Shown piece after piece: positions 1-64,000 of a stretch of DNA of 64,000 nucleotides. The notes under the pieces are model-generated. The model made no database searches. It worked only from the letters and a program-made list of their open reading frames with translations, and was not told where the DNA came from. The stretch lies in the IMG/VR virus record IMGVR_UViG_3300025872_000041, positions 50,559-114,558 of that record; one strand, 5' to 3'. Position 1 is the stretch's first letter; each line of letters starts with the position of its first letter. The position numbers and the translations under genes are program-made. This stretch comes from a virus (lineage: Duplodnaviria; Caudoviricetes).

Positions 1-309
1 TATACTCTTAGTTATAGCTTTAATAACGTTTACTCGTCTAGCTCTACTAAGAAATATAGAATCAAATTGTATACTAATGCTGATGCATTGCTTTCACAAA
101 GTACTACTAACATTGCAAATACATATGGTGGAACTATTAGTGGTACACTTCAAGGTCTTACAGTTGGAACCTACAAGGTAGAAATTTCAATTATTGATGT
201 AGCATCTGGAGTAGATGTAGTTAGCAAAGTTTGTCCTAAACAAACTACTGTTGTTGGTTCAGGCAGTTGTCCTCCAATAAGCAACCTTAATTCCTTTATA
301 ATTAACTAA
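1..309 (+). CDS. 5'-truncated structural protein (Ig/FN3-like, Cys-containing)
   Basis: Frame 1 is open from base 1 (YTLSYSFNNV...KYRIKLYTN...), so the listed start at 67 is internal. Thr/Ser/Val-rich beta-type sequence 'GLTVGTYKVEISI', similar to the next two genes. Confidence 0.6.
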   Translation, partial: YTLSYSFNNVYSSSSTKKYRIKLYTNADALLSQSTTNIANTYGGTISGTLQGLTVGTYKVEISIIDVASGVDVVSKVCPKQTTVVGSGSCPPISNLNSFIIN

Positions 310-311
310 TC

Positions 312-848
312 ATGAGCTGTAATTGTCAACCAAAACCCTGTGGCTGTGAGGATACCAAATTGGTATCCCCAGTTACTACTGAATGTGCTATCTCTGAACT
401 ATGTGATGAGGTAGTAAGTTTTGAATGCGTTAAATATACCGGTAATGATATTTATACTATTGATATCAAGAAGAATGAGCGTCTTGATTTAGTAGTAAAA
501 AAATTAGTATTATATTTAACTAATCCAAACTGCTTTAATCCACTAGCTACTTGTCAATCAATCAAGAATTTTAATATTAGTAATGTTAAACAAACCGAAG
601 CAACTGTCAGTTATACTGTTCCTGGTGCTCCTGCTACTATTACTTCAACTAAATTACAATGGTCTACAGACCCTGCGTTTGTAACGGTTACAGGTTCTCA
701 GTCAATTCTTGTTAGTGCTACGCCTAAGTGGACTATTATTAACTTGTCAGCAAACACAACTTATTATGTAAGATTACTTACTAGTACTTCTGGTAGTGCT
801 GATTGCTGTACATCTATCACCTTATCATTTAAAACATTAACAACCTAA
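312..848 (+). CDS. virion structural protein with Cys-rich N-terminus and fibronectin type III domain
   Basis: N-terminal CxC...CxC and 'CVKYTG' segment; FN3 signature 'NLSANTTYYVRL'. Confidence 0.65.
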   Translation: MSCNCQPKPCGCEDTKLVSPVTTECAISELCDEVVSFECVKYTGNDIYTIDIKKNERLDLVVKKLVLYLTNPNCFNPLATCQSIKNFNISNVKQTEATVSYTVPGAPATITSTKLQWSTDPAFVTVTGSQSILVSATPKWTIINLSANTTYYVRLLTSTSGSADCCTSITLSFKTLTT

Positions 849-1291
849 TGGCATCTTTATATTTAACTTTTACTCCTCCTAATCCTATACCAGCTCTTGG
901 TTATTTGGTAAAATACAGAGTTAATTCTCCTCAAGGAGCATGGCAAAGTATGGTTTTTCCACAATCTAGTGGACCAATTCAGTTAGCAGGATTAACATCA
1001 ACTGTTTATGATGTTGAAGTATATGCACGTTGTGGTTCTGGCGAAGACGTAACGCTTAGCTTAGTATCATCTGATACAACTATTGTACAAAGTTGTACTA
1101 GTTATACAGTTAATAATCCTACAGGAAGTGCTAAGCTTTTAAACTATGAAGCTTGTGGTACAAGTGGTGAAGAAGTTAATTTAAATATTAATGCTGGAAC
1201 TACTATTTCATTATGTATTGTTACTGGACAGTATACAGCCGCTTCGGGATTAGTTGTTACCGCAGGTAGTGCTTGCGTACCACCACTTTAA
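848..1291 (+). CDS. FN3-like domain structural protein
   Basis: FN3 pattern 'GYLVKYR...W...LAGLTSTVYDVEVYARC'. Coupled to the previous gene by a TAATG overlap. Confidence 0.6.
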   Translation: MASLYLTFTPPNPIPALGYLVKYRVNSPQGAWQSMVFPQSSGPIQLAGLTSTVYDVEVYARCGSGEDVTLSLVSSDTTIVQSCTSYTVNNPTGSAKLLNYEACGTSGEEVNLNINAGTTISLCIVTGQYTAASGLVVTAGSACVPPL

Positions 1292-1315
1292 TTTGGATAA
1301 TTAAAAATCATTTAC

Positions 1316-1330
1316 TATATTAATATTGTA
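1316..1330 (+). promoter_or_regulatory. putative phage late-promoter motif (TATATTAATATTGTA)
   Basis: Matches a 15-nt motif TAT(A/C)TTW-W4-TRTA that recurs upstream of + strand genes at 2679, 21479, 43241 and 50934. Confidence 0.45.
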
Positions 1331-1370
1331 TAAGTACTAAGAGGGTTTGTTGGTTTACCCCTCTGATTAG

Positions 1371-1400
1371 ACCCCGGTGTAAAAAGCCGGGGTTTATTTT
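1371..1400 (+). terminator. intrinsic terminator
   Basis: Stem ACCCCGGT-GTAAAAA-GCCGGGGT followed by TTATTTT. Confidence 0.75.
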
Positions 1401-1408
1401 ATAATAAC

Positions 1409-1437
1409 TTGATTATAAACTATTTTTACTACATTTG
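1409..1437 (+). promoter_or_regulatory. Bacteroidota sigma-A type promoter (-33 TTG, -7 TACATTTG)
   Basis: TAnnTTTG at 1430-1437 with TTG at 1409-1411, 16 nt before the ATG at 1454. Confidence 0.55.
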
Positions 1438-1453
1438 ATAAAACAATTACCGC

Positions 1454-2662
1454 ATGTATTCACAAGAATTAAAAGATAAGGTAGCTAAAAGTAAAGAATG
1501 GAAGCTATCTAATATTGAGTGTGCAAGAAGAATTGGTATTACTTTAGATGAATATTTAAAGATTAAAAAGTCTCTAGGATTTAAATCTAAAAAATTAAAA
1601 TACAATTCAGAACATAATGTAGAAAGAATTAATTCGGAGTCTTATGATTTAGAAAAAGGCACAGGTAAGATAGAGAAATTAGTATCAGTTAATCCTAAAA
1701 CCCCTGAAGAGATTATAGAGATCTTGGGTATAGATACTACAGAGTGGAAGTTATCTCAATATTGGAATAAGGAGAGAAGTGATAAATGGTTAGTATCAGC
1801 TTTAGTAACTAAAGTAGTAAAGACTAAAGAAGATTATCTAAAAGACATCATAGAAAACTTTAAACCGGATTATAAACCAGTAGTAGTAAAGAAGCAAAAG
1901 AGACACCGATATGTAAGCTGTGTACTATCTATGCAAGATATGCATATTGGTAAGGATGGTAATGATGATATCATAGAACAGTACTTTGCTTCACTAGAAC
2001 AACTTACAGAGAGTGTATCTAATAATTACTTTATAGATGATCTAGTGTATGTTGTAGGTGGTGATATATTAAACATGGATACGTTTAATGGTACTACTAC
2101 ATCAGGTACTCCGGTAGAGAACTCTGATAAAGCCTACAAAGTATATGCTGAAGCTTTTGATGCCCTATACCGGGGCATTCGTTTTTTAAAGGAGAGGTGT
2201 GAGACATTACATATAATGTTTATACCCGGTAATCATGATAGACTATCATCTTATCATCTAGTACATGCTCTCTCTAAAGCTGTACAAGAGGATGGTATAG
2301 TATGGCATGCTGATTATGCAGAGAGAAAAGTACTTACGTTTAACAATAACTTCTTTGCATTTGAGCACGGAGATGTAAATACTAAGAACTCATTACTAGT
2401 TTATGCTACTGAATTTTCAGAGCCCTGGGGTAATACTAAATTTAGAACTCTATATACTGGACATTATCATAAGAAGAAAACTGTAGAGTATATTACAGAG
2501 GATGAAATAACTGGTTTCTCTATTAAGATTATTCCTAGTCTATCTAAAACAGACTACTGGCACTACCATAATAAGTTTATTGGTAGTAAGAGAGCTGCCC
2601 TTATTGAGGTTCATGACTATGACAATGGTAAGATTGGAGAGTTTGTTTATAACTGTATTTAA
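1454..2662 (+). CDS. calcineurin-like metallophosphoesterase with N-terminal HTH-like region
   Basis: Ordered motifs DMH, GGD, GNHD, HGD and GHYH. Confidence 0.85.
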   Translation: MYSQELKDKVAKSKEWKLSNIECARRIGITLDEYLKIKKSLGFKSKKLKYNSEHNVERINSESYDLEKGTGKIEKLVSVNPKTPEEIIEILGIDTTEWKLSQYWNKERSDKWLVSALVTKVVKTKEDYLKDIIENFKPDYKPVVVKKQKRHRYVSCVLSMQDMHIGKDGNDDIIEQYFASLEQLTESVSNNYFIDDLVYVVGGDILNMDTFNGTTTSGTPVENSDKAYKVYAEAFDALYRGIRFLKERCETLHIMFIPGNHDRLSSYHLVHALSKAVQEDGIVWHADYAERKVLTFNNNFFAFEHGDVNTKNSLLVYATEFSEPWGNTKFRTLYTGHYHKKKTVEYITEDEITGFSIKIIPSLSKTDYWHYHNKFIGSKRAALIEVHDYDNGKIGEFVYNCI

Positions 2663-2678
2663 TCTGGATTAAATTTTG

Positions 2679-2693
2679 TATCTTATTAATGTA
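2679..2693 (+). promoter_or_regulatory. putative phage late-promoter motif (TATCTTATTAATGTA)
   Basis: Same 15-nt motif, 8 nt upstream of the ATG that opens the tail gene cluster. Confidence 0.45.
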
Positions 2694-2701
2694 GTCAAGG
2701 T

Positions 2702-3283
2702 ATGAGAGGATATAAAGCACCTGATTTACATGCCTCAAGGCTGAGAATAAAACCTAAGAGAATCTTAACAAAAGATTTTTTAGCAGAGTTCAAGGAGAGG
2801 CATCCTGAGTTTTCTACATTAGATGACAAAACTATCAAGAAGATAGTGATGAAGTTTAATGAAAATATTTGGAAAGAGGTAATTGCGTATAGAGATGGAG
2901 TTGAGTTACCAGAAAGTCTGGGATACCTGTTCATAGGTACCTGTACATTTAACCGTGACACTAATGTAAATTATGGTCTATCAGTTAAATACGGTAAAGA
3001 AATAAAGAACAGGAATCTAGAGTCAGATTCTAAGTTAGCTAAGATTTTCTATACAAACTATCAGACCAAATATAAGTTTGCAAACCGTGAGTTATGGGGT
3101 TTTCAAGCAGTTAGACAATTCAAGAGATCTGTAGCTAAAGAGTATCCTGTGTCTTGGCAAAAATATATTGTTGTAGATTCATATAAGAAAGTGTCAGAGA
3201 TGTTTTCAAAAGCTCTTAGAAAGCAAAGAGTTAAGAAAGAAGATAAGGATATACTTAGCTCATATGATGAATTTGAATTTTAA
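2702..3283 (+). CDS. IHF/HU-like DNA-binding protein (crAss-like)
   Basis: Basic protein with helix-helix then 'DGVELPESLGYLFI' (HU-like 'V.l.gfG.F' turn). Its position just before the tail ring genes matches crAss-like phages. Confidence 0.6.
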   Translation: MRGYKAPDLHASRLRIKPKRILTKDFLAEFKERHPEFSTLDDKTIKKIVMKFNENIWKEVIAYRDGVELPESLGYLFIGTCTFNRDTNVNYGLSVKYGKEIKNRNLESDSKLAKIFYTNYQTKYKFANRELWGFQAVRQFKRSVAKEYPVSWQKYIVVDSYKKVSEMFSKALRKQRVKKEDKDILSSYDEFEF

Positions 3284-3288
3284 TAAAA

Positions 3289-3954
3289 ATGGTAACTATT
3301 GGAACCGTAGTCTCAAGGGTAAAAAATCAAGTTAAGAGTGTAAGACAAGATGCATTTCTTACTAATAGGTATGTTTATAATGTTATAATTAAATATGCCC
3401 AAGTTCTGATGAGGAGACAAGACTCTCAGAATAAACTATCTAAATTTAATTCTATTTGGCAAACTTTACCATGTTTAGAGTTAATTGAAATAGATAAGGT
3501 TGAAGCATGCTGCGCTGGTATAAAATCTGGGCGCACTATAATGCGTACAAAAGATAAACTTCCCACATTCATGGAAGGTTACTGGGGTCCTTTAATTAGA
3601 TCTGTAACGTCTATAGATGGTAGTCAGGAATTAAATCCTACTACACCTGGTGTTTATACCTCTATGACTAAGACTACAGGTTTTAAATATAACAACACTA
3701 AGTACTACTGGTTTTTAAACGGTTATTTATATATGCCGAATATTAGCTGGGAAGCTTTAAAGATAGAAGGTATTTTTATTCAAGATGTATCTCAGTATAC
3801 AGATGAAGATACTTGTATTAAAAGAATGGATCATAAGATTAATGTTCCTGAATTTTTATTAGCTGAAGCAGAAAAAATGGCTATCCAAGATTTTATTGGA
3901 AGATTACAGATTCCTTCAGATTTATCAGATGACAATATTAACTTAAACAGATAA
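3289..3954 (+). CDS. tail ring / tubular protein
   Basis: 'RTKDKLP...IRSVTSIDGS...YYWFLNGYLY' pattern and position between the IHF-like gene and the muzzle gene. Confidence 0.6.
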   Translation: MVTIGTVVSRVKNQVKSVRQDAFLTNRYVYNVIIKYAQVLMRRQDSQNKLSKFNSIWQTLPCLELIEIDKVEACCAGIKSGRTIMRTKDKLPTFMEGYWGPLIRSVTSIDGSQELNPTTPGVYTSMTKTTGFKYNNTKYYWFLNGYLYMPNISWEALKIEGIFIQDVSQYTDEDTCIKRMDHKINVPEFLLAEAEKMAIQDFIGRLQIPSDLSDDNINLNR

Positions 3955-3958
3955 GGCA

Positions 3959-4813
3959 ATGCTTACAGAATTAAAATATAAAACCTTTGATGAATTACTT
4001 GAAGATGTAAGCGTTGATTTCTCAATGTATTCTTTAGAGGGTATGATTGAGCCTCAACAACTTATTAAAGTTGTTCAGAGAATAAATTATGATTTAGGTT
4101 TAAGAATATTTAAAACTAAAGAAGAGGTTCTAGACATTGAGAATAATCTGGTAAAACTACCAGATGATTTCTATGTAATGAACTATGCTTTACTTTGTGG
4201 TCAATACAAAGTTGAACAGCCGGCCATGAGTGGTACTCACGTTGAGGAAGTTATAATTGACCCGGCAACTGTTACTACTCCATGTGGGGATACTTGTATT
4301 ACTGATTGTGGTGATCATATGCGTCTTGTACAAAAATTACAGTATGAGACACGAATATACGATATAAATACACCAATTACATTAACTGGTAACTCTAAAA
4401 GTATTTCTTGTGATTGTCCTAATACCTCTTATAAATCACCATACGTTGGTAAACTTAAAGATGGTTTTATATACATGAACTTAGAGACTGGAAAACTATA
4501 TGTTAACTATCAAGGAGCTTTAGAAGATGAGGATGGTAACTTATTAATCTTAGATCACCCAATGATTAATGAGTACTATGAGTATGGTTTAAAGCAAAGA
4601 ATACTTGAGAATCTTTATATGAATGGAGAGGACGTAATGCAAAAGTTAAATCTTATTGAACAAAGATTCAGAGGAGCTCGTAACAATGCATTGTCTATTG
4701 TAAATACTCCTAACTTTAAAGAGTTATCTAAATTGCATGATATGAATAGACGTGCTATGTATGGCAAGTACTACGATCAATTTAAAAGTTACAACTATAA
4801 TAGTTCTAGATAA
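3959..4813 (+). CDS. tail tubular/ring protein (P22 gp4-like)
   Basis: 'VKLPDDF' and 'G.LYVNYQG...DEDGNLLILD' patterns typical of crAss-like tail tube proteins; directly upstream of the stabilisation protein. Confidence 0.65.
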   Translation: MLTELKYKTFDELLEDVSVDFSMYSLEGMIEPQQLIKVVQRINYDLGLRIFKTKEEVLDIENNLVKLPDDFYVMNYALLCGQYKVEQPAMSGTHVEEVIIDPATVTTPCGDTCITDCGDHMRLVQKLQYETRIYDINTPITLTGNSKSISCDCPNTSYKSPYVGKLKDGFIYMNLETGKLYVNYQGALEDEDGNLLILDHPMINEYYEYGLKQRILENLYMNGEDVMQKLNLIEQRFRGARNNALSIVNTPNFKELSKLHDMNRRAMYGKYYDQFKSYNYNSSR

Positions 4814-7800
4814 TGGATGGTAAAACCAGTTTAATTCACACCGAGCTATATAACAAAGGCTTACTAAAAGATGTAAGTGATGCTTATATTGGTGAGGGAT
4901 ATTGGACACATGCTAGAAATGCTGTAAACAATTCTCCTTCTGGAGATGTTGGAGTATTAGGTAATGAGCCTAGTAATATAGCTTGTGTAGAAGTACCGTA
5001 TACTATTATAGGTACTATTTATATAAGTAATGGTAAGTGGGCTATTTATTCAACCAATGATTTTTCTTCAGAGATTGGTTTGTTTGATGAGAATGGTTGT
5101 ACATACAATACAATTCATAATGATCCTTTAAACCAGTGTTTTAAGTTTAATAAGGTTTACCCAATTATTGGGGTATCTAAATATACCTCTGATTGTACTT
5201 GGAATCTTTATTGGGATGATGGTAATAATCCATCAAGAACAATGAATATTGGTAAGGAGGAAGCTTGGCCTTATAGTCCTTTAAACTGGGAAGGTGTTCC
5301 GTATCTTATGAATGACTTAGATCCGGGACCATGTAAAGATGAAGTATCTAGTGGTGTATTGGATTGTGATAAACTTAGATTAGCAGCGTATGCTAAAACT
5401 CCTTGTATTCAAGTAAAGAAGGGTGTTGGTCTAGGTACATTACTTAACGGATCATATCAAGCTACAATTGCATATTCTGTAAATGGTATTAAGGTTACAG
5501 ATTACTTAGCTATTTCTAACGTTCAAGCATTATGGACTCATGATAATGTTAATGGTTCTTTAGATATTATCATTAGTGATATAGATACAGACTATGATGA
5601 ATTTGAATTAGTCTTAATAGGTTTTGTTAATCAACAAGCTGTAGCAAGAAAGATTGGTTATTATTCTACTCAAACAACTACTATATCTTTAGATGCTGTT
5701 GATCCAACATTAGCAACAGTTCCTTTAGAACAAATACCTTTACGTACCCCAGCATATGAGAAATCAGCGGGTATGTATAATGTAAATGATTATTTAATTA
5801 GAGTTGGTCCTACTACATATGAAGACTTTAATTATCAACCTCTAGCTAATAATATTACAGCAAAGTGGGTGGGTGTAGAATACCCAGCTGATTATTATTA
5901 TAAAGGCGGAAATAAACCAACATTTTTAAGAGATGAAGTATATAGTTTCTTTATACGATGGATTTATGATACCGGTGATAAATCATCTAGCTATCATATT
6001 CCAGGACGTGCTCCAAAGCCCGGAGAACTTAATAATAATTCTAGCCCTGATCACATTATAGATTTTGGTCAAGAGCAAGAATGGCAAGTAAATAATACAG
6101 CTACAATTCTACCTGCTTCTGGAACAACAGATGATGGTGGTCTTATTAAGTATTCTGGTGAGCTAGCTTATTGGGAATCTACTGAGAAGTATCCTGATAA
6201 TAAACCAGAGATCTGGGGAGATCTTTGTGCTGAAAACATTAGACATCATAAGATGCCTGATGATATTGTAATACCTAATTATAATCCTACTACTAATAGT
6301 ATTATTATTTTAGGTGTTGAGTTTTCTAATATAGAATTTCCTGTAGATCAAAACAATCAATACATTACTAGTATTATAGGTTATGAGATTTTAAGGGGTA
6401 CTAGAGAGGGTAACCGTACTATTATTGCTAAGGGTCTTATTAATAACATGCGGGAGTATGATATACCCGATAAGATTGCAGGTGATAAAGTTACAACTGG
6501 TTTATATGTAAACTATCCTTATAACTTCTTAGACCATGATCCATTCTTAGGTAGAGATAAAGCTACTTTAGATAGACCCGGTAATAGAAGTGTACAAACT
6601 AAGGGTGGAGCATTTAGAGATAAAGATAAATATGATAGCACTGGATTAAGTAATGTAGATGTTACATTATTTGATGGTGTTAAAAGAGATATCTTTTCTT
6701 TTCATTCACCTGAGACAACATTTAGAAATCCTTTCTTATCTGCCACAGAATTAAAAGTTTATGGTGAAGTATATGGTAATGTAATTGGTAGATTTATTCC
6801 GGTTGAGAATCATCCTAAAGATAAATTTATAACAGATACAGCTGTGATACTTTCTTCATTAGCTGGTGTTGCTATTGGTGTGACTGCAGCTAATGCTGCT
6901 AATGGAAATGCTTTGGATCAAGGTAAAGCTGCTATTATGACAGTTGCTTTAGGTAGTATTATAGGAACACCAGTAGCAGGTGCTTCAGGCGCAGTAGTAG
7001 GAGCATTTGCTGGCGCAGCTGCTTATGCAATAGGTCGAGCATTTTTACTATCTTATTATTGGTTAGAATCAACAAGAAACATAGTTGAAATTATAGAATC
7101 TATTGGTAAAAAAAGACAGTTTGCTTATCAGTATGTATCACATGGTTTTTATAATAATCTTATAAAAGCTGCTGTTGGTAGCAGAAGAAGGGGTATTAAA
7201 AACTCTTTATATCTTGATCCTGTTGTTCAGGAATATGATAACATATATAGAATTAATAATCTTTATAGAGCAAACACTGTTGTTTTAACTACTGAAAGAA
7301 CAATTAATGATCCAATAACTAAAGACAATACATTATTTACTATTGGTCATATTGCACGCTCACAAAATGGCAGACCCGATTTAAGTGTTTATGGTGTTGA
7401 TGATAAAGGTAATCCTTTTAATGCTAAAGATATCTGGAAAGAACCAGAGGCATATACTCAAACATCTGTTACCTCTGCTCATTATGCTGCTTTAAAAATT
7501 AAGAATGATAATCTGTATGGTCAACTAGATGGTATTAGACAAATACCTGTAGGGTGTATAAACCTTTGGACTATTAATAAAGCTCTTAAAGCTACCTCTG
7601 GTTTAGTGTTTGGTGGAGATATGTATGTAAACCGCTACACTGAAAAATCTACATTCTTCTATTTTACACAGTGGATGCAGAATTTACCAGATAGCACAGA
7701 GTGGGATTATAGATTATACAACATGCTTCCTTATCCAAGATATTGGATGAATACTGGAAAGTATAATGTTGGTGATTTATTAGATATTGTTTTTGAGCCA

Positions 7801-9552
7801 ACTAGTGATAGCATTCTACCTAATGATTATCATCATTTAGATAGAAGAATGACTTCTGGATTTTTGATGGTTAGGTTTGCTTATATGTATTTGTTTAATT
7901 CTGGCGTTAGAGATTTCTATGTAGAGTCAGAAATTAACTTAGCATATAGAGATTATGATGATAATCCTGGTAAGAGACACTACGATTTTAGAACATATAG
8001 TAACTATGAGCAGTTGTTTAGTGCTCCATACATTAAAGATACAAACTACTATAAGTATGATTACTCTTTAAGTATTAGTAAACATGTATCAAACTTTGTT
8101 TCATGGGGTAATCTTCAACCAAGAATATATGATCCTAATAATGTAAGTTGCTTTACCTCTTATGAGACAAGAGTTATTTATTCTTTACAACAACAGTATG
8201 AATTAAGAAAAGATAACTGGAGACAGTTCTTAGCAAATAACTATTACGACTTTAATTCTAAGGTTGTAACTATGAGAAACTTTGGTAAAACTGGTGCAGT
8301 TATTATGTTCAATGATAGCTCTCCTATTTTATTTCAAGGTGCAGAAACTTTAGATCTTAATGGTGGAACTAAATTAACTATTGGTGATGGTCAGTTATTT
8401 AATGGTCAACCATTACAAAATGTAATAAATGTAGATCCTGAGTTTGAATATGGTAGTTGTCAGAATAGATTATCTGTAATCAATACTCCAGCAGGTTTAT
8501 TCTATGCAAGCCAAAACCAAGGAAAGGTATTTTCTTTTGGTCAAGGAATACAAGACATTTCTAAGTCTGGTATGAAGTGGTGGTTTTCACAATACAGTCC
8601 TTATGCTGTTCTTGAAGATTTTCCTGATCTAGATCCTATAGTATTAGATAATACAATTATTGGGGTTGGATTACAAACTACTTATGATAACATAAATGAG
8701 ATTCTTTATTTCTGTAAGAAAGACTATAAATTAAAACCTGAGTTTAAAGGTAAATTTAAAGCCGGAGCACAGAACAAACTCATATCTACAGAGTATGCAG
8801 GATTAATAATTAATTTAGGTGATCCTACATATTTTGATGATGTATCATGGACTGTTAGTTATGATCCTAAAGCAAAAGCATTTATATCTTTTCATGACTG
8901 GCATCCAGATTTAGTAATGGCTAGTAAGACATACTATATGACAGTTAAGAATAATACTATTTGGAAACATAACTTAGTATGTAACTCTTTCTGTAATTAC
9001 TATGGTGTTGATTATCCATTTGAGATTGAGTATGTACAGAACCAAGGTCAAACCGTTACAACAACTAGATCAGTAGAGTATATTCTAGAATGTTATAAGT
9101 ATTCTCCTAACTGTTTAGATTATCATCACTTATTAGATGAAAATTTTGATCGGGCTATTGTATATAATACAGAACAAATTTCTGGGGACTTAGTATTAAA
9201 CTTATCTCCTAAGAATAATCCTTATTTAATTAATAACTATCCTTTAGTAAATGCTAGTAATATTGATATCTTATTTTCTAAAGAAGAACAGAAATATAGA
9301 TTTAATCAATTCTGGGATATTACTAATGACCGTGGTGAATTTACTGGAACTTTTGTACCCATGTGGACTACTGAACCTAACGGTTATATTAGGAATATTA
9401 ATGCAACTTACGTAAATTATAATAAGGGAGCTACACAAAGAAAGAAGTTTAGGCATTATATTAATAAGGTTGTATTAAAGAAGCTTATTTCCGGGTCATC
9501 TAAATTCTTATTAAAACTCTCCAACAATAAACTACTTGCATCATTTAGATAA
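4813..9552 (+). CDS. tail stabilisation / muzzle protein (P22 gp10-like)
   Basis: 1579 aa. N-terminal 'KGLLKD...W..ARNA...NEPSN', internal 'FLRDEVYSFFIRW', 'FHSPE' and 'FGGDMYVNRY', C-terminal 'WTVSY...FISFHDW.P'. Confidence 0.8.
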   Translation: MDGKTSLIHTELYNKGLLKDVSDAYIGEGYWTHARNAVNNSPSGDVGVLGNEPSNIACVEVPYTIIGTIYISNGKWAIYSTNDFSSEIGLFDENGCTYNTIHNDPLNQCFKFNKVYPIIGVSKYTSDCTWNLYWDDGNNPSRTMNIGKEEAWPYSPLNWEGVPYLMNDLDPGPCKDEVSSGVLDCDKLRLAAYAKTPCIQVKKGVGLGTLLNGSYQATIAYSVNGIKVTDYLAISNVQALWTHDNVNGSLDIIISDIDTDYDEFELVLIGFVNQQAVARKIGYYSTQTTTISLDAVDPTLATVPLEQIPLRTPAYEKSAGMYNVNDYLIRVGPTTYEDFNYQPLANNITAKWVGVEYPADYYYKGGNKPTFLRDEVYSFFIRWIYDTGDKSSSYHIPGRAPKPGELNNNSSPDHIIDFGQEQEWQVNNTATILPASGTTDDGGLIKYSGELAYWESTEKYPDNKPEIWGDLCAENIRHHKMPDDIVIPNYNPTTNSIIILGVEFSNIEFPVDQNNQYITSIIGYEILRGTREGNRTIIAKGLINNMREYDIPDKIAGDKVTTGLYVNYPYNFLDHDPFLGRDKATLDRPGNRSVQTKGGAFRDKDKYDSTGLSNVDVTLFDGVKRDIFSFHSPETTFRNPFLSATELKVYGEVYGNVIGRFIPVENHPKDKFITDTAVILSSLAGVAIGVTAANAANGNALDQGKAAIMTVALGSIIGTPVAGASGAVVGAFAGAAAYAIGRAFLLSYYWLESTRNIVEIIESIGKKRQFAYQYVSHGFYNNLIKAAVGSRRRGIKNSLYLDPVVQEYDNIYRINNLYRANTVVLTTERTINDPITKDNTLFTIGHIARSQNGRPDLSVYGVDDKGNPFNAKDIWKEPEAYTQTSVTSAHYAALKIKNDNLYGQLDGIRQIPVGCINLWTINKALKATSGLVFGGDMYVNRYTEKSTFFYFTQWMQNLPDSTEWDYRLYNMLPYPRYWMNTGKYNVGDLLDIVFEPTSDSILPNDYHHLDRRMTSGFLMVRFAYMYLFNSGVRDFYVESEINLAYRDYDDNPGKRHYDFRTYSNYEQLFSAPYIKDTNYYKYDYSLSISKHVSNFVSWGNLQPRIYDPNNVSCFTSYETRVIYSLQQQYELRKDNWRQFLANNYYDFNSKVVTMRNFGKTGAVIMFNDSSPILFQGAETLDLNGGTKLTIGDGQLFNGQPLQNVINVDPEFEYGSCQNRLSVINTPAGLFYASQNQGKVFSFGQGIQDISKSGMKWWFSQYSPYAVLEDFPDLDPIVLDNTIIGVGLQTTYDNINEILYFCKKDYKLKPEFKGKFKAGAQNKLISTEYAGLIINLGDPTYFDDVSWTVSYDPKAKAFISFHDWHPDLVMASKTYYMTVKNNTIWKHNLVCNSFCNYYGVDYPFEIEYVQNQGQTVTTTRSVEYILECYKYSPNCLDYHHLLDENFDRAIVYNTEQISGDLVLNLSPKNNPYLINNYPLVNASNIDILFSKEEQKYRFNQFWDITNDRGEFTGTFVPMWTTEPNGYIRNINATYVNYNKGATQRKKFRHYINKVVLKKLISGSSKFLLKLSNNKLLASFR

Positions 9553-12500
9553 TGGCAAAGAAAAAACCTATAGTATCTCCTTTAGGTCAGTGGGCTTATC
9601 CCGGTGAAGTTACAATCATACCCTCTTCTAACATAACAATGAAGGGGGTTAATTATCCTGTATTAGGTGTAGATGATTTAGGTAACAGCCAGATGATGAT
9701 GCCAGGTCAAGATTATAATTTTGCTGGACAATATGTAACTGAGTATCCTCAGATGCAGTTTGGTGGTATGTCTAAAAGAAAGATAGACAAAATTCTTAAT
9801 CAGAACAAAGATTTAAACTTTGTTCAAAGAATGTATCAATCTAATACACCAAGTATAATTATACCCGGTCAGAAATATCCTTCTACACATTTTATGGAAA
9901 GCTCTGATGGTCGTGTATATCCTACAGTTGTACAAATGCCTGATGGTAGTTTACAATACTTAGGAGATAATGCATATGATTATGCAAATCAGACCGGTCA
10001 GTATATTGAGTTTCCTAATGATAGGCAAGCTAGAAGATTTGCTAAGAGTTATAAAAAAGGAACCGGGGTATTACAAGAGTTTGGTAAAGGTGGTTTAAGA
10101 CAGTGGTTTGCTGAAGAGTGGACCGATGTTAAGACCGGTAAACCTTGTGGTAGGTCAGGTGATGAGAAAGGTTCTAGACCTTATCCTGCATGCAGACCTA
10201 AGAAGCGGGTAAATGAAACAACCCCCAAGACTACATCAGAGATGTCATCTGCAGAGAAGGCTAAGTTTAAAAGAGAGAAAACATCTGGTAAGCGTATAGA
10301 CTATAATCATAAGCGTAGACAAGATGGTGGTGAAACAGGATGGTTAGATGAATATCAAACTGGTGGTAGTGAACAGAATCCTGAAAGAATGCAGGGTATT
10401 GATATCAAGCGTAAAAAGAAAAATGTAAGCGATAGTCCTAGATATCAGTATGATGATAAAGGTAATTTATTATATACTCCAGAATTAAGTATATGGCCAT
10501 ACGCATCAGATGGTAGTTCAAGAGATGAATTTTTAGTAAATCCTAAATTATCTGTTCAGAATTTAAATCCGACTTTAGAAGAATTTATAAATGTTGCTTC
10601 TCCATATTATCCGATAGATAATAAGTTAGTAACGGATCCAAAAATTAATTTACAATCCTCTAATTATCAAAGATCTCTAGAACAAGAATATGTTTTACCA
10701 CAGATAGTTGGTAAGTCATTTGGTAATTTACCTATAGTTAAAGATGATGGATATTCTCCAAATAGAAGATGGGTCTCTAATTTAAGAGCTAAAGATACTG
10801 GTGCAAAATTTGGTAAAGATTCTTATGCCTATGTTTTAAAAACTAATCCAAATAATTTAGTAGATTATTCTACAAAAAAGGCTATTGAAGCTGCAGTATC
10901 TTCAAATGATGAAGATTTTTATGATTATTTAGCAAAAAATAATTATTCACCTAATATGGTGCAGCAACTTGAAAAAAACCGTCCTGATCAAATCTGGAAT
11001 CGTGCGGAACAAATGCGGGTTGAAATGCGTAATAATCCAGAAATAATGTCTTGGGCTAATCTGCATAATGTGGATTTGGGATATAAAGAAAAAGGAAAAG
11101 GTGATGATTCTTTTGCTTCTAAAATTCCGGAATCTATTTATGCAAATAGATTAGTAAGAGCAGGATTACCTACAAATAGACCTGACTATGAATATAAACC
11201 GATGGAAACTTATATAGTACAAGATCCTTCTAAGTTTGATCTTGCTGGTTATTTTCCAATGGGTTCTATAGTAAAAGATGCTGAGCAAAAAGTACTTAAT
11301 AAAAAAATACCAGGAAAATTAAAAAGAGAATATATCTATAGTAATAGTCCAGAATATTTTGAAAAAGAAGCTTATATAAAAGATGAGATGGCAAGAAGAA
11401 TGGGTATTAATCCAAGTGCTTTTGATTCTGGAGAGTATCTTATTCACTATAATCAATCACCTATAACAGAATATACACCAGGTAAGAAATATGGTGGATG
11501 GTTAGAAGAGTATCAACGTGGTGGAACATTACCTCCTATATATACATCTAATCCAAGAAAAGTACAATTTTATCAGGATAGTTTAAATTTATATAATAAA
11601 TATCAACCATCCTTTGATAAATATAAAAACTGGACTAGACTAAATAATATACAAACTGCTTCTTTACAAGGTAATGATTTATTTAATCAGCATTGGGGTC
11701 CTTTTAAACCTAAAGGTCCTTCTCCTTATAATGAGCATATAGTAATAAAACCTGTAGAAGAAATGATGCATCATTATCTAAGACCTCGTGGGGGTCCAGG
11801 TAATTTTACTCATCTTACTGAAAGACCAGGAAATAATTATTTAGAAACTAAACTATCTGATTATCTTACACCTAATTCAAGAGAAACTCGTCTTTGGCAT
11901 GCAGTTGATAATAATGGTAGGTACTTACCACTGGGTGTTGGTATAACTCCTTCTCAAAAAAGAAGTAATGATGCTAGAAGAAGTAGAACGTGGCCTGTTA
12001 GTGTAACTAAAAAAGATTTTCTAGATTTAGGATTAACTGGTGTTACTCCAGATTTAAATTCTGTTTTTAGATTTAAAAAACCAGTACAACCTTATATTTT
12101 AACAAATCCAGAAATTACTCCTAAAGTAGTAGAACCAGTTTCAGTAGTAGAACCACCTAAGCCTTCTTTATTTGTATCTAATATAGATAGGGACATGTAT
12201 ACTCCCGGTGGAGGAATGGCTAGAGAATATAACATTGGTGTTACATTACAAGATGGCAACCGGAAATCATTCAGAACTGAAAAAGAATTTCAGGATTGGA
12301 AGGCTGCAAATAACTTAGATATTAGTAAAGCTAAAGTAACTGAAGGTAGAGGTTATAGTTATGACTATCCAGAAAATAAGAAGTATGGTGGATGGTTGAA
12401 TAAATATCAAACAGGTGGTTGGGCTGGTTGGACACCTAATGTAGGTAAGCCATATATGAGAACTAGTCCTGCAGGTAATGCCGGCTACACTGATAATACT

Positions 12501-15356
12501 AGAGTAGTTAATCAGAATACAAATGTTAGTGCAGAGAATAGAAAAGCAGCGGAAGCAGCTGAATATGCTAAACGTGTAGGTAGTATTAGTCAGGGTAAAA
12601 CTAAATCTGCTTATGAAAAAGCAAGAGAAGCTAGTTCATTAGTAGCACAAGCAGAACAACGTAAAGGTTCTGCTGATCCTTTAGACTATGTATTAGATAT
12701 GGTTAATCCGGCTACGTATGGATTTGCCGGAGCTGATCTAATAGGTAATACTGCAATGGGTGTAAACAACTTAGCTAAAGGTAATTTTAGTGAAGCTGCT
12801 GGTAATGCTTTTGATGCTGGTATGAATGCTTTGTATTTATTGCCTGCAAAAGGTGTTGCTAAAGCTATTGCAAGTCCTATGGCATTTAGACCTGTAGAAG
12901 GTATGATGTATAGAGGTCTTGGTAAAGAAGGTTTTAGAGATGCTATAGAGTCAGGTGTATTTAGACCTAAACAACTTAATTATTCTCCCGGTAGATCTCT
13001 TGCTGAAAAAGCTAACTCTCCAAAACAATTTAGTAGTACATATTATGCACCAAGTAAAAAATTTGGAGTTGTAGAAAGATATGGTTCAGATTATGTAGCT
13101 GAAGTACCTTATAATGAAGCTGATTTTTTTAGAAGGTATAGTAAAAGAAATGATTGGAGTTATTCTACTCCAAGACAAATTCCTATTACTGAAGGAAGAA
13201 TATTAAAGAAAGATTGGTTACTAGGATATAAACCAATAGATGTTTCTAATGCACAATCTTCTATGAATCTATCTAAAATGGATGGTAGCTATTTAGTTCG
13301 TGAACTTTTAGGAGAAGCAATTAAAGGTAATCAAAATAGAAAAGCAATTGCTGAAGGAAATGCTTGGTTAAAAAATTGGATTGATGATCCAATAACTCAA
13401 ACTAAGATAGATACTGATTTAGGTTGGATTCCACAAAGAAGTAATATTTTAAAAGATAAATTTAGCTTAGGCTATGAACAAGCTAAATCATTTACACCTG
13501 TTTCAAAAGAATATCCTTTTTCAGAACAATTAAACGATTATTTTATTCGTGTTAAACCCCATATACATTCTGGTAATAGTGGTGTAAGTTATTTACACAG
13601 TAGAGATCCCTATTCAAGATCAATATCAGAACAATTTAATGATCCTAGATTAAAAGCTAGTTGGATTAGTAGAAATCCTAGTATATCTAAACCAGTAAGA
13701 AGATCTACTACTGTTCATGAAGGAACTCATGACTGGACCTCTGATTTTTTATTGAGAGAATCAGGACAAATGGGTGACATAAGAAATTTATATTCAGATG
13801 ATATTAGAAATCTCAGTGATCAATGGAAAAGTTTAAGAAATAGCGGTATTAATCCTTCTGAAGTAATGGGTCGTGAAAATGCTACTTTAGGTTATTTAGC
13901 AGATCCAACTGAAGTACATGCTAGAATTATGGAATTAAGGCAACTTATGAAAATGACTCCGGAACAATCTGTAATGGTTACTCCTGAAAAAGCTGCTGAT
14001 ATAATAACAAAAGTACAAAACCCAAAAAATGCAAAATTTGTAGATCCTAGATTTCTTGATGTTATAGATAAAGATCCTAAAAAATTAGCAACTTTATTTA
14101 ATAGACTATGGGCGGTTCCTGCTGTAGCTACAGCATCTCAATTACTAGAACAAAAGAATGGTGGTTGGTTAGATACATATCAAGATGGTGGAGAGAATCT
14201 TCCAGAGTTAAATTCTAAAATAGATATTGCTAACTTCTATAAGAATCCTTTAAGTGAGAAGTATGGTATCTACCAGGATCCTACAGATAATACATACAAG
14301 TATTATTCAAAGTCTGCAGAGGAACCAAACATCCCATTAAAAACATTTGATTTTACTAATCTGGGTAATATTGCAAGAAGAATTGATAAAAAGGAAATAA
14401 CTACTCCACAACCAATTAAGTATAATTCTAAAATGATAGATTATGCAGCTGATCAGGATTACTTAACAGCATTGGCTACTGAAGAATTTCCTATTATTCC
14501 ACCATCTTTTAAAGATGTTTTAAGTAATATTCCTAAATTAGAAACAATAAATACTATTCCTAAACCTAAAGCGTTACCTAATAAACAACCTGCAGTCAAT
14601 AACGCTTTTACATTTGATAGCAATTATTGGAATAGTGCTGATGTACAAGCTGAGGTTTTTAATAGACAATTAAAAGATAATAAATGGTATGGTGAGTTTG
14701 ATAAACGTGGTGATAATGTATTAAATAGAACTGATGTAAAAAGAAATTATGACTCTGAAGTTTTCTTACAGAATTTAGCAACTCCAAATTCTGTAGTTAT
14801 AGATATTGGATCTGCTTTAGGTAACAATAATCCAAAACTTGCAGGGGTATCTGTATATGAATTAGCTTCTAATCCTAAAATAAAAAGTAAGAATATTAAA
14901 GTTATAGCAACAGATATTCCTTCAGAAGTAAAAGGATTTGAAGAATTAAAAAGACGCGGTAATAGTGTGTATCCTATTGATTATGCTCAAGTACCAGAAA
15001 CATTTAATACTCCTGTAAGAGATATTTTAAAAGCTAAAAATCTAGAGAATGTTAAAGATGTATATCTTAGAGCTGCTAATAGTATAGATTTGCTTATGAA
15101 TGTACAGGAAACTAGTGAACATTTTAAACATATAAGTAGTACTTTAAAAGATAAAAACGTAACTTACTTATATAACAATACCATATTATATAAACCAGCT
15201 GGTTCTACTAAATTTAAAAAATTAGGTAATTTAAATAATAGTGCTTTTGATCATAGATCACCAAGTTGGAAAAATAATCCTAATAGAAATCATTATACAC
15301 TCTTACCAACTAATAAAACCGGTGGTGAAACGGGTTGGCTTAATAAATACAAATAA
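9552..15356 (+). CDS. large modular virion (cargo-like) protein with ART-like, zincin and methyltransferase-like modules
   Basis: 1934 aa. Modules are separated by GGWLxxYQxGG-type repeats and include 'MYRGLG...STYYAP...VAEV', 'HEGTH...PTEVHAR' and 'VIDIGS...VIATDI'. Confidence 0.6.
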   Translation: MAKKKPIVSPLGQWAYPGEVTIIPSSNITMKGVNYPVLGVDDLGNSQMMMPGQDYNFAGQYVTEYPQMQFGGMSKRKIDKILNQNKDLNFVQRMYQSNTPSIIIPGQKYPSTHFMESSDGRVYPTVVQMPDGSLQYLGDNAYDYANQTGQYIEFPNDRQARRFAKSYKKGTGVLQEFGKGGLRQWFAEEWTDVKTGKPCGRSGDEKGSRPYPACRPKKRVNETTPKTTSEMSSAEKAKFKREKTSGKRIDYNHKRRQDGGETGWLDEYQTGGSEQNPERMQGIDIKRKKKNVSDSPRYQYDDKGNLLYTPELSIWPYASDGSSRDEFLVNPKLSVQNLNPTLEEFINVASPYYPIDNKLVTDPKINLQSSNYQRSLEQEYVLPQIVGKSFGNLPIVKDDGYSPNRRWVSNLRAKDTGAKFGKDSYAYVLKTNPNNLVDYSTKKAIEAAVSSNDEDFYDYLAKNNYSPNMVQQLEKNRPDQIWNRAEQMRVEMRNNPEIMSWANLHNVDLGYKEKGKGDDSFASKIPESIYANRLVRAGLPTNRPDYEYKPMETYIVQDPSKFDLAGYFPMGSIVKDAEQKVLNKKIPGKLKREYIYSNSPEYFEKEAYIKDEMARRMGINPSAFDSGEYLIHYNQSPITEYTPGKKYGGWLEEYQRGGTLPPIYTSNPRKVQFYQDSLNLYNKYQPSFDKYKNWTRLNNIQTASLQGNDLFNQHWGPFKPKGPSPYNEHIVIKPVEEMMHHYLRPRGGPGNFTHLTERPGNNYLETKLSDYLTPNSRETRLWHAVDNNGRYLPLGVGITPSQKRSNDARRSRTWPVSVTKKDFLDLGLTGVTPDLNSVFRFKKPVQPYILTNPEITPKVVEPVSVVEPPKPSLFVSNIDRDMYTPGGGMAREYNIGVTLQDGNRKSFRTEKEFQDWKAANNLDISKAKVTEGRGYSYDYPENKKYGGWLNKYQTGGWAGWTPNVGKPYMRTSPAGNAGYTDNTRVVNQNTNVSAENRKAAEAAEYAKRVGSISQGKTKSAYEKAREASSLVAQAEQRKGSADPLDYVLDMVNPATYGFAGADLIGNTAMGVNNLAKGNFSEAAGNAFDAGMNALYLLPAKGVAKAIASPMAFRPVEGMMYRGLGKEGFRDAIESGVFRPKQLNYSPGRSLAEKANSPKQFSSTYYAPSKKFGVVERYGSDYVAEVPYNEADFFRRYSKRNDWSYSTPRQIPITEGRILKKDWLLGYKPIDVSNAQSSMNLSKMDGSYLVRELLGEAIKGNQNRKAIAEGNAWLKNWIDDPITQTKIDTDLGWIPQRSNILKDKFSLGYEQAKSFTPVSKEYPFSEQLNDYFIRVKPHIHSGNSGVSYLHSRDPYSRSISEQFNDPRLKASWISRNPSISKPVRRSTTVHEGTHDWTSDFLLRESGQMGDIRNLYSDDIRNLSDQWKSLRNSGINPSEVMGRENATLGYLADPTEVHARIMELRQLMKMTPEQSVMVTPEKAADIITKVQNPKNAKFVDPRFLDVIDKDPKKLATLFNRLWAVPAVATASQLLEQKNGGWLDTYQDGGENLPELNSKIDIANFYKNPLSEKYGIYQDPTDNTYKYYSKSAEEPNIPLKTFDFTNLGNIARRIDKKEITTPQPIKYNSKMIDYAADQDYLTALATEEFPIIPPSFKDVLSNIPKLETINTIPKPKALPNKQPAVNNAFTFDSNYWNSADVQAEVFNRQLKDNKWYGEFDKRGDNVLNRTDVKRNYDSEVFLQNLATPNSVVIDIGSALGNNNPKLAGVSVYELASNPKIKSKNIKVIATDIPSEVKGFEELKRRGNSVYPIDYAQVPETFNTPVRDILKAKNLENVKDVYLRAANSIDLLMNVQETSEHFKHISSTLKDKNVTYLYNNTILYKPAGSTKFKKLGNLNNSAFDHRSPSWKNNPNRNHYTLLPTNKTGGETGWLNKYK

Positions 15357-15361
15357 CTAAA

Positions 15362-17878
15362 ATGAAAGATAAATTTTTACAAATGGCTGGTGTTAATTCT
15401 GAGGAAGAATTCTATTCTATGTTTCCTACAGAAGAAGCATTCTTTCAAGCTTATCCTGAAGCCAGAGAAATGAAAAAGGGTGGTAATGTACCCACTAATC
15501 CAGAACTATATTCTCGTGTTAAATCTGAGGCTAAATCTAAATTTGATAGATGGCCTTCAGCTTATGGTTCTGCATGGCTTGTTAAGACTTACAAGAGCCG
15601 TGGTGGTGGATATAGAAAAGCTCAAACCGGTGGTGCTATGGGACAAGAAATGTTTCAGTATCCTAACTATGAATCTCTTGGTAGCTACTTTGATAAAGTA
15701 AATGAGTATAATAAAAATAATATTCAAGAGCCTGTTGGTGATTTCTTAAAAAATACTGCAATGGCTATAGGTCAAGGAATGGATAATGGTGAAGGAAATG
15801 GTGAAGATAAAATGAAAATGGCTAATCTTGCTATGAATTTTATGGGTATGCCAGCTATGGGTATGGGTGGTGTAGGTATGATGATGCGTGATAACTATTA
15901 TGATGAAGGTGGTGAAATGGCAATGGGTCAGATAATGGCTATGAATGATAAGATTGCTAGATTACAAAACTTTATTAATGCTGAGTCAGAAGTTGAACCC
16001 TGGGTAGCTAGTAAATTAACTTTAGCTGATGATTATATTTCTTCTGTTGCTGATTACATGCAATTTAATGAGGGTTCTCAAGAAGAAGGAGAGGAAGAAG
16101 AGGAAGACATTGACATGAACATGGGTGAGATGGAAGAGATGAAGATGGGTGGTATTCCTCAGCGTTATAAGAACCGGGGATTTACTAAAGTAGGTGCTAA
16201 AAGAAAATCTGATAGAGCTGGTAAGAAATGGATGGTATTAGCTAAGAAAGGTGACAAGTATAAAATTGTACATGGTGGTTACACTGGTATGAAAGATTTT
16301 AGTCAACATGGTTCTGAGAAGCGTAAAGATAATTTCTGGAATAGAATGGGTGGTAAGAACTCAGCTAAGGCTACAGATCCATTCTCTCCTTTATACTGGC
16401 ACAAGCGTTTTGGTACTTGGGCTAAAGGTGGTGAAATGATGCCTCCTGAGATTGCACGTGCACGTTTTGCAGCTGCCGGTAACTTAGATAAATTAGATGA
16501 TTATGGTTATGCTATGGGTGGATATATTCCTGAAATGGCTGCTGGTGGTTGGGCACAACAAGCTGCTATTGCCATTGCAATGAAAAAAGCTGGTAAGAAA
16601 CCTAAGTCTGCAAAAGGTGGTGAACCACAAAATGCTGGCTTCCAAGCATTACCTCCTTATGTACAAGCTAAGATCTTATCTAATATGGCAGAAGGAGGAA
16701 CTTATGGTTCTGCTCCTATTAATACATTCATGTCTCCTGGTATTGATAATGATCCTAGGTTTGAACAATATTATAATCAACAGATACAACAATTTAATAA
16801 AGCTGGTGTAAAACAAGTACCATCACGTAATGATATTTATTCTTACTATCAGTCTTCTAATCCTCAATCAGCCGTAGATCAAACAGGACGTATGATTTTT
16901 AATTCTGCACCAGGAACTATTTCTAGCTCAACTACATTTACACAAGCTGTAGATCCTAAAACAGGTAAAGTATTAAATCAAGGTTCTAACTTAGAAAAGG
17001 CTGCATTTGATCAACAAGCTCGTAGATTTCAAGAAGGTGGTCCTGCTTTAACAGAAGAGCAAAAAGCTGCGGCTGCTGAAGCTGCTGCTAAGAAAAAGAA
17101 ACGTAATGATACTATGACTGGTATTGGTTTAGGTATTGGAACTGCTGCTGGTGTTATTGCTTCTGAAATCAGAGCTGCTCGTAAGCAGAGAGGTTATGAA
17201 GAGTTTATGAATTCTAATGATCCAAGACTTGGTACTGGTCAAACTCCATCAAATAAAGAACTTCGTAAAATGGGTAGAAGAATGTATGGTGGTGATATAG
17301 ATATGTATGGTGGTCAAATGGATATGGATGCTATGTATAATATGATGAAGGGTGGTTCTACATTTAGTGGAAATGCATGGTATGGTAAAGGTGGACAACC
17401 TTGTTATGAATGTGGTGGTAATGTATATCAAGAAGGTGGACAACAAGATGAGGTTATGCAAGCTATTCAGATGTATGCTGAGATGACTCAAACGGATCCT
17501 GAGCAACTTATGGCAGAACTACAATCTTTACCTCCTTTGGAGCAACAAGAGGTTATTCAAAAGATTATGCAAGCTATTCAAGAAGCACAAACTGGTCAAA
17601 TGAAGAACGGTGGTATCTATATTAATCCAGCTAACAAAGGTAAGTTTACTGAGTCAGCTAATAGAGCCGGTATGGGTGTGCAAGAGTTTGCTAGAAAGGT
17701 ACTTGCAAATAAAGAGGACTATAGTGCAACACAAGTAAAAAGAGCTAACTTTGCTAGAAACGCTGCTAATTGGAAGAAACAATTTGGCGGCATGACTCAA
17801 GGTGCAGAATTAGAATTACATCCTGATGAGATTCAAGCATTGATTGATCAGGGTTATGGTATTGAGTATTTAGATTAA
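15362..17878 (+). CDS. modular Met/Gly-rich virion protein with about 19 xxxGG motifs
   Basis: 838 aa of short basic or acidic modules, each ending in a motif such as MKKGG, YDEGG, WAKGG, FQEGG or MKNGG. Confidence 0.6.
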   Translation: MKDKFLQMAGVNSEEEFYSMFPTEEAFFQAYPEAREMKKGGNVPTNPELYSRVKSEAKSKFDRWPSAYGSAWLVKTYKSRGGGYRKAQTGGAMGQEMFQYPNYESLGSYFDKVNEYNKNNIQEPVGDFLKNTAMAIGQGMDNGEGNGEDKMKMANLAMNFMGMPAMGMGGVGMMMRDNYYDEGGEMAMGQIMAMNDKIARLQNFINAESEVEPWVASKLTLADDYISSVADYMQFNEGSQEEGEEEEEDIDMNMGEMEEMKMGGIPQRYKNRGFTKVGAKRKSDRAGKKWMVLAKKGDKYKIVHGGYTGMKDFSQHGSEKRKDNFWNRMGGKNSAKATDPFSPLYWHKRFGTWAKGGEMMPPEIARARFAAAGNLDKLDDYGYAMGGYIPEMAAGGWAQQAAIAIAMKKAGKKPKSAKGGEPQNAGFQALPPYVQAKILSNMAEGGTYGSAPINTFMSPGIDNDPRFEQYYNQQIQQFNKAGVKQVPSRNDIYSYYQSSNPQSAVDQTGRMIFNSAPGTISSSTTFTQAVDPKTGKVLNQGSNLEKAAFDQQARRFQEGGPALTEEQKAAAAEAAAKKKKRNDTMTGIGLGIGTAAGVIASEIRAARKQRGYEEFMNSNDPRLGTGQTPSNKELRKMGRRMYGGDIDMYGGQMDMDAMYNMMKGGSTFSGNAWYGKGGQPCYECGGNVYQEGGQQDEVMQAIQMYAEMTQTDPEQLMAELQSLPPLEQQEVIQKIMQAIQEAQTGQMKNGGIYINPANKGKFTESANRAGMGVQEFARKVLANKEDYSATQVKRANFARNAANWKKQFGGMTQGAELELHPDEIQALIDQGYGIEYLD

Positions 17879-17882
17879 TACA

Positions 17883-20800
17883 ATGAAAAAGAAAGTAAGG
17901 GTTAAGAGCTTACCTAAAGCTCAAACTGGTATGCAACCACCTATGGTTTTAACACCAGAGCAGAAAACCATATGGTTAAAAAATCAAGGTATGTTTGGTA
18001 CTCCAACTACTTTTGAAAATCCATTTGAATTAAGCAATCCTAGTTTTATTTATAATACTAAAAAACCTGCTACATCTGGTGAGTTTGTAAAATCTCCGGG
18101 TATGGGTCCTATTGGTGCAGATGATTATTATGCAAACTTAGCCCAACAGAATATTGCTGCTCCAGCAGGTACCAGATTTGATAAAGACTTTGGTTATGCT
18201 CCGGGTACTGCAATGCCTTCTGATTTTGTTAAAAAACCTAAAGAAAAAGGTAATCCTTATGTTGGTCCTATGCTATTAGCAGGAACGGATATATTCCGTG
18301 GTTTAGCAAATCAAATAGATAATAGATTTGCAAAGCGTGATTTAAGAGATCAATTTTTATCAGATAATTTAACATACGCAAGAGAGGAGAGTAACTCTGG
18401 TAATAGAGGTGACTATAACTTTAATGAATTTGGTTTTGGTCCTAGTTTTAGGCCAGATGATTATATAAAAGGTGATTACAATAAAATTGCCCAAATGGGT
18501 GGAGAAATGAAAAGAAAAGTAAAAATTACAAGTTTACCACAAGCTGGATATGGTGGTAGTCAGAATCAAAATGCAGTTAACCAGTTATATGGTAACTCAG
18601 CTTATATGGTTAATAAGTTTTCTGGAGCAGAACAAAAAGAACCAGAAGCTGATTATAATCAGACACTAGGTCCTGATCCTAGATCTATCTCTGTACTAGA
18701 AGCAGAGAAAGGAGAGACATTAATACGTAAAGGTACTAATACTGCAATTCCTGAATTCTTTAAGATTGGTGGTAAGCGTCACTCTCAAGGTGGTACACCT
18801 TTATCTGGAGAAAAAGCTACTCCAGATAGTTTTATTTATTCGGATACTAAATCTATGAAGATTAAAGATCCTGCTATCTTAGAATCTTTTGGTTTTGCTG
18901 CTAAGAAAGGTGGTTATACCCCAGCTAAAATTTCTAAGAAGTTTGATCTTAATAATAAAGAATTGCGTGAAGGTTTATATTCTGATAGTGATCCATTACG
19001 TAAAAAGACATCTGTTATGATGGCTGATAATTATATTTCTAACTTAGGTAAGTTAGCTCTTGTACAAGAATCACAGAAAGGATTTCCTCAAGGTGTTCCA
19101 CAGATTGCTATGCCGTACATGAATAAAGTAGGATTAGATCCTGCACAGTTCTTACCACCATCTCCTGAACAAGGTATGATGATGGCTATGTATGGTGGTA
19201 TTCCTAAAGCTCAAATTGGACAGAGTGTTGATCCAACCGGTATGTCTAATGTTCCTGTAAATAACTTACCTCAGTATGAAATTGATTTGTTAAAATTTAA
19301 ACAAAGAGCTCTTGATCAAAATCAACAATTACCATCTACTCAAGAATATATGAAGGCACGTGAACAATATAATCGTGCTAAGATGGAAAACTCTAGTATC
19401 TTTAATCCATTTAATTGGGATGATTATATTAACTATGGTCTTACCGGTCAGTTTGAAAATATGGGTGATTCTTATTCTAAATATAATGGTGAAGGTCCTA
19501 TGACTACTACTATTAGATATGGTACTGATCCTGTATTTATGGCAAGTGCAGCAGCTCCAGTTGGAAAGGTATTAGGTGCTGTTGGTAAAAGATTAGGAAC
19601 AATAGGAGCAGGATCACCAGCTATTGATTTTTTAAAAACTGCATCAGTTCCAGATATATTAGAAGCTAGTGGTATAGCATTAAAAGATATACCTAGTAAT
19701 TTAACTTCTATTGCTGATGTAACAATACCAATTATTCAAAAATTAGCAGCTCCTGGTGCTTTAGCATTTCTTATTTCATCAGCTAATAATAATGAACAAT
19801 TAACTAATGAACAACAAGTAGCTTTATTAAAAAGACTAGATACCGCAGCAGTAAATGAATTAATGGAATCTCCTGTTGCTTCTAAAATTTCTAGCGATAC
19901 TTTAATAGAAGCAAGTAAAGAAAATCCTAATATTGATGTTGCTAAAATACCAGAAGTAACTATTAAAGCTAAAACTAAAGGTGATACAACTAAATCTAGT
20001 ACAGGATATACTGCACCAGACGGATCTAAGGTTGTATTTGAATATGGTGGTGAATCATTATATCAAGCTGGTGGAGAAAAAGGAACATTTTTAGCAAAAC
20101 ATACTGATGCTTCAGGAAAAGAATATAGTTCTTATTTGAAAGGTGATAAAGTTGTATTAGTAGATAGTAATAATGAAGTAGTTAGTACTAGACCCGCTAC
20201 AGAAAAAGATAAACCAGCTATTCAAACTTACGATACAGAAGAAGAAAAACTTTTAAAGAGTATTGCTCCAAATGTTATTCTACCCAAAGATTATGTAGAA
20301 GGAAATCAACCAGGTAAAGTTGCAAAAATTCCTGGAACCTTTGGAAGATTTGATAAAGCTAGTGCAGATAAAAACTGGTCATGGTATAATAAACCTATAG
20401 ATTGGACAAATCAATCACAGGTTGGTGCAGCTCAATTAGCATATAATAGAGAGATGACCAACCGATTTATAAAAGCTGGTTATACTCCTGAAGAAGCTGC
20501 AAGGTATGTTAAAACAATTGGTTTTGATGAAACTAAAAAATCAGGTGTTCCAAATGCTTATGATGAAAAAGCTGGTAAATATGTTGAAACAAGAGTTGTA
20601 TTTGATGTTCCACAAAAACCAAAAAAACCAGATACTCCCAGAGATCCTCTTGATCCAGGTGAATTAATTCCTCCACCAATTCCAAGAAGACCTATTGGTT
20701 TTTATCCTCAAGATGTATTAAATACTGCAGCTGCTGTTGGTGATTTAGCAAGTATTAATAGATACTATCCTAGAATGGCACAATTTACTGCTGAACCTAT

Positions 20801-21443
20801 GGAGCCTACATTTTATGATCCTAATAGAGAGTTAGCTGCTAATGCTGAGATGGCTAATATTGCTGCAGCTAATTTAGCGCAGTTTACTGGACCACAAGCT
20901 TTCAATACAAGATTCTCTGAGGTACAAGGTAAAGGTTTAGCCAATGCTGCTAATATCTTAGGTAGATATAATAACTTAAACGTTGGTGTAGCTAATCAGT
21001 TTGAACAAGCTAACAAGCAATTAATCAATGAAGCTAACTTTAGAAATCAGTTAGCCGCTAATGACTTCTACGATAAGACAGTTACTACTAATCAGCAATA
21101 TGATAATGCTAGAAGAGCTGGTAGAAGAGAGGCTGTAGATTATGTAAATGCTGCATTAGAAAATAGATTTATTACAGATCAAATGAATAGTCTATATCCT
21201 AATTTCTTTGTTGATCCAGCAGCTCTTAAAACTTATTATACTCCAGGTAGAAAAATTACAGCTTCACAAAAGGCTAAAGATTTAAAACAGTATTTTCTTG
21301 ATATGGGTATTGATACTACTAATCCTACAGTTCAAGCTGCTATGGTTAGAGGTATTATGGGTGATGTAGATGTAGATGAGCGTGGTAATATCTTAGCAGC
21401 ACAATCTGCAATGTCTAACAGAAGAAAAACTAAGGGCTCTTAA
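17883..21443 (+). CDS. virion cargo/ejection protein
   Basis: 1186 aa. 'EAEKGE...GKRHSQGGTP...FIYSD' motif, Asn/Ala/Gln-rich helical C-terminus, xxxGG motifs, and position upstream of the giant cargo genes. Confidence 0.6.
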   Translation: MKKKVRVKSLPKAQTGMQPPMVLTPEQKTIWLKNQGMFGTPTTFENPFELSNPSFIYNTKKPATSGEFVKSPGMGPIGADDYYANLAQQNIAAPAGTRFDKDFGYAPGTAMPSDFVKKPKEKGNPYVGPMLLAGTDIFRGLANQIDNRFAKRDLRDQFLSDNLTYAREESNSGNRGDYNFNEFGFGPSFRPDDYIKGDYNKIAQMGGEMKRKVKITSLPQAGYGGSQNQNAVNQLYGNSAYMVNKFSGAEQKEPEADYNQTLGPDPRSISVLEAEKGETLIRKGTNTAIPEFFKIGGKRHSQGGTPLSGEKATPDSFIYSDTKSMKIKDPAILESFGFAAKKGGYTPAKISKKFDLNNKELREGLYSDSDPLRKKTSVMMADNYISNLGKLALVQESQKGFPQGVPQIAMPYMNKVGLDPAQFLPPSPEQGMMMAMYGGIPKAQIGQSVDPTGMSNVPVNNLPQYEIDLLKFKQRALDQNQQLPSTQEYMKAREQYNRAKMENSSIFNPFNWDDYINYGLTGQFENMGDSYSKYNGEGPMTTTIRYGTDPVFMASAAAPVGKVLGAVGKRLGTIGAGSPAIDFLKTASVPDILEASGIALKDIPSNLTSIADVTIPIIQKLAAPGALAFLISSANNNEQLTNEQQVALLKRLDTAAVNELMESPVASKISSDTLIEASKENPNIDVAKIPEVTIKAKTKGDTTKSSTGYTAPDGSKVVFEYGGESLYQAGGEKGTFLAKHTDASGKEYSSYLKGDKVVLVDSNNEVVSTRPATEKDKPAIQTYDTEEEKLLKSIAPNVILPKDYVEGNQPGKVAKIPGTFGRFDKASADKNWSWYNKPIDWTNQSQVGAAQLAYNREMTNRFIKAGYTPEEAARYVKTIGFDETKKSGVPNAYDEKAGKYVETRVVFDVPQKPKKPDTPRDPLDPGELIPPPIPRRPIGFYPQDVLNTAAAVGDLASINRYYPRMAQFTAEPMEPTFYDPNRELAANAEMANIAAANLAQFTGPQAFNTRFSEVQGKGLANAANILGRYNNLNVGVANQFEQANKQLINEANFRNQLAANDFYDKTVTTNQQYDNARRAGRREAVDYVNAALENRFITDQMNSLYPNFFVDPAALKTYYTPGRKITASQKAKDLKQYFLDMGIDTTNPTVQAAMVRGIMGDVDVDERGNILAAQSAMSNRRKTKGS

Positions 21444-21469
21444 ATCTTAGAGGTTTAATAGTTTAACTT

Positions 21470-21493
21470 TATATTTGTTATATTTATAATATA
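21470..21493 (+). promoter_or_regulatory. adjacent TAnnTTTG element and late-type promoter motif
   Basis: TATATTTG at 21470-21477 and TATATTTATAATATA at 21479-21493, in the 54-nt gap before the ATG at 21498. Confidence 0.4.
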
Positions 21494-21497
21494 GATA

Positions 21498-24059
21498 ATG
21501 GCTAGTTACATTCAAGGTCTTACCGATTATATACCAAAGGCTGAACCTTACAAACCTAATTTTGATTTTCTTAATACGGTTTTAGCAACAAGACAGGCTA
21601 GGTATGATAGCGCACTTAATCAATTAAGTGGCGCTTATGGTAGTATTGTATATGCTGATCTTACAAGAGATGATAATAGAGAAGCAAGAGATAATTTCTT
21701 GAAGAACTCTGAAAAAGCTATTCAGCAAATTACATCTTTAGATCTCTCTGATCCTGCTAATGTACAATTAGCTCAGCAAGTATTCCAACCTTTTGTAGAT
21801 GATAAAAAGATGCAGTATGACATCATGTTTACTAAAGGTATTAAACAAGGCCAACAACAAGCTGAAATATTTAAAAACTCTCTTGATCCAGAAATTAGTT
21901 CTAAATATTGGGATGCTGGGATTAGAGGTTTGCAGTATAGACAATTAGAATTTAAAAGTGCATCTCAAGATAAAGCCTATAAAATGGCCATGCCTAAGTA
22001 TGTTCCTTATGTAAATATCATGAATAAAGCCAGAGAACTGGTTGGTGATGATTTTAAAAACATTAAGATAGAACAAACTATAGGTGGATATGATGTTACT
22101 ACTACCGGTGGTGAAGCTGCTAAACCAGTTATTGCTCAATATCTTAGTATGGCATTAGCTGATGATCCTTCTGTAAAAGCATATGCAAATGAGTTAGCAT
22201 ATGTAAATTCTATGAGTGCCATTACACAGTTAGCTGAACAAAAATTCAATGGTGATATAGATCAAGCTGCTGCAGAATATTATGTTACAAATGCTGATAC
22301 ATTTCTTAAGAATGATAGAAATAGATTAGAGGATCTTGAAGATGGTTATTCACAATATCAAGCTAAAGTAGATATATATGAGTCTAGATTAAATCGTGGT
22401 GGTAGATTGACTCCAAAAGAACAACAAGAGTATCAAGCAACTGTTGCAAAAAGAGATGGTTTTGAAAAAGCTAAAACTAATCTTTCTGATAGAATATCTC
22501 AAATTGTTACTGCTATTAATGATGAGGATATAGATTTGTTATCTAGAGCTATTAGATCTTCTGATGCTAGTTCTTATATTTCTAATGAAATTGGTAAAGC
22601 AACTGAAGTAGAAGCCTATAGAAATTACCAGATAGAAAAAGAAGCTAATGCTTATTCAAAGATTAATTATGAAAAAGCTTTAGATTTTTCTTATTGGACT
22701 AAGAAAGAAAAGATTCAACAAGACTTTCAGCGTGAGATGAAGATGCTAGAGACTGGTGGCTTTGATGATTTTACTACTGGTGCTGTTAAAACTGAAGCTA
22801 GTACAGAAGATGCGTTTGTTTCAGATAGAGCTGAGTTTAATAATAGCTGGAAAGGATTTGGTAACAGTGTATATGAATTAACTAATTCTATTTCTAGTAT
22901 TAATGATGCTAAGTTAAATAGTGCAGTAGGTAATGTTTTAAAAAGCGCTGGTGTTAACATGGCTACTTTAAAACAGGGTAATGTATCATTAACCTCTCTT
23001 AATAAAATCTTTAATGGTATTCAAGATATGATTAAAGCTGATCCTTCTTTAGCCAAGAATTTAGCACCCGCTTTAATTACAGCTAATGATAAGCGTCAAT
23101 TGGCTTATAGTAATATTAGTGCATTAAATACTAATAACAGAGTTATTGCTGCTAATATGAAAGCTTCTGGAAATTACATTCCAACATTTGTTGATTATGT
23201 ATTTGCTAAAGATGGTTCTTTAAGAGATGCTAAATCAGCTTACGCAACAGCTCTTGCTACTAATCCTAATATTGATGCTGATGACTTTATGGATGACTAT
23301 GAAGATTTTATAGAAGATTATCAAGAAAAATATATTGATCTCTCTAAAAATCAAGCTGGTTATAAAGTTGTAGGTACGGCTGGTCCTGGTAGTTATATTA
23401 GTAATAATATTCAAGGTATTGCTGACTTTACTAAACCGTCTTCTAAATTAACTTTAGGATTAAGATCTGCATTAAGTGATGTTTTAAACTCTGATTCTAG
23501 AATTGCAATTGGTACACCTGCTGATGTAGCTTCTGCTAGTGATCGTGTATTTAATAATATTGAAGACAATCAAGTACTTAGAGGTTATCTAAATACATTA
23601 GTATCTGATGCTAGAGCTAATAAGCAGAGTGTTAGTTATTCTTATCAGTCACGTGCTTTAGGTAATCAAGGTTATCAATCTTTAACAGTTAGACCTGGTG
23701 CATCAGATCCTACATTAAAAGCTCTTAAAGAGGCTGGTAGTATTAGTGATGCTGACTATAATAGAATTATTAGTACTGGTGTAACTGCAATTATTTCCGC
23801 AGCTCAAGCAACTAACCTTATTTCTTCTAGATTACAGAAGGATGAGAGACAAGTGATTTTAGATAATGTTGGTACATATAGATATATTAATCCTAACGGA
23901 AATATAGATATGACCTTTACAAAGAATCCAAATGGCAGTATTACTGCTACAGGTACTATGTATGATAGTAGAAAAGGAATGACTGATATATTTACTCAGA
24001 ATAATCTGAATAACATTAGCTTCAGCAATCTCCTTAATAGTTTTGATGCAATTAGATAA
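21498..24059 (+). CDS. virion cargo protein
   Basis: 853 aa, largely helical/coiled-coil. N-terminal 'YKPNFDFL..VL..RQARYD'; directly upstream of the RNAP gene. Confidence 0.55.
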   Translation: MASYIQGLTDYIPKAEPYKPNFDFLNTVLATRQARYDSALNQLSGAYGSIVYADLTRDDNREARDNFLKNSEKAIQQITSLDLSDPANVQLAQQVFQPFVDDKKMQYDIMFTKGIKQGQQQAEIFKNSLDPEISSKYWDAGIRGLQYRQLEFKSASQDKAYKMAMPKYVPYVNIMNKARELVGDDFKNIKIEQTIGGYDVTTTGGEAAKPVIAQYLSMALADDPSVKAYANELAYVNSMSAITQLAEQKFNGDIDQAAAEYYVTNADTFLKNDRNRLEDLEDGYSQYQAKVDIYESRLNRGGRLTPKEQQEYQATVAKRDGFEKAKTNLSDRISQIVTAINDEDIDLLSRAIRSSDASSYISNEIGKATEVEAYRNYQIEKEANAYSKINYEKALDFSYWTKKEKIQQDFQREMKMLETGGFDDFTTGAVKTEASTEDAFVSDRAEFNNSWKGFGNSVYELTNSISSINDAKLNSAVGNVLKSAGVNMATLKQGNVSLTSLNKIFNGIQDMIKADPSLAKNLAPALITANDKRQLAYSNISALNTNNRVIAANMKASGNYIPTFVDYVFAKDGSLRDAKSAYATALATNPNIDADDFMDDYEDFIEDYQEKYIDLSKNQAGYKVVGTAGPGSYISNNIQGIADFTKPSSKLTLGLRSALSDVLNSDSRIAIGTPADVASASDRVFNNIEDNQVLRGYLNTLVSDARANKQSVSYSYQSRALGNQGYQSLTVRPGASDPTLKALKEAGSISDADYNRIISTGVTAIISAAQATNLISSRLQKDERQVILDNVGTYRYINPNGNIDMTFTKNPNGSITATGTMYDSRKGMTDIFTQNNLNNISFSNLLNSFDAIR

Positions 24060-24078
24060 TAAATTAAATTTGTTCTAA

Positions 24079-27000
24079 ATGGAAGAATTTGACAATGCAA
24101 TTCCACCACTAGGTGTTGAACCCGGTTTGCCTTCTAACTTTGAAGGATCAGATGCTTTTCAAGCAAGTATTGCGCCAACTAATGAGCCGTTAATATCTGT
24201 AACTGATACCTATGCTGTTCCTGGAGTTCCAGTACCTTCAGCATTTGGTAGCGTTGCTGTAGATTATGATCCTAGTAATCCTTTTGATGTTGCTAAACAA
24301 GCATTGACAAAACCTATTACTGAATCTGATGTTGCATTTGAGACTTCAAAAGAAAAATATTTTCAGCCTGGGTATCAGCAAACAAACTTTGATAGATACT
24401 ATAATGATAGTGATAACTTCTATAAGCTAGGATTTAATCCATTAGCTAATAACGAAGCATTATATAATCAGAATAGAAGTTGGTATCAAGATTTATTTAG
24501 AGCAGCTGGTGGTATTCCTTCATTAGGATTATCTGTTGTTCAATCAGGATATAGAAGTCTTGCCGATATGGCAACTGGTGATTTCTCTATGACTGATGAA
24601 ACTGGTGCTAGAGAGTTCTCCCAGATTATGGCAGAACGCGGCAGCACTAGAGGTGGTGTATCTGGTTTTGCTTCTAATTTAGTTTTACAATCAGGATTTG
24701 TTGCAGGTATTGCAGCAGATTACTTAGCTACTGAAGCATTACTTGCTGGTGCTGTAGGTTTATCTGAAGGTATGGCTCTTCCTGCAGCTCTTGCTGCTAG
24801 TGCTTCTAAAACAGCTGGTACTATTAGATCCATTTCTGCATTGTTTGATGCTAATACTGCTAGACAAGCTTACAATACAATTAAAGCTATGGATGTGGCT
24901 GCTATTGGTAGAGGTGCATTAAATGTAGCTGAAGCAACTGCTAAGAATATTGTTCCTAATACATTTAAGAATGTTAAGAGTTTCATTACTGCAGAAAGCC
25001 CTGTATTAGGATTAGCTAATTCAGTAAGAGGTGTTGCTGACTTTGTAAGAGATATGAAGCAGATTAGCTATGCTACTGCTGAAGCTTCTATGGAAGGCGG
25101 AGGAGTTAAAAATGATTTTATTGATAAACATATTAATCAATACATTACTGAGAATGGAGTATATCCAGATCAAGATGTATTAAATAAGATTTATGAGAAG
25201 GCATCAGATGCTGGTTTTACAACTGGTATGATAAATGCACCCCTTATTCTTCTTACAAACAATATCACTTTTGATAACTTGTACAAAGGTCGTAAAAGCA
25301 CATTAGGTAAAACAGCTTCAGGTATTGTAGAGGAAAGTAAATTAACTGGAAAAACTTTAAGATTCTCAGAAAGAACCGGACAGTTTGAGACTATGGGTAT
25401 AAGACAATCTTTTGCTGAAAGCATAAGAGGTCTTAAAACTCCAAAAACGTACATGCAGTTTGCTGGTGGTTATTTCTCTAAAAACTTATCTGAAGGTCTT
25501 CAGGAAATTTCTCAAGAGATTATTTCTGGAGCATCTACAGATTACTATGAAAGATTATATGATACTCCAGAAGCTGGAGGTGTAGTAGCTTACTTAGCAG
25601 ATGCTTATGATAATCTTAAAGATCAAGCATCAGCACAAGGTATTGAAGTATTTGCTTCAGGATTTTTAATGGGAGGTCTTACCGGTATTTCTACTGCTGT
25701 AGCTAACAGAGCTTATGGTAGTAGTAAAAATATTATTGGTAAGATAGCACAAGCTAAGAACCCAGAAGAGTATAGAAAAGCTGTAGAAGAAGAGAGCGCT
25801 AGATTTAATAAGATTGCTGATGAATTAAATGATGCCATTAATAATGGTAATAAAGTTCTTGCTCTTGATATAGATAATTTATTATTACAAATCAGAGGAG
25901 GTACTGATATGGTTAATGCTAGAAAATCATTTGATGAAAAAGCATTCCATGATATTAAAGACATAACTCGTTTTAATAGTATCTATACAGCTCTTCAAAC
26001 TGACAAATATGATTTCTTAATTAAGAAATTACAGGACATGCAGCAAATGACCGGTGCAGAATTAAAAGAGGCATTTAGTTTAGCTGATGATGTTACAGAT
26101 GATGAGGCCAAAAAAGTATTAGATATTACTATTGATAGAGCTGGTCAAATTAAAGATCAGTATGAGCAGTTCTCTGCATTTAAGAATCCTTTTAATCCTA
26201 ATACTTATAGATCTGCTAATACTCCAGAATCCATTATTGGATTTATTAATGAGTTACAAAGTTATAAAGGATTTGAAGAGGCCCGCAAAACTGCAGTATT
26301 TAGTTTACATGGTTTAGAACAAGCTAAGACACGTATGGCTGATTTAACTAAACAGATGTCATCTATTGGTGGTGTTGCTGATTTAGGTTACTCTGATGTT
26401 ACAGCTACCTTAAGTATTGCAGGTATTGATAATGAAATAAACTTATTAACTGCAGAGATTGAATCTAGTAAAGATATAACTGATCCGGGTCTTATTGAGA
26501 TTAATGATAATAAAAAGAAGAAGTTAAAAGCTTTAGAATCTTTAAAAACTAATCTTGCCCGTGTTGAAAATATTAATGATCCTGTAGAAGTAAGAAAGAC
26601 TTCTTATTTAAAGAAAGCTTTTAATGACTACATGAAGGTTCTTTTAGATGAGAAAGGTACTGAACTCAGTCCTGCAGATCTAAATGAAGCATATAGAATC
26701 TTTACTGATTATTATGCACTCAATTATGATAAGACAAACTTTAATAAAGTCTTGGCTGACTTATATGATCCTAATAACTTTATTAAGCTTGCTGAAAGAG
26801 AGCGTACTTTAGTTGTTGCAAGAGATAAAAGAAGAGCTGAGTTCTTTAAGAAAGCATTTAAAAAATATGCTGAGACATCTAAGATTGGTATATTTTTAAA
26901 AGCTTTAGCTACTGGTGGATTTGTTATTGATCTTAAGTATCTTAAAGCTTTAGATACTAATACATTTGATGAGCTTAAAGAACTTATTTTAAATGATCCG

Positions 27001-30000
27001 GATATTAAGTTTAGAGATCTAAATAGTAATAAGTTATTTGGTAAAGAAGATCCAAGATTTCAAAATATTAAATCTTTTGTATCTGACTTTGAAGTAAAAA
27101 CAAAAGCTGAAGTAAAACAAACACCATCTGATACTAGTAAACCCAAAGAGGCATCTCAATTTTCTACAGATACTACAGAAGAGGAAGAAGAACTTGGTTC
27201 AGAAGATATCACAGATGTAAGTGAATTTACACAAACTATTGTACGTAGAGCATATGATGATTACTTAAAGGCTTTAAAAGAAGCAGACATACCTGTATCA
27301 TTTGAAGAGTTTGCAACAAGTAAAAAAGCTGTTAGTATTATTAATGCTCTAACAGAGTTAGAAGCAGCTTATGATGCTATTACGGAAACTAAACCTGAGT
27401 TTACTGAATGGTTAAGAGTAAATGCAAGAACCCCTGTAGTATTTGATGTACTAGATAAAAATGGTGTAACTTTCTCAGATATCTTTATTCAACAAAGAGA
27501 TGAGAATCAATATATTACTACAGCATTAGAAGAAGGTGAAAGTATTGTATCTTCTGGATATAATGGGGTTTTTATAACTAAACTTGTAGGATCTATTGAA
27601 GGCGGAGAAGGTGTAGATATTTATTTTGTAAAGTTAAACGATGGCACTATGGCCATTGATGCTACTAATAAGCCTGATGAACTAATTGATTTTGAAATAG
27701 ATATTTATACAAGTTTAGAGAAAGCTCAAAAAGCTCAAAAAGCAATTGGTGATTATTTAGCTAATAATAAAAAACAATTTGTATTTGACAATACTCCATT
27801 AGTTAATGGTCAGATTATATCTGATAATAAAAATAATGAATATGTAGTTTTATCTTATCCTTCAGAAATTGCTGCTGGCTCTAATCTTAAACTTAAAAAC
27901 TTAAAGACCGGAGCTATTCTAACTACTAAATCTTTTACAGGATTTAAATTAGAGAGAGTACCTGTTGAAAAGAAAGAATATGCTTCAAGATTTGATTCTA
28001 CTAGTGTATTAGATAGAGCTTGGGGTAAAAGAATGGAGAATGAATCTCAGAAAGATGCAACAGCACGTCTAAGTAATTTATTAAGAGATACTCCTATTGA
28101 AGAATTACTTAGTGGTCTTAGTATTAGATTTACTAATCTTAATAAATCTCCTGAGAGATATGATTATCTTAGGTTACCAGATCAGAAAGAAAATCAATCG
28201 TTTGGTTTATTTACTGATTCTTATGCAATTGCATTAGTATTTAATGGTGAAGAGATTGGTTATTTACCTAATCCTACATCTTTCCAATTCTTAGATGTAA
28301 ATGGTAATCCTATCTCTTATGATAGAATAAATGCTGATAGAGTTAAGCAAGCTTTCTATTTAAAGAATGGTAGATACAATCAAGCAGTTGCTGATATAAA
28401 AGCTAGTTATAAGAATAAAATTGCTTTATTAAATTATTTAAAATCTAAACTTGGCAAAAATACATCTGTAGAAATTCCTTATTCAGATCTTAAGAAGGTT
28501 GCAAATATCAATATTGGTTTAGGATCTTATGAGTTCTTATCTCGTGATGAAGAAAGACCTAAGTTTTCTGGATTAACTTATAATACTATTAATGGTGGTA
28601 TCTATGTAATTGATAGAAAAAATAAATATAAGAATGGTTCTATTGTAACAGTAGAAGGTTCTCCTATTACAGATATTGATCCTGATTTATTAGAGTCAAC
28701 CATTAAAGAAGTTGATGCTGCTAGGTATAAAAACGGTTATGATACTTTACTTAACTATGGTAGATATGTAGCTGTTGTCAAACTACCTAATGGTAAAGTT
28801 AGATTTGTTGAGTTAACTACACCAGAACTTTCTTCTGAAGAGTTAAATACTTTAGCTGCTAGCATTAAAGAAAGAATTGAGTTAACTAAGAAAGAGAATA
28901 TAGATGACGAGGGTAAACCATTAGCTCAGGAATATAATGATGTATGGAATGAAGATAATATTGGTAGTAAACTATTTATTTCTTTACCATTAAAAGATAG
29001 AGGTAAGTTTCTAGATATTTATGTTAGTCCTAACGGATCTTTAGTTTTAGACTTTGTAAATAAAAATTCTAGAGCTGATAAAATAACTCGTAAGAAAATT
29101 ATTAATGACCCTCAGTTTAATACATTCTCTGAATTACTTACTTTACTAAATACTGCTATTAAAGAACATGATGCTGATGTAAAGTTACCAGCTAATAAAA
29201 TGGATATTGTCCTTACTGGTAGATCATTTAAAGCAACTTTACCAATGAACATTGATACATTACAGGTTCTAGATATGGAAGCTAGTGTAGGTGTTAATGT
29301 GGTTAAAGATGTATCTGTATATGTAGATATGCTTGAGCCAGCTTCTGATGTTCAAGCACAACCGTTATTACCAAAAACTCCAGATGATGTATTAGATATA
29401 GATACTTCTAATATTGATTTTAGTTCTGCTCCTCCTGATGCAAATATAAATCCAGAGTTATTAAGAGGTGTTGCACCTGTTCAAGTAAGTTCTGGAGATG
29501 CTCTAAGTAAAGTATTAGCTGCTCAAAAATCCATTCCTCAGCAGATTAAGCAGTTACAAGCTGAAGCTGATACTAAAACTGATGAAGTAAAAAAAGTATT
29601 ATTAGCTCAAAGAGTTGCTGAGAAAGGTGAATTAACTACTGCTGATAAAAAAGAGATTAGGACAAAAGCTGAAAACTCTCCAGAAGTATTAGCTATTAAA
29701 GCTCAAATTAAAATCTTAACTGATTCTCTAGCATTAAAAGCAGTAAATACTGGTTACACTGAATCTGATGTAACTAATTTAACTGAGTTCTTAACCTGGG
29801 TACAAAATAATCTTCCGGACTTTGTGACTGTAGAAGATTTAAATACTCTTAAGAATAACTTATATAAAGATGGTAAGACTGTGGGTGCATTTGTATCTTC
29901 ATTGTCTAACATAGCTGGTAATGTAGAAGTAAATGGTACTATATATACATCCGCTAGTTCTCCATTTAAATATCATGAAGCTTTTCACGCAGTATTCCGT

Positions 30001-33000
30001 TTATTATTAAATGATGCTCAGATATCTAGATACTTAACAATTGCTAAAAAAGAGTTAAGAGATCAGTTGCGTAAAGAAGGTAAGTCATTCTCTTTAGCTA
30101 AAGAAGAGATGCGCTTATTAAATCCTCTTTATGCAGCAATGAGTGAGTCTCAGTTAGAAGAGAGAATGTATGAAGAGTACCTTGCTGATAAGTTTGATGC
30201 TTGGAAGCTTAATAAAAAAACAGAGACTAGTCATGTAAACAAAAGTTTATTTGCTAAAATTGTTGAGTTAATCAAGAAAATATTTAGCAGATTTACTAAG
30301 AACGAATTAAACTCTTTGTTTGATAATATTGATGCCGGTAAGTATAGAAATAGTAAAGTAGTCACTAATAGATTTACAAACTCTCCATTTGATATAAGCG
30401 AGCCAGTACTTAAAGCTATTAAGATTGGTACAGATATAATTGAAGATTCTACATTTTCTGCTGAAGGTGAAGTTAATTACATTAGAGTAGATAAGTACTT
30501 ACCTGAACAAGAAGGTACTAGGTTAGCTGCAACTGTAGCTGCTCTCTATAATAACAAACTTAAAGATGCAGATAAGCAAACTAATACTGATGAGTTATTA
30601 GATTCTGTATTGGATAGTTATGAAGAACTTTATGATCCAGAGTTAGATCAGTATGTTGATTTAGATACTGCAACTTTTAACAAATTAAAAGAATATAAAG
30701 CTATATTTAGCAAAACTGAAAATAGAGAAATTCTTAAGGAGGCAGTACGTGAACATTTAGCTATTTTAAGTATTAAAGAAACTAATGAGCAAGATGCTTC
30801 AGATGATACTATAGATGAGTTAGGAGAAAGAGGTAAGCAGAATTATACCGAGGGTGCTGCTAGTGTAGGTGGTTTTGGTAGTTTATCTAAGTTTTTAAGA
30901 TCTTGGATATCTACTATTACATATCAAGCAGCTGATGAATTTGGTAATGTACAGTTCTTAGATGGTACACCTTATATCCAATCAGTGGATGGTTCTACAG
31001 TATATAATGGTATTCTTAAAGCAATTGCTGGAACTGAAGATATTGAGGAGGTTCTTTTAAAACTTAATTTATATAAAGAAAGAAACTTTGAGTCTGGTAA
31101 AGTTATTGAAGAATTCTTTATTCAGACTGGAGTAACATTTGATGAAGAAGGTAATCTTGATCTCTCTAATATTAAAAATAGTTATTTGTTCCAATCTTTT
31201 ACAAAAGGTTTTGGTCAGTATGCTATTGACTATTTATTTATTAATAAGGATCTTAAAAAAGAGATTGCAAATATTATCTCTGCAAATAGAAAAGATTCTG
31301 GTAAAGTACAGTTTGATCAATGGTCACAAGCATACAGTAATGCTTATGAAAGTAAATTAACTCCAGAATTAAAAGCTAAAGCCAAAGTTGTTTTAACTAA
31401 GATTATGGGAGCAATGGCACCAACTAAGAAATATACTGATGATGAATTAATCCAGCTAACTAATAAGTTATCTGTAGAATTAATGGAAGTATTGGGTATT
31501 TCTTTAAGTGGTATGTATTTATCTTATTCTATTGCAAGTATTATAAATAATCTTACTCCTCAGCAAATTAAACTATTTAAAATATACTCTAATGTAACAC
31601 CTATTACTAGAGGTGATATTGATGCTTTATATGGTTTAGTAGATAGCGAAGAAAATCCTTTTATAAATATTCAATATGAAACAACTGTAGATGCTGAAAC
31701 AGGAGAGGTTACTCAAGAAACAGAAGTACTAGAAGGTGGTGCTACTACACGTTTATATAATATGGCAAAAGCTAATGCTATATTTGATGAGTCTGTATAT
31801 GCTACTAGCTGGAAAAATGCAGAAGGTCAATTAGTATATGTACACCAATTACCATCATATCACTTAGTTAAGATAAATGAGATTAAGAAAGTCGGTGGTA
31901 TTGAAGACTTATTAAAAGATCCATTCTTAGCAAATAACTATTTATTAAATGATCCAAATTTCTTAGCATCTCTTGATTTACTTACAGTTAAAAGAATAGA
32001 TGGGCAAAAAGTAAGTAGTCTTAATGAGACAGAAGATGGTGATGTAATTGAAAACAAACAACTTGAGGTTAACAGACGTGAGGGAACTACATATGGTAGT
32101 TTTACTCCTGAAGAATTTATTGTTAGTTTACTTGATTTATATTCTGCCGGAGATGTACAAGAAAGAAATAAAGTTAAGTTTGGTATATCTACTCATCTTA
32201 TTCGTGTTCTAGAAGCATCTAGTACCGGTAACGTAATTAATTTACCTGTAATTAAAGCCGCTGCTAAAGTATCTGGTAAAAATACTTTAACCAAACAAGC
32301 ACAAGATGCATTACTTGGTTTTGTAGAACAAGAATATAATCGTATTCAAAGAGTAGCTAATGGTGAATTTACAGATGAGATTTATGATTTTAATACTGGT
32401 AAGATGCGCGGTCTTACATTATTTAAGACTGGTAAACTAATAAGTGAGGATTTAAAGAATGAATTAGAAGCACAAGCTCAAGAGAATTTACCTATAAGTG
32501 AACAACAAAAAGCACAGATTAAAAAAGAGATGACTCAGTCTATGCTTAATGATGTAAATTTCTTAATCACTTTGTTAGATGAAGATAATATTTTACAAGT
32601 AGAAGATGGTAAAGTAACTAAATCTGCATTAGCATCTTTTGTAACTAAAGGTTTTACTAATAAAGATAAAAAGAAATCTACTGATAAAACTAAAAACAGT
32701 ATATTTAATTTAGCAAAAGATGATTACAGATATAATCTTTTACAGATCTATGTAAATGATTTTATTAATACTACTGCTATTAACCAATTAATGCATGGTG
32801 ATCATGCTATATCATTTAAGGATGCTGTAGATGAAATTAAACGTGCTAAAGGATCTAATGCTACTGGTTCTAATATTGAAGCAGTTATAACTGATGAAAA
32901 ACTAGGTATCAAGCATGCATTTAAAACTGCTCATGTAGTTACTATTTCAGATCCTTTATTTCAAGCTAAATATGCAGGTGGTAAAGGAGAAAAAGCAAAT

Positions 33001-36000
33001 GCTCAGATGTGGATGAGTGTAAAAGCTTTACGTTATACATTATTTGGTTTAGGTAAACTATCTCCTATTCAAGCTGAGTTATTAAACAAAATTGAAAATG
33101 GTGAAACAGTAACTGGTGATTTCTTCTTTGGTGATGAAAAACATAAAGGTGCTGTCTCATTTGATGCTGCTACTAATTCTATTAAGTTAGTATATTTTGA
33201 TGGTCAAACATATATTAAGACATCTGGTTTTGTACTAACTAAAGAGTTTACTTCTTATGGTAAAAACTTTGATCAAGCTTTACCTGGTAAAGAACCATTA
33301 CACAATTTACGTAAGACTCTTGAAGCTTATGAAGCAAATAAAGAAACTGTAAGTTTAGCAATTCCAGTATCTGCATCTAAAGGTAAAAAGATAAATGTAG
33401 CTAGTGATGTAAATAGTATTACAGATGCTAATTTTATTGAGACTAGCACTAAATATTGGAGATTACAATTAGAGAATCCTTCTAATAAAATAATAATTAC
33501 AGATACAACTCAAATTAAAACAATTCTTACAGCAGAACAAGATGATGAGACGCTAGTTAATTTTATGGGTACTGATATTTCGGTTGGAGATCTTAAAAAG
33601 ATTTATCAAAATGCATCTATTAACCGAGTTAAGATTAATTATATTGGTAAAAGAAATGCAATCTTTACTTTAGATTCAGGATTAGAAGAAGTTAAAAAAT
33701 CTATTGCAGCTGGAACAGTAACTCCTAAACTTGCAGCATTCCAAAAATATGCTATTGAGACATTAAAATCTTCAGCAGGTGATGCTCAAATGATTGAGTT
33801 CTTTGAACTAGATGAGCAAGGAGAGCCCAAGTATGATCTTAACTCACCTATTACTATTGATAAGTTTGTTGAGTTGTTCTTATCATATTTCTCTAAAGGT
33901 GTCTTATCTGAAAAAGTTCCAGGACATGCTGTAGCATTGGTATCTGATTATGGTGTAAAGCAACTTAAAAAAGTACTAGAGTTGGATGAGAATGGTCAAC
34001 CAAAGAGATGGGAGATTGTAAGAGTTGAGGAATTTAAACTTAATCCTTCTAAGTATGGTACACCTAAAACTCAAGCTGATCTAGAAAATAGAACATTTAA
34101 TGATTTACAAGTAGGTGATTATTATGTAGATGACTTAAGACATAACGTACCTGAGTATGATGAAAATGGTAATATTACTGGATACTTTACTGAGTTTATT
34201 ATGCCAGCTCACTTTAAAGAGTTATTAAGTTTTATTAAGCCCGGTGATAAAATACCAGATGCTGTAGCTAAGATGTTCGGTGTACGTATTCCTTCACAGG
34301 ATAAACACTCTGCAGTAGCTCTCAAACTTGTAGATTTTATGCCAGTATATTATGGATCATCTGCAGTATTTCCACAAGAACTTATTGAGATATCTGGAGC
34401 TGACTTTGATATTGATAAACTCTATATAGCCATTCAAGAATGGTTAGTAGAGAATGGTAAATTTGTAGCCTATGGTAGTGGAACTACTAAGACAGAAAAA
34501 TTTAATCAGTTTGTAAAATATCAATTTAGTAAGAATAAAGAATTTAGAAAGATATATAATGATTATTATAAGGCTTTTGAAAAAGAAGCTAAAGAATTTA
34601 AAGAGTATGCTGCTGATTATTTAGATGAGTTAGATATTATTGATGAGAATGCTACTACTTTAGATTTTAATAAAAAAGAAATTATTCAAGCAGCTTTACA
34701 ATATTTAAATCTTCCATCCACTGCAGATGAGTATAATACTAAAGTAGAAAAGTTAGGATATGAACCTTATCAAGGAGCCCTTAATAATGTAATTGTAAAT
34801 GGACGTATTGCTTTATTAAATAATTCTGCTATGGTTACTGCAAAAGAAGGAGAGATTCCTAAAGCATTTCAGGTAGCTACTGTACAACCCCTTATTGATA
34901 TAGTTAAAAGCTTCACTGAGCAGTTTCCTGAACTTAAAGATCAATTAGAAGAAGGTAAATATAATATTGATACTCTACTTGGTAAGTACTATGCGTTTAG
35001 AAATAATAAAGAAGGTGCTAGAAACATTGGACCAGCGGTTAACTCTTTACTTGTTTATTCATTATTAAATGCTAATAATATTGATATTAGAAAAGCAAGT
35101 ACTTATACAGATGAAACAGGTGAGAAGATAGATCTTACTAATTTAAGATTTAAGCTTAATGGTAAAGAGTTTGATACATATAGTGAGACTAAAGCTTATG
35201 ATCCAAAAACTGGAAAATATGATGGTAAGAGAATAGCTGATATTCTATCTGCTTTAGTATCAGCTATGACAGATAACGCTAAAGAACGTCTTGCTGCTAA
35301 ATTAAATCTTAATATAGATTCATTAGGTGTTGTAGCTAATATGGTAGCCCAGGGTGTATCATTAGAGGATAGCTTACTATTCATCAATCAACCGGCAATA
35401 CGTAAGTTCTATAAAACTTTAAGAACAAATAAATCTTCATATGCTACAGATGCTGAAAGAAAAACAGGAAAAAATACTATTATTAAAAATCTAATAGAAG
35501 GTTATGATGTAAAAGAAATTCCTACTAATATTACAACAGAAGATCTTATTGCTGGCATTAAAAGAAATACTCCTGAAATTCAAGTATATGTACTTAATAG
35601 TTTTAAAACTTTAAATCTGCAAGCAGATACTTTTATGAATATATCTGCAGTATTAAAAGTAAATAAGGGATTACCTAAAGATCTTACAGAGTTTGATGAA
35701 ATCTATGATAAGGCTGTAGATTTAGGTTTAGAGATGACAGATAAAGAGTTTGAGACTAGCTCAATACCATTTGATATTCGTCCTTTATTACGTAATCAGA
35801 ATACAACTTTTGGATTTAACTTTACTGTATATAGAGAGATTAGATCTCTAACCGGTAGTGTTATGTTAAATCGTACACCTGTAGTTAATAGGATGCGTGA
35901 TATAGTATTAGCAAATACAGAGGTTAACTTTAGAGACCGTCAAAACTTTAAAAAGTCATTAGACCAAAACTTAATTTCTTTCTTTGCTATTAAAGCTTAT

Positions 36001-37737
36001 CTTAATATTTTAAATAAAGGCGGTTACAAAAGAGCTTTAGCTTCTTTAAATAACGGTATGATCTATGATCAAGTTGCAAGTACATTACCAGAAAGCATGG
36101 ACAACGTAACTGACGTAGTTAAGAAGTTAAGAGAGTTAAGTCCTAAGAACTATTTTGTAAATAAATTCTTATTTGCAATTACTGCGGCTAACAAATCTAA
36201 TAAAGATGGTATTAATAAAGTAGACTTTAATAACTGGACTAAGTTAAGTAAGTTACAGGTTAATAAAATTCAGTATAGCTTTATGGAGTTATATACTGAT
36301 GAATTAACCAGACCTTATGCAATTGACTTATTTCATTACTTACTTGTTAAAGATGGTGGTCAGTTTAAGTCTGGATCTTTTATTAGGATTATGCCAAACT
36401 TTATGTTTGAGATGATTCTTAATTCTTCTAAAGCTGCAGTTAATGCATTAAAAGGAAGTGCTGATGATGCTTTTGTTAGAAAGACATTTGGTGCAAATAT
36501 TAATGAATTGTACAATGAGTTTGTTAGAGGATTTTTACAAAGTTCTAATACAACGTTCTTTACAAAAACAATTAAAACTAATATTGCTAAGAATAATGAA
36601 CTTAAAGAATTAAAGAAAGAATTAAAACTTTCAAATGATGTACAATCACCAATTACAGTAAATGATAAGGGTATTGAAATTAATGTATTTAAAAATACAT
36701 CATTTGAGAAAGAGTTAATTCCTTTAGGTGATGTGTCTAACTATAAAGGTGATGAGATGATAGTTGACCAGAATGGTAATTATCAGATTGTACAACCTAT
36801 GATTGCATTACCTGGAGAATCTAGGTTATCTGAAGAAGGTAAACAGATTTATAGATATAATTTAAAATTTTTAAGAGCTGCAGGTTTAGTACAAGAAAGT
36901 AAAGATGGTAAAACACAAATAGGTTTTCCATTAGTATTTAAAAGAGTTGAGTATGTTAATTTTGATAAACAGACTACTTTCTATAGATTAAAAACTATAA
37001 AGAGAGATAGAGCTAAACAAGAAGAAAACTTAGCTGATCTTATTCAACCGGGTGATATGTATGCATTTGGTGTATCTGCACAGTATGAAAAGTTTGATCC
37101 AATTGGTTCTAGAAAACAATTTGCTGCGGGCTTTGTAATTCCTGGAACATTACCTACAAGTAAGAATATCTTTAAAGATAGAAGAAATAAAAATGTAGGT
37201 AATAATCCTGGTGCATTACCTGATACTAGTAATATTGATGCACTTGTTGAAGCTCAAATAGCTAACATAGAAAAACAGTTAGGTAATGTAGATATCAGTA
37301 AAGCTCCAGCTAATGTATCAAGTACTCTAGCTTCTAATGGTATTACTGTTAAAACTGAAGGTAAGAAGATTAAATATGAGAAAGATGGTAAACCATTTGA
37401 AACCACTGCTAAATCACCTGAAGAATTAGCTAATACTTTAACTCCTAAACCTCAAGAACAAACTGAAGAATTTGGAGATATTGATGCTATGATAGCAAGT
37501 GCTCCGGCAGCAGCGTTTAATGTATCTATAGGAGCAATTCTTAAAGCTAAAGCAGAGTACCCAGTACTTAATGAGTTCTATATGAATGAGCTTACAGATG
37601 AACAAAAAGAAAAAATAAAACAAGATTTAAATATTACCTCATTTGTTAATTTTGTAGAACAGTACAAAGATTACGTAAATACTAGTGGTGGTAATCAAAA
37701 TAGTTTTGTAGAACAAATAAAAAAATGTTATTTATAA
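24079..37737 (+). CDS. giant virion-packaged DNA-dependent RNA polymerase (crAss-like, DFDID) fused to an N-terminal cargo region and a zincin domain
   Basis: 4552 aa. 'RIPSQDKHS' at about 34285 and 'GADFDIDKL' with DFDID at 34402-34416, the catalytic motif of crAss-like vRNAPs such as phi14:2 gp66. Also 'AMTDNAKE', and zincin HEAFH at 29974-29988 with downstream 'EEYLAD'. Confidence 0.9.
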   Translation: MEEFDNAIPPLGVEPGLPSNFEGSDAFQASIAPTNEPLISVTDTYAVPGVPVPSAFGSVAVDYDPSNPFDVAKQALTKPITESDVAFETSKEKYFQPGYQQTNFDRYYNDSDNFYKLGFNPLANNEALYNQNRSWYQDLFRAAGGIPSLGLSVVQSGYRSLADMATGDFSMTDETGAREFSQIMAERGSTRGGVSGFASNLVLQSGFVAGIAADYLATEALLAGAVGLSEGMALPAALAASASKTAGTIRSISALFDANTARQAYNTIKAMDVAAIGRGALNVAEATAKNIVPNTFKNVKSFITAESPVLGLANSVRGVADFVRDMKQISYATAEASMEGGGVKNDFIDKHINQYITENGVYPDQDVLNKIYEKASDAGFTTGMINAPLILLTNNITFDNLYKGRKSTLGKTASGIVEESKLTGKTLRFSERTGQFETMGIRQSFAESIRGLKTPKTYMQFAGGYFSKNLSEGLQEISQEIISGASTDYYERLYDTPEAGGVVAYLADAYDNLKDQASAQGIEVFASGFLMGGLTGISTAVANRAYGSSKNIIGKIAQAKNPEEYRKAVEEESARFNKIADELNDAINNGNKVLALDIDNLLLQIRGGTDMVNARKSFDEKAFHDIKDITRFNSIYTALQTDKYDFLIKKLQDMQQMTGAELKEAFSLADDVTDDEAKKVLDITIDRAGQIKDQYEQFSAFKNPFNPNTYRSANTPESIIGFINELQSYKGFEEARKTAVFSLHGLEQAKTRMADLTKQMSSIGGVADLGYSDVTATLSIAGIDNEINLLTAEIESSKDITDPGLIEINDNKKKKLKALESLKTNLARVENINDPVEVRKTSYLKKAFNDYMKVLLDEKGTELSPADLNEAYRIFTDYYALNYDKTNFNKVLADLYDPNNFIKLAERERTLVVARDKRRAEFFKKAFKKYAETSKIGIFLKALATGGFVIDLKYLKALDTNTFDELKELILNDPDIKFRDLNSNKLFGKEDPRFQNIKSFVSDFEVKTKAEVKQTPSDTSKPKEASQFSTDTTEEEEELGSEDITDVSEFTQTIVRRAYDDYLKALKEADIPVSFEEFATSKKAVSIINALTELEAAYDAITETKPEFTEWLRVNARTPVVFDVLDKNGVTFSDIFIQQRDENQYITTALEEGESIVSSGYNGVFITKLVGSIEGGEGVDIYFVKLNDGTMAIDATNKPDELIDFEIDIYTSLEKAQKAQKAIGDYLANNKKQFVFDNTPLVNGQIISDNKNNEYVVLSYPSEIAAGSNLKLKNLKTGAILTTKSFTGFKLERVPVEKKEYASRFDSTSVLDRAWGKRMENESQKDATARLSNLLRDTPIEELLSGLSIRFTNLNKSPERYDYLRLPDQKENQSFGLFTDSYAIALVFNGEEIGYLPNPTSFQFLDVNGNPISYDRINADRVKQAFYLKNGRYNQAVADIKASYKNKIALLNYLKSKLGKNTSVEIPYSDLKKVANINIGLGSYEFLSRDEERPKFSGLTYNTINGGIYVIDRKNKYKNGSIVTVEGSPITDIDPDLLESTIKEVDAARYKNGYDTLLNYGRYVAVVKLPNGKVRFVELTTPELSSEELNTLAASIKERIELTKKENIDDEGKPLAQEYNDVWNEDNIGSKLFISLPLKDRGKFLDIYVSPNGSLVLDFVNKNSRADKITRKKIINDPQFNTFSELLTLLNTAIKEHDADVKLPANKMDIVLTGRSFKATLPMNIDTLQVLDMEASVGVNVVKDVSVYVDMLEPASDVQAQPLLPKTPDDVLDIDTSNIDFSSAPPDANINPELLRGVAPVQVSSGDALSKVLAAQKSIPQQIKQLQAEADTKTDEVKKVLLAQRVAEKGELTTADKKEIRTKAENSPEVLAIKAQIKILTDSLALKAVNTGYTESDVTNLTEFLTWVQNNLPDFVTVEDLNTLKNNLYKDGKTVGAFVSSLSNIAGNVEVNGTIYTSASSPFKYHEAFHAVFRLLLNDAQISRYLTIAKKELRDQLRKEGKSFSLAKEEMRLLNPLYAAMSESQLEERMYEEYLADKFDAWKLNKKTETSHVNKSLFAKIVELIKKIFSRFTKNELNSLFDNIDAGKYRNSKVVTNRFTNSPFDISEPVLKAIKIGTDIIEDSTFSAEGEVNYIRVDKYLPEQEGTRLAATVAALYNNKLKDADKQTNTDELLDSVLDSYEELYDPELDQYVDLDTATFNKLKEYKAIFSKTENREILKEAVREHLAILSIKETNEQDASDDTIDELGERGKQNYTEGAASVGGFGSLSKFLRSWISTITYQAADEFGNVQFLDGTPYIQSVDGSTVYNGILKAIAGTEDIEEVLLKLNLYKERNFESGKVIEEFFIQTGVTFDEEGNLDLSNIKNSYLFQSFTKGFGQYAIDYLFINKDLKKEIANIISANRKDSGKVQFDQWSQAYSNAYESKLTPELKAKAKVVLTKIMGAMAPTKKYTDDELIQLTNKLSVELMEVLGISLSGMYLSYSIASIINNLTPQQIKLFKIYSNVTPITRGDIDALYGLVDSEENPFINIQYETTVDAETGEVTQETEVLEGGATTRLYNMAKANAIFDESVYATSWKNAEGQLVYVHQLPSYHLVKINEIKKVGGIEDLLKDPFLANNYLLNDPNFLASLDLLTVKRIDGQKVSSLNETEDGDVIENKQLEVNRREGTTYGSFTPEEFIVSLLDLYSAGDVQERNKVKFGISTHLIRVLEASSTGNVINLPVIKAAAKVSGKNTLTKQAQDALLGFVEQEYNRIQRVANGEFTDEIYDFNTGKMRGLTLFKTGKLISEDLKNELEAQAQENLPISEQQKAQIKKEMTQSMLNDVNFLITLLDEDNILQVEDGKVTKSALASFVTKGFTNKDKKKSTDKTKNSIFNLAKDDYRYNLLQIYVNDFINTTAINQLMHGDHAISFKDAVDEIKRAKGSNATGSNIEAVITDEKLGIKHAFKTAHVVTISDPLFQAKYAGGKGEKANAQMWMSVKALRYTLFGLGKLSPIQAELLNKIENGETVTGDFFFGDEKHKGAVSFDAATNSIKLVYFDGQTYIKTSGFVLTKEFTSYGKNFDQALPGKEPLHNLRKTLEAYEANKETVSLAIPVSASKGKKINVASDVNSITDANFIETSTKYWRLQLENPSNKIIITDTTQIKTILTAEQDDETLVNFMGTDISVGDLKKIYQNASINRVKINYIGKRNAIFTLDSGLEEVKKSIAAGTVTPKLAAFQKYAIETLKSSAGDAQMIEFFELDEQGEPKYDLNSPITIDKFVELFLSYFSKGVLSEKVPGHAVALVSDYGVKQLKKVLELDENGQPKRWEIVRVEEFKLNPSKYGTPKTQADLENRTFNDLQVGDYYVDDLRHNVPEYDENGNITGYFTEFIMPAHFKELLSFIKPGDKIPDAVAKMFGVRIPSQDKHSAVALKLVDFMPVYYGSSAVFPQELIEISGADFDIDKLYIAIQEWLVENGKFVAYGSGTTKTEKFNQFVKYQFSKNKEFRKIYNDYYKAFEKEAKEFKEYAADYLDELDIIDENATTLDFNKKEIIQAALQYLNLPSTADEYNTKVEKLGYEPYQGALNNVIVNGRIALLNNSAMVTAKEGEIPKAFQVATVQPLIDIVKSFTEQFPELKDQLEEGKYNIDTLLGKYYAFRNNKEGARNIGPAVNSLLVYSLLNANNIDIRKASTYTDETGEKIDLTNLRFKLNGKEFDTYSETKAYDPKTGKYDGKRIADILSALVSAMTDNAKERLAAKLNLNIDSLGVVANMVAQGVSLEDSLLFINQPAIRKFYKTLRTNKSSYATDAERKTGKNTIIKNLIEGYDVKEIPTNITTEDLIAGIKRNTPEIQVYVLNSFKTLNLQADTFMNISAVLKVNKGLPKDLTEFDEIYDKAVDLGLEMTDKEFETSSIPFDIRPLLRNQNTTFGFNFTVYREIRSLTGSVMLNRTPVVNRMRDIVLANTEVNFRDRQNFKKSLDQNLISFFAIKAYLNILNKGGYKRALASLNNGMIYDQVASTLPESMDNVTDVVKKLRELSPKNYFVNKFLFAITAANKSNKDGINKVDFNNWTKLSKLQVNKIQYSFMELYTDELTRPYAIDLFHYLLVKDGGQFKSGSFIRIMPNFMFEMILNSSKAAVNALKGSADDAFVRKTFGANINELYNEFVRGFLQSSNTTFFTKTIKTNIAKNNELKELKKELKLSNDVQSPITVNDKGIEINVFKNTSFEKELIPLGDVSNYKGDEMIVDQNGNYQIVQPMIALPGESRLSEEGKQIYRYNLKFLRAAGLVQESKDGKTQIGFPLVFKRVEYVNFDKQTTFYRLKTIKRDRAKQEENLADLIQPGDMYAFGVSAQYEKFDPIGSRKQFAAGFVIPGTLPTSKNIFKDRRNKNVGNNPGALPDTSNIDALVEAQIANIEKQLGNVDISKAPANVSSTLASNGITVKTEGKKIKYEKDGKPFETTAKSPEELANTLTPKPQEQTEEFGDIDAMIASAPAAAFNVSIGAILKAKAEYPVLNEFYMNELTDEQKEKIKQDLNITSFVNFVEQYKDYVNTSGGNQNSFVEQIKKCYL

Positions 37738-37740
37738 GAG

Positions 37741-40700
37741 ATGGCTTGTCATAATAGAAACTTACCAGAATATAAAGCCCTGATGGGTGTATACAATAAC
37801 AATCTTATTGTAGATAGTATTATTGATAACTATCAACTCAAAGAAAATACAGACAACTTTCCAAGTATTGCAGAGGCAGAAGATATTGTAAAAGCTAATC
37901 AAGTAAAGTTTAGTCTCAAAAAAAAACAATATGCTGATGCAGTGATAGGAAATCTAAGACAGAGAAGAATGATTTCCTCTGTTACTATAGATGGTAAACT
38001 TAGATACTTTGTTACTGGTACTATAGAAGGTATGCGGGAAATAGATCCTGCTGTTCTTAGAAATAATAAACAAAGAATTATTAACTACCTAAACTATAAC
38101 AGAGTACCGGCTGAAACATATGATTTTAGAACTACAGAGAATAGTATAGAGTTCATCATTAAAGAAAACATGTTTACTCCAGTTGATGTAATTGGAGAAT
38201 CTGAGAATACTAATAATGCTATTGATGTACTAGAATACTTATCTGCTGTTTTACCAGATGTAAGTTATGAGATTGTAACTGTAGAAGAAGCTAAAAAGAT
38301 CTATGATAAGTTACCAGTTAAACCGAATTTAAACTTTGATAAGATTAAGAGTTTTTATTATCAGAACACAGCATACATAATTAAAAGTAGAGTTACTACC
38401 GAGACAGCCATTGAAGAGATGCTGCACCCTGTAGTAGATGCTTTATTTGTAGGTAGACCTGATATTTTTGGTAAATTACTTATTGAAGCTAGACAAGCAT
38501 TTCCTGTTTTAACACAGCAGATTAAAGATAGTTATACCGGACAAAAGGGATTCTTTGAGAAGTACAGAGATGTGGAGTTAGTAACTCAAGCATTAACTAG
38601 ACACTTTAAAAAAGAATATGAGAATCAACCAGGTAACTCTTTTAAAAGTGCCATTAGAGAATTTATAGAATGGTTTGCAGAATTAGTTAATGATATCTAT
38701 AAAGCAATTACAGGAAATGAATTAAATATTAGTGCACAAGATTTAAAAGAAAACGTTACACTTACTGATATTGCTAAGTTATTAAATACTAAAGAGTTAA
38801 GATTTAGCACAGGACCTATTGCAAGTAATGTTCAGGCTACAGTTAAATTAAGTATTGATAAGAATGATCCTGAGTATATCAGAAAAGAGGCCAGTAAAAA
38901 AGCTGCTAAGAATAGAGCAGTAAATAATTTACAGAGAGATATAGTAGATGTTCTATATAATACTCCAATGTTCTTAGATGAAGAAACACATACATATACC
39001 AATCTAGAAACCGGAGAAGAATATAAGTCTATGACCTCCGCTATTAAAGGTGGTCTTAATGATCCAGATAATCTATATGAAATGAATAGATTATTTGGTA
39101 AAGACTTTGACAAGATTCTTCAAGATATTATAGATGGTAAAACATTTGATGAGGCGCTAGAAAGTGTAACTGTATTAGATCCGGCTTTAGCTGAGGATGC
39201 ATATGATTCACTTAGTGCATATGTAGCTACTCTTACATTAGATGGTTCTGTAATTTTACCACAAGTTATTCTTGCTGATGATCAATCTAAAATTGCCGGC
39301 TCATTAGATATCCTTATTATTAAACCAGATGGGTCATTGTATATTGTAGATTTAAAAGTATCCAAGACAAGTATAAAAGATCCCGGTTATTATGAGATTG
39401 CATATCCTACAAATGAAGGTTCTTTACTACAGGGACAAAGATTAACTACTAAGCAACAGCAAAGTATCCAAGTAATGGGTTATGCTAAGCTAGCTAATAT
39501 CAATGGTTTCCCAGTATCTGGTGTATCTACGTATCATTATAACTTAGATATAGAAGGTAAGGGTAAAGACCAAAAGGTAAAGAGCTTTAGAGTAGAAGGA
39601 GTAGTGCAGCATAATGAGACAGAAAACTTAACTTATGTAGATAGAATTATTCCTACAGATCCTTTTAAGAATACTCTTAATGACTTAAAGATAAAGAACG
39701 GTTACAACGTAACTAATGATCCTAATTTTATAAGTCCTGAAGATGAGAAATCAGAAGTGGGCCTAACTGATGAGCAATATACAAATGTTGCTTTATTTAT
39801 GAAGGATGTGGTTTCACAGTTAGTAAAACGTAATGATGCCTTACAAAGTATTATTGATTCATCTAAACAGATTAAACCTAAAAAACAAACTGTAGATAAA
39901 ATTAATAGTCTAATTGCTATACTTAGTACAGAGATTAATAGCGGTAAAGCAGATATAGCATTAGGAAGATTCTTAAATAGTTCTAAAGAAGAGTTGGAAA
40001 ACTTTATTAAGTATGCCTCTAATCCTAAGTCAGTATCTAAAGAAGATTATATTTCTGTAGTACTTATGTTTAGTAAGTTTATGGAAACCTATAGAGGTAT
40101 CCGTAATCTTAGTTTAAGTAATGTTGTTAATCCCGGTCAAAGAGAGATTGCAATTGCAGTAACAGATTTATTAAACATTGCTGATAGTACAATTGATCAA
40201 GCTATAGAAAATTTTACTATTAATTTTATTAGAACCAATTCTACTAGAAACTTTACAGAAGAAGATTTAAAAAACATCATCAAAGAAACTACAGATATTT
40301 CTATGGCTGATGCACAGCTTGGTGATTTAGCAACTAGTACAGATACTATCTTAGCTCTTATTGATAAAGTATATAAGAGAGAAAAACAAAAGATTGAAGA
40401 TGATGTACAAGAGTTTAGTGAAAGAGCAATTACTTTAGGTAATAGATTAGCTTCATTATCTGGCGGAGCACCTAACTATGATTTTATGTTGGTGTATGAT
40501 AAAGATGGAAAATTTACCGGTAGATATGTACAAAAGATTGGTTATCAATACTATAAGAAGTTCTATGAGTTAAGAAATAAACTTGTAGACAATAATGGTA
40601 ACTGGTTAGAATATATAAACATACCTAATTTAGATGACGCTAAAGTTGAAGATATTAAGTTTAACCAAGAACTTTTCTTAAATAGACAAGCTTATAGTGA

Positions 40701-43029
40701 GTTTACTAGAGCTGAAAAAATAGTTAATAATAAACCAGAAGATGGTGACTATCATAAATACACCGATGACTTTAAAAAGATCCGGGATAAGTATGAAGAG
40801 TATAGAAACTATAGCTGGAGAAAAAAACGTGGTGTATCAGATGCAGAATATGCAGCTTATAAGAATAAATACTATAACTATTCTGAGTATGTAACTGCAC
40901 AAAAAGAGAAAGATGGTAGTTATTTTGGTGCTACTACAGTTAGAAAAGGATGGTTTGTAAAGCCAGAGTTTAAAGAAGTGCGTGACATTGCTAGTACAGG
41001 TGAAAATATGCTTGATGAAAAGTATATCAAGATTATGAATCCTACTACAGAACTAGAGAGAGCACAGAAAGATTTCTATGATTTTTGGTTACAAGAATTT
41101 GAAAACGGAGCTCTTAAGATGTTACCTCCTTCAGTTAAGAGAGACATGACTGGTAAGTTACCAAGACAAAAACAAAACTTCTTAAATAAATTAAAAGAGA
41201 ATCCTGCAAGCGCTACTACACTTTTAACTAAATCTATATCTACCTGGTTTAAAAGCTTTACAGATGCGGGTTATCAGAAGGTAGTTCTTACAGATGAGGA
41301 GGGTAATGTTATTGAAACACCTCCTATTTTCTTTACAGGTAAGCTTAAAAGTCAGTTCACTATAGATAAGATTAAATCTGAGATAGAAGCATTACAAACT
41401 GAGTTTAGAGATGGTAAAGTATCTACAACTAAGTACAGAGAGAAGTTAAAAGAGTTAGAGCAGCAACTTAAAAGAAATGAAGCAATGCTTAGTAAAGATG
41501 AACTTAACACTGATCTGGTAGATAGTTTAATTAAGTTTAGAGCAATGGCTTCTAACTACCAACACTTAAGTAATGCTGAAGATACAATCTTTGCATTAAA
41601 GAGAGTTGTTGAGAATAGAGAATATGTACAATCTCAAAATGTATTGGTGCGTACATCTACAGGTACAAAGGCTAAAACTGTATCAGGATCAGAGAGTAGA
41701 ACAGCTACTAGATTAAAGAAATGGTTAAAGATGGTTTATTATCAAGAGCAAGAGTTTGATAAAACTACTGCAGATAATATAATAAACAAGATACTTAATG
41801 CAACATCATTATCATATGTAGGATTTAACATCTTTGGTAATATAAATAACTATGCTATGGGTAGAATAAACAACGGTATAGAAACCGGTGGTGGTTTATT
41901 CTATGATAAGAAAGCTATGCTTAGAGCTGTAGGTGTTTACAATAGTGAATATTTACCTGGAACATTTAAAGGTTTAGCTACAAGTAAAGGTTACTATGGT
42001 GAAAAAGATCCTCAATCTAAATATGAAGCATTACTTTATCTATATAGAATGGTAGATAGTGTGGCTCAAAGAGAGGTACAACAGAAAGGTGGTTTAATGG
42101 AATGGGGCTATGTTTTACAAGATGCTGCGGAAACAAACGTACAGAGTAAAGTAGGTATGGCTATTCTTATGTCTAAGCAAATTATAAATGATAAAGGTGA
42201 ATCTCTTTCTATATATGATGCTTATGACTTTGATCCTAATACTGGTAAGTTATCTTTAAAGCCTGGATTTGAGTTATCAGATAATGAACGTTATGATATT
42301 AGAAATAATATTCGTGAAGTAAACAAACAGATTCATGGTAACTATTCTTCTGAAGATAGAGCTGCTTTACAAGATTATAGTATTGGTAAACTTGTATTTC
42401 AGTTTCACAAGTGGGTATATCCAGCATTTAAAGCAAGATTTAAAAGAGAGTACTATGATGAAAACTTAGGTTGGATTGAAGGAAGATACCGGACATTTGC
42501 TAATTTTATGGCACATATTAAATCTGCCAGAGGTGATATCTTTACTAGGATAAGAGATGCAAAAGAAAGTTTAAGAGAAGATCAAGTTAAAAACTTAAAT
42601 CGTATAGCAACTGAGCTCACATTTATCTTATCTTCATTTGCAATTGCTCATATCATATCTTCATTAATTGCAGGTATGGACTTTGATGATGATGATAAAG
42701 AGCTTAAGAGATTATTAAATGCTATGGCTTATCAAGCAGATAGACAGACTTCAGAATTAACAAGTTTTATTAGTCCAACTAATGCCTATATGTTAATGAA
42801 GAGCCCTATTGCATCATCTAAATTATTAGGTGAATTAGGAGAAGCTGTAGGAGATACATTTGCTTTTCCTTATAACTATGCCTTTGATGAAGAAAGTTTG
42901 TATTACAAACAAGGTGCTAGAAAAGGTGAGTTAAAACTTAATAAACAATGGTCAGATGCATTACCTGTTCTTTATACTATTAACAGGTGGCAGTCATATG
43001 ATAATGTTACAGACTTCTATGTAAAATAA
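37741..43029 (+). CDS. giant virion cargo protein with degenerate zincin and PD-(D/E)xK nuclease domain
   Basis: 1762 aa. 'EEMLH' at 38413, nuclease motifs 'AGSLD...IVDLK...QQSIQVMGY' at about 39295-39485, and a C-terminal 'QIHGNY...FQFHKW...EGRYRT' region. Confidence 0.7.
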   Translation: MACHNRNLPEYKALMGVYNNNLIVDSIIDNYQLKENTDNFPSIAEAEDIVKANQVKFSLKKKQYADAVIGNLRQRRMISSVTIDGKLRYFVTGTIEGMREIDPAVLRNNKQRIINYLNYNRVPAETYDFRTTENSIEFIIKENMFTPVDVIGESENTNNAIDVLEYLSAVLPDVSYEIVTVEEAKKIYDKLPVKPNLNFDKIKSFYYQNTAYIIKSRVTTETAIEEMLHPVVDALFVGRPDIFGKLLIEARQAFPVLTQQIKDSYTGQKGFFEKYRDVELVTQALTRHFKKEYENQPGNSFKSAIREFIEWFAELVNDIYKAITGNELNISAQDLKENVTLTDIAKLLNTKELRFSTGPIASNVQATVKLSIDKNDPEYIRKEASKKAAKNRAVNNLQRDIVDVLYNTPMFLDEETHTYTNLETGEEYKSMTSAIKGGLNDPDNLYEMNRLFGKDFDKILQDIIDGKTFDEALESVTVLDPALAEDAYDSLSAYVATLTLDGSVILPQVILADDQSKIAGSLDILIIKPDGSLYIVDLKVSKTSIKDPGYYEIAYPTNEGSLLQGQRLTTKQQQSIQVMGYAKLANINGFPVSGVSTYHYNLDIEGKGKDQKVKSFRVEGVVQHNETENLTYVDRIIPTDPFKNTLNDLKIKNGYNVTNDPNFISPEDEKSEVGLTDEQYTNVALFMKDVVSQLVKRNDALQSIIDSSKQIKPKKQTVDKINSLIAILSTEINSGKADIALGRFLNSSKEELENFIKYASNPKSVSKEDYISVVLMFSKFMETYRGIRNLSLSNVVNPGQREIAIAVTDLLNIADSTIDQAIENFTINFIRTNSTRNFTEEDLKNIIKETTDISMADAQLGDLATSTDTILALIDKVYKREKQKIEDDVQEFSERAITLGNRLASLSGGAPNYDFMLVYDKDGKFTGRYVQKIGYQYYKKFYELRNKLVDNNGNWLEYINIPNLDDAKVEDIKFNQELFLNRQAYSEFTRAEKIVNNKPEDGDYHKYTDDFKKIRDKYEEYRNYSWRKKRGVSDAEYAAYKNKYYNYSEYVTAQKEKDGSYFGATTVRKGWFVKPEFKEVRDIASTGENMLDEKYIKIMNPTTELERAQKDFYDFWLQEFENGALKMLPPSVKRDMTGKLPRQKQNFLNKLKENPASATTLLTKSISTWFKSFTDAGYQKVVLTDEEGNVIETPPIFFTGKLKSQFTIDKIKSEIEALQTEFRDGKVSTTKYREKLKELEQQLKRNEAMLSKDELNTDLVDSLIKFRAMASNYQHLSNAEDTIFALKRVVENREYVQSQNVLVRTSTGTKAKTVSGSESRTATRLKKWLKMVYYQEQEFDKTTADNIINKILNATSLSYVGFNIFGNINNYAMGRINNGIETGGGLFYDKKAMLRAVGVYNSEYLPGTFKGLATSKGYYGEKDPQSKYEALLYLYRMVDSVAQREVQQKGGLMEWGYVLQDAAETNVQSKVGMAILMSKQIINDKGESLSIYDAYDFDPNTGKLSLKPGFELSDNERYDIRNNIREVNKQIHGNYSSEDRAALQDYSIGKLVFQFHKWVYPAFKARFKREYYDENLGWIEGRYRTFANFMAHIKSARGDIFTRIRDAKESLREDQVKNLNRIATELTFILSSFAIAHIISSLIAGMDFDDDDKELKRLLNAMAYQADRQTSELTSFISPTNAYMLMKSPIASSKLLGELGEAVGDTFAFPYNYAFDEESLYYKQGARKGELKLNKQWSDALPVLYTINRWQSYDNVTDFYVK

Positions 43030-43030
43030 T

Positions 43031-43046
43031 GGGGGATTTCTCCCCC
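43031..43046 (-). terminator. hairpin terminator GGGGGA-GAAA-TCCCCC (possibly bidirectional)
   Basis: 6-bp GC stem with a GNRA loop on the - strand followed by ATTATTTT; lies between convergent stops at 43029 and 43053. Confidence 0.65.
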
Positions 43047-43052
43047 TACATT

Positions 43053-43208
43053 TTACTTGTGAGTAAATAGTATTGATACCGTAACAAAAATTATCCCAAA
43101 AGATAATCTTGTTGCTTCAATCATTTTACCATTATCCTCATAGTTGAGGACATCTACATTTACTCCTAAGAGTACATCTTGTTTTGGAAGGAAGTTTATA
43201 CCTATCAT
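43053..43208 (-). CDS. small 51-aa protein with hydrophobic C-terminus (not in ORF track)
   Basis: Manual translation: MIGINFLPKQDVLLGVNVDVLNYEDNGKMIEATRLSFGIIFVTVSILFTHK*. Fills the intergenic gap and has its own TAnnTTTG element and terminator. Confidence 0.65.
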   Translation of the reverse strand: MIGINFLPKQDVLLGVNVDVLNYEDNGKMIEATRLSFGIIFVTVSILFTHK

Positions 43209-43220
43209 ATGTATGTTATT

Positions 43221-43228
43221 CAAATCTA
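43221..43228 (-). promoter_or_regulatory. Bacteroidota -7 promoter element (TAGATTTG)
   Basis: TAnnTTTG on the - strand, 12 nt upstream of the ATG at 43208. Confidence 0.5.
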
Positions 43229-43240
43229 ATTAATTTTCAC

Positions 43241-43255
43241 TATATTATATATGTA
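43241..43255 (+). promoter_or_regulatory. putative phage late-promoter motif (TATATTATATATGTA)
   Basis: Recurrent 15-nt motif, upstream of the holin/lysin operon. Confidence 0.5.
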
Positions 43256-43315
43256 GTACCCTAAAAACCATCTAGGGCTGCATCCCGAATCAACTGCGGT
43301 AAAAAATAATACCGT

Positions 43316-43564
43316 ATGAAACTATTAAACTTTATTGGAGGTCTTTTCAAGGATGAAAAAGGCTCCGTTTCTATGAAGCGCTTGTGTGGCTTAGTCTGCA
43401 CTATTACTCTTTGCGCTACTTTGTATGCTAACTCTTTTACTGAGGCTCACTTTGCACCATCTGTACCATTGGTAGATGCTGTTGCTTTGTTGGCTTTTGG
43501 TTGTTTAGGTTTGACTTCTGTTGAGAAAATCATGAAGAAGCCAGAAGCTAATACTGAAGAGTAA
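43316..43564 (+). CDS. putative holin
   Basis: 82 aa with two hydrophobic segments, an 'SMKR' motif and a charged C-terminus; directly before the lysin-like gene. Confidence 0.6.
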   Translation: MKLLNFIGGLFKDEKGSVSMKRLCGLVCTITLCATLYANSFTEAHFAPSVPLVDAVALLAFGCLGLTSVEKIMKKPEANTEE

Positions 43565-43574
43565 TTTACTGTTT

Positions 43575-43595
43575 ACTATAAACTATAAACTATAA
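43575..43595 (+). repeat. tandem repeat (ACTATAA)x3
   Basis: Three exact copies in the holin-endolysin spacer, ending 6 nt before the ATG at 43602. Confidence 0.7.
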
Positions 43596-43601
43596 ACAAT
43601 T

Positions 43602-44189
43602 ATGAGCTATACTAGAGAACAAATTGAAGCTGCTGTAAAAGCAAAAGGTTATAAGTACTTCGAGAATGGAGACTTTAACGTAAACATTATTGGTGTCCGT
43701 AATTCCTCTACTGGTAACAAAGTAACCAATGTATTTGATGATCATTTAACTCTTTCTTATAAAGAGAATGGTGAGTGGAAATTTAAAATTTGGCCTGCTA
43801 CCACTGATCCTGGAACCAAGGGTGTTAAAGAATTTCACAACGCTGCTGGAGTTGCACGTTTAGTGCCTGGTCAATATTCAGGTTCACACCATGTAGGTTT
43901 GCACCAAGGTAAATATGAGGCCCTTAAGCAGAAGGCAAATGTAAAAGTTTACCGTGATGCTAACAAAGACATGACTTATGATGAATCTAAGATACAAGAA
44001 GGGATCTTCGGTATTAACATTCACAAAGCTGGTGCAGATTCTACTTACGTGGAAAACTGGTCTGAGGGTTGCCAAGTGTTCAAGAAGTCTGCGGACTTTG
44101 ATGCATTTATGGCTATCTGTAAGAAAGCTGCTACACTGGGTGGTAACTCTTTTACCTATACTCTTATCGAGTCTAAAGATATTAAATAA
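43602..44189 (+). CDS. putative endolysin (L,D-transpeptidase/YkuD-like fold)
   Basis: 'NIIGVR...FDD...TTDPG...GINIH...WSEGCQV', giving an H...S-x-G-C catalytic pattern; follows the holin. Confidence 0.65.
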   Translation: MSYTREQIEAAVKAKGYKYFENGDFNVNIIGVRNSSTGNKVTNVFDDHLTLSYKENGEWKFKIWPATTDPGTKGVKEFHNAAGVARLVPGQYSGSHHVGLHQGKYEALKQKANVKVYRDANKDMTYDESKIQEGIFGINIHKAGADSTYVENWSEGCQVFKKSADFDAFMAICKKAATLGGNSFTYTLIESKDIK

Positions 44190-44192
44190 TCT

Positions 44193-44642
44193 ATGAAGGG
44201 GTTAATTATTAACCTCTTTTTATTCTTAGCCGTCCCTTGTTTTGCTCAAATCAAAATTGACAAAGCTGGGGACGGTTGGGATTTAAAAGTTGATTCAGCA
44301 ATTCAACTAATAAAGAAGGTAGACATAGATAAGTATAAGATGCTTGATACAAATTGTACTCAGGTATCTTTTATGATAAGTCCCTATTCTTCTTGCCAAC
44401 TAGAGAATGGTAAAGGTCATATCTACATAGCTGTAGATGATATTAAACTAAACTCTATAAATAATATTGCTGTAGTTCTAGTACATGAAAGCCTACATCT
44501 TTATATAGCAAAAAAAGGTATAGAGATGATTCCTGAAAAGGAGGAGACATTTTGTTACATGTATGAATTGAGCTTTATAAAAAACTTAGAAAATCCAGAG
44601 CCTTGGCTCACAGAACACGCTATTAACAACATAAAAAAATGA
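44193..44642 (+). CDS. secreted zincin-like metallopeptidase
   Basis: Signal peptide ending AVPCFA|Q; HESLH motif with downstream 'EE..CY.YE'. Confidence 0.65.
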   Translation: MKGLIINLFLFLAVPCFAQIKIDKAGDGWDLKVDSAIQLIKKVDIDKYKMLDTNCTQVSFMISPYSSCQLENGKGHIYIAVDDIKLNSINNIAVVLVHESLHLYIAKKGIEMIPEKEETFCYMYELSFIKNLENPEPWLTEHAINNIKK

Positions 44643-46531
44643 AAAAATTTATCTCTTCACTTGTAACTACTTTGTTTGCAACCGTAATGTTTGCGCAAAG
44701 TTCTAGCACATCTCCAGGTACAGGCCACTGGGTTGTGATTGATTCTGGCTACCAAGTTGCTACTACTACTGTAGGACAGACAGTAGCACCTTTACATTTT
44801 TACAATACCTCTACTTCTGAGAAGATCACCGGTATGCAGTTCCGTGTATTCTACGATAACACTGCATTTACTGCTGTAGTTCCTTCTTTAAAGATCTCTA
44901 GTACAGATCAGTATCTTCAGTACGTAGATAGTAATGCACAAGGATTCTTGACTGTAACTTTAGCTTACACTGGATCTAATGCTACTTTTAACTACTCTAA
45001 TGGAGCTACATTTGATTTAACCTTCACACACGCAGGAAGTGCAGTATGGAACAACTTAGATTCTATTAAGACTTTGAAAGTTGCGGGTGTTAAATCATTT
45101 GCAAACAAAGCTGCTACTAACTGGGGTAACGATACTACATTAGTAGTTTACTCTTACGGTGGTCGCTTCAACCAAAAAGTATTACGCTTTGCTGCTAAGT
45201 TTAAGAACGTAACAGGTTCTGATGCTAAGAACTTGTGGGTGTCTTTAGAAAAGAAATCTCCTAGCGGATCTTGGACTCAAGTAGAAGCTAAAGCAACTAA
45301 CTCTACTGGTGTTGTAGTATTCCGTAAATTCTTAGATACTACTTACTGGGATGTACGTATGGTAGTCAAAGGAGATACAATGACTCCTGGTAACGTATTC
45401 TCTACTGCAGATGCACAGAAGATTAACCAATCTATCTTAGCACAATACACTCCTTCAGGATTTGATTACTACACAATGGATGTAAACAACACTGATGGAT
45501 CTATTACTATTGCTGATGTATACTCTGTATACGGACGTTTAGCAGGTAGATTCTCTGCTTGGCCTAATGCTAAGAAAGATGTAATGTTCTTTACTGTTGC
45601 TGAATACAATGCTATCAATGGAGCTGCTTCTAACTTGACTGGTACCTACGCTACTGTAAACAACTTCAACTACTCTATTGATGGTAAAGATTCTATCACT
45701 TACTACGTAGCTGTTAAAGGAGATGCCAACTCTACCGGCTTTAAGATGGCTCGTTTGACTCCTATCAAGATTACAAACCCTGCTAATGCTAAGCGTTATA
45801 TTATTGATGAGACTGTAGCTTATGACTTCCCTGCAGAAACTATTGAAATCAATATGCCTAAAGTAACTGTAGATGAAGGTAACTTAGTTAACGTTCCTGT
45901 TAAAGTTCTTACAGATGGTAAGCAGTTAGGAGCTCTTCAGTTAGACTTGCGTTATGACACTGCTTACTTAGAGTTTAAGAAAGTAGAAAACACCGAAAAG
46001 ATGATGAAGTGGACTTCTTACTTAAACCCTTCTAATGGTACAGTATCTTGGGGAGCAGCTGACTTAACTAACGAGAACTTCTTAAATGATGGAGAGCAAG
46101 TATTCACTCTTCAGTTTATTGCTAAGAAACCACAAGACTCTTGGGCTACTGCAGCTTTATGGACTGGTGCTAAATACGTAGGAGATGTAAAGTCTAAAGA
46201 CATGAACATTACCCCGGCTATGGGTATTGTAGAGGTACGTAGAATTAACAAAGGAGTTGTCTCTTTAAATGACCTTAACTCTGTAATTGTATTCCCTAAT
46301 CCTACAGATGGTGCAGTACAGATCCAATTCCAGATTAAACAAGATGCTGACGTAGATGTAGCTATCTCTGATGAGGTAGGAAGACGTATACAGACCATTC
46401 TAAACGAGAAGATGCCTGCAGGTAAATACAAGTATACTGCTAACTTAGATCGTCTTTCTGATGGTGTATATGTACTTACTGTAGTTACAGAGCACGAAGT
46501 ATTACATTCTAAAATTATTGTAAACAAATGA
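44639..46531 (+). CDS. T9SS C-terminal sorting domain protein with cohesin-like and dockerin/EF-hand-like domains
   Basis: Signal peptide VMFA|Q. Cohesin-like 'ITGMQFRVFYD' and 'VPVKV...LGALQLDLRYD'; Ca-loop 'DVNNTDGSITIADV'; type A CTD 'VFPNPT...G...LSDGVYVLTV...KIIVNK'. Confidence 0.8.
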   Translation: MKKFISSLVTTLFATVMFAQSSSTSPGTGHWVVIDSGYQVATTTVGQTVAPLHFYNTSTSEKITGMQFRVFYDNTAFTAVVPSLKISSTDQYLQYVDSNAQGFLTVTLAYTGSNATFNYSNGATFDLTFTHAGSAVWNNLDSIKTLKVAGVKSFANKAATNWGNDTTLVVYSYGGRFNQKVLRFAAKFKNVTGSDAKNLWVSLEKKSPSGSWTQVEAKATNSTGVVVFRKFLDTTYWDVRMVVKGDTMTPGNVFSTADAQKINQSILAQYTPSGFDYYTMDVNNTDGSITIADVYSVYGRLAGRFSAWPNAKKDVMFFTVAEYNAINGAASNLTGTYATVNNFNYSIDGKDSITYYVAVKGDANSTGFKMARLTPIKITNPANAKRYIIDETVAYDFPAETIEINMPKVTVDEGNLVNVPVKVLTDGKQLGALQLDLRYDTAYLEFKKVENTEKMMKWTSYLNPSNGTVSWGAADLTNENFLNDGEQVFTLQFIAKKPQDSWATAALWTGAKYVGDVKSKDMNITPAMGIVEVRRINKGVVSLNDLNSVIVFPNPTDGAVQIQFQIKQDADVDVAISDEVGRRIQTILNEKMPAGKYKYTANLDRLSDGVYVLTVVTEHEVLHSKIIVNK

Positions 46532-46878
46532 ACATTAAAAAAGCACTTGGTCTTAACCAAGCAGAACCCGTAGTAGTAGATCCTAAGAACAGGTTCTATT
46601 ATATGCTACAACAAATGCAAGCAAACCGTTGGAAGATTACAGCTATTGTATTAGGTTTGTTCTTCTTTATTATCCTTGGTATTAACTCTGCAGTATTCTT
46701 TGGAATAGAAATCCAAGAGAACTGGAAAGAGATGTTACTAATTCTTTTTGGTGCATTTGTAGGTAACTTAAATAAAGTAGTAGACTACTGGTTTAACTCA
46801 GAAGACCGTGACAAGATGCTAATACAAAAGGTGGATGAAGAAGACGGAGAATCATTATCTAACCCAAATAACTCTTAA
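46528..46878 (+). CDS. small two-TM membrane protein
   Basis: Hydrophobic segments 'ITAIVLGLFFFIILGINSAVFF' and 'MLLILFGAFVGNL', with an acidic tail. Confidence 0.65.
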   Translation: MNIKKALGLNQAEPVVVDPKNRFYYMLQQMQANRWKITAIVLGLFFFIILGINSAVFFGIEIQENWKEMLLILFGAFVGNLNKVVDYWFNSEDRDKMLIQKVDEEDGESLSNPNNS

Positions 46879-46882
46879 TATT

Positions 46883-47215
46883 ATGTCTGAAGAACAACAA
46901 GAAGAAAGCGTAATGTCTGCTACTAAGAAAGCAGTCATTGGCGCAGTCACCACTGCAGTAACTGCAGGAGGTGCATGGTTTATGACCCACTTAGGTGGCG
47001 GAGAAGAGCCTAAAGAAGAAGCTAAAACAGAACAAGCTGCATCCGGTGCACCTGTTGTGATTAACTTACAGAACAACAACACTAACCAACAGAAGCAATC
47101 TAATGGTGGAGGTACTAACACAGTTATTAAAGAACGTGTTATTGAGAAACAAGCTCCTGCACCAGCCGCTGCTCCTGCTGCTAAGCCTGAACCTAAAGAA
47201 GAAGATCCATGGTAA
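46883..47215 (+). CDS. membrane-anchored low-complexity protein
   Basis: Likely start is the ATG at 46883 (MSEEQQ). One Gly/Ala/Thr-rich TM-like segment, then Asn/Gln- and Pro/Ala-rich regions. Confidence 0.6.
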   Translation: MSEEQQEESVMSATKKAVIGAVTTAVTAGGAWFMTHLGGGEEPKEEAKTEQAASGAPVVINLQNNNTNQQKQSNGGGTNTVIKERVIEKQAPAPAAAPAAKPEPKEEDPW

Positions 47216-47907
47216 AAAAGTGGTTCAATAAGTTTATGACTTTAGTAGTCATGACTCTTGCTGGTTGTGGTTCAATGAAAACAACAACTGATGGAGAAGC
47301 TGTAGAGAGCAAAGATATCTCTACAGTTTCTTCTTATACTGATTCTATTAAGAAAACAGTGCAAGTAGTTAGTGTAGATATGACAAAAGTTCTTTCTTTG
47401 TATCCTGCTTTACAGGAAAAGAATGTAGGACTTGGTTTTGCTGAGTCAGTACTAGATTATTTGGATGAAACAAACAGATTTATATTTACAGAAGAAAAGT
47501 CAGAGATCAAAGAAAGAATGGTTACTCAATTCAAAGCCTCTAAAAAAGGTGTATTTGATGAGCCAATTGATGGAAAAGGTAAGATTAAACCTGCTCACTA
47601 CTTTGTTTATGTTACTGTGGCTGATTTTGCTGTTGATGAAGACGAGCAAGTTGATGGTCTTAAGTCAAAAGTTGTGGTTACTACCTTCATTCGTTTACAG
47701 GTCCGCTTTGTGGATGCTAAAACAGGTCAGATCTATATTGGTTCTGGTGAAGGTGAATCAACAAAGACTGGTGAATCATTCTTGAAGTCTCTGGATGATA
47801 TGAAATTCTCTCAAAGTACTGTAGGTAAAGCTACCCGTAAGTCTCTTGAAACTGCTTGCACTAATGTGATCCAAAATCTCATTAAGTCAGGTGTATTTAA
47901 AAACTAA
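47209..47907 (+). CDS. CsgG/HfaB-family lipoprotein
   Basis: Lipobox LAGC and CsgG-type pattern 'L.ETNRF...E' and 'LQVRFVDAKTGQI..GSGEG'. Confidence 0.75.
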   Translation: MVKKWFNKFMTLVVMTLAGCGSMKTTTDGEAVESKDISTVSSYTDSIKKTVQVVSVDMTKVLSLYPALQEKNVGLGFAESVLDYLDETNRFIFTEEKSEIKERMVTQFKASKKGVFDEPIDGKGKIKPAHYFVYVTVADFAVDEDEQVDGLKSKVVVTTFIRLQVRFVDAKTGQIYIGSGEGESTKTGESFLKSLDDMKFSQSTVGKATRKSLETACTNVIQNLIKSGVFKN

Positions 47908-49354
47908 AATACTAATTCTATTTATGATAATAGCTCTGTCCGTAAATGGGCAGAGCTTTATGTATTCCTACACAGATCCTTGTACACAGGAGTTAAAATT
48001 TATTAATGCCGATATGTCTAGTCCTATAGTAATTGCTTACTATGGACAGGTTAAAACATTCTCTTATACAGAATTACAAGATGGAACATTTGACAATTGG
48101 ATAAATAGTGTATATTTGAAGTATAAAAATACATCACCCTGTCAAGGAGTTGGAGTAACTACTACTACAACTACCACAACAAATACGACTCTAAACATTG
48201 TAAGCAATGTAATGAACTTAGGGGCTATTTCAAATGTTGGTAGTGTAAATATAGATGTAGGATCTAGCACCTCTTCAGGAACTAACGTAGGGACAACCAA
48301 TAAAACAAATAATAATGACAGTAGAACTAATTCTCGGAATCGTACTAGTAGTAGCTCTAGTAATTCTAATTCTTCTAGCAGCTCGTCAGGAGAGACTGGA
48401 AACGGAAGCAATGGAGGAAATCCACCAGAAAATCAAGGTGGGAATTCCGACAACACCAACCCCGGAAGTGGTAGTGGCAGCGGAGAAGGTAATGGAGGAA
48501 GCAGTGGCTCCGGCTCCAGTGGAAACTCCAGTGGTAGTGGAAGCAGTAGTGGAAACTCCCAAGGTGGAGGAAGTGGTGGTAGCGGAGGTAAAACCGAAGA
48601 AAAAACGCAAGTACAAGAAGAAAAACCCTCCGACCAACAAGTAGAAGAAACTAAGACTGAGCAACAAAAGACTCAGTCTAGTGGTACTGCAAAAGCAGCC
48701 AATAAAGCTAAAGCCGAAGTTGCTAAGCCCGCAATATTAGTAACTGGTGATTTAGTTGGTATTCAGACTAAGTCTGATGGAGCACAAGATGCAAGAGGTA
48801 CTGCCTCCTTTACAAGAGTAAAAGGAGATGGTACTTCTTCTCTTGGCTTTTCAGCCGATTACATGGTAAATGCTAAAATCGGTAATATCTCCTGTGTCCG
48901 TTCATGGATAGGAGCAAATAAAAAAGGCAACAAACACATTAGTGTTGTATCAGACGGTCTAAGTCTAATGCCTAAATCAATATCAAACACACTCTTGTTT
49001 GTAAGAGTGAACTCAGTTAAAAACTTTACAGCACTCTATGGAGCTGCAGGAACCTATGGTAAACTATTTGGAGAAGAGATGATTTCTACAATTGCTATAG
49101 GTGGATTTATGTACAAGGGTAAACTTACTAAGAGTATAGATGCTACAATTATTGCAGCTGGAATCTATTCTCCTTACTCTAAGTATTATACAGAATCTTT
49201 ATTTGAAGCTAAGCCTATTGTAATTCCTTTCTTTAACTTTACCTACAGGATGACCAAGACATTTGGTTTAGGTATTACAGGAGGAGGAACTTATGTAGCA
49301 GGACAAGATATCCTAAACTTTCAAGTATTAATGGGAGCAAAGTTATTGTTATGA
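47891..49354 (+). CDS. secreted protein with Thr/Ser/Gly linker and C-terminal beta-barrel-like domain
   Basis: Signal peptide SVNG|Q, a Cys pair in the N-domain, a long S/G/N linker, and C-terminal alternating hydrophobic strands ending 'FQVLMGAKLLL'. Confidence 0.65.
   Translation: MYLKTKILILFMIIALSVNGQSFMYSYTDPCTQELKFINADMSSPIVIAYYGQVKTFSYTELQDGTFDNWINSVYLKYKNTSPCQGVGVTTTTTTTTNTTLNIVSNVMNLGAISNVGSVNIDVGSSTSSGTNVGTTNKTNNNDSRTNSRNRTSSSSSNSNSSSSSSGETGNGSNGGNPPENQGGNSDNTNPGSGSGSGEGNGGSSGSGSSGNSSGSGSSSGNSQGGGSGGSGGKTEEKTQVQEEKPSDQQVEETKTEQQKTQSSGTAKAANKAKAEVAKPAILVTGDLVGIQTKSDGAQDARGTASFTRVKGDGTSSLGFSADYMVNAKIGNISCVRSWIGANKKGNKHISVVSDGLSLMPKSISNTLLFVRVNSVKNFTALYGAAGTYGKLFGEEMISTIAIGGFMYKGKLTKSIDATIIAAGIYSPYSKYYTESLFEAKPIVIPFFNFTYRMTKTFGLGITGGGTYVAGQDILNFQVLMGAKLLL
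48315..48644 (+). CDS. candidate overprinted single-TM protein nested in the linker of 47891..49354
   Basis: ATG in an A-rich context, N-terminal TM 'LILGIVLVVALVILILLAA', E/V/P-rich stalk, basic tail KPKKKRKYKKK. Confidence 0.45.
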   Translation: MTVELILGIVLVVALVILILLAARQERLETEAMEEIHQKIKVGIPTTPTPEVVVAAEKVMEEAVAPAPVETPVVVEAVVETPKVEEVVVAEVKPKKKRKYKKKNPPTNK

Positions 49355-50502
49355 GGTGGATCATTGTTTTATTCTTCTTTGCAAACTCTTTGCTTGGACA
49401 GTTTACCTACTCAGGTTATGTCTATAGTGCTAATGGAGGTGCTGCTATAAACGTTCCTGTAAAGCTTTATAAGAGGACTACAACTACATCAGGTAATAAC
49501 TCTACTTCTGTTAAAGTATATAGAACTCACTACGGTACAGGAAATACATCTCAGTATGCAACCTATCCCTCTACAAGATCAGAGATGGATAGATGTTTTA
49601 ATACAGGTTGGGCTGCAACTACCTTATGGTCCACTGTTACAATGTCTGGTAACTCTTCCTTAAACTTTGGAGCATACACAACATTAACATCAGCTGGTGC
49701 TTCTGTTCCTAGTAGTGGAGATTATTATGCTACTGAAGTTACTTTTACTTTTACTCCTGCAGAAACTGGTAGTTATTCTTTTGGTATGACTTCTGATGAT
49801 GGATCAGATTTGTGGTTAGTAAACACAGGAAGTATTATTGAATACTATGGAGGTAAAGGAGTAGGTACTTACAAATACGGTAGTGTGAGTTTAACCGCAG
49901 GTACTTCTTATACGTTTATTGCACGCATGCAAGAATACTCTGGAGGAGATGGATTATATCTTATCTGGAGAAGACCTTCGCAATCTGCACATTCTTATCA
50001 ATCTTCTGAAGTAGGGACAATAACTACTACAACCTCTTCTTGGACTTTAGATGCTACAGCGTATACTAACTCTTCAGGATACTATGCTTTCTCTAGAACC
50101 ACTACTGCAAGTACGCAATGGTATATACAAGTAGATGTACCTACAAGAATTCAGGCTTACACTAGCACAGATATTCAAACAGTATCTAATATTATCTTAG
50201 GTAAGTCTACAGTCAATGGATTATCTTATCACAGATTTGATGTTAATGATGACGGAAGATTAAACATTGCAGACAAGTATTATGTAGCTGCTAGGAAGTC
50301 AGGAAGATTTACTAGATGGAGGTTAGCCTCTGATGTAAGAATATTTACAGCTACTGAGTACAATACAATCTCTTCTTCTACTGGTAATGTGCGTACTACA
50401 TATCCAGGAATAACTACCTTCTCAACTTCTACTTTAACTAGTGGAGGAACTTTAAATCTATATTTAATAGCTCCGGGATACTCTGGAGCAGTAACCTACT
50501 AA
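49351..50502 (+). CDS. secreted PA14-domain protein with dockerin/EF-hand-like C-terminal region
   Basis: Signal peptide SLLG|Q. PA14 signature 'FTPAETGSYSFGMTSDDGSDLW...QEYSGGDGL.L.W' and Ca-loop 'DVNDDGRLNIAD'. Confidence 0.75.
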   Translation: MRWIIVLFFFANSLLGQFTYSGYVYSANGGAAINVPVKLYKRTTTTSGNNSTSVKVYRTHYGTGNTSQYATYPSTRSEMDRCFNTGWAATTLWSTVTMSGNSSLNFGAYTTLTSAGASVPSSGDYYATEVTFTFTPAETGSYSFGMTSDDGSDLWLVNTGSIIEYYGGKGVGTYKYGSVSLTAGTSYTFIARMQEYSGGDGLYLIWRRPSQSAHSYQSSEVGTITTTTSSWTLDATAYTNSSGYYAFSRTTTASTQWYIQVDVPTRIQAYTSTDIQTVSNIILGKSTVNGLSYHRFDVNDDGRLNIADKYYVAARKSGRFTRWRLASDVRIFTATEYNTISSSTGNVRTTYPGITTFSTSTLTSGGTLNLYLIAPGYSGAVTY

Positions 50503-50503
50503 C

Positions 50504-50965
50504 ATGAAAAAACTATTTATACTTTCCGCTTTAGTCATTATGATGACTTCTCTGAGTGCTCAATGCTACAAAGTTGACACTGTTTCTAACACTGCTACTG
50601 TAAAGTATTTACTAGACAGGCCTGTAGAGTTTGGTGCTAAGGCAACACTAGAAGAGTTAATCTCTGATAAATATAGTCTATGTGATTCCGGAAGTATTGT
50701 ATCTGGAGAGATTGTATCAATTGCAATGCCGGAACAATTACTAAATATTGTAGGATTGCAGTTTTTAAAGAGACAATATATTATTACAACTAAAGTTGTT
50801 ATTGATGGCAAAACCTATATGGGTACTGCTACTAAAACAATGTTTGTGAATGCCATGTTTGTTGAGGTATCTGGTATACCACATAACAAAAAGGTTTTTT
50901 ACAAGACTATGCAGCAATCCTTAAAAAATGCTGTATATTATATATATGGCAGCAACAAAAACTAA
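50504..50965 (+). CDS. secreted protein, possibly a distant CsgG-fold paralogue
   Basis: Signal peptide SLSA|Q. 'VEFGAKATLEELI' and the C-terminal helix 'KTMQQSLKNAV' loosely parallel 'VGLGFAESVLDYL' and 'KATRKSLETAC' in 47209..47907. Confidence 0.5.
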   Translation: MKKLFILSALVIMMTSLSAQCYKVDTVSNTATVKYLLDRPVEFGAKATLEELISDKYSLCDSGSIVSGEIVSIAMPEQLLNIVGLQFLKRQYIITTKVVIDGKTYMGTATKTMFVNAMFVEVSGIPHNKKVFYKTMQQSLKNAVYYIYGSNKN

Positions 50966-51092
50966 AAAAGGCGGAACTAGTTTAGCTAAAAGCCTTGCAC
51001 CTAAAAATGTAAATAAGAAAAAAGGTAAGGCTCATAAATCCGTTGGACCAAAAGCTACACCTGAATCAAAATATCGTGGTCAAGGTAGATAA
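50946..51092 (+). CDS. small basic protein, 48 aa (not in ORF track)
   Basis: Manual translation: MAATKTKKGGTSLAKSLAPKNVNKKKGKAHKSVGPKATPESKYRGQGR*. The YRGQG C-terminus is typical of small basic phage proteins. Preceded by the late-type motif at 50934. Confidence 0.7.
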   Translation: MAATKTKKGGTSLAKSLAPKNVNKKKGKAHKSVGPKATPESKYRGQGR

Positions 51093-51099
51093 TAATTAC

Positions 51100-51107
51100 T
51101 ATCTTTG
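51100..51107 (+). promoter_or_regulatory. Bacteroidota -7 promoter element (TATCTTTG)
   Basis: TAnnTTTG 5 nt before the dcd ATG. Confidence 0.5.
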
Positions 51108-51112
51108 TCAGT

Positions 51113-51646
51113 ATGGTATTAGCAGATTCTGAAATTTTATTGGAGCACGAGAGAGGTATGATCATTATCTCTCCTTTTAAACAAGAGTATTTAAATCCAA
51201 ACTCTGTAGATTTAACTTTAAACCCTAAATGTAAAATATATACGGGTAATACTTTAGACTGCAGACAACCTAATCCTGTAGAGGAATTTGAGATTCCTGA
51301 AGAGGGTTATGTGTTACAGCCAGGTGAATTATATCTTTACTCATGTAATGAAACTATTGGAGTAAAAGAAGATATCTGTGCTACAGTTATGGGTAAGTCT
51401 AGTCTAGGTAGACTAGGTTTAGATATTCACATCTGTGCCGGATTTATTGATTCAGGATTTATGGGATCTCTAGTATTAGAGATGCGTGTGGTAAAACCAT
51501 TACGTATTTATCCAAACATGAAGATCTGTCAAATCAAGTTTGAACGTGTAGCTGGTAAAATTCTCCAGACTTATGACAAAAAACCAGGAAGCAAATACCA
51601 CGGACAATCAGGAGTGCAAGAGTCTCTCATGCATAAAAACTTCTGA
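51113..51646 (+). CDS. dcd: dCTP deaminase
   Basis: 'LNPNSVDLTL', 'GKSSLGRLGL', 'AGFIDSGFMGSLVLE' and 'SKYHGQSG'. Confidence 0.92.
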   Translation: MVLADSEILLEHERGMIIISPFKQEYLNPNSVDLTLNPKCKIYTGNTLDCRQPNPVEEFEIPEEGYVLQPGELYLYSCNETIGVKEDICATVMGKSSLGRLGLDIHICAGFIDSGFMGSLVLEMRVVKPLRIYPNMKICQIKFERVAGKILQTYDKKPGSKYHGQSGVQESLMHKNF

Positions 51647-51758
51647 TTATTGTGTATTTTGTAATAGTAGGGTAGAGTATATTTTTGTACATGGTCACTA
51701 TCAGTGCCCGGTATGTAAACAAAATGCTATACCTTGCTGCAACGGAGAACAAGCATGA
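51573..51758 (+). CDS. small zinc-ribbon protein (start uncertain)
   Basis: CVFC...VHGHYQCPVC...CC; fills the gap between dcd and phoH. Confidence 0.6.
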   Translation: MTKNQEANTTDNQECKSLSCIKTSDYCVFCNSRVEYIFVHGHYQCPVCKQNAIPCCNGEQA

Positions 51759-52441
51759 CATCAAATTCACATGAAGATGAGGTCTTCAAAGCAAAAAGAA
51801 GGCCCAAGAATCCTATTAAGTTTCAAATAACTTTAAATGAGGAGCAGAAAAGAGCTAAGTCTCTGATTCTAGACAATCCAATAACTGTATTAAAAGGTAT
51901 GGCAGGCTCAGGTAAAACACTTGTAGCCTGTCAAGTTGCTCTTGATATGTTATTTAACAAAGAGGTTGACAAGATTATTATTACTAGACCTACTGTATCT
52001 AAAGAAGATATAGGATTCTTACCCGGAGACATTAAAGAAAAAATGGACCCCTGGTTAGCGCCTATTTATCATAATCTATATGGTCTCTATAACAAAGAGA
52101 AGATAGATAAAGAAATAGAGTTTGGTAATATTGAGATTGTACCCTTTGCATTTGTAAGAGGTAGGACGTTTGTAAATAGTTTCATCATTGTAGATGAGGC
52201 CCAGAACGTTACACACTCTCAGATGGAGGCTATTCTAGGTAGATTAGGTAAAGAAAGTAAGATGGTAATCTGTGGTGATATTGCTCAGATAGATCTTAAA
52301 GATAAGAAAACATCTGGTTTTAGTTTCTTAGCACGTATAGAAGAACATGTTCAGGGATTTAAGGTCTTTGCTTTATTACAGAATCACAGACACAGTATAG
52401 TTTCTCCTATACTAGAAGTATATAAGACCTTTAGTGATTAA
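51755..52441 (+). CDS. phoH: PhoH-family ATPase
   Basis: GMAGSGKT, 'GFLPG', 'RGRTF', 'DEAQN' and 'GD..Q.DL'. Likely start is the ATG at 51755. Confidence 0.95.
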   Translation: MTSNSHEDEVFKAKRRPKNPIKFQITLNEEQKRAKSLILDNPITVLKGMAGSGKTLVACQVALDMLFNKEVDKIIITRPTVSKEDIGFLPGDIKEKMDPWLAPIYHNLYGLYNKEKIDKEIEFGNIEIVPFAFVRGRTFVNSFIIVDEAQNVTHSQMEAILGRLGKESKMVICGDIAQIDLKDKKTSGFSFLARIEEHVQGFKVFALLQNHRHSIVSPILEVYKTFSD

Positions 52442-52442
52442 T

Positions 52443-52919
52443 ATGTATATAGATTTTTTAAAAGAGTATGAGCTTATACAAGGCTTGCTCAACAGGTTAC
52501 CTAGGGTAGATCCCCATGATACAGTGGTACTTAATGTGTCCCCAGATTATTCTTCTAAGGTAGCAATGGAAATCGCACACCATCTTTCTGAAGGAGGTAC
52601 TATGTTGGATATGATTGGAGTAGATGTTCCTTATCCTGGTGAGGAGAGAGATTACTATGAATTAAAGTTTAAGAAAGAGAGCACTGCATTACCTGTGTTA
52701 TATAATAAGATTATTTTAGTAGAAGCAGCAGTACTTTCTGGTAATAACTATACTTGGATAAAAGAGAGATTATTAGATAGGGGTTATGAGAATGATGATA
52801 TTATCACCATAGCTCTTACTGAGATGAATACTAGTATATTTAAATGTGATTACGTACAGGCTTATACAGATACTATTCCTGAATTCTATTGGGAAAGATA
52901 TAATAAACACTGGGATTAA
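52443..52919 (+). CDS. phosphoribosyltransferase-fold protein with degenerate PRPP loop
   Basis: 'KIILVEAAVLSGNNY' aligns with the PRTase 'hhhVDDhhxTGxT' loop; C-terminal 'FYWE'. Confidence 0.55.
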   Translation: MYIDFLKEYELIQGLLNRLPRVDPHDTVVLNVSPDYSSKVAMEIAHHLSEGGTMLDMIGVDVPYPGEERDYYELKFKKESTALPVLYNKIILVEAAVLSGNNYTWIKERLLDRGYENDDIITIALTEMNTSIFKCDYVQAYTDTIPEFYWERYNKHWD

Positions 52920-52998
52920 AAACTAGGCAGGACTTACATGATCTCAGCTTTCCATCCTGATCAACGCCTACTACCAGTGGGTTAGTGGTTACCTAGTA

Positions 52999-53286
52999 TT
53001 ACCAAATAATGGCAATGTCTTGTTCCCCAACCATAATCTTTATACCTTGATCATGCATGTCTACAATTTCTGCAGATTGTAAGGTATAGCTAGGGATATA
53101 TACTTTGTTTCCTACATTAACTTCAGTTACATCAGTGCCGATAGCATATATTTCTAATGCTGTCCATTTTTTCATAAGTTCAGCATCCATTTCTGCTTTA
53201 GCAGCTTCAGTTAATTCAATTCCAAAGGTTTCTTTGTGTGGTTTATTTAGTAAAATTCTTTTACCTCTTAGTTTAAATGTGCTCAT
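52999..53286 (-). CDS. groES: GroES-like co-chaperonin
   Basis: 'LRGKRILL...GIEL...IYAIGTDVTEVNVGNKV...V.EQDIAII'. Likely start is the ATG at 53286. Confidence 0.75.
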   Translation of the reverse strand: MSTFKLRGKRILLNKPHKETFGIELTEAAKAEMDAELMKKWTALEIYAIGTDVTEVNVGNKVYIPSYTLQSAEIVDMHDQGIKIMVGEQDIAIIW

Positions 53287-53306
53287 TGTTTTGGTTTTTA
53301 GTTTTC

Positions 53307-53363
53307 TAATCACTCTGTGTACTAGGAAACAGGCATAACCTAGTACACATTATTGAGTGATTA
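53307..53363. repeat. long inverted repeat in the groES leader
   Basis: TAATCACTC-TGTGTACTAGG / CCTAGTACACA-(TTATT)-GAGTGATTA: 20 bp with a 12-nt loop and a 5-nt bulge. Confidence 0.8.
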
Positions 53364-53385
53364 CTATGAAAATCAGAAGACAATA

Positions 53386-53393
53386 CAAATATA
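53386..53393 (-). promoter_or_regulatory. Bacteroidota -7 promoter element (TATATTTG)
   Basis: TAnnTTTG on the - strand upstream of the groES leader hairpin. Confidence 0.5.
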
Positions 53394-53394
53394 A

Positions 53395-53889
53395 TCAGTT
53401 TTTCACTTCTTCAAACAATTTCTTTGTTTTATTATAAATTTCCACTTCTTTCTTGTAGTAATCCGGATATGTATGCCAGTCTTCTACATTTCTAATAGCG
53501 TGTATAATAGTTGCGTGATGCTGATTACCAATTGTTTTTCCAATAAATTGGAGTGTTTTACCTTCTAATCTAAGTATATGAATAATCACATACCTAGGTA
53601 TAATGTAATCTCTTTTACGGGACTTACTTAATATCTCTTTAGCAGATACACCTGTTACAGAATGTAGTATATTACAAAGCAAGGGTACAACATTATCTGT
53701 TAATTCCTTTTTAGGTGAGAGAGTAATACGTAGATGTAATAGTTTTATCCCGTACTCTTTCTTTACCTTTTGTAACTCATTACTATATTCTTCCTTAATC
53801 TTAGTAAGTTGTTCTTCTTTTCTTCTAAGTGCTAATTTTAAATTATGCACCTGGATCTTTAATGTTTCTTTTTCATTCAGGATTGACAT
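53395..53889 (-). CDS. coiled-coil plus DnaA domain IV-like HTH protein
   Basis: 'ILSKSRKRDYIIPR...LQFIGKTIGNQHHATIIHAIRNV' matches the DnaA C-terminal 'RDHsTVlha' signature. Confidence 0.8.
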   Translation of the reverse strand: MSILNEKETLKIQVHNLKLALRRKEEQLTKIKEEYSNELQKVKKEYGIKLLHLRITLSPKKELTDNVVPLLCNILHSVTGVSAKEILSKSRKRDYIIPRYVIIHILRLEGKTLQFIGKTIGNQHHATIIHAIRNVEDWHTYPDYYKKEVEIYNKTKKLFEEVKN

Positions 53890-54127
53890 AAATCTTTTTT
53901 AATTTTTTCTCAATCTCTACTTCTATATCAGCTGTACCAGGTGGCTTTAGTTGTGGCCAAACCACAGTACAAGTAACAGATTGTTGTAGATGATCTATTC
54001 TAAGTGTGCATGAGAAAGGATAGGGTGTTAAATCTATCTCATCTTCCCATGCATCCTTAGTTATGTAAGTACCATTGTGAATAAAGACCTCAGTCTTGTG
54101 AATCGGTTGTTTTTCTATATTAATCAT
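53873..54127 (-). CDS. hypothetical protein
   Basis: ORF coupled to the polymerase stop codon; likely start is the ATG at 54127 (ATGA overlap). Confidence 0.55.
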   Translation of the reverse strand: MINIEKQPIHKTEVFIHNGTYITKDAWEDEIDLTPYPFSCTLRIDHLQQSVTCTVVWPQLKPPGTADIEVEIEKKLKKIYVNPE

Positions 54128-56106
54128 AAGTTTAGTTCTAGTTGTTGGTAAGCTATCTTTTCTGGACATACATTCATAATTTCACGTATTGCATTGTTAA
54201 TATAATAATCATAGTTGATATCATAACCATCCCAATCTTTTTTATCTAACTTATTCAATGTAGTCTGCAACCATCTACCTGATTCTACTTGTATGATTCT
54301 ACCATCTCTGTGTTGTTTTAGTATCTTACAACCCTTATTAGAGATATAGTATCTCACTATTTTTTGTAACGGTTCTGTTATGAGCACACCTTTAATCATG
54401 CAGTTACTTGTAAATCTCCAATCACCTTTTGCTTTTATACCACCACAGAAGTCAACTATGCTTTTAGATTCCAGAATAGTCTTATCTACCGGGGTATTAA
54501 ATACAAAGTAATTATAGAGCGCCTTCCTGATGATTAAGAAAGATTTATTCTTATGTAATGCTAAGTGGTGAAACTCAAATCTACCTTTACACTTTACCGG
54601 AGAATAACCATTATCAGTATAAATATAATAGGGCTCATCTTCTTTAAGACTAATTAGAGTTTCTTGATCTGCTTCCCTGTGGGTATTTATACCAATGTAA
54701 TTATTTACATCCCCAATAATCATCTTCTGATACTGGTCATGTTCTAGTGCTAGCTGAGTGATTGTTTCCCATTCAGAACATATCTCAAGATATTTTGCTT
54801 TATGTTCTTCAGGTATCATCATCTCTAGACCATCTGTATTTTGCATGATAGGAATAGCACCGGGTATACCTTCTGCTATCATCTCATAAAGCATACATAG
54901 ACTTAGCTGACCATTAATAGTAATACGCATAGTAAACTCAGGATCATACAGAAAGCTATTCTTATCATTGCTAAGGCCATAAGTACTATTCAAGATGATC
55001 TTGTATACGTAGTTCTTTGGATCTTTCTTAGGGATCTTCTTACGCTCTGTAAAGAACCACTCATACTGCTCACAGAATTCTTCTTTAGGAAGATGAGCCG
55101 GGGCCCATTTATTCTTAATAGCTAGGTTAGGATAATAACTTACAACATCTGATGACATTATTATCATACCATTCTTGGCTTCAAAGATTCCGGAACGTGC
55201 ACCATGTAAACCGCCTAGACCAAAGTCAGTCTGCATACCTTTATAAGTTACACTATGAGCAAACCCGCCTTTAGTTTCTTTAGGGTCTAACTCAATAGTT
55301 CTAAACTTATCTAGCAGCGCCTGCAACTCTGGTGTTTTAAACTTCACATAGTCTAGAATGATATCATTTACTTTGATAAGAGTTCTGTTAGTTCTAAGAC
55401 CGTTGAGCTCATAACTACTAATCCCGGTAGCTTTAGATAAGAAATACTTAAATAGTTCTTTAGATATCCTTGGCTCACTAGCACTGTACAGGTTAATACC
55501 ATATTCTTTTGTAAGTACACCACGTAAAGCAATCTGAGATTTACTATACTCCATTATCTTCTTGGTGAACTTTACATCATTTCTACAGTAGCTTAGTACC
55601 ATCTCTTGTTTTTCAATAGTATCTATGCTATCACTATGATGTATGGGCATCTCCTCTACATTGTGCCAATCTAATGTGTACTCTAACCATTTAAGGCTAG
55701 AGCTTTTAGCCGGATTGTCCCAGTGATTAAGTTTAAACAAATCTATCTGGTTAATCTTTAATTGTTTGTGACTATACAAAGCAAACTCGCCATTATTCTT
55801 TCTATAGATAATATCTTGCGCTACTTTATATAGTTTATCTGTAATTTGTGCAGAATCTAGTGCAATAAGTTCTTGAGCATGATCAATGATGTACTGTATT
55901 ACTTGTGCATCAAAGTCAAGACCATTAAAACTAATATGCCATTCTTCACTTTTAATATTCTCATTAATAAAATCTACTAACTTTTTAATCTGATTCTCTT
56001 TAAAAGATATTACAAACTCTGTTACAGACTCTTCTTTATAGTGCTCGAATACAGCACAGAAGAAATCTGACATAGTTTCTATATCCATTACCCAATGTCT
56101 TTTCAT
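54124..56106 (-). CDS. polB: family B DNA polymerase
   Basis: Exonuclease motifs 'DIE', 'FNGLDFD' and 'YCRNDV'; polymerase motifs 'DVVSYYP', 'KIILNSTYG' and 'NTDG'. Confidence 0.93.
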   Translation of the reverse strand: MKRHWVMDIETMSDFFCAVFEHYKEESVTEFVISFKENQIKKLVDFINENIKSEEWHISFNGLDFDAQVIQYIIDHAQELIALDSAQITDKLYKVAQDIIYRKNNGEFALYSHKQLKINQIDLFKLNHWDNPAKSSSLKWLEYTLDWHNVEEMPIHHSDSIDTIEKQEMVLSYCRNDVKFTKKIMEYSKSQIALRGVLTKEYGINLYSASEPRISKELFKYFLSKATGISSYELNGLRTNRTLIKVNDIILDYVKFKTPELQALLDKFRTIELDPKETKGGFAHSVTYKGMQTDFGLGGLHGARSGIFEAKNGMIIMSSDVVSYYPNLAIKNKWAPAHLPKEEFCEQYEWFFTERKKIPKKDPKNYVYKIILNSTYGLSNDKNSFLYDPEFTMRITINGQLSLCMLYEMIAEGIPGAIPIMQNTDGLEMMIPEEHKAKYLEICSEWETITQLALEHDQYQKMIIGDVNNYIGINTHREADQETLISLKEDEPYYIYTDNGYSPVKCKGRFEFHHLALHKNKSFLIIRKALYNYFVFNTPVDKTILESKSIVDFCGGIKAKGDWRFTSNCMIKGVLITEPLQKIVRYYISNKGCKILKQHRDGRIIQVESGRWLQTTLNKLDKKDWDGYDINYDYYINNAIREIMNVCPEKIAYQQLELNL

Positions 56107-56112
56107 AGTTTT

Positions 56113-56144
56113 AGAAAAAAAAGGGGGACTATTACATCCCCCTT
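56113..56144 (-). terminator. intrinsic terminator directly upstream of polB
   Basis: The - strand reads AAGGGGGA-TGTAATAG-TCCCCCTT followed by a T run. Confidence 0.75.
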
Positions 56145-56176
56145 AATTGTTGGTTTATATGGCAATCCTCAAGACC

Positions 56177-56575
56177 CTATACTTGAGTTGGACCCGTGAT
56201 TCCTACTGATTCTTTTTCCAAGATACTAAAGTTAAAAGTATCATGATTCATTGCAAATTTAGCAATGATATCTAAGATCTCTTCTTTCTTATGTATATAA
56301 TACTCTTGGAAAGACTCAACCAGTCTTCTCTCTTCCGCGTAACTTTTCTCTGGATTCTTTCTGTTCTTAGTAAATACTACATCACCTTTATCATCCATTC
56401 TAGGAATCATATGGTAAGCATCTTTAATAATTTTTGAGATGATAACCAACATGCTTGCTTCTGGATCATAAATCATTTCTACATAAGGACAAGTTTCTAC
56501 TAAAGGTATAACCTTAAAACTCTCCTGACCGTTCCATACGGAACTAATACATAACATACTATCTTTCATATACAC
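56177..56575 (-). CDS. hypothetical protein
   Basis: 132-aa ORF in the - strand operon; 'CPYVEMIYDP' segment. Confidence 0.65.
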   Translation of the reverse strand: MYMKDSMLCISSVWNGQESFKVIPLVETCPYVEMIYDPEASMLVIISKIIKDAYHMIPRMDDKGDVVFTKNRKNPEKSYAEERRLVESFQEYYIHKKEEILDIIAKFAMNHDTFNFSILEKESVGITGPTQV

Positions 56576-56578
56576 AAA

Positions 56579-57139
56579 TCAAATAATTAAATCTTTCATT
56601 TCCAAATTCTCTACAGGTATTTTAAGTGTTTCTTTTTCAGCGTTATAAGGAGCACATAATTCTCCAACGCCTTTTAGGATATTTACATTGACTCCTAACA
56701 GCTCTGCATAGATATCAAAATAGTCTTCAGGGTATAGATAGCTCATTACGTACTCATAAGTACTAGAGTCTTTACCATAGAATCTTTCAATCTCATCTTT
56801 AGCAGCATCAGACAGTTGAGAATATTTACCCTTTACAAATTTATCCCAGTCATAAGCCCGGTCATCAAATGTAAAAATATAAATACCCTTGTTATCTGTA
56901 GTCTGTCTAAACTCACAGAATTTATCATTACCAAACAACTTAACCCTCTCAAAGATTTGATAGTCTTCATTATCTTGTATATCATAAACGCAAATAAGTT
57001 TTCTATCAGTAGGAGATACAATCTCTTCCCATGCAATGTAAGTCTGTATAGGTTTGATATGACTGCCTCTTCTAATGTTTAGTGCCGGGTATAAGAATAT
57101 CCGGGATTTCTGTGTGTACTTGTCATGTAATTTTTTCAT
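56579..57139 (-). CDS. hypothetical protein
   Basis: 186-aa ORF with an ATGA overlap to the upstream nuclease; 'F..GKYS' segment. Confidence 0.65.
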   Translation of the reverse strand: MKKLHDKYTQKSRIFLYPALNIRRGSHIKPIQTYIAWEEIVSPTDRKLICVYDIQDNEDYQIFERVKLFGNDKFCEFRQTTDNKGIYIFTFDDRAYDWDKFVKGKYSQLSDAAKDEIERFYGKDSSTYEYVMSYLYPEDYFDIYAELLGVNVNILKGVGELCAPYNAEKETLKIPVENLEMKDLII

Positions 57140-58110
57140 AGTATTATTTTGTTTACAATATACTCATAAGGTAGAGAATAATCTCTATTTTCATAGTGAT
57201 AATGTGCTTCATTTAGCGCTTTTCTAAATCTTTCATTCCAGTCATCAAGTGTTAACTGAGAAACAGGAAAGCAATAAATCTGCTCATACTTGTCTACCAC
57301 CACAAAAGAATACTCGTAAGTGTAATCAAGTTTTAAGAAGTGACATTTAGCTAGTAGTACATACATTGCTGCCTGCATCCAATAGTTGTAGTACTCTACA
57401 CTCTCTTTGAATTCAGGGATTGTCTTACTAGTAGTCTTAACGTCTGCTATCTTAATTACTTTGTTTACATCATCTACAATTACACTGTCAAGAATACCCT
57501 TGATACCAAACTTGTAATCAACTAAATCACAAGATGCCGGTAACTCTCTATGAAATTTAACATCATCAAACTCTGTAATGTCTAGACCTAGATGATATCT
57601 AACTTCCGGATTAGCTTTAAACTTAGTTACTACCCGTAAGCATTTATCATATGTGCTCTGATCAATTACAGATTTACCAATACTATTTATAAGATCAGTG
57701 AGATAGTCAGTAGTAATTGGTGTAATTACCTTGGCTAGTCTTTGCTCATCCGTTTTTAGTGTCTGGTAAAGGTTCTTTTCTATTAAAATGTTTAAGATTT
57801 CATCTTGAAAGTTAGACAAATCACTACATTCAGGGTGCTCTCTAAATATTTTATCTACAATATCCTTAAGATTATCTGAAGGAAGTTTACTTTTAGCTAC
57901 ATAGAATTGATTATCATACTCATCCGGTTGTAGTAGAAGGCAGTGAATTAACCTGCCCTCTACCAAATGTGCACCAACCGATTCCTCTTTTTGTTGGAGG
58001 ATGTAATGAGTGAAGAACAATCTAGGACTAAACCTTAGTTTGCTTAGTCCTGAGTAACTAATGTAATACTTAGTTTTATAAAACTGTTCTATTAACTCTT
58101 GATCTGTCAT
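57136..58110 (-). CDS. PD-(D/E)xK exonuclease (RecB/ExoVIII-like)
   Basis: 'SYSGL', 'G.LIHCLLL' and 'KGILD...IADVKTT...Y.YWMQAAMY'. Confidence 0.85.
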   Translation of the reverse strand: MTDQELIEQFYKTKYYISYSGLSKLRFSPRLFFTHYILQQKEESVGAHLVEGRLIHCLLLQPDEYDNQFYVAKSKLPSDNLKDIVDKIFREHPECSDLSNFQDEILNILIEKNLYQTLKTDEQRLAKVITPITTDYLTDLINSIGKSVIDQSTYDKCLRVVTKFKANPEVRYHLGLDITEFDDVKFHRELPASCDLVDYKFGIKGILDSVIVDDVNKVIKIADVKTTSKTIPEFKESVEYYNYWMQAAMYVLLAKCHFLKLDYTYEYSFVVVDKYEQIYCFPVSQLTLDDWNERFRKALNEAHYHYENRDYSLPYEYIVNKIIL

Positions 58111-59168
58111 TCTACTATTTTTTCTTTATATGTTTCATTCATTTGAATTGCACTTATAGTGAAGATATTATTTTCACCATATGTTTTTACATGCTTTAGA
58201 ATATCCTCTTTAAACTCAGACAGGTATTCTCTTTTAAGTTTACCACCATCTGCTAATCTACGAACAATATCTATAATATCACCACTGTAATAGTTAGGAT
58301 CAATATCCCAGTGTGTAGTCATGTACTGTCTAAATGCTTTATAGTTTACATGGTTTGTACCGGGCATATTACGTAGATTAAATCTAGATATCAACTTCAA
58401 GATATATACCATAGACTGATCATAGTCACAGTTACATAATAACTCCAAGCCAATTTCCTGATTTTGATTTGAACTAAACATACTTAGTAACCTTGCATAA
58501 GATTCAGAGTTAAGTGGTTGAGAACCATTACACTGTTTCATTACATCTTTATCAGAGATGATAACTTTAGTATTAGCTAGCAAGTCGTTGATTAGTTGCT
58601 CATAAGCATCTTCTTTAAAGCGATAAGTATAAAAATGATTAGTTTCTAGACCATCACTATTGCCAGATATAACACTATTATAGACATGATTGAGTCCTCT
58701 AAGTAATGACCAGTCTACAACAACATAACTACCTGTATCTGGATCATCTAGTTCAGGAGCACTAATATTATAAGTTTCAAACATTTGTTTTACACTATTA
58801 ATAGGTATTCCCATCTCATTTCTTTTGTCTATCATTTCCTCTATAACCTGTTTCTTGTTAAAGACTACTTTGGTTGCTTTAGTTTGATTTCTTACTATAT
58901 CAAAACCAATCTCTTTACCAGTTTCCCGTATTTTATACCGAGGGATGGTTACCCCCGGCATTATAAATACTTTGTCACCAGCTACAAGACTTTGTGATGA
59001 TGTATTTAATCCATCAAAGATTGTTGGATCTACAATATTAACGCTTTCTAACTTAAGAGACTCTAACAAGTCTTTATAGTTACTACTACTAAAACCATAA
59101 GGAGAATAAGTATCACCTACTTTCTTTTGAAACTTATTACCATCTATTCTTAAATACAAATTTTTCAT
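58107..59168 (-). CDS. hypothetical protein coupled to the AAA/vWA genes
   Basis: 353-aa ORF overlapping both neighbours by 4 nt. Confidence 0.65.
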   Translation of the reverse strand: MKNLYLRIDGNKFQKKVGDTYSPYGFSSSNYKDLLESLKLESVNIVDPTIFDGLNTSSQSLVAGDKVFIMPGVTIPRYKIRETGKEIGFDIVRNQTKATKVVFNKKQVIEEMIDKRNEMGIPINSVKQMFETYNISAPELDDPDTGSYVVVDWSLLRGLNHVYNSVISGNSDGLETNHFYTYRFKEDAYEQLINDLLANTKVIISDKDVMKQCNGSQPLNSESYARLLSMFSSNQNQEIGLELLCNCDYDQSMVYILKLISRFNLRNMPGTNHVNYKAFRQYMTTHWDIDPNYYSGDIIDIVRRLADGGKLKREYLSEFKEDILKHVKTYGENNIFTISAIQMNETYKEKIVE

Positions 59169-60346
59169 CGGATTGTGTACTCCATAACTTTATCGTTCAA
59201 CATAAGCTTTTGAAATTTTTGCTTGTTACCATTAATAAGATTTCTTACAATCATATACTTAAGGTCAATAGCAAATATCTCATCCACCACTAATTTCTCA
59301 AAACGTTTGATTACTTCACTCTTCATAGGATTTGTTTTGAAGTGTGCCAAGGCAAAGTTTACAATCCTAGTACTCATAATACTAGCAATGTCTGCCCGGT
59401 AATCGTCACCTCTACCAACTGTAGACTTCAAAGTACCTATGATATAGTCCTCATTGTCATGTAAGATAATGTCTTTAGGAGACATCAACTGGTCCAGTTT
59501 GTTATTGATAAACAAAGTAAACAAGCTAGTCATGTCTGCACCAACAGAACCTTCACCAATCATTTGGATCATAGGTAGGTTATCTTCAAACTTCTCAAAG
59601 CTAGAGATAGCATTAAAGAATGTAGTAATTGCACGTGGGTTAGTAGACTCAGTAACAACTTCAGGATGCTTCAAGATGAAGTTAATACATCTGCCATCCA
59701 TAGCTGTTTCTTCTGCCCACTGTGCCCAACAGTCTACATCAAACTTTAAGTCACAAGAAATAAAGCGAGTAGTTTGTGCTACGTCCATACTATTTACGTG
59801 ATAGTCACCACCATCAGGGTTAGTAGTTAGGATGATAGTCCAGTCTTTAGGTAACTTCCATGAGATATACTCCTGAGTGTTAATCAAATCCATACATGCT
59901 TGGATCATTCTAGGATCTGCACGAGTGTAATCATCTAATAATAAGATACCAGACTCACCTTTACCAGAAATCCATTCAGGTGCACAATAAGCAGTGCGCC
60001 TTGCACCGGTTAGTTTAAACCCGGCCTTAACTGCTAGCTCAGCTTCCATCTCAGTTACCCACTTAGTCTTAAGACCATCAGGAGTATCTTTACCAATCTG
60101 AAATTCCTTAACTGGAAATCCTACTAGATCTGATAACTCTTCTATCATTGCAAGGTTAATTTTTACAAACTGCATACCCTCTTCTTTTGCAAGGTTAGAG
60201 ACAATTGTAGTTTTACCAAGACCTGCATTACCTACTACATTCAAAGCTGTTGGTACTTTACCTTGACCTTGAATGAATCTGTTGTTGTTAATTACGTGCT
60301 TAATGAAATCTTTTAATTCAGCGCTGTTTAATTTTACTTGTGCCAT
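59165..60346 (-). CDS. MoxR-like AAA+ ATPase
   Basis: Walker A GNAGLGKT, Walker B 'LLLDDYTR', sensor 'TTNP' and 'D.AQ.TRF'. Confidence 0.85.
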   Translation of the reverse strand: MAQVKLNSAELKDFIKHVINNNRFIQGQGKVPTALNVVGNAGLGKTTIVSNLAKEEGMQFVKINLAMIEELSDLVGFPVKEFQIGKDTPDGLKTKWVTEMEAELAVKAGFKLTGARRTAYCAPEWISGKGESGILLLDDYTRADPRMIQACMDLINTQEYISWKLPKDWTIILTTNPDGGDYHVNSMDVAQTTRFISCDLKFDVDCWAQWAEETAMDGRCINFILKHPEVVTESTNPRAITTFFNAISSFEKFEDNLPMIQMIGEGSVGADMTSLFTLFINNKLDQLMSPKDIILHDNEDYIIGTLKSTVGRGDDYRADIASIMSTRIVNFALAHFKTNPMKSEVIKRFEKLVVDEIFAIDLKYMIVRNLINGNKQKFQKLMLNDKVMEYTIR

Positions 60347-60359
60347 GTTTTTAGGGTTT

Positions 60360-61499
60360 TTAATTTAATTGGATTTGGGGACCGGGTAGTTGCTCATTGA
60401 TTTGGGCTTTTGAAGAAATAACCCAAAGCATTCTACCTCTTGGTGTAACTGTTGTATAACATTCACCATCTGTTAAATAAATAAGACATGTGTATCTTTT
60501 AGTATTCTTGTTATAATATTCTAGTACGGGATCAAACTCAGTACCTCCACGACCTTTGACTTCTACATCCTTCTTAGGGTTATAACTCTCAACACTAGTA
60601 ATCTCTGTATCACACTGTAATACTGTAATCTCTGTTCCGGTTTTATGCATGTGTTTAATTTCATTGAAGAACTCTACAAGTTCATCATTGCTCACACTAC
60701 CAGATGTATCTATTGCAACCAAGATATGTTTCTTGGGTTTAAATTTTAGTCCGGGAGCATCCGGATATCTTTTGTTAATTTTCTTTCTAGAAAGTTTAGT
60801 CTCAACTATATAAGAGTTACCAGCAAATCTTCTAAGATAAGCCTTCCAGTTAAATTTACTTGGAGTAATCTCAGTAATTCTTTTATAAATCTCACTAATC
60901 TCTCCAGGTAAATGACCTCTAGATTTGAGACATTCTTCTGCGGCTTCTCTAAGTTGATACTCAGCTTGAGATTTAAGTAGTTTCTTTTCAGAATCACTTA
61001 AGTTATCAAACTCTTCCCATGTGGGATGCATATCACCAGCACCGCCTGTCATGTTTTGTACATCTTCATCATCTTTATTCTGTTGTAGCATGTCATAGTA
61101 GTATCTAGTACCTGCCCTAAATTGAAGATTTAAATTAGGAAATGAGCTTGGTAAGATTGCACCGTCAGGAAGACAACTTGGAGTAATGTATTGATTAAGC
61201 TCACAGTCAGCAGCTATATTAAATAACTGTTTGTCTGCAAACTCATCTCGTAAATTAAGGTGATCAAACACAATATGTAATAACTCATGCCACAATAAGC
61301 CTTTCTTGTGATCATGAGGTAAGCTTGCCCAGAATTCTGTGTTAATTACAAGCTTGTAGTTAATATTGTGTTTGCTGACACCAGCGGTAGGAATTTTGTC
61401 ATTCCATTCTTTGTTGAGACCTATCAAGAACATACCATAGAAGGGTTGTTCAAGCATAAGTTCTTTCCCGGCTAATGCCAGTTCTTCGTCTTTTTTCAT
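60360..61499 (-). CDS. metallopeptidase-like plus vWA domain protein (DUF2201-type)
   Basis: HELLH and 'NIAADC..NQ'; MIDAS 'DTSGS', 'GRGGT.F.P' and 'YLTDG'. Confidence 0.85.
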   Translation of the reverse strand: MKKDEELALAGKELMLEQPFYGMFLIGLNKEWNDKIPTAGVSKHNINYKLVINTEFWASLPHDHKKGLLWHELLHIVFDHLNLRDEFADKQLFNIAADCELNQYITPSCLPDGAILPSSFPNLNLQFRAGTRYYYDMLQQNKDDEDVQNMTGGAGDMHPTWEEFDNLSDSEKKLLKSQAEYQLREAAEECLKSRGHLPGEISEIYKRITEITPSKFNWKAYLRRFAGNSYIVETKLSRKKINKRYPDAPGLKFKPKKHILVAIDTSGSVSNDELVEFFNEIKHMHKTGTEITVLQCDTEITSVESYNPKKDVEVKGRGGTEFDPVLEYYNKNTKRYTCLIYLTDGECYTTVTPRGRMLWVISSKAQINEQLPGPQIQLN

Positions 61500-61511
61500 A
61501 GTAAATTGGTT

Positions 61512-61799
61512 TTAAAGTTTTGTAATCTTATCCAGTTCTTCTAAAAACTGAAATGCTAATTCCTCTTCTTGATCTACAAATGATCCATCTACATTCCTCT
61601 TAGAGAAATACCTGTTAACTATAGATATCACATGAGAGTTCTTAGCTTTTGCCTCGTTTACAGATTTTTTAAGTTCTGGATTTACAAGTTCTCTAATAAA
61701 CTGATACTGCACATTAAGTGCTTTAGCTAATATATAAGCCTTTCTAATTTCTTTTAAATCTGATTCTTTCACACAATCTCTGCTACAGGGTCTGTCCAA
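61512..61799 (-). CDS. hypothetical protein (start uncertain, possibly GTG near 61772)
   Basis: ORF in the tightly packed - strand operon. Confidence 0.55.
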   Translation of the reverse strand: MDRPCSRDCVKESDLKEIRKAYILAKALNVQYQFIRELVNPELKKSVNEAKAKNSHVISIVNRYFSKRNVDGSFVDQEEELAFQFLEELDKITKL

Positions 61800-61996
61800 C
61801 CATTTGCATCATTTACACCATTAACATAGGCTTCTGCTTCTTTCTTAGTATCAAATTCTTTAATACCATAATCATAGTCTACCTGCATTGATTCATGTTT
61901 ATTACTAAACAATGCATCCCAACCATGAATGTCTACATAAAGAGCCGCAGCTTGACTAAAAGCATACATTACCTTAATCTTCTTTTTTACTTCCAT
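61769..61996 (-). CDS. hypothetical protein
   Basis: 75 aa; 'EFDTKKEAEAY..GV.DANGW' is a pattern seen in small phage proteins. Confidence 0.6.
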   Translation of the reverse strand: MEVKKKIKVMYAFSQAAALYVDIHGWDALFSNKHESMQVDYDYGIKEFDTKKEAEAYVNGVNDANGWTDPVAEIV

Positions 61997-62364
61997 TTCT
62001 TTAGGATTTTAATTTCAACTCTTGGGTTTTTATTATCATACTCATAAGTAGCAAATACTGGCACTAGTTCATCAGCGTTATCATCATCTATCCAATCATA
62101 GTTTACCATTGCATCTTGTACAGCCTGTGCTATGTTAATCAAGTCAAACTTATGTCTGCTCTTTCTATAGAACTTAAACTCTATATACAATGGTTTACCA
62201 AGATCTTTAGATTCTTTTCTAAACTGTTTGGCTTGTGCTTTCCAGTGCTCATCAGTAGCAAGTTTCCACTTTCTTGTGGCAGCGCTTGCAATACTGTATT
62301 TGCCTGTCCATACTCTACCATTCTTACTAGAAGGTGTGTTACCCGGTATGATAAATGTTGTCAT
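61987..62364 (-). CDS. RusA-like Holliday junction resolvase
   Basis: 'PSSKN', 'FDLIN...VQD.M...WIDDDN' and 'NPRVEI'. Confidence 0.8.
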   Translation of the reverse strand: MTTFIIPGNTPSSKNGRVWTGKYSIASAATRKWKLATDEHWKAQAKQFRKESKDLGKPLYIEFKFYRKSRHKFDLINIAQAVQDAMVNYDWIDDDNADELVPVFATYEYDNKNPRVEIKILKKWK

Positions 62365-63328
62365 AGTAATTATCTAAATATTCTTTTATCTTTTGATATC
62401 CATGATCCTTTACAGAATCAGAGATGTCTTTAGAGAAAGGCAAATATAAATATTTTAAATAAGGAAATTGATTACAATACTTTATTGTAGCTCTATTACC
62501 GGCATCATCATTATCAAATAGTATATAGCAACTTTTATAGTTACCACTAATGACATTTAGATATTCTTTCTTAATCATTGTATTCTCAGAATCTGGTGCC
62601 AGAAAATCTATATGGGGATACATCTTCTTTAAACACATACCATCTTTAAGAGAGGATACAATTACTAATAAATCATTACCCAATAGTTGCTCACTACCTT
62701 GTACATAATCTTTTACTTTTAAGAATTTCTTCTTCTGAACTTTAGGCTGATAGATTTTAACTAGTGTACCATCTTTCTTGAAGTAACCATATATATTAGA
62801 GCCTTCAATATTTAAGACTTTATATATACCATCCTCTTCTTTAAACATACTATAAGTACTTAGAGGTTTTATGTTATAGTGCTCTAGCATTTTAGAACCT
62901 ATACCATATTTACTCCAGTAATCTTTATCTAGTGTATTCCATTGCCTAACTTCATATCTATCAATCTTGTATTTATTGTACTGTTTAAACACTTGTAAAT
63001 CATAGCCACCGTTGTTATGTAATACAAATTCATTGTAATCTCTTACAATCTTATGCATGGCATTTAACCGGCTATCTATAGCAAGCATCTTCTGTACTAA
63101 ATCAATACAATCACCACCATTATCCGTTGAGAAATCTTTGTAGTAATATTTTTCTTTATCTTGTTTAAAGTAAATACACATACTAGGAGTTCTTTCACTA
63201 GGATTAAAGACGGACTTTATCTTAATATCTTGACCAGTTAACTTCTGATCTAATCTACAATAATGCTCAAATACCCATGTAATAGGTACTGACTTTATAT
63301 CCGGAATTAGGATCTTCGTACTAATCAT
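62339..63328 (-). CDS. DNA primase (DnaG-like, TOPRIM)
   Basis: N-terminal 'SVFNPSERTPSM...YKDFS...GGD'; TOPRIM 'SSLKD', 'APDSEN', 'FDNDDAG' and 'KDISD'. Confidence 0.85.
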   Translation of the reverse strand: MISTKILIPDIKSVPITWVFEHYCRLDQKLTGQDIKIKSVFNPSERTPSMCIYFKQDKEKYYYKDFSTDNGGDCIDLVQKMLAIDSRLNAMHKIVRDYNEFVLHNNGGYDLQVFKQYNKYKIDRYEVRQWNTLDKDYWSKYGIGSKMLEHYNIKPLSTYSMFKEEDGIYKVLNIEGSNIYGYFKKDGTLVKIYQPKVQKKKFLKVKDYVQGSEQLLGNDLLVIVSSLKDGMCLKKMYPHIDFLAPDSENTMIKKEYLNVISGNYKSCYILFDNDDAGNRATIKYCNQFPYLKYLYLPFSKDISDSVKDHGYQKIKEYLDNYYDNIYHTG

Positions 63329-63338
63329 AACTGCAATA

Positions 63339-63370
63339 ATAAAAAAGGGGGACCATATAATCCCCCTTTT
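63339..63370 (-). terminator. intrinsic terminator directly upstream of primase
   Basis: The - strand reads AAAAGGGGGA-TTATATGG-TCCCCCTTTTTT. Confidence 0.75.
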
Positions 63371-63389
63371 ATATAATAAACTTTAAAAC

Positions 63390-63998
63390 TTAAAACTCAA
63401 ATCCTGTAGATGTACCAGAATCAGAGGTAAAAGGATTAGTATCACCAAATGATGCTACTGTTTCTACCTTAGCTTTCTTGATATGTAACTCAGGATTGTA
63501 AGAGATTAATTTACTTGGGCTTGCAGCTGCAGACTCTACAGCATAGGCCTCTTTGCTAGACTTTGGTAAGAATAAATCATAGTTGATATAACCATTCTTC
63601 TCATACTCTTTACCATTGATGCACATGTTAAATAAGGTATCATCAGAAATGATTGTACCGGCTGCTTTAACAAAATCTTCAATAGTTGCAAACTTACCAT
63701 CTGCTTCTTCAAACCACTCAAGTTTATTTCCGGCAATACATAACTGCTGTACTGCACGTAAAATACTCAAATCTCTACTGATCTTGATACCAGTTTTGGT
63801 TTCACCATCAGAGAAAGGATAAAAGCCAAACTTAACTTTACCAATCTGGCCTTTGTAACGGGGACCAGTAGGTTTGTCTTTGTCTACTAAGAATCCTTCA
63901 AATTCTGATCCCATGTCAGGACCTTCTACATTAAGAATCAGGTGGTATGCACCTGCTTTGTAACTTACACTCTCTAATGCAATAGAGTTAATTTTCAC
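63390..63998 (-). CDS. 5'-truncated putative single-stranded DNA-binding protein
   Basis: Open to the window edge; acidic/aromatic tail 'TSDSGTSTGFEF'; upstream of primase. Confidence 0.5.
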   Translation of the reverse strand: MKINSIALESVSYKAGAYHLILNVEGPDMGSEFEGFLVDKDKPTGPRYKGQIGKVKFGFYPFSDGETKTGIKISRDLSILRAVQQLCIAGNKLEWFEEADGKFATIEDFVKAAGTIISDDTLFNMCINGKEYEKNGYINYDLFLPKSSKEAYAVESAAASPSKLISYNPELHIKKAKVETVASFGDTNPFTSDSGTSTGFEF

Positions 63999-64000
63999 GG

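Follow-up and report, generated by a model that had tools for sequence, protein, structure and literature searches.

A short tryptophan-containing peptide recurs between the modules, and forms the end, of a putative cargo protein of an uncultured crAss-like phage

Why should a phage protein repeat one short peptide between otherwise unrelated modules and then end in it? The question is raised by a 64,000-nt stretch (the window) of the 114,558-base genome of an uncultured crAss-like phage, in which an uninterrupted open reading frame at 9552-15356 encodes a protein of 1934 aa, P0001 (plus strand, as are all features below). We scanned the six frames of the window with the pattern GW[LIVM]..Y[QK] and found five matches, all inside this frame, with the first G of GWL at nt 10338, 11496, 12390, 14163 and 15333 and the Trp at aa 264, 650, 948, 1539 and 1929. 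The DNA pattern GGNTGGYTN7TAYMAR likewise matched five times, in comparison with a mean of 0.03 in 100 dinucleotide-preserving shuffles, none of which reached five. Within the whole genome, the motif was confined to this frame, which was also unique among the frames of at least 60 aa in having a tag-like C-terminus. The recurrence described in the initial annotation is real, and the positions given there, 10317, 11484, 12378, 14151 and 15312, correctly mark where the quoted peptides begin: tag 1, RQDGGETGWLDEYQTGG (10317..10367); tag 2, KKYGGWLEEYQRGG (11484..11525); tag 3, KKYGGWLNKYQTGG (12378..12419); tag 4, QKNGGWLDTYQDGG (14151..14192); and tag 5, NKTGGETGWLNKYK (15312..15356), which is directly followed by the stop codon and ends the protein as …GGETGWLNKYK-stop. 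The motif-to-motif blocks measure 269, 386, 298, 591 and 390 aa. These sizes agree with the unrelated blocks of about 280-580 aa that had been claimed, but the blocks are composite: the fourth consists of three independently mobile sub-domains with no motif between them, and so does the first.

The setting of the gene points to virion cargo. Its start codon overlaps, at 9552, the stop codon of the muzzle gene (4813..9552), whose 1579-aa product matched Pfam PF25731 (crAss_MUZ; E 6.4e-33, 114.4 bits vs a cut-off of 27) and PHROG 37948, a virion structural protein (5.1e-59). Genes for Ring 1, Ring 2, the Crass capsid protein and a P22-like portal were identified upstream of the cargo gene with Pfam; a 408-aa frame sits between the portal and capsid genes, and a DUF2201 metallopeptidase-VWA gene is located in the replication arm of the phage genome. 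According to the accessible text of Bayfield et al. (2023, PMC10172136), the muzzle gene of crAss001 is followed by the gene for cargo protein C1 (gp45), and this position, with the muzzle adjacency, backs the earlier description of P0001 as the product of a virion gene. The muzzle gene was present in 32 of the 42 viral records with the strict motif DNA pattern. The upstream frame abutting the family gene was large or edge-cut (at least 370 aa) in 20 of 46 related loci, and in the other 26 the frame ending just upstream measured 41-322 aa. In the cultured phage phi4:1, the gene following that for the muzzle encodes gp041, whose record lists it as a virion protein identified by MS/MS, and the record of gp040 bears a similar note; gp041 has two HExxH motifs and matches an HMM of the P0001 zincin described below at E 2.3e-6. 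The tag motif was absent from the genes following the muzzle genes of the cultured relatives phi4:1 and Fpv1. Synteny and the proteomics of these distant, motif-less relatives suggest, by analogy, that P0001 is packaged in the virion and ejected.

Few of the modules resemble known families. The whole of P0001 and its five blocks, searched against Pfam, NCBIfam and PHROGs, matched nothing except DUF5872; phmmer found no match among PDB chains at E up to 1, and tblastn against 50,697 phage records matched the DUF5872 stretch alone, in five records. A literature search found no published description of the tag-capped family. P0001 has no membrane helix by hydrophobicity, the 19-residue Kyte–Doolittle maximum of 1.07 given for the m4a region being below transmembrane grade. 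The N-terminal domain X (aa 7-72, 9570..9767) is predicted to be a small beta-barrel (AF2 pLDDT 95-98 at residues 8-70) and is the most widespread module of the family, BLASTP to residues 1-83 matching 34 of the 42 other family proteins; in relatives it stands at the N-terminus, internally or at the C-terminus, and fold searches returned only weak cupin-like rows (VIA Z 5.0 or less, Foldseek E 0.15 or more). A degenerate junction after it, PQMQFGGMSKRKI (aa 66-78, 9747..9785), aligns where relatives carry …YPMMKEGGWLSKYQxGG. The insert module that follows (aa 78-173, 9783..10070) was delimited by comparison with relatives, being present in L001, L065, L071, L085, L084 and L055 and missing from L002, L004, L056 and L064. 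The DUF5872 match (aa 158-247, 10023..10292; PF19197, E 1.6e-11) scored above the gathering threshold (45.3 bits vs 27.5) over profile positions 36-113 of 116, in a basic region holding the only two Cys of P0001.

Module m2 (aa 273-643, 10368..11480) belongs to no known family, with no match in Pfam and family profiles and no usable result in the ESM Atlas. Module m3 (aa 659-942, 11526..12377) is likewise of no known family, and its last ~115 aa, m3b, are mobile as a separate cassette. The fourth block comprises the Gly/Ala-rich, helical m4a (aa 957-1107, 12420..12872), m4b (aa 1115-1235, 12894..13256), where YRG and AEVP are conserved in the alignment consensus, and m4c (aa 1238-1523, 13263..14120). 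The last block is composed of m5a (aa 1548-1674, 14193..14573), common to P0001, L002 and L005, and m5b (aa 1675-1920, 14574..15311).

The modules had been described as effector-like, and predicted folds agree with this for two of them. A single AF2 model spanning m4b and m4c had a mean pLDDT of 85.4. For m4b, the best VIA match was the Tpt1-type 9ld3 (Z 7.6, rmsd 2.5, 79 aligned), followed by Tpt1 7yw2 (7.3), a further Tpt1-type protein (7.0), CC0527 (7.0), TreX (6.7), scabin (6.3) and pertussis S1 (6.2), with rmsd 2.5-4.0 over 79-99 aligned residues and Z values that are middling. Among the matches listed for model residues 16-136, down to Z 5.8, the proteins were of the ADP-ribosyltransferase (ART) fold; Foldseek again gave ART families (E 0.027-0.7). 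From the model, we confidently assign m4b to the ART fold, a split beta-sheet, and consider it a putative enzyme. In m4c, the HEGTH motif lies at aa 1389-1393 (nt 13716-13730). Its zincin fold matches spanned Z 4.5-6.2, the best being PepO 4iuw (Z 6.2, rmsd 4.9, 200 aligned) and others 9kn2 (6.0), ECE-1 (5.7), PPEP-2 (5.5) and anthrax lethal factor (5.0); in BFVD, the best matches were structural proteins of the Cellulophaga phages phi14:2 and phi4:1 (E 1.3e-3 and 2e-3), and no Pfam model matched. With its confidently folded model, m4c is probably an HExxH zincin, a putative peptidase. For m5b, the stretches VIDIGSALG … IATD, read as methyltransferase-like motifs, and an ESM Atlas feature score of 0.90 to methyltransferase clusters provide a lead, and a lead only, to a possible class I SAM methyltransferase. 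The module had no match in Pfam, NCBIfam or a PDB profile search, and none of 11 homologues of m5 belonged to a methyltransferase family, the PDB profile search giving one chance-level row. SLT, YkuD, LysM, PG_binding_1 and SET domains in relatives further fit the effector-like description. Independent folds, as the initial annotation would expect, were thus obtained for part of the protein, two confident ones (m4b and m4c) and the domain X barrel; the AF2 model of residues 1-660 (mean pLDDT 54.5) was usable for domain X alone and did not resolve m2, the insert and DUF5872. Any activity of the P0001 modules is putative.

The proposal that the modules are exchangeable was borne out by the relatives. 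Across 43 distinct related genes (147-2042 aa; 38 with a complete 3' end), orthologues were not collinear, with modules gained, lost and reordered and cassettes found internally or terminally. The intact m2 cassette varies in position, starting anywhere from residue 43 to 1213 in 17 representatives, and its end reads …TPGKKYGGWLEEYQRGG-m3 in P0001 vs …TPGMKNGGWLNKYK-stop in P0093. Similarly, the end of the m3 cassette is internal in P0001 and terminal in L001 (…YPENKKYGGWLDQYK-stop), and that of the tag 4 cassette is internal in P0001 and terminal in P0085, P0008 and P0118. Of 23 clusters of pre-motif context with at least three members, five contained both internal and terminal copies. As the same cassette can be internal (…YQxGG and the next module) or terminal (…YK-stop), each cassette carries its own tag. 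Single-linkage clustering collapsed 85 of the 131 blocks into one group because sub-domains are common across blocks.

The placement of the tag is regular. Proteins carry up to six copies, and the tag forms the C-terminal end in 36 of the 38 genes with a complete 3' end (33 by the regular expression and 3 as variants), the exceptions being L075 and L089. In the 33 distinct terminal copies, the stop follows at W+5 in 29 and at W+4 in 4, and never later. In 5 of the 43 proteins, the tag unit instead opens the chain as M-x-WLxxYxxGG. The terminal, N-terminal and internal placements together indicate that Gly-Gly occurs only on the side of the tag that faces protein. Trp and Leu are invariant in all 82 internal and all 33 terminal distinct copies, and Tyr/Phe is kept in 81 of the internal ones. 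In P0001, the tags sit in low-confidence AF2 segments (pLDDT 30-56) beside confident domains, tag 1 at about 30 and tag 4 at 42-56, beyond the last zincin helix, which we read as accessible, disordered peptides in the prediction.

The explanation that we favor, with a probability of roughly 40% for the whole, is that P0001 is a polyvalent cargo protein at the C1 position, in a Crassvirales-like phage of a Bacteroidota host, and that the tag is a docking handle for loading and ejection. P0001 would be packed into the particle and then ejected before the DNA. A cassette would be a payload module with its own C-terminal WLxxY(Q/K) peptide on Gly-Gly hinges; concatenation would place the peptide between modules (…GG-WLxxYQ-x-GG…) and leave that of the last cassette at the C-terminus (…GG-WLxKYK-stop). 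We infer that the peptide most likely docks each module on a partner within the particle, itself encoded by the phage, giving loading and orderly ejection, and the handle would stay with its module even if the chain were later cut downstream of the peptide. After ejection, the payloads (an ART-fold enzyme, a zincin and a possible methyltransferase, and in relatives wall-active enzymes and SET) would act on the host envelope or cytoplasm. The AF2 model counts against docking in one respect, as tags 1 and 2 were not packed onto domain X within the same chain.

A possible, if doubtful, alternative is that the motif is a protease signal. A phage enzyme, for instance the zincin within P0001, would cut the polyprotein at its junctions, after YQ or after either or both of the Gly-Gly pairs. 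Cutting in the capsid or after ejection would release separate enzymes, and short N-terminal leaders would be propeptides. Processing of virion polyproteins at Gly-Gly-X has precedents in adenovirus and African swine fever virus. Gly-Gly pairs indeed flank the tag unit, upstream in 76-77 and downstream in 66-67 of the 82 internal copies, and two Phi-x-x-G-G units, [M/K]KxGG and YQxGG, can be discerned in the motif. The residue at W+5 is Q in 57 of 82 internal copies and K in 19 of 33 terminal ones, the enrichment of Q thus being limited to internal copies, which suggests an extra or different constraint on these, as a cutting site would impose. In more distant clades, the m2 cassette ends …TPGMQMGG or …TSGMKNGG, retaining at the matching place only Phi-x-x-GG; the absence of WLxxY there indicates that the module itself does not need the handle. 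Furthermore, many relatives begin with a leader of 40-55 aa followed by the motif, and the HExxH zincin of P0001 adjoins tag 4. The m4c-type zincin is, however, carried by just 7 of the 43 family proteins, ruling it out as a general self-cutter, and a Pfam scan of 54 further ORFs, 17 upstream structural ORFs and the cargo block found no prohead, adenain-like or C39 protease, nor any other virion protease. Terminal and N-terminal copies have nothing to release, and in 46 of 46 loci the motif-bearing modules are kept in one frame, never split into separate tagged genes. The literature provides arguments on both sides: in the accessible text of Iyer et al. (2017, PMC5512222), polyvalent proteins are proposed to have their domains freed by such peptidases, and P1 DdrB is described as processed, but N4 virion RNA polymerase as packed uncut. 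In the available texts of the crAss001 paper (PMC10172136) and a Crassvirales review, words in "proteoly-" are absent and "cleav" occurs, respectively, zero times and once, about inteins. Taken further, the idea of the tag as a portable address, raised below, would make it both the docking handle and a mark after which some protease frees each module.

The distribution of the tag bears on whether the partner belongs to the phage or to the host. It is improbable, in our judgment, that the tag works on the host side, its hydrophobic centre and basic flanks attracting a chaperone or another host factor to each entering module, so as to ratchet the unfolded chain in, aid its refolding or place modules at the membrane. 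Hsp70 typically binds hydrophobic cores that have basic residues on either side, and the tag fits this description with K frequent at -4 and +3 around W-L-x-x-Y, its predicted disorder and its presence once per module. According to the accessible parts of PMC10172136 and the Crassvirales review, cargo is also believed to traverse the tail in a partly unfolded state and to regain its fold in the cell. A host role would nevertheless leave the exact stop at W+4 or W+5 in every terminal copy unexplained, and chaperone-type sites require no invariant Trp. The strict DNA pattern was found in 48 stretches of viral contigs, each in the reading phase of an open frame of at least 153 aa; 596 Gb of bacterial genomes gave 50 chance-like matches, at most one of them in context. 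A motif at chance level in bacterial genomes argues against mimicry of a host motif, and we rejected an origin in the host proteome on the same ground. The ends are, moreover, specific to phage lineages. A sister crAss-like clade (18 distinct proteins of 208-737 aa; the muzzle gene in 5 of 5 tested records) carries m4a at 57-69% identity, flanked by another constant N-leader and a constant C-end, …FLxKSKVKK-stop. Lineage-specific ends combined with common payloads point to a phage partner. The tag does not simply track the capsid protein, as it is common to phages with capsid proteins merely 21-25% identical and a lineage whose capsid protein is 34% identical to that of one tagged phage has another end.

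The initial annotation had also suggested that similarity of the linkers at the DNA level could provide recombination points. The five copies in P0001 have 24-26 of 33 bases in common, in exact runs of just 7-11 bases, a likeness that codon bias explains. Over the 43 genes, codon use within the motif is the same as gene-wide (entropy for G 1.50 vs 1.43; for Y 0.69 vs 0.69), and synonymous sites varying as elsewhere in the genes indicate a constraint on the peptide, not on the DNA. These results do not support linkers conserved as DNA for recombination, an idea that we rejected, and show conservation of the tag at the level of the protein. Breakpoints of similarity were nonetheless concentrated at the motif, 117 of 723 falling within 10 aa of it vs 31.5 ± 5.7 expected (3.7-fold enrichment; reached in none of 500 randomisations). 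Some four-fifths of the breakpoints, and several of the borders between sub-domains, lie away from any motif, which is thus not the only seam. That the motif is a mere flexible seam, persisting as a cassette joint through micro-homology recombination between copies, is quite unlikely: the breakpoints, the differing module orders, the short exact DNA runs and the Gly-Gly and low pLDDT at seams suit it, but the invariant W/L and nearly invariant Y/F across such divergent phages, the constrained peptide, the genes ending exactly in the tag unit and the motif-free breakpoints do not.

CrAss-like phages are, in the parts of the literature available, among the most abundant known viruses and load and inject megadaltons of protein per particle. 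A 6-residue peptide capping nearly every cargo gene of a clade, and accompanying each exchangeable module, provides a concrete handle on how cargo is loaded and injected. The family further illustrates how ready-made enzymes (ART-fold, peptidase, SET, wall hydrolases) are shuffled by phages within one putatively injected protein, the same payloads moving between lineages that each keep their own constant ends. We tentatively suggest that WLxxY(Q/K) on Gly-Gly hinges could be a portable address, sufficient for capsid loading and injection of any protein in this clade, in the manner of encapsulin cargo but with an infectious virion as the container; this would account both for cassettes that bring along their own tag and for the other constant ends of sister clades with the same payloads. 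If the tag alone did direct loading, it would offer an easy way of getting foreign proteins into phage particles.

Each of four known systems shares part of this arrangement. Encapsulin cargo-loading peptides and the capsid targeting sequence of phage T4 are short, portable and mostly terminal; from a flexible tether they direct unrelated proteins into a shell of the HK97 fold, and in T4 the head protease goes on to remove the signal. The tag resembles them in being short, portable, mostly terminal and joined to unrelated modules, and differs in recurring within the chain and in its unrelated sequence. Polymorphic toxins (Rhs, CdiA, MuF-type phage toxins) have a conserved demarcation motif before a variable end, which can double as a cleavage site, and share with the P0001 family the constant trafficking parts, exchangeable payloads and short conserved seam motif. 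In contrast to their one variable tip after one motif, with an immunity gene alongside, the P0001 family has serial payloads with a motif after each, no immunity gene seen and putative delivery by the virion.

C1 of crAss001 (gp45) is described in the accessible text of PMC10172136 as a long virion protein, for the most part unstructured, that runs from the capsid into the tail, with short segments attached to portal, tail rings and muzzle and ejection from N to C. The gene of P0001 occupies the same place, directly downstream of the muzzle gene. However, gp45 has 842 aa and a predicted membrane helix, whereas P0001 lacks such a helix, is twice as long and bears putative enzymes. The motif is in neither gp45 nor gp46 of crAss001, and homology of P0001 to either was rejected, the best BLASTP E of gp45 against the 43 family proteins being a nonsignificant 0.31.

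The polyvalent proteins of Iyer, Burroughs, Anand, de Souza and Aravind (2017, PMC5512222) combine unrelated conflict-type domains in one large phage protein. In the accessible text, a zincin peptidase is the commonest domain, often with ADP-ribosyltransferases, methylases and lysozymes, the MPTase being linked to the anthrax lethal factor fold; packing in the head and delivery together with the DNA are proposed for these proteins, and their architectures are highly mosaic. P0001, with at least two unrelated effector-type domains (ART fold and probable zincin), is of this kind in its domain make-up. Pfam PolyVal models did not match P0001, and ART-PolyVal matched one relative, L058, below its cut-off (28.6 bits vs 31.2). 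The same text describes no conserved junction or terminal peptide and has no "linker". The domain set of P0001 is that of polyvalent proteins; it differs from them in that all its cassettes bear one common short tag, which also forms the end of the protein.

As we searched the six frames of the window with the regular expression GW[LIVM]..Y[QK], we found five copies, all inside the plus-strand ORF at 9552-15356, which encodes the 1934 residues of the putative modular cargo protein P0001. The tag tryptophans lie at residues 264, 650, 948, 1539 and 1929, the fifth copy forming the C-terminus, and the motif coordinates and peptides quoted in the initial annotation were correct. The DNA pattern for the motif gave 5 matches compared with 0.03 expected (100 shuffles), and the whole virus record (114,558 bases, rated 96% complete; window, bases 50559-114558) contains no motif outside this ORF. 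P0001 has only two cysteines, both within its DUF5872 stretch (…KPCGR…YPACRP), and none of its 1934 residues form a membrane-grade hydrophobic segment.

In 2.9 million viral contigs, the strict GGWLxxYQxGG DNA pattern occurs in 48 stretches; all the viral matches (50/50) are in frame within open frames of at least 153 aa, and 32 of the 42 viral records with matches have a muzzle gene. Applied to 596 Gb of bacterial genomes, the pattern gave 50 matches that look like chance: their frames are short, the typical context is missing and no more than one qualifies as a candidate. We drew the family from the post-muzzle region of 40 matching records and 5 close loci, giving 43 distinct motif-bearing genes (147-2042 aa, one per locus) whose proteins carry one to six copies (median 3). 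Many relatives open with a four-Cys zinc-ribbon-like leader (…CTCGHSW…CHICGKDN…) followed directly by the tag (the 40 N-terminal aa; loci L067, L071, L083 and L087-L094); others open …KQKKYFGAIAGGATPLKAINGGWL.

Among the 38 genes whose 3' end is complete, the regular expression located a terminal motif in 33, and three more have variants; the C-termini at loci L075 and L089, also complete, are without the tag. The 33 distinct terminal copies stop five residues after the tryptophan (W+5) in 29 cases and at W+4 in 4, and the unit also stands at the N-terminus, as M-x-WLxxYxxGG, in 5 of the 43 proteins; Gly-Gly therefore accompanies WLxxY only on its protein-facing side or sides. When the set was widened to 170 distinct proteins, the copies numbered 196 internal and 68 terminal, and 5 of the 23 pre-motif context clusters with at least three members contained both kinds. 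From this mixing and the terminal rule it follows that each cassette, a payload module with its tag, brings its own 3' tag, and that the last cassette supplies the protein end. The internal consensus is K(-4)-x-G-G-W-L-[DSN]-[KQE]-[YF]-Q-x-G-G, W and L being invariant in 82 of 82 internal copies, and terminal copies prefer K at +5.

Family orthologues of the P0001 gene lack collinearity. In P0001, domain X (residues 7-72) stands at the N-terminus, whereas some relatives have it at an internal site and others immediately ahead of the C-terminus; module m2 is an intact unit whose start ranges from residue 43 to 1213 among relatives; and m3 precedes m4 in P0001, with the m4-like block preceding the m3-like one in locus L001. 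Similarity breakpoints lie within 10 residues of the motif in 117 of 723 cases, compared with 31.5 ± 5.7 expected and a count matched in 0 of 500 randomisations, so modules are joined preferentially, though not exclusively, at the motif. Block 4 is itself composed of three sub-domains, each mobile on its own and none separated from the next by a motif. At the DNA level, the five P0001 copies have 24-26 of 33 bases in common, with uninterrupted identity over 7-11 bases, which is what strong codon bias predicts, and in all 43 genes the motif codon choice is that of the remaining gene sequence; the constraint therefore acts on the peptide. The suggestion of the initial annotation that the linkers are kept as DNA recombination sites was thus not borne out; micro-homology may aid cassette joining.

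The sole family-library name on P0001 is DUF5872, at residues 158-247. The AF2 model of residues 1100-1544 (42-sequence alignment; mean pLDDT 85.4) has two domains. Residues 1115-1235 matched ADP-ribosyltransferase-fold proteins, with VIA Z of 7.6, 7.3 and 7.0 for Tpt1-type enzymes, 7.0 for CC0527, 6.7 for TreX, 6.3 for scabin and 6.2 for pertussis S1, and Foldseek E of 0.027-0.7 for families of this fold. Residues 1238-1523 matched zincins (VIA Z 6.2 and 6.0 for PepO, 5.7 for ECE-1, 5.5 for PPEP-2 and 5.0 for lethal factor) and contain an HEGTH metal motif at residue 1389. The Z values are intermediate, yet the matched families agree with one another and the metal motif is present. A search of the viral structure library gave structural proteins of the Cellulophaga phages phi14:2 (E 1.3e-3) and phi4:1 (E 2e-3) as the best hits to the model. 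The phi4:1 protein gp041, whose gene follows the phi4:1 muzzle gene, is listed in its database entry as a virion protein identified by MS/MS; it contains two HExxH motifs and is hit by the zincin HMM built in this analysis (E 2.3e-6). Residues 1675-1925 resemble methyltransferase clusters (ESM Atlas 0.90), which we take as a lead only, and neither ESM Atlas (m2) nor homologue searches explained m2 and m3. Domains in relatives include SLT, PG_binding_1, LysM with YkuD, and SET, and one relative has a sub-threshold ART-PolyVal match.

The start of the P0001 gene overlaps the stop codon of the preceding gene, which encodes the 1579-aa muzzle protein (crAss_MUZ, Pfam 6.4e-33). Further upstream are genes for Ring 1, Ring 2 and a capsid protein (Crass_capsid), as well as a weak match to a P22-type portal; ORFs of 838, 1186, 853, 4552 and 1762 aa follow downstream. 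The 838-aa ORF (15362-17878, plus strand) is the next cargo gene; DUF5872 is represented there by its N-half (aa 44-86), and DUF5754 lies at aa 281-329. The DUF5872 stretch reads …PSAYGSAWLVKTYKSRGGGY, tag-like with one residue more, and DUF5872 and the tag may be related. The 4552-aa ORF (24079-37737, plus strand), with a single HExxH at aa 1966 and no match in Pfam or PHROG, should by position hold the crAss-like virion RNA polymerase. The gene at 44639-46528 (plus strand) combines Cohesin (Pfam 2.9e-13) with a sorting domain for type IX secretion (Por_Secre_tail, 1.5e-10), which suggests a phage protein exported via the host's secretion system and points to a host among the Bacteroidota. 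Outside the window lie a spore-photoproduct-lyase-like (radical SAM) gene (whole-record bases 4374-5204, L133:4374-5204, minus strand; Pfam SPL 8.8e-21) and two tail-fibre-like ORFs of 1127 and 2199 aa (L098:1830-5213 and L098:5206-11805; whole-record bases 34830-44805), both with a C-terminal Peptidase_S74 self-cleaving chaperone domain.

A sister crAss-like group (18 distinct proteins, 208-737 aa; muzzle gene in 5 of 5 tested records) has the payload of sub-module m4a (aa 957-1107) at 57-69% identity. Its constant parts differ, the leader being MFVPGVNGS…KKRKMPNGG and the end …FLxKSKVKK-stop, and its proteins contain no GGWL copies. These polymorphic cargo proteins come from viral contigs L099-L132 (e.g., L102:7001-8431), where the cargo gene follows the muzzle gene with two small ORFs in between; a further cargo ORF in this clade ends …KKGMYKKSKK. 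Capsid proteins of the tag-bearing phages form two groups, mutually only 21-25% identical, and that of the sister group shares 34% identity with one of these groups. Even more distant clades have an m2 cassette that terminates in Phi-x-x-G-G and lacks WLxxY.

We favour, with a probability of roughly 0.4, a docking handle: the tag would be a short docking peptide on flexible hinges, one per module, that a phage-encoded partner recognises at loading or ejection. This reading explains the per-cassette tag, the exact terminal placement and the lineage-specific ends around shared payloads. The main rival, a protease signal, is the more doubtful of the two. In its favour, Gly-Gly pairs flank the unit, Q at +5 is confined to internal copies, short leaders precede the first copy and a predicted zincin is built into P0001; against it, that zincin occurs in only 7 of the 43 family proteins, Pfam found no virion protease in the genome, and the terminal copies have nothing to release. 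Per Pfam, the sole other peptidase-like gene in the genome lies beside an AAA ATPase gene in the replication arm (the pair at 59168-61499, minus strand) and encodes a putative metallopeptidase (DUF2201) that has a VWA-like domain. The docking and cleavage readings are compatible if cutting takes place after the tag. A host-side role for the tag, or its being a passive seam, is in either case improbable.

The motif strings were absent from the literature searched. For crassvirus cargo and for polyvalent proteins, the works found were only the 2017 survey, the structural atlas and a review, whose consulted sections describe neither a junction peptide nor a terminal one. According to those sections, the C1 cargo protein of phage crAss001 is encoded by the gene after the muzzle gene (PMC10172136); part of it is located in the tail barrel and part on the portal, and its ejection is presumed to run from N to C, before the DNA (PMC10172136; review PMC10136315). 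The P0001 gene occupies the same position after the muzzle gene, although P0001 has no sequence similarity to C1 (gp45; best E 0.31). The predicted domain make-up of P0001 and its relatives is that of the polyvalent proteins, as presented in the consulted sections of Iyer et al. 2017.

Follow-up and report, generated by a model that had tools for sequence, protein, structure and literature searches.

The question raised by this locus is whether the linker of a phage gene for a predicted outer-membrane protein conceals a second gene in its +1 frame, or whether the open frame found there is simply what a hydrophilic linker yields when read out of phase. The window, a stretch of 64,000 nucleotides (positions 50,559 to 114,558 of IMG/VR record IMGVR_UViG_3300025872_000041), comes from a dsDNA phage genome of ~115 kb. 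In a first-pass annotation, a 109-residue +1 ORF with an N-terminal helix, an E/V/P/A middle and a basic tail had been described and interpreted as a case of dual coding in which the gene for a small membrane protein is nested. The ORF is present as described (Table 1), and its same-strand, different-frame and fully internal position is that of a nested pair of the phiX174 D/E type. Synonymous suppression, the degeneracy pattern, the start context and a free-standing homologue all support the dual-coding interpretation, and the ORF is very probably a real protein-coding gene that lies in a disordered host linker and is read in its +1 frame. A literature search for such a case found nothing.

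Table 1. Coordinates of the nested gene, its parts and the related features. Positions are those of the window, except for the homologue on record L142.
Feature	Position	Strand	Details
Host gene	47891..49354	+	487 codons from GTG
Host product, N to C			signal peptide, small N-terminal domain, disordered Ser/Gly/Asn linker, helix, 12-strand beta-barrel
Nested gene	48315..48644	+	ATG, 109 codons and stop, offset +1, wholly inside the host ORF
A-rich initiation region of nested gene	48295..48314	+	14/20 bases A; A at -3, -6, -12 and -13
Predicted transmembrane helix	48327..48383	+	nested residues 5-23, mean Kyte-Doolittle 3.49
Juxtamembrane motif	48411..48443	+	nested residues 33-43, M-E-E-I-H-Q-K-I-K-V-G
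Acidic segment	48477..48518	+	nested residues 55-68, around A-A-E-K-V-M-E-E-A
Polybasic C-terminus and stop codon	48588..48644	+	nested residues 92-109, core V-K-P-K-K-K-R-K-Y-K
Antisense ORF	48386..48667	-	codon-aligned with the host frame
Endolysin-like gene	43602..44189		nested gene lies ~4 kb downstream
Free-standing homologue	L142:2930..3217		95 aa, on an 81.5-kb phage record

GTG was chosen as the start of the host gene because an n-region and a hydrophobic core then precede a Gly|Gln site; clade B homologues have ATG at the aligned place. The AlphaFold2 (AF2) model of the host protein, in which residues are numbered from the ATG at 47924, has a mean pLDDT of 54. It includes 12 strands (residues 270-475, pLDDT ~70), helices just before the barrel (residues 237-262) and a low-confidence stretch (residues 99-268, pLDDT ~30). 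In a Foldseek comparison the model matched the NalP translocator (E 4.7e-6) and KdgM (TM-score of 0.75 over the target), and further matches were NanC, FapF, BrkA, AIDA-I, EspP, Hbp and EstA. Thus, the host gene looks like that of an autotransporter-like outer-membrane protein. As in type Va autotransporters, the model has, with moderate confidence, a signal peptide, a passenger-like part, a long linker, a helix and a 12-strand barrel. It differs from them in its tiny passenger of ~100 residues and in that the protein matches no Pfam family at E values up to 0.01, hence no autotransporter beta-domain family.

The N- and C-domains of the host protein have dN/dS values of 0.06-0.08 and keep one frame across linkers that differ in length, and phase-inconsistent columns in the host alignments number 0 in four of five clades and 17 in clade B. 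The host frame therefore appears to be functional through the overlap as well. The host linker is the sole stretch in the window of at least 40 residues with at least 95% hydrophilic residues, so that the window itself holds no control linkers.

What such a linker gives by chance was estimated with the host protein fixed and its synonymous codons redrawn from the usage of the window. A +1 ORF of at least 109 aa beginning with ATG was obtained in 89% of 5000 redraws, a stop-free +1 stretch at least as long as the observed 117 codons in 2000 of 2000, and a TM-like window (ORF of at least 100 aa with a Kyte-Doolittle value of at least 2.5) in 83%; a hydrophobic window matching the observed strength occurred in 13%. 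Length, fit to the linker and the hydrophobic start of the nested ORF are no evidence for a gene. That the frame is open, how far it extends and how hydrophobic it is all come from the make-up of the linker, and three of the five arguments first advanced, including that from the extent of the ORF over the linker, are therefore without weight; the accompanying caveat, that a +1 shift naturally gives such residues, was right. ORF length does not discriminate a nested gene from a shifted-frame ORF in a linker.

Composition beyond the helix is another matter. After the helix the nested product is 33% hydrophobic, as compared with the expected 66 +/- 7%, and none of the 4467 redraws with an ORF of at least 95 aa gave a value as low. 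The C-ending host codons that had been called atypical are real: third-position C amounts to 26% in the linker as compared with 8% in the 18 long ORFs of the window. TCC makes up 6 of 34 Ser codons, GGA 15 of 27 Gly codons and GAC 3 of 3 Asp codons in the linker, versus 2%, 21% and 12%, respectively, in the long ORFs.

The A at -3 of the nested ATG, which had also been pointed out, is accompanied by further A residues upstream (Table 1). Scored with a position weight matrix (PWM), the nested ATG reaches 4.29 bits (median 3.72 for the 35 putative starts of the window), above 98.7% of 1096 internal out-of-frame ATGs. Within the window's own family (A+, n=34), A is kept at -3 in 32, at -6 in 34, at -12 in 29 and at -13 in 34 sequences. 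These four positions are given as positive start determinants in Flavobacterium johnsoniae in the relevant part of PMC6847099. The nested ATG thus has a start-like, A-rich context of the Bacteroidia type.

Selection on the overlap was examined among homologues of the host gene, for which 139 loci gave 136 placed by tblastn, 111 complete host ORFs and 96 unique sequences; the partial sequences L009, L013 and L037 were excluded from dN/dS estimates. Host synonymous sites are 3-4 times slower inside the nested ORF than in the flanks. By a tree-based count, 22 of 1527 host 4-fold sites changed inside the ORF (0.014 per site-branch) versus 275 of 5087 in the flanks (0.054; Fisher P 4e-13). Within the window's family, 12 independent sister pairs gave 10/580 inside versus 104/1851 in the flanks (P 4e-5); of 32 sister pairs in all, the 4 that belonged to none of the four families were left uncounted. 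In a sliding window the relative rate was 0.19-0.82 over columns 450-870, below 0.66 save for three windows at 690-750, and ~1.0 and above past column 900; hence the slowdown coincides with the ORF. Host-synonymous changes in the ORF were also rarer (observed/expected 0.59) than acceptable host-non-synonymous ones (0.74-0.85).

Linkers of other clades that carry +1 ORFs served as controls. No suppression was seen in B ov2 (58/474 versus 254/2117 in the flanks, P 0.88) or in C2 (20/350 versus 101/1575, P 0.72), and the D ov2 stretch likewise had no synonymous constraint. The synonymous-site check that had been proposed was therefore positive, the host frame being slowed in the ORF and the control linkers not. 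Linker cassettes do recombine, as in L071 and in the pair L103/L093 (33/150 differences in the flanks versus 0/75 in the linker), and recombination can on its own reduce local divergence; aligning the gappy low-complexity region may also understate change. In clade A the NG86 dN/dS is 0.71 for the nested frame and 0.53 for the host frame; since the former is only moderately below 1, much of the middle of the nested protein is under weak constraint.

Three other measures were set aside. Changes that create +1 stops are absent from clade A (0 observed versus 53 expected), but the control linkers are equally depleted (observed/expected 2/39 in B ov2, 0/18 in D ov2 and 0/7.7 in C2); each such change would place a hydrophobic residue in the host linker, and the shared depletion is uninformative on the nested gene. 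The BLOSUM62 conservativeness of host-synonymous changes is uninformative because the non-coding +1 frame of the flanks shifts alike (-1.02 vs -1.36), and the contrast between nested-synonymous and nested-non-synonymous changes at host position 1 is not diagnostic, as the controls show it too.

Variation in the juxtamembrane motif and in the basic tail follows the degeneracy of the nested frame. The juxtamembrane motif occurs in 41 of the 96 unique homologues (clusters 0, 2, 3, 7, 16 and 17), with one odd match in cluster 5, and is written in 22 nucleotide variants. Host residues over the motif vary (PP/SS/AP/SP/TP and G/S) without altering the nested protein, and GGG, a rare codon in the host frame, is unchanged in every variant save the odd one. 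All four bases occur where host position 1 coincides with the wobble base of a nested ATN codon; sites under nested CAY codons are exclusively C or T, and those under AAR codons exclusively G or A. In the flanks of the same 41 sequences 0 of 60 4-fold columns are invariant, and of 126 columns in which a degenerate amino acid is fixed, only 4 are invariant at position 3. In the tail, none of the 34 sequences departs from the rare host codons ACC (8% usage), ACG (2%) and CCC (7%), a change between E and Q in the host protein is silent for the nested one, and the SN observed/expected ratio is 0.24 as compared with 1.29 in the flanks.

The start and stop columns of the nested ORF are conserved in all 19 clade A sequences, and the ATG, helix and stop in all 34 sequences of the A+ family. 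The conservation anticipated in homologues thus holds for the window's own family, but not in distant clades, where a stop follows after ~50 codons or the product is not TM-like. Clades B and D have nested versions of 33-65 codons only, the cluster 5 product lacks a TM segment, and in the homologous linker of phage immuto the +1 frame is open for 88 codons, also without a TM segment. The family is therefore found nested, in 34 close relatives and as shorter forms in other clades, and free-standing, as DNA on one contig.

This free-standing copy (L142) is 41% identical to the nested product of the window over 68 residues (BLASTP, E 1e-10), begins at the same Met and has an identical tail. Its host-equivalent frame has 10 stops, no long ORF overlaps it, and no homologue of the host gene was found on the 81.5-kb record. 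Between its tail and those of nested copies there are 7 synonymous and 0 non-synonymous changes, and dN/dS between free and nested copies is 0.26-0.50. This homologue, the one free-standing copy seen as DNA, argues decisively for a real nested gene and shows that the protein family exists outside the overlap. Purifying selection on the nested frame is thus apparent from the 4-fold sites, the sister pairs, the control linkers, the degeneracy pattern and the comparison of free and nested tails. The neighbours of the L142 copy matched DUF2589 twice and nothing else in PHROGs and Pfam, which gave no functional clue.

A profile search of the nested family against 1.84 billion representatives gave 7 matches, all small proteins of the nested family, and viral contigs scanned with P0022 gave no match. 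The 21 matches of a protein homologue search with the nested product all come from contigs 506-2662 bp long, so that most of them represent this locus called on fragments and do not count as independent evidence. The source names MCM and zona occludens toxin attached to these matches are spurious.

Prediction places the nested product in the inner membrane, as a single-pass protein whose polybasic tail lies in the cytoplasm. The AF2 model has a helix at residues 3-41, with pLDDT 85-93 for the first 20 residues, and a short helix at residues 51-57. All 36 family members lack Lys and Arg ahead of the transmembrane helix and carry 2-5 of them within the next 15 residues, a distribution that predicts an N-out/C-in topology. 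Among 31 aligned nested proteins, V59, E62 and A63 of the acidic segment are invariant and A55 and A56 nearly so; this segment has a counterpart in the free-standing homologue. The middle of the product is rich in Glu, Val, Pro and Ala and the end in Lys and Arg, and 10 consecutive C-terminal residues are invariant in all 31 proteins. The product matched no family in Pfam or PHROGs, and its best score against the protein atlas (0.86) was with an unnamed viral cluster that gave no lead. By its small size, one helix and charged basic end it might be a holin; it has no PHROG or Pfam match, and its gene lies ~4 kb from the endolysin-like gene.

Ribosomes would start independently at the internal ATG, whose A-rich, Shine-Dalgarno-free context is of the kind used by Bacteroidia ribosomes, and would produce a 109-residue protein. 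About four N-terminal residues would face outward, one helix would cross the membrane and the remainder would be cytoplasmic, comprising a juxtamembrane helix, the acidic segment, a Val/Glu/Ala/Pro spacer of variable length and the polybasic end. The latter most likely touches an anionic partner, which may be nucleic acid or the head groups of membrane lipids. The host frame would tolerate the nested gene because its linker needs only hydrophilicity and flexibility.

Alternatively, the +1 ORF might be an untranslated by-product of the linker. A hydrophilic linker of Ser, Gly, Asn and Thr cannot make +1 stops, codons ending in T give hydrophobic residues in the shifted frame, and Glu, Lys and Gln codons make that frame Lys-rich; the frequencies of long ORFs and TM-like windows in the redraws, the open +1 frame of the immuto linker, the unconstrained second +1 stretch of clade B and those of C2 and D ov2, and the depletion of stop-creating changes in all linkers alike agree with such an origin. 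The 3-4-fold slowdown of host synonymous sites, the frozen rare codons with degeneracy-following variation, the start-like context, and the free-standing homologue with its purely synonymous tail changes are left unexplained, and a by-product is strongly disfavoured and very unlikely. Translation of the +1 frame solely as a frameshift fusion to the host N-terminal domain, not from its own ATG, is highly improbable. One mRNA carries both frames, and slippage gives access to nested frames in some viruses, but here the +1 frame opens just 8 codons upstream of the ATG and no slippery heptamer is visible by eye in that opening. Moreover, the ATG stands directly before the helix in 34 of 34 sequences, with A at the four upstream positions, and the free-standing homologue begins at the same Met.

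The constraint could also come from a nucleic-acid element, i.e. an RNA structure, a regulatory site or the antisense ORF, rather than from the +1 frame. On the minus strand two ORFs (89 and 93 aa) run across this part of the gene and, from the coordinates, the antisense and +1 frames share their wobble position. However, the host Ser codon TCA, which is an antisense stop, occurs in 13 of the 22 motif variants (6 of 15 in a smaller set), and in 11 of those 13 twice consecutively. The constraint extends over ~400 nt with a three-base periodicity that matches the +1 codon families, unlike an RNA fold, and the free-standing homologue preserves the +1 protein, not the nucleotides. A nucleic-acid element is the least credible of these alternatives, with hardly any probability left to it.

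As to the function of a nested gene product, the leading guess is a phage factor that acts at the inner membrane of the bacterium, either jointly with the envelope-protein module around it or on the timing of lysis. It is possible, but rather unlikely, that the gene moves between free-standing and nested states as a mobile unit, and that its product has a role in lysis or its timing in Bacteroidota phages. Such a unit would either have been born by overprinting in the linker and later have escaped as an ordinary gene of another phage, or have been an independent gene that became embedded in the linker, at least the part of the Gly/Ser linker of the host over it being the by-product frame. The predicted layout of the product, with a short outward N-terminus, one helix and a basic cytoplasmic end, resembles that of phiX174 E.

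The E gene of phiX174 is shifted by +1, and its product has ~90-110 residues and an N-terminal helix. Common to both cases are an internal same-strand gene, a small membrane protein and a hydrophobic segment that arises from the frame shift. In contrast, the nested gene here overlaps the disordered linker of a secreted barrel protein, in a dsDNA phage of ~115 kb that also has an endolysin-like gene, and the nested family has a free-standing member. The likeness to E is one of layout and does not imply its lysis function for the nested product. As set out in a part of PMC8227390, E lies on the same strand wholly inside D, and T-rich third positions of D are second positions of E, which gives the hydrophobic transmembrane segment.

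A resemblance to nested Rz/Rz1 genes had also been suggested. It holds only for the gene layout, since in lambda too a +1 gene lies within a gene and the products are predicted for two different envelope layers. There, however, the embedded gene encodes an outer-membrane lipoprotein and its host gene an inner-membrane protein, whereas here the arrangement is reversed and the host is a 12-strand barrel. An Rz1-type lipoprotein was rejected, as the nested product has no Cys, hence no lipobox, and no signal peptide. An i-spanin (N-in/C-out with a periplasmic coiled coil) was also rejected, all 36 members being predicted to have the opposite topology. An unsystematic look at the surrounding gene run gave no spanin match. 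In the portion of the spanin survey considered (PMC6139136), the inner genes of embedded pairs are missed by gene callers and no family has both embedded and separated members; the present family has both states.

Gene callers leave out genes nested in genes, and the coding capacity of phages is thus under-counted. A disordered linker can conceal a conserved protein, and the locus would be a fresh case of two proteins from one DNA stretch. The envelope-protein module of crAss-like phages of Flavobacteriia would also gain an uncharacterised predicted inner-membrane protein. A real nested gene and a linker artefact can be told apart by synonymous rates compared with control linkers together with degeneracy-following variation.

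Both nested and free-standing states occur, so that the direction of origin, overprinting with escape or capture, can be tested with more genomes. In hepadnaviruses, too, a flexible spacer shares its DNA with a membrane protein in another frame, the polymerase spacer overlapping the surface gene, and the spacer frame has been proposed to be the younger in the section of PMC8227390 on this overlap. The present case belongs to another virus realm and another scale. Here both frames fit the codon usage of the window poorly and neither stands out as the older: in a test of frame age they scored -0.80 and -0.91 bits per codon, as compared with -0.19 and -0.31 for real domains and -0.68 and -0.80 for non-coding frames.

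The 109-codon ORF within the linker of the autotransporter-like host gene is very probably a real nested gene, as judged by sequence comparison, and would add a case to the overprinted phage genes already known. Dual coding with a nested membrane protein, as proposed in the first-pass annotation, is supported by a slowdown of synonymous change in the host frame, the pattern of codon degeneracy, the start context and a free-standing homologue. The window forms the final 64 kb of a viral record of 114,558 bases, with a completeness rating of 96%, in which the nested copy is the sole copy of its family.

Coordinates of the ORFs considered (L142 is a viral locus; all other positions refer to the window)
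Feature	Coordinates	Strand	Remarks
Host ORF	47891..49354	+	487 codons
Nested ORF	48315..48644	+	ATG start, 109 codons, offset +1 inside host ORF
Antisense ORF	48142..48411	-	89 codons, crosses linker
Antisense ORF	48386..48667	-	93 codons, crosses linker; codon-aligned reverse of host frame
Free-standing homologue	L142:2930..3217	+	95 codons; on 81.5-kb record

A +1 stop requires T at host codon position 2, i.e. a hydrophobic residue, and a hydrophilic linker is therefore necessarily open in the +1 frame. When the host protein was kept fixed and the linker codons were redrawn from the codon usage of the window, a +1 ATG ORF of at least 109 aa arose in 89% of 5000 redraws and a hydrophobic window matching the observed strength in 13%; each of the 2000 redraws done for stop-free length gave a +1 stretch of 117 codons or more. 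The distant host-gene homologue of phage immuto (30.5% identity) is likewise +1-open for 88 codons, without a TM-like stretch. Hence, the existence of the ORF, its extent exactly over the linker and its 'TM helix', from which the first-pass annotation had argued, carry no weight. In the nested product, hydrophobic residues 5–23 are followed by a middle rich in E/V/P/A and an end rich in Lys/Arg. Its post-helix part is 33% hydrophobic as against 66 ± 7% in the null; not one of the 4467 redraws with an ORF of at least 95 aa got as low.

The ORF and the unusual linker codons noted earlier were both borne out by counts. Compared with the 18 long ORFs of the window, the host linker has 26% third-position C (8%), GGA as 15 of 27 Gly codons (21%) and TCC as 6 of 34 Ser codons (2%). 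Both the host-linker and nested frames fit the codon usage of the window poorly, and the free-standing gene fits it well.

Homologue scans gave 139 loci (59 viral and 80 metagenome), of which 136 were placed and 111 had complete host ORFs; the 96 unique sequences fall into 18 clusters on the flank tree. Host-gene homologues are thus frequent in freshwater viral contigs. Among the window and the first 52 loci (n=53), the longest +1 ATG ORF is 46–118 aa and lies within the linker in 51, being elsewhere in L025 and L059; the longest +2-frame ATG ORF is at most 22 aa throughout. Conservation of the +1 ORF held in the window's family A+ (clusters 0, 6 and 8; 34 sequences), where an ATG immediately precedes the TM-like helix in 34/34, but not throughout: the first +1 ORF is shorter in clades B and D (33–65 codons), and a TM-like +1 product is absent from cluster 5. 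In the first sample of the family, one stop column is common to 19/19 sequences and one start column to 18/19, the start of L011 lying two codons upstream. The N-terminal half of the nested protein is of three sequence types, all with the same basic tail.

Linker cassettes recombine between backbones: L071 carries a type II nested protein in a cluster 0 backbone, and L093 and L103 differ at 33/150 flank 4-fold sites and 0/75 in the linker. In cluster 10 (L112, L115 and L118) the linker is ~70 codons longer and +1-open for >200 codons, with long hydrophobic runs.

Selection was studied using per-clade nucleotide alignments and trees, with changes assigned by parsimony and neutral rates taken from flank 4-fold sites. 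In clade A, changes per site-branch at host positions 1/2/3 are 0.013/0.008/0.052 in the flanks and 0.033/0.024/0.034 in the overlap. Host 4-fold changes are reduced over the nested ORF (22/1527 vs 275/5087 in the flanks, P 4e-13), as over the first ORF of clades B (11/288 vs 254/2117, P 5e-6) and D (2/132 vs 96/1209, P 0.004). The synonymous-site constraint expected from dual coding was therefore found, and the low-complexity, +1-open control linkers B ov2 (58/474, P 0.88) and C2 (20/350, P 0.72) showed no 4-fold slowdown.

Observed/expected changes by class (SN, synonymous for the host but non-synonymous for the nested frame; NS, the opposite; NN, changing both proteins)
Region	SN	NS	NN
Clade A flanks	1.25	0.19	0.15
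Clade A overlap	0.58	0.61	0.40
B ov2 (control)	1.42	0.69	0.55
C2 (control)	1.26	0.55	0.35
D ov2 (control)	0.94	0.45	0.32

The SN share of the clade A overlap (89/178) is below the 0.68 expected from control linkers (P 3e-7). Within the ORF, SN observed/expected is 0.54 in the helix, 0.74 in the juxtamembrane motif, 0.68 in the spacer and 0.24 in the tail (flanks, 1.29). In a sliding window, the relative rate is 0.19–0.82 over columns 450–870, and <0.66 except in three windows at columns 690–750, and it rises to ~1.0 and higher past column 900, which locates the slowdown on the ORF; clades B and D show corresponding dips. A local dip to 0.31 of the mean synonymous rate also occurs outside the nested ORF, near column 240 of the clade A alignment (host N-domain). 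NG86 dN/dS in clade A is 0.06–0.08 in the domains and 0.53 in the overlap for the host frame, ~2 and 0.71, respectively, for the +1 frame, and 1.07 for the +2 frame.

Such a slowdown could also appear if alignment or recent exchange understated change in the overlap. With to-hydrophobic changes left out of the count, the A overlap matches B ov2 in its host-non-synonymous rates (positions 1 and 2: 0.85 and 0.74 vs 0.87 and 0.87), whereas host-synonymous change is 0.59 vs 1.41, which argues against a general understatement. In phylogenetically independent sister pairs, each aligned separately (28 of 32 used), the A+ pairs showed 4-fold differences of 10/580 in the ORF vs 104/1851 in the flanks (P 4e-5), and SN:NS ratios of 37:31 in the ORF, 221:36 in the flanks and 19:3 in the remaining linker. 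The antisense ORF at 48386..48667 was excluded as a source of constraint: host TCA, a stop in that frame, occurs in 13 of 22 nucleotide variants of the motif (twice consecutively in 11 of the 13) and in 6/15 variants of a smaller motif set. Being broken in relatives with TCA codons, this antisense ORF is a by-product.

The preferred reading, a protein-coding nested frame, is also supported by codon degeneracy. The 11-residue motif is present in 41/96 unique sequences, in clusters 0, 2, 3, 7, 16 and 17 with one odd match in cluster 5. The host residues over it vary (Pro-Pro, Ser-Ser, Ala-Pro, Ser-Pro, Thr-Pro; Gly/Ser) by position-1 changes silent in the nested frame, and host third positions are frozen, including a rare GGG (2% usage). 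All four bases occur at the site under the ATN codon, and only the two silent bases under CAY and AAR. In the same 41 sequences, none of 60 flank 4-fold columns is invariant, and of 126 columns whose degenerate amino acid never varies, only 4 are invariant at position 3. The tail keeps the rare host codons ACC, ACG and CCC unchanged across 34 sequences, and a Glu/Gln substitution in the host there leaves an Arg of the nested frame as it is.

The A-rich start context with A at -3, remarked on earlier, was confirmed: 14 of the 20 bases 5' of the nested ATG are A, including -3, -6, -12 and -13, and these adenines are kept in 29–34 of the 34 A+ sequences. A at these positions promotes initiation in Flavobacterium johnsoniae, where Shine-Dalgarno pairing is not used (PMC6847099). 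Against a small matrix from 35 putative window starts, themselves scored in-sample (real-start median 3.72), the nested start scores 4.29 bits, reached by only 1.3% of 1096 internal out-of-frame ATGs.

A search of 1.84 billion representatives with a profile of 31 nested proteins yielded 7 matches, all to small proteins. A member of one matched cluster occurs on four contigs (longest 34 kb), and scanning viral contigs with it revealed the homologue in L142. This closes a plus-strand gene run (1564–3217), preceded there by two DUF2589 genes and one 86-codon TM/coiled-coil gene. It is free of overlap with any long ORF, 10 stops interrupt the host-equivalent frame, and a host-protein match is absent from the L142 record (81.5 kb, rated 69% complete). 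On its 3' side, ~390 bases contain just two ORFs, 40–46 codons long. The product of the homologue is 41% identical to the window's nested product across 68 residues (E 1e-10), with the tail common to both. Its dN/dS against five nested copies is 0.26–0.50, and the last 19 codons show 7 synonymous and 0 non-synonymous changes against two of the copies. The overlap-free homologue shows that the nested-protein family exists, and is under selection, independently of the overlap.

In clade B (e.g. L044, L045 and L057; columns 675–914), a second +1-open stretch directly follows the stop of the short first ORF. It has a TM-like segment, a basic end and an ATG or GTG start, is under no synonymous constraint, and looks like an untranslated equivalent of the region that is coding in the family of the window.

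The host protein, for which no matching Pfam family was found, gave an AF2 model (47 sequences) with mean pLDDT 54, comprising a small N-domain, disordered residues 99–268 (pLDDT ~30), helices 237–262 and 12 strands 270–475 (pLDDT ~70). Foldseek matches of the model are 12-strand outer-membrane barrels: NalP translocator (E 4.7e-6), NanC, KdgM, FapF, BrkA, AIDA-I and EspP. With its signal peptide, ~100-residue N-domain with two conserved Cys, disordered linker, helix and barrel, the modelled product looks like a phage-encoded autotransporter-like protein. For the nested protein, AF2 (31 sequences) gave a helix 3–41 (pLDDT 85–93 at its start), a short helix 51–57 and a disordered remainder. All 36 family members have no K/R before the helix, 2–5 in the next 15 residues and 7–9 in the last 15, from which the positive-inside rule predicts an N-out, C-in topology.

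The surrounding run of envelope-protein genes (T9SS cohesin protein, two small membrane proteins, lipoprotein, barrel gene and PA14/dockerin-like gene) lies downstream of an endolysin-like gene. In a working model, the nested product would be an inner-membrane factor acting with this envelope-protein module or on lysis timing; the layout resembles that of phiX174 E, a likeness that serves only as a lead. Neighbouring genes from 44193 to 50965 all overlap slightly or lie only a few bases apart, and the host gene shares its first 17 bases (47891..47907), GTG start included, with the 3' end of the lipoprotein gene before it (47209..47907).
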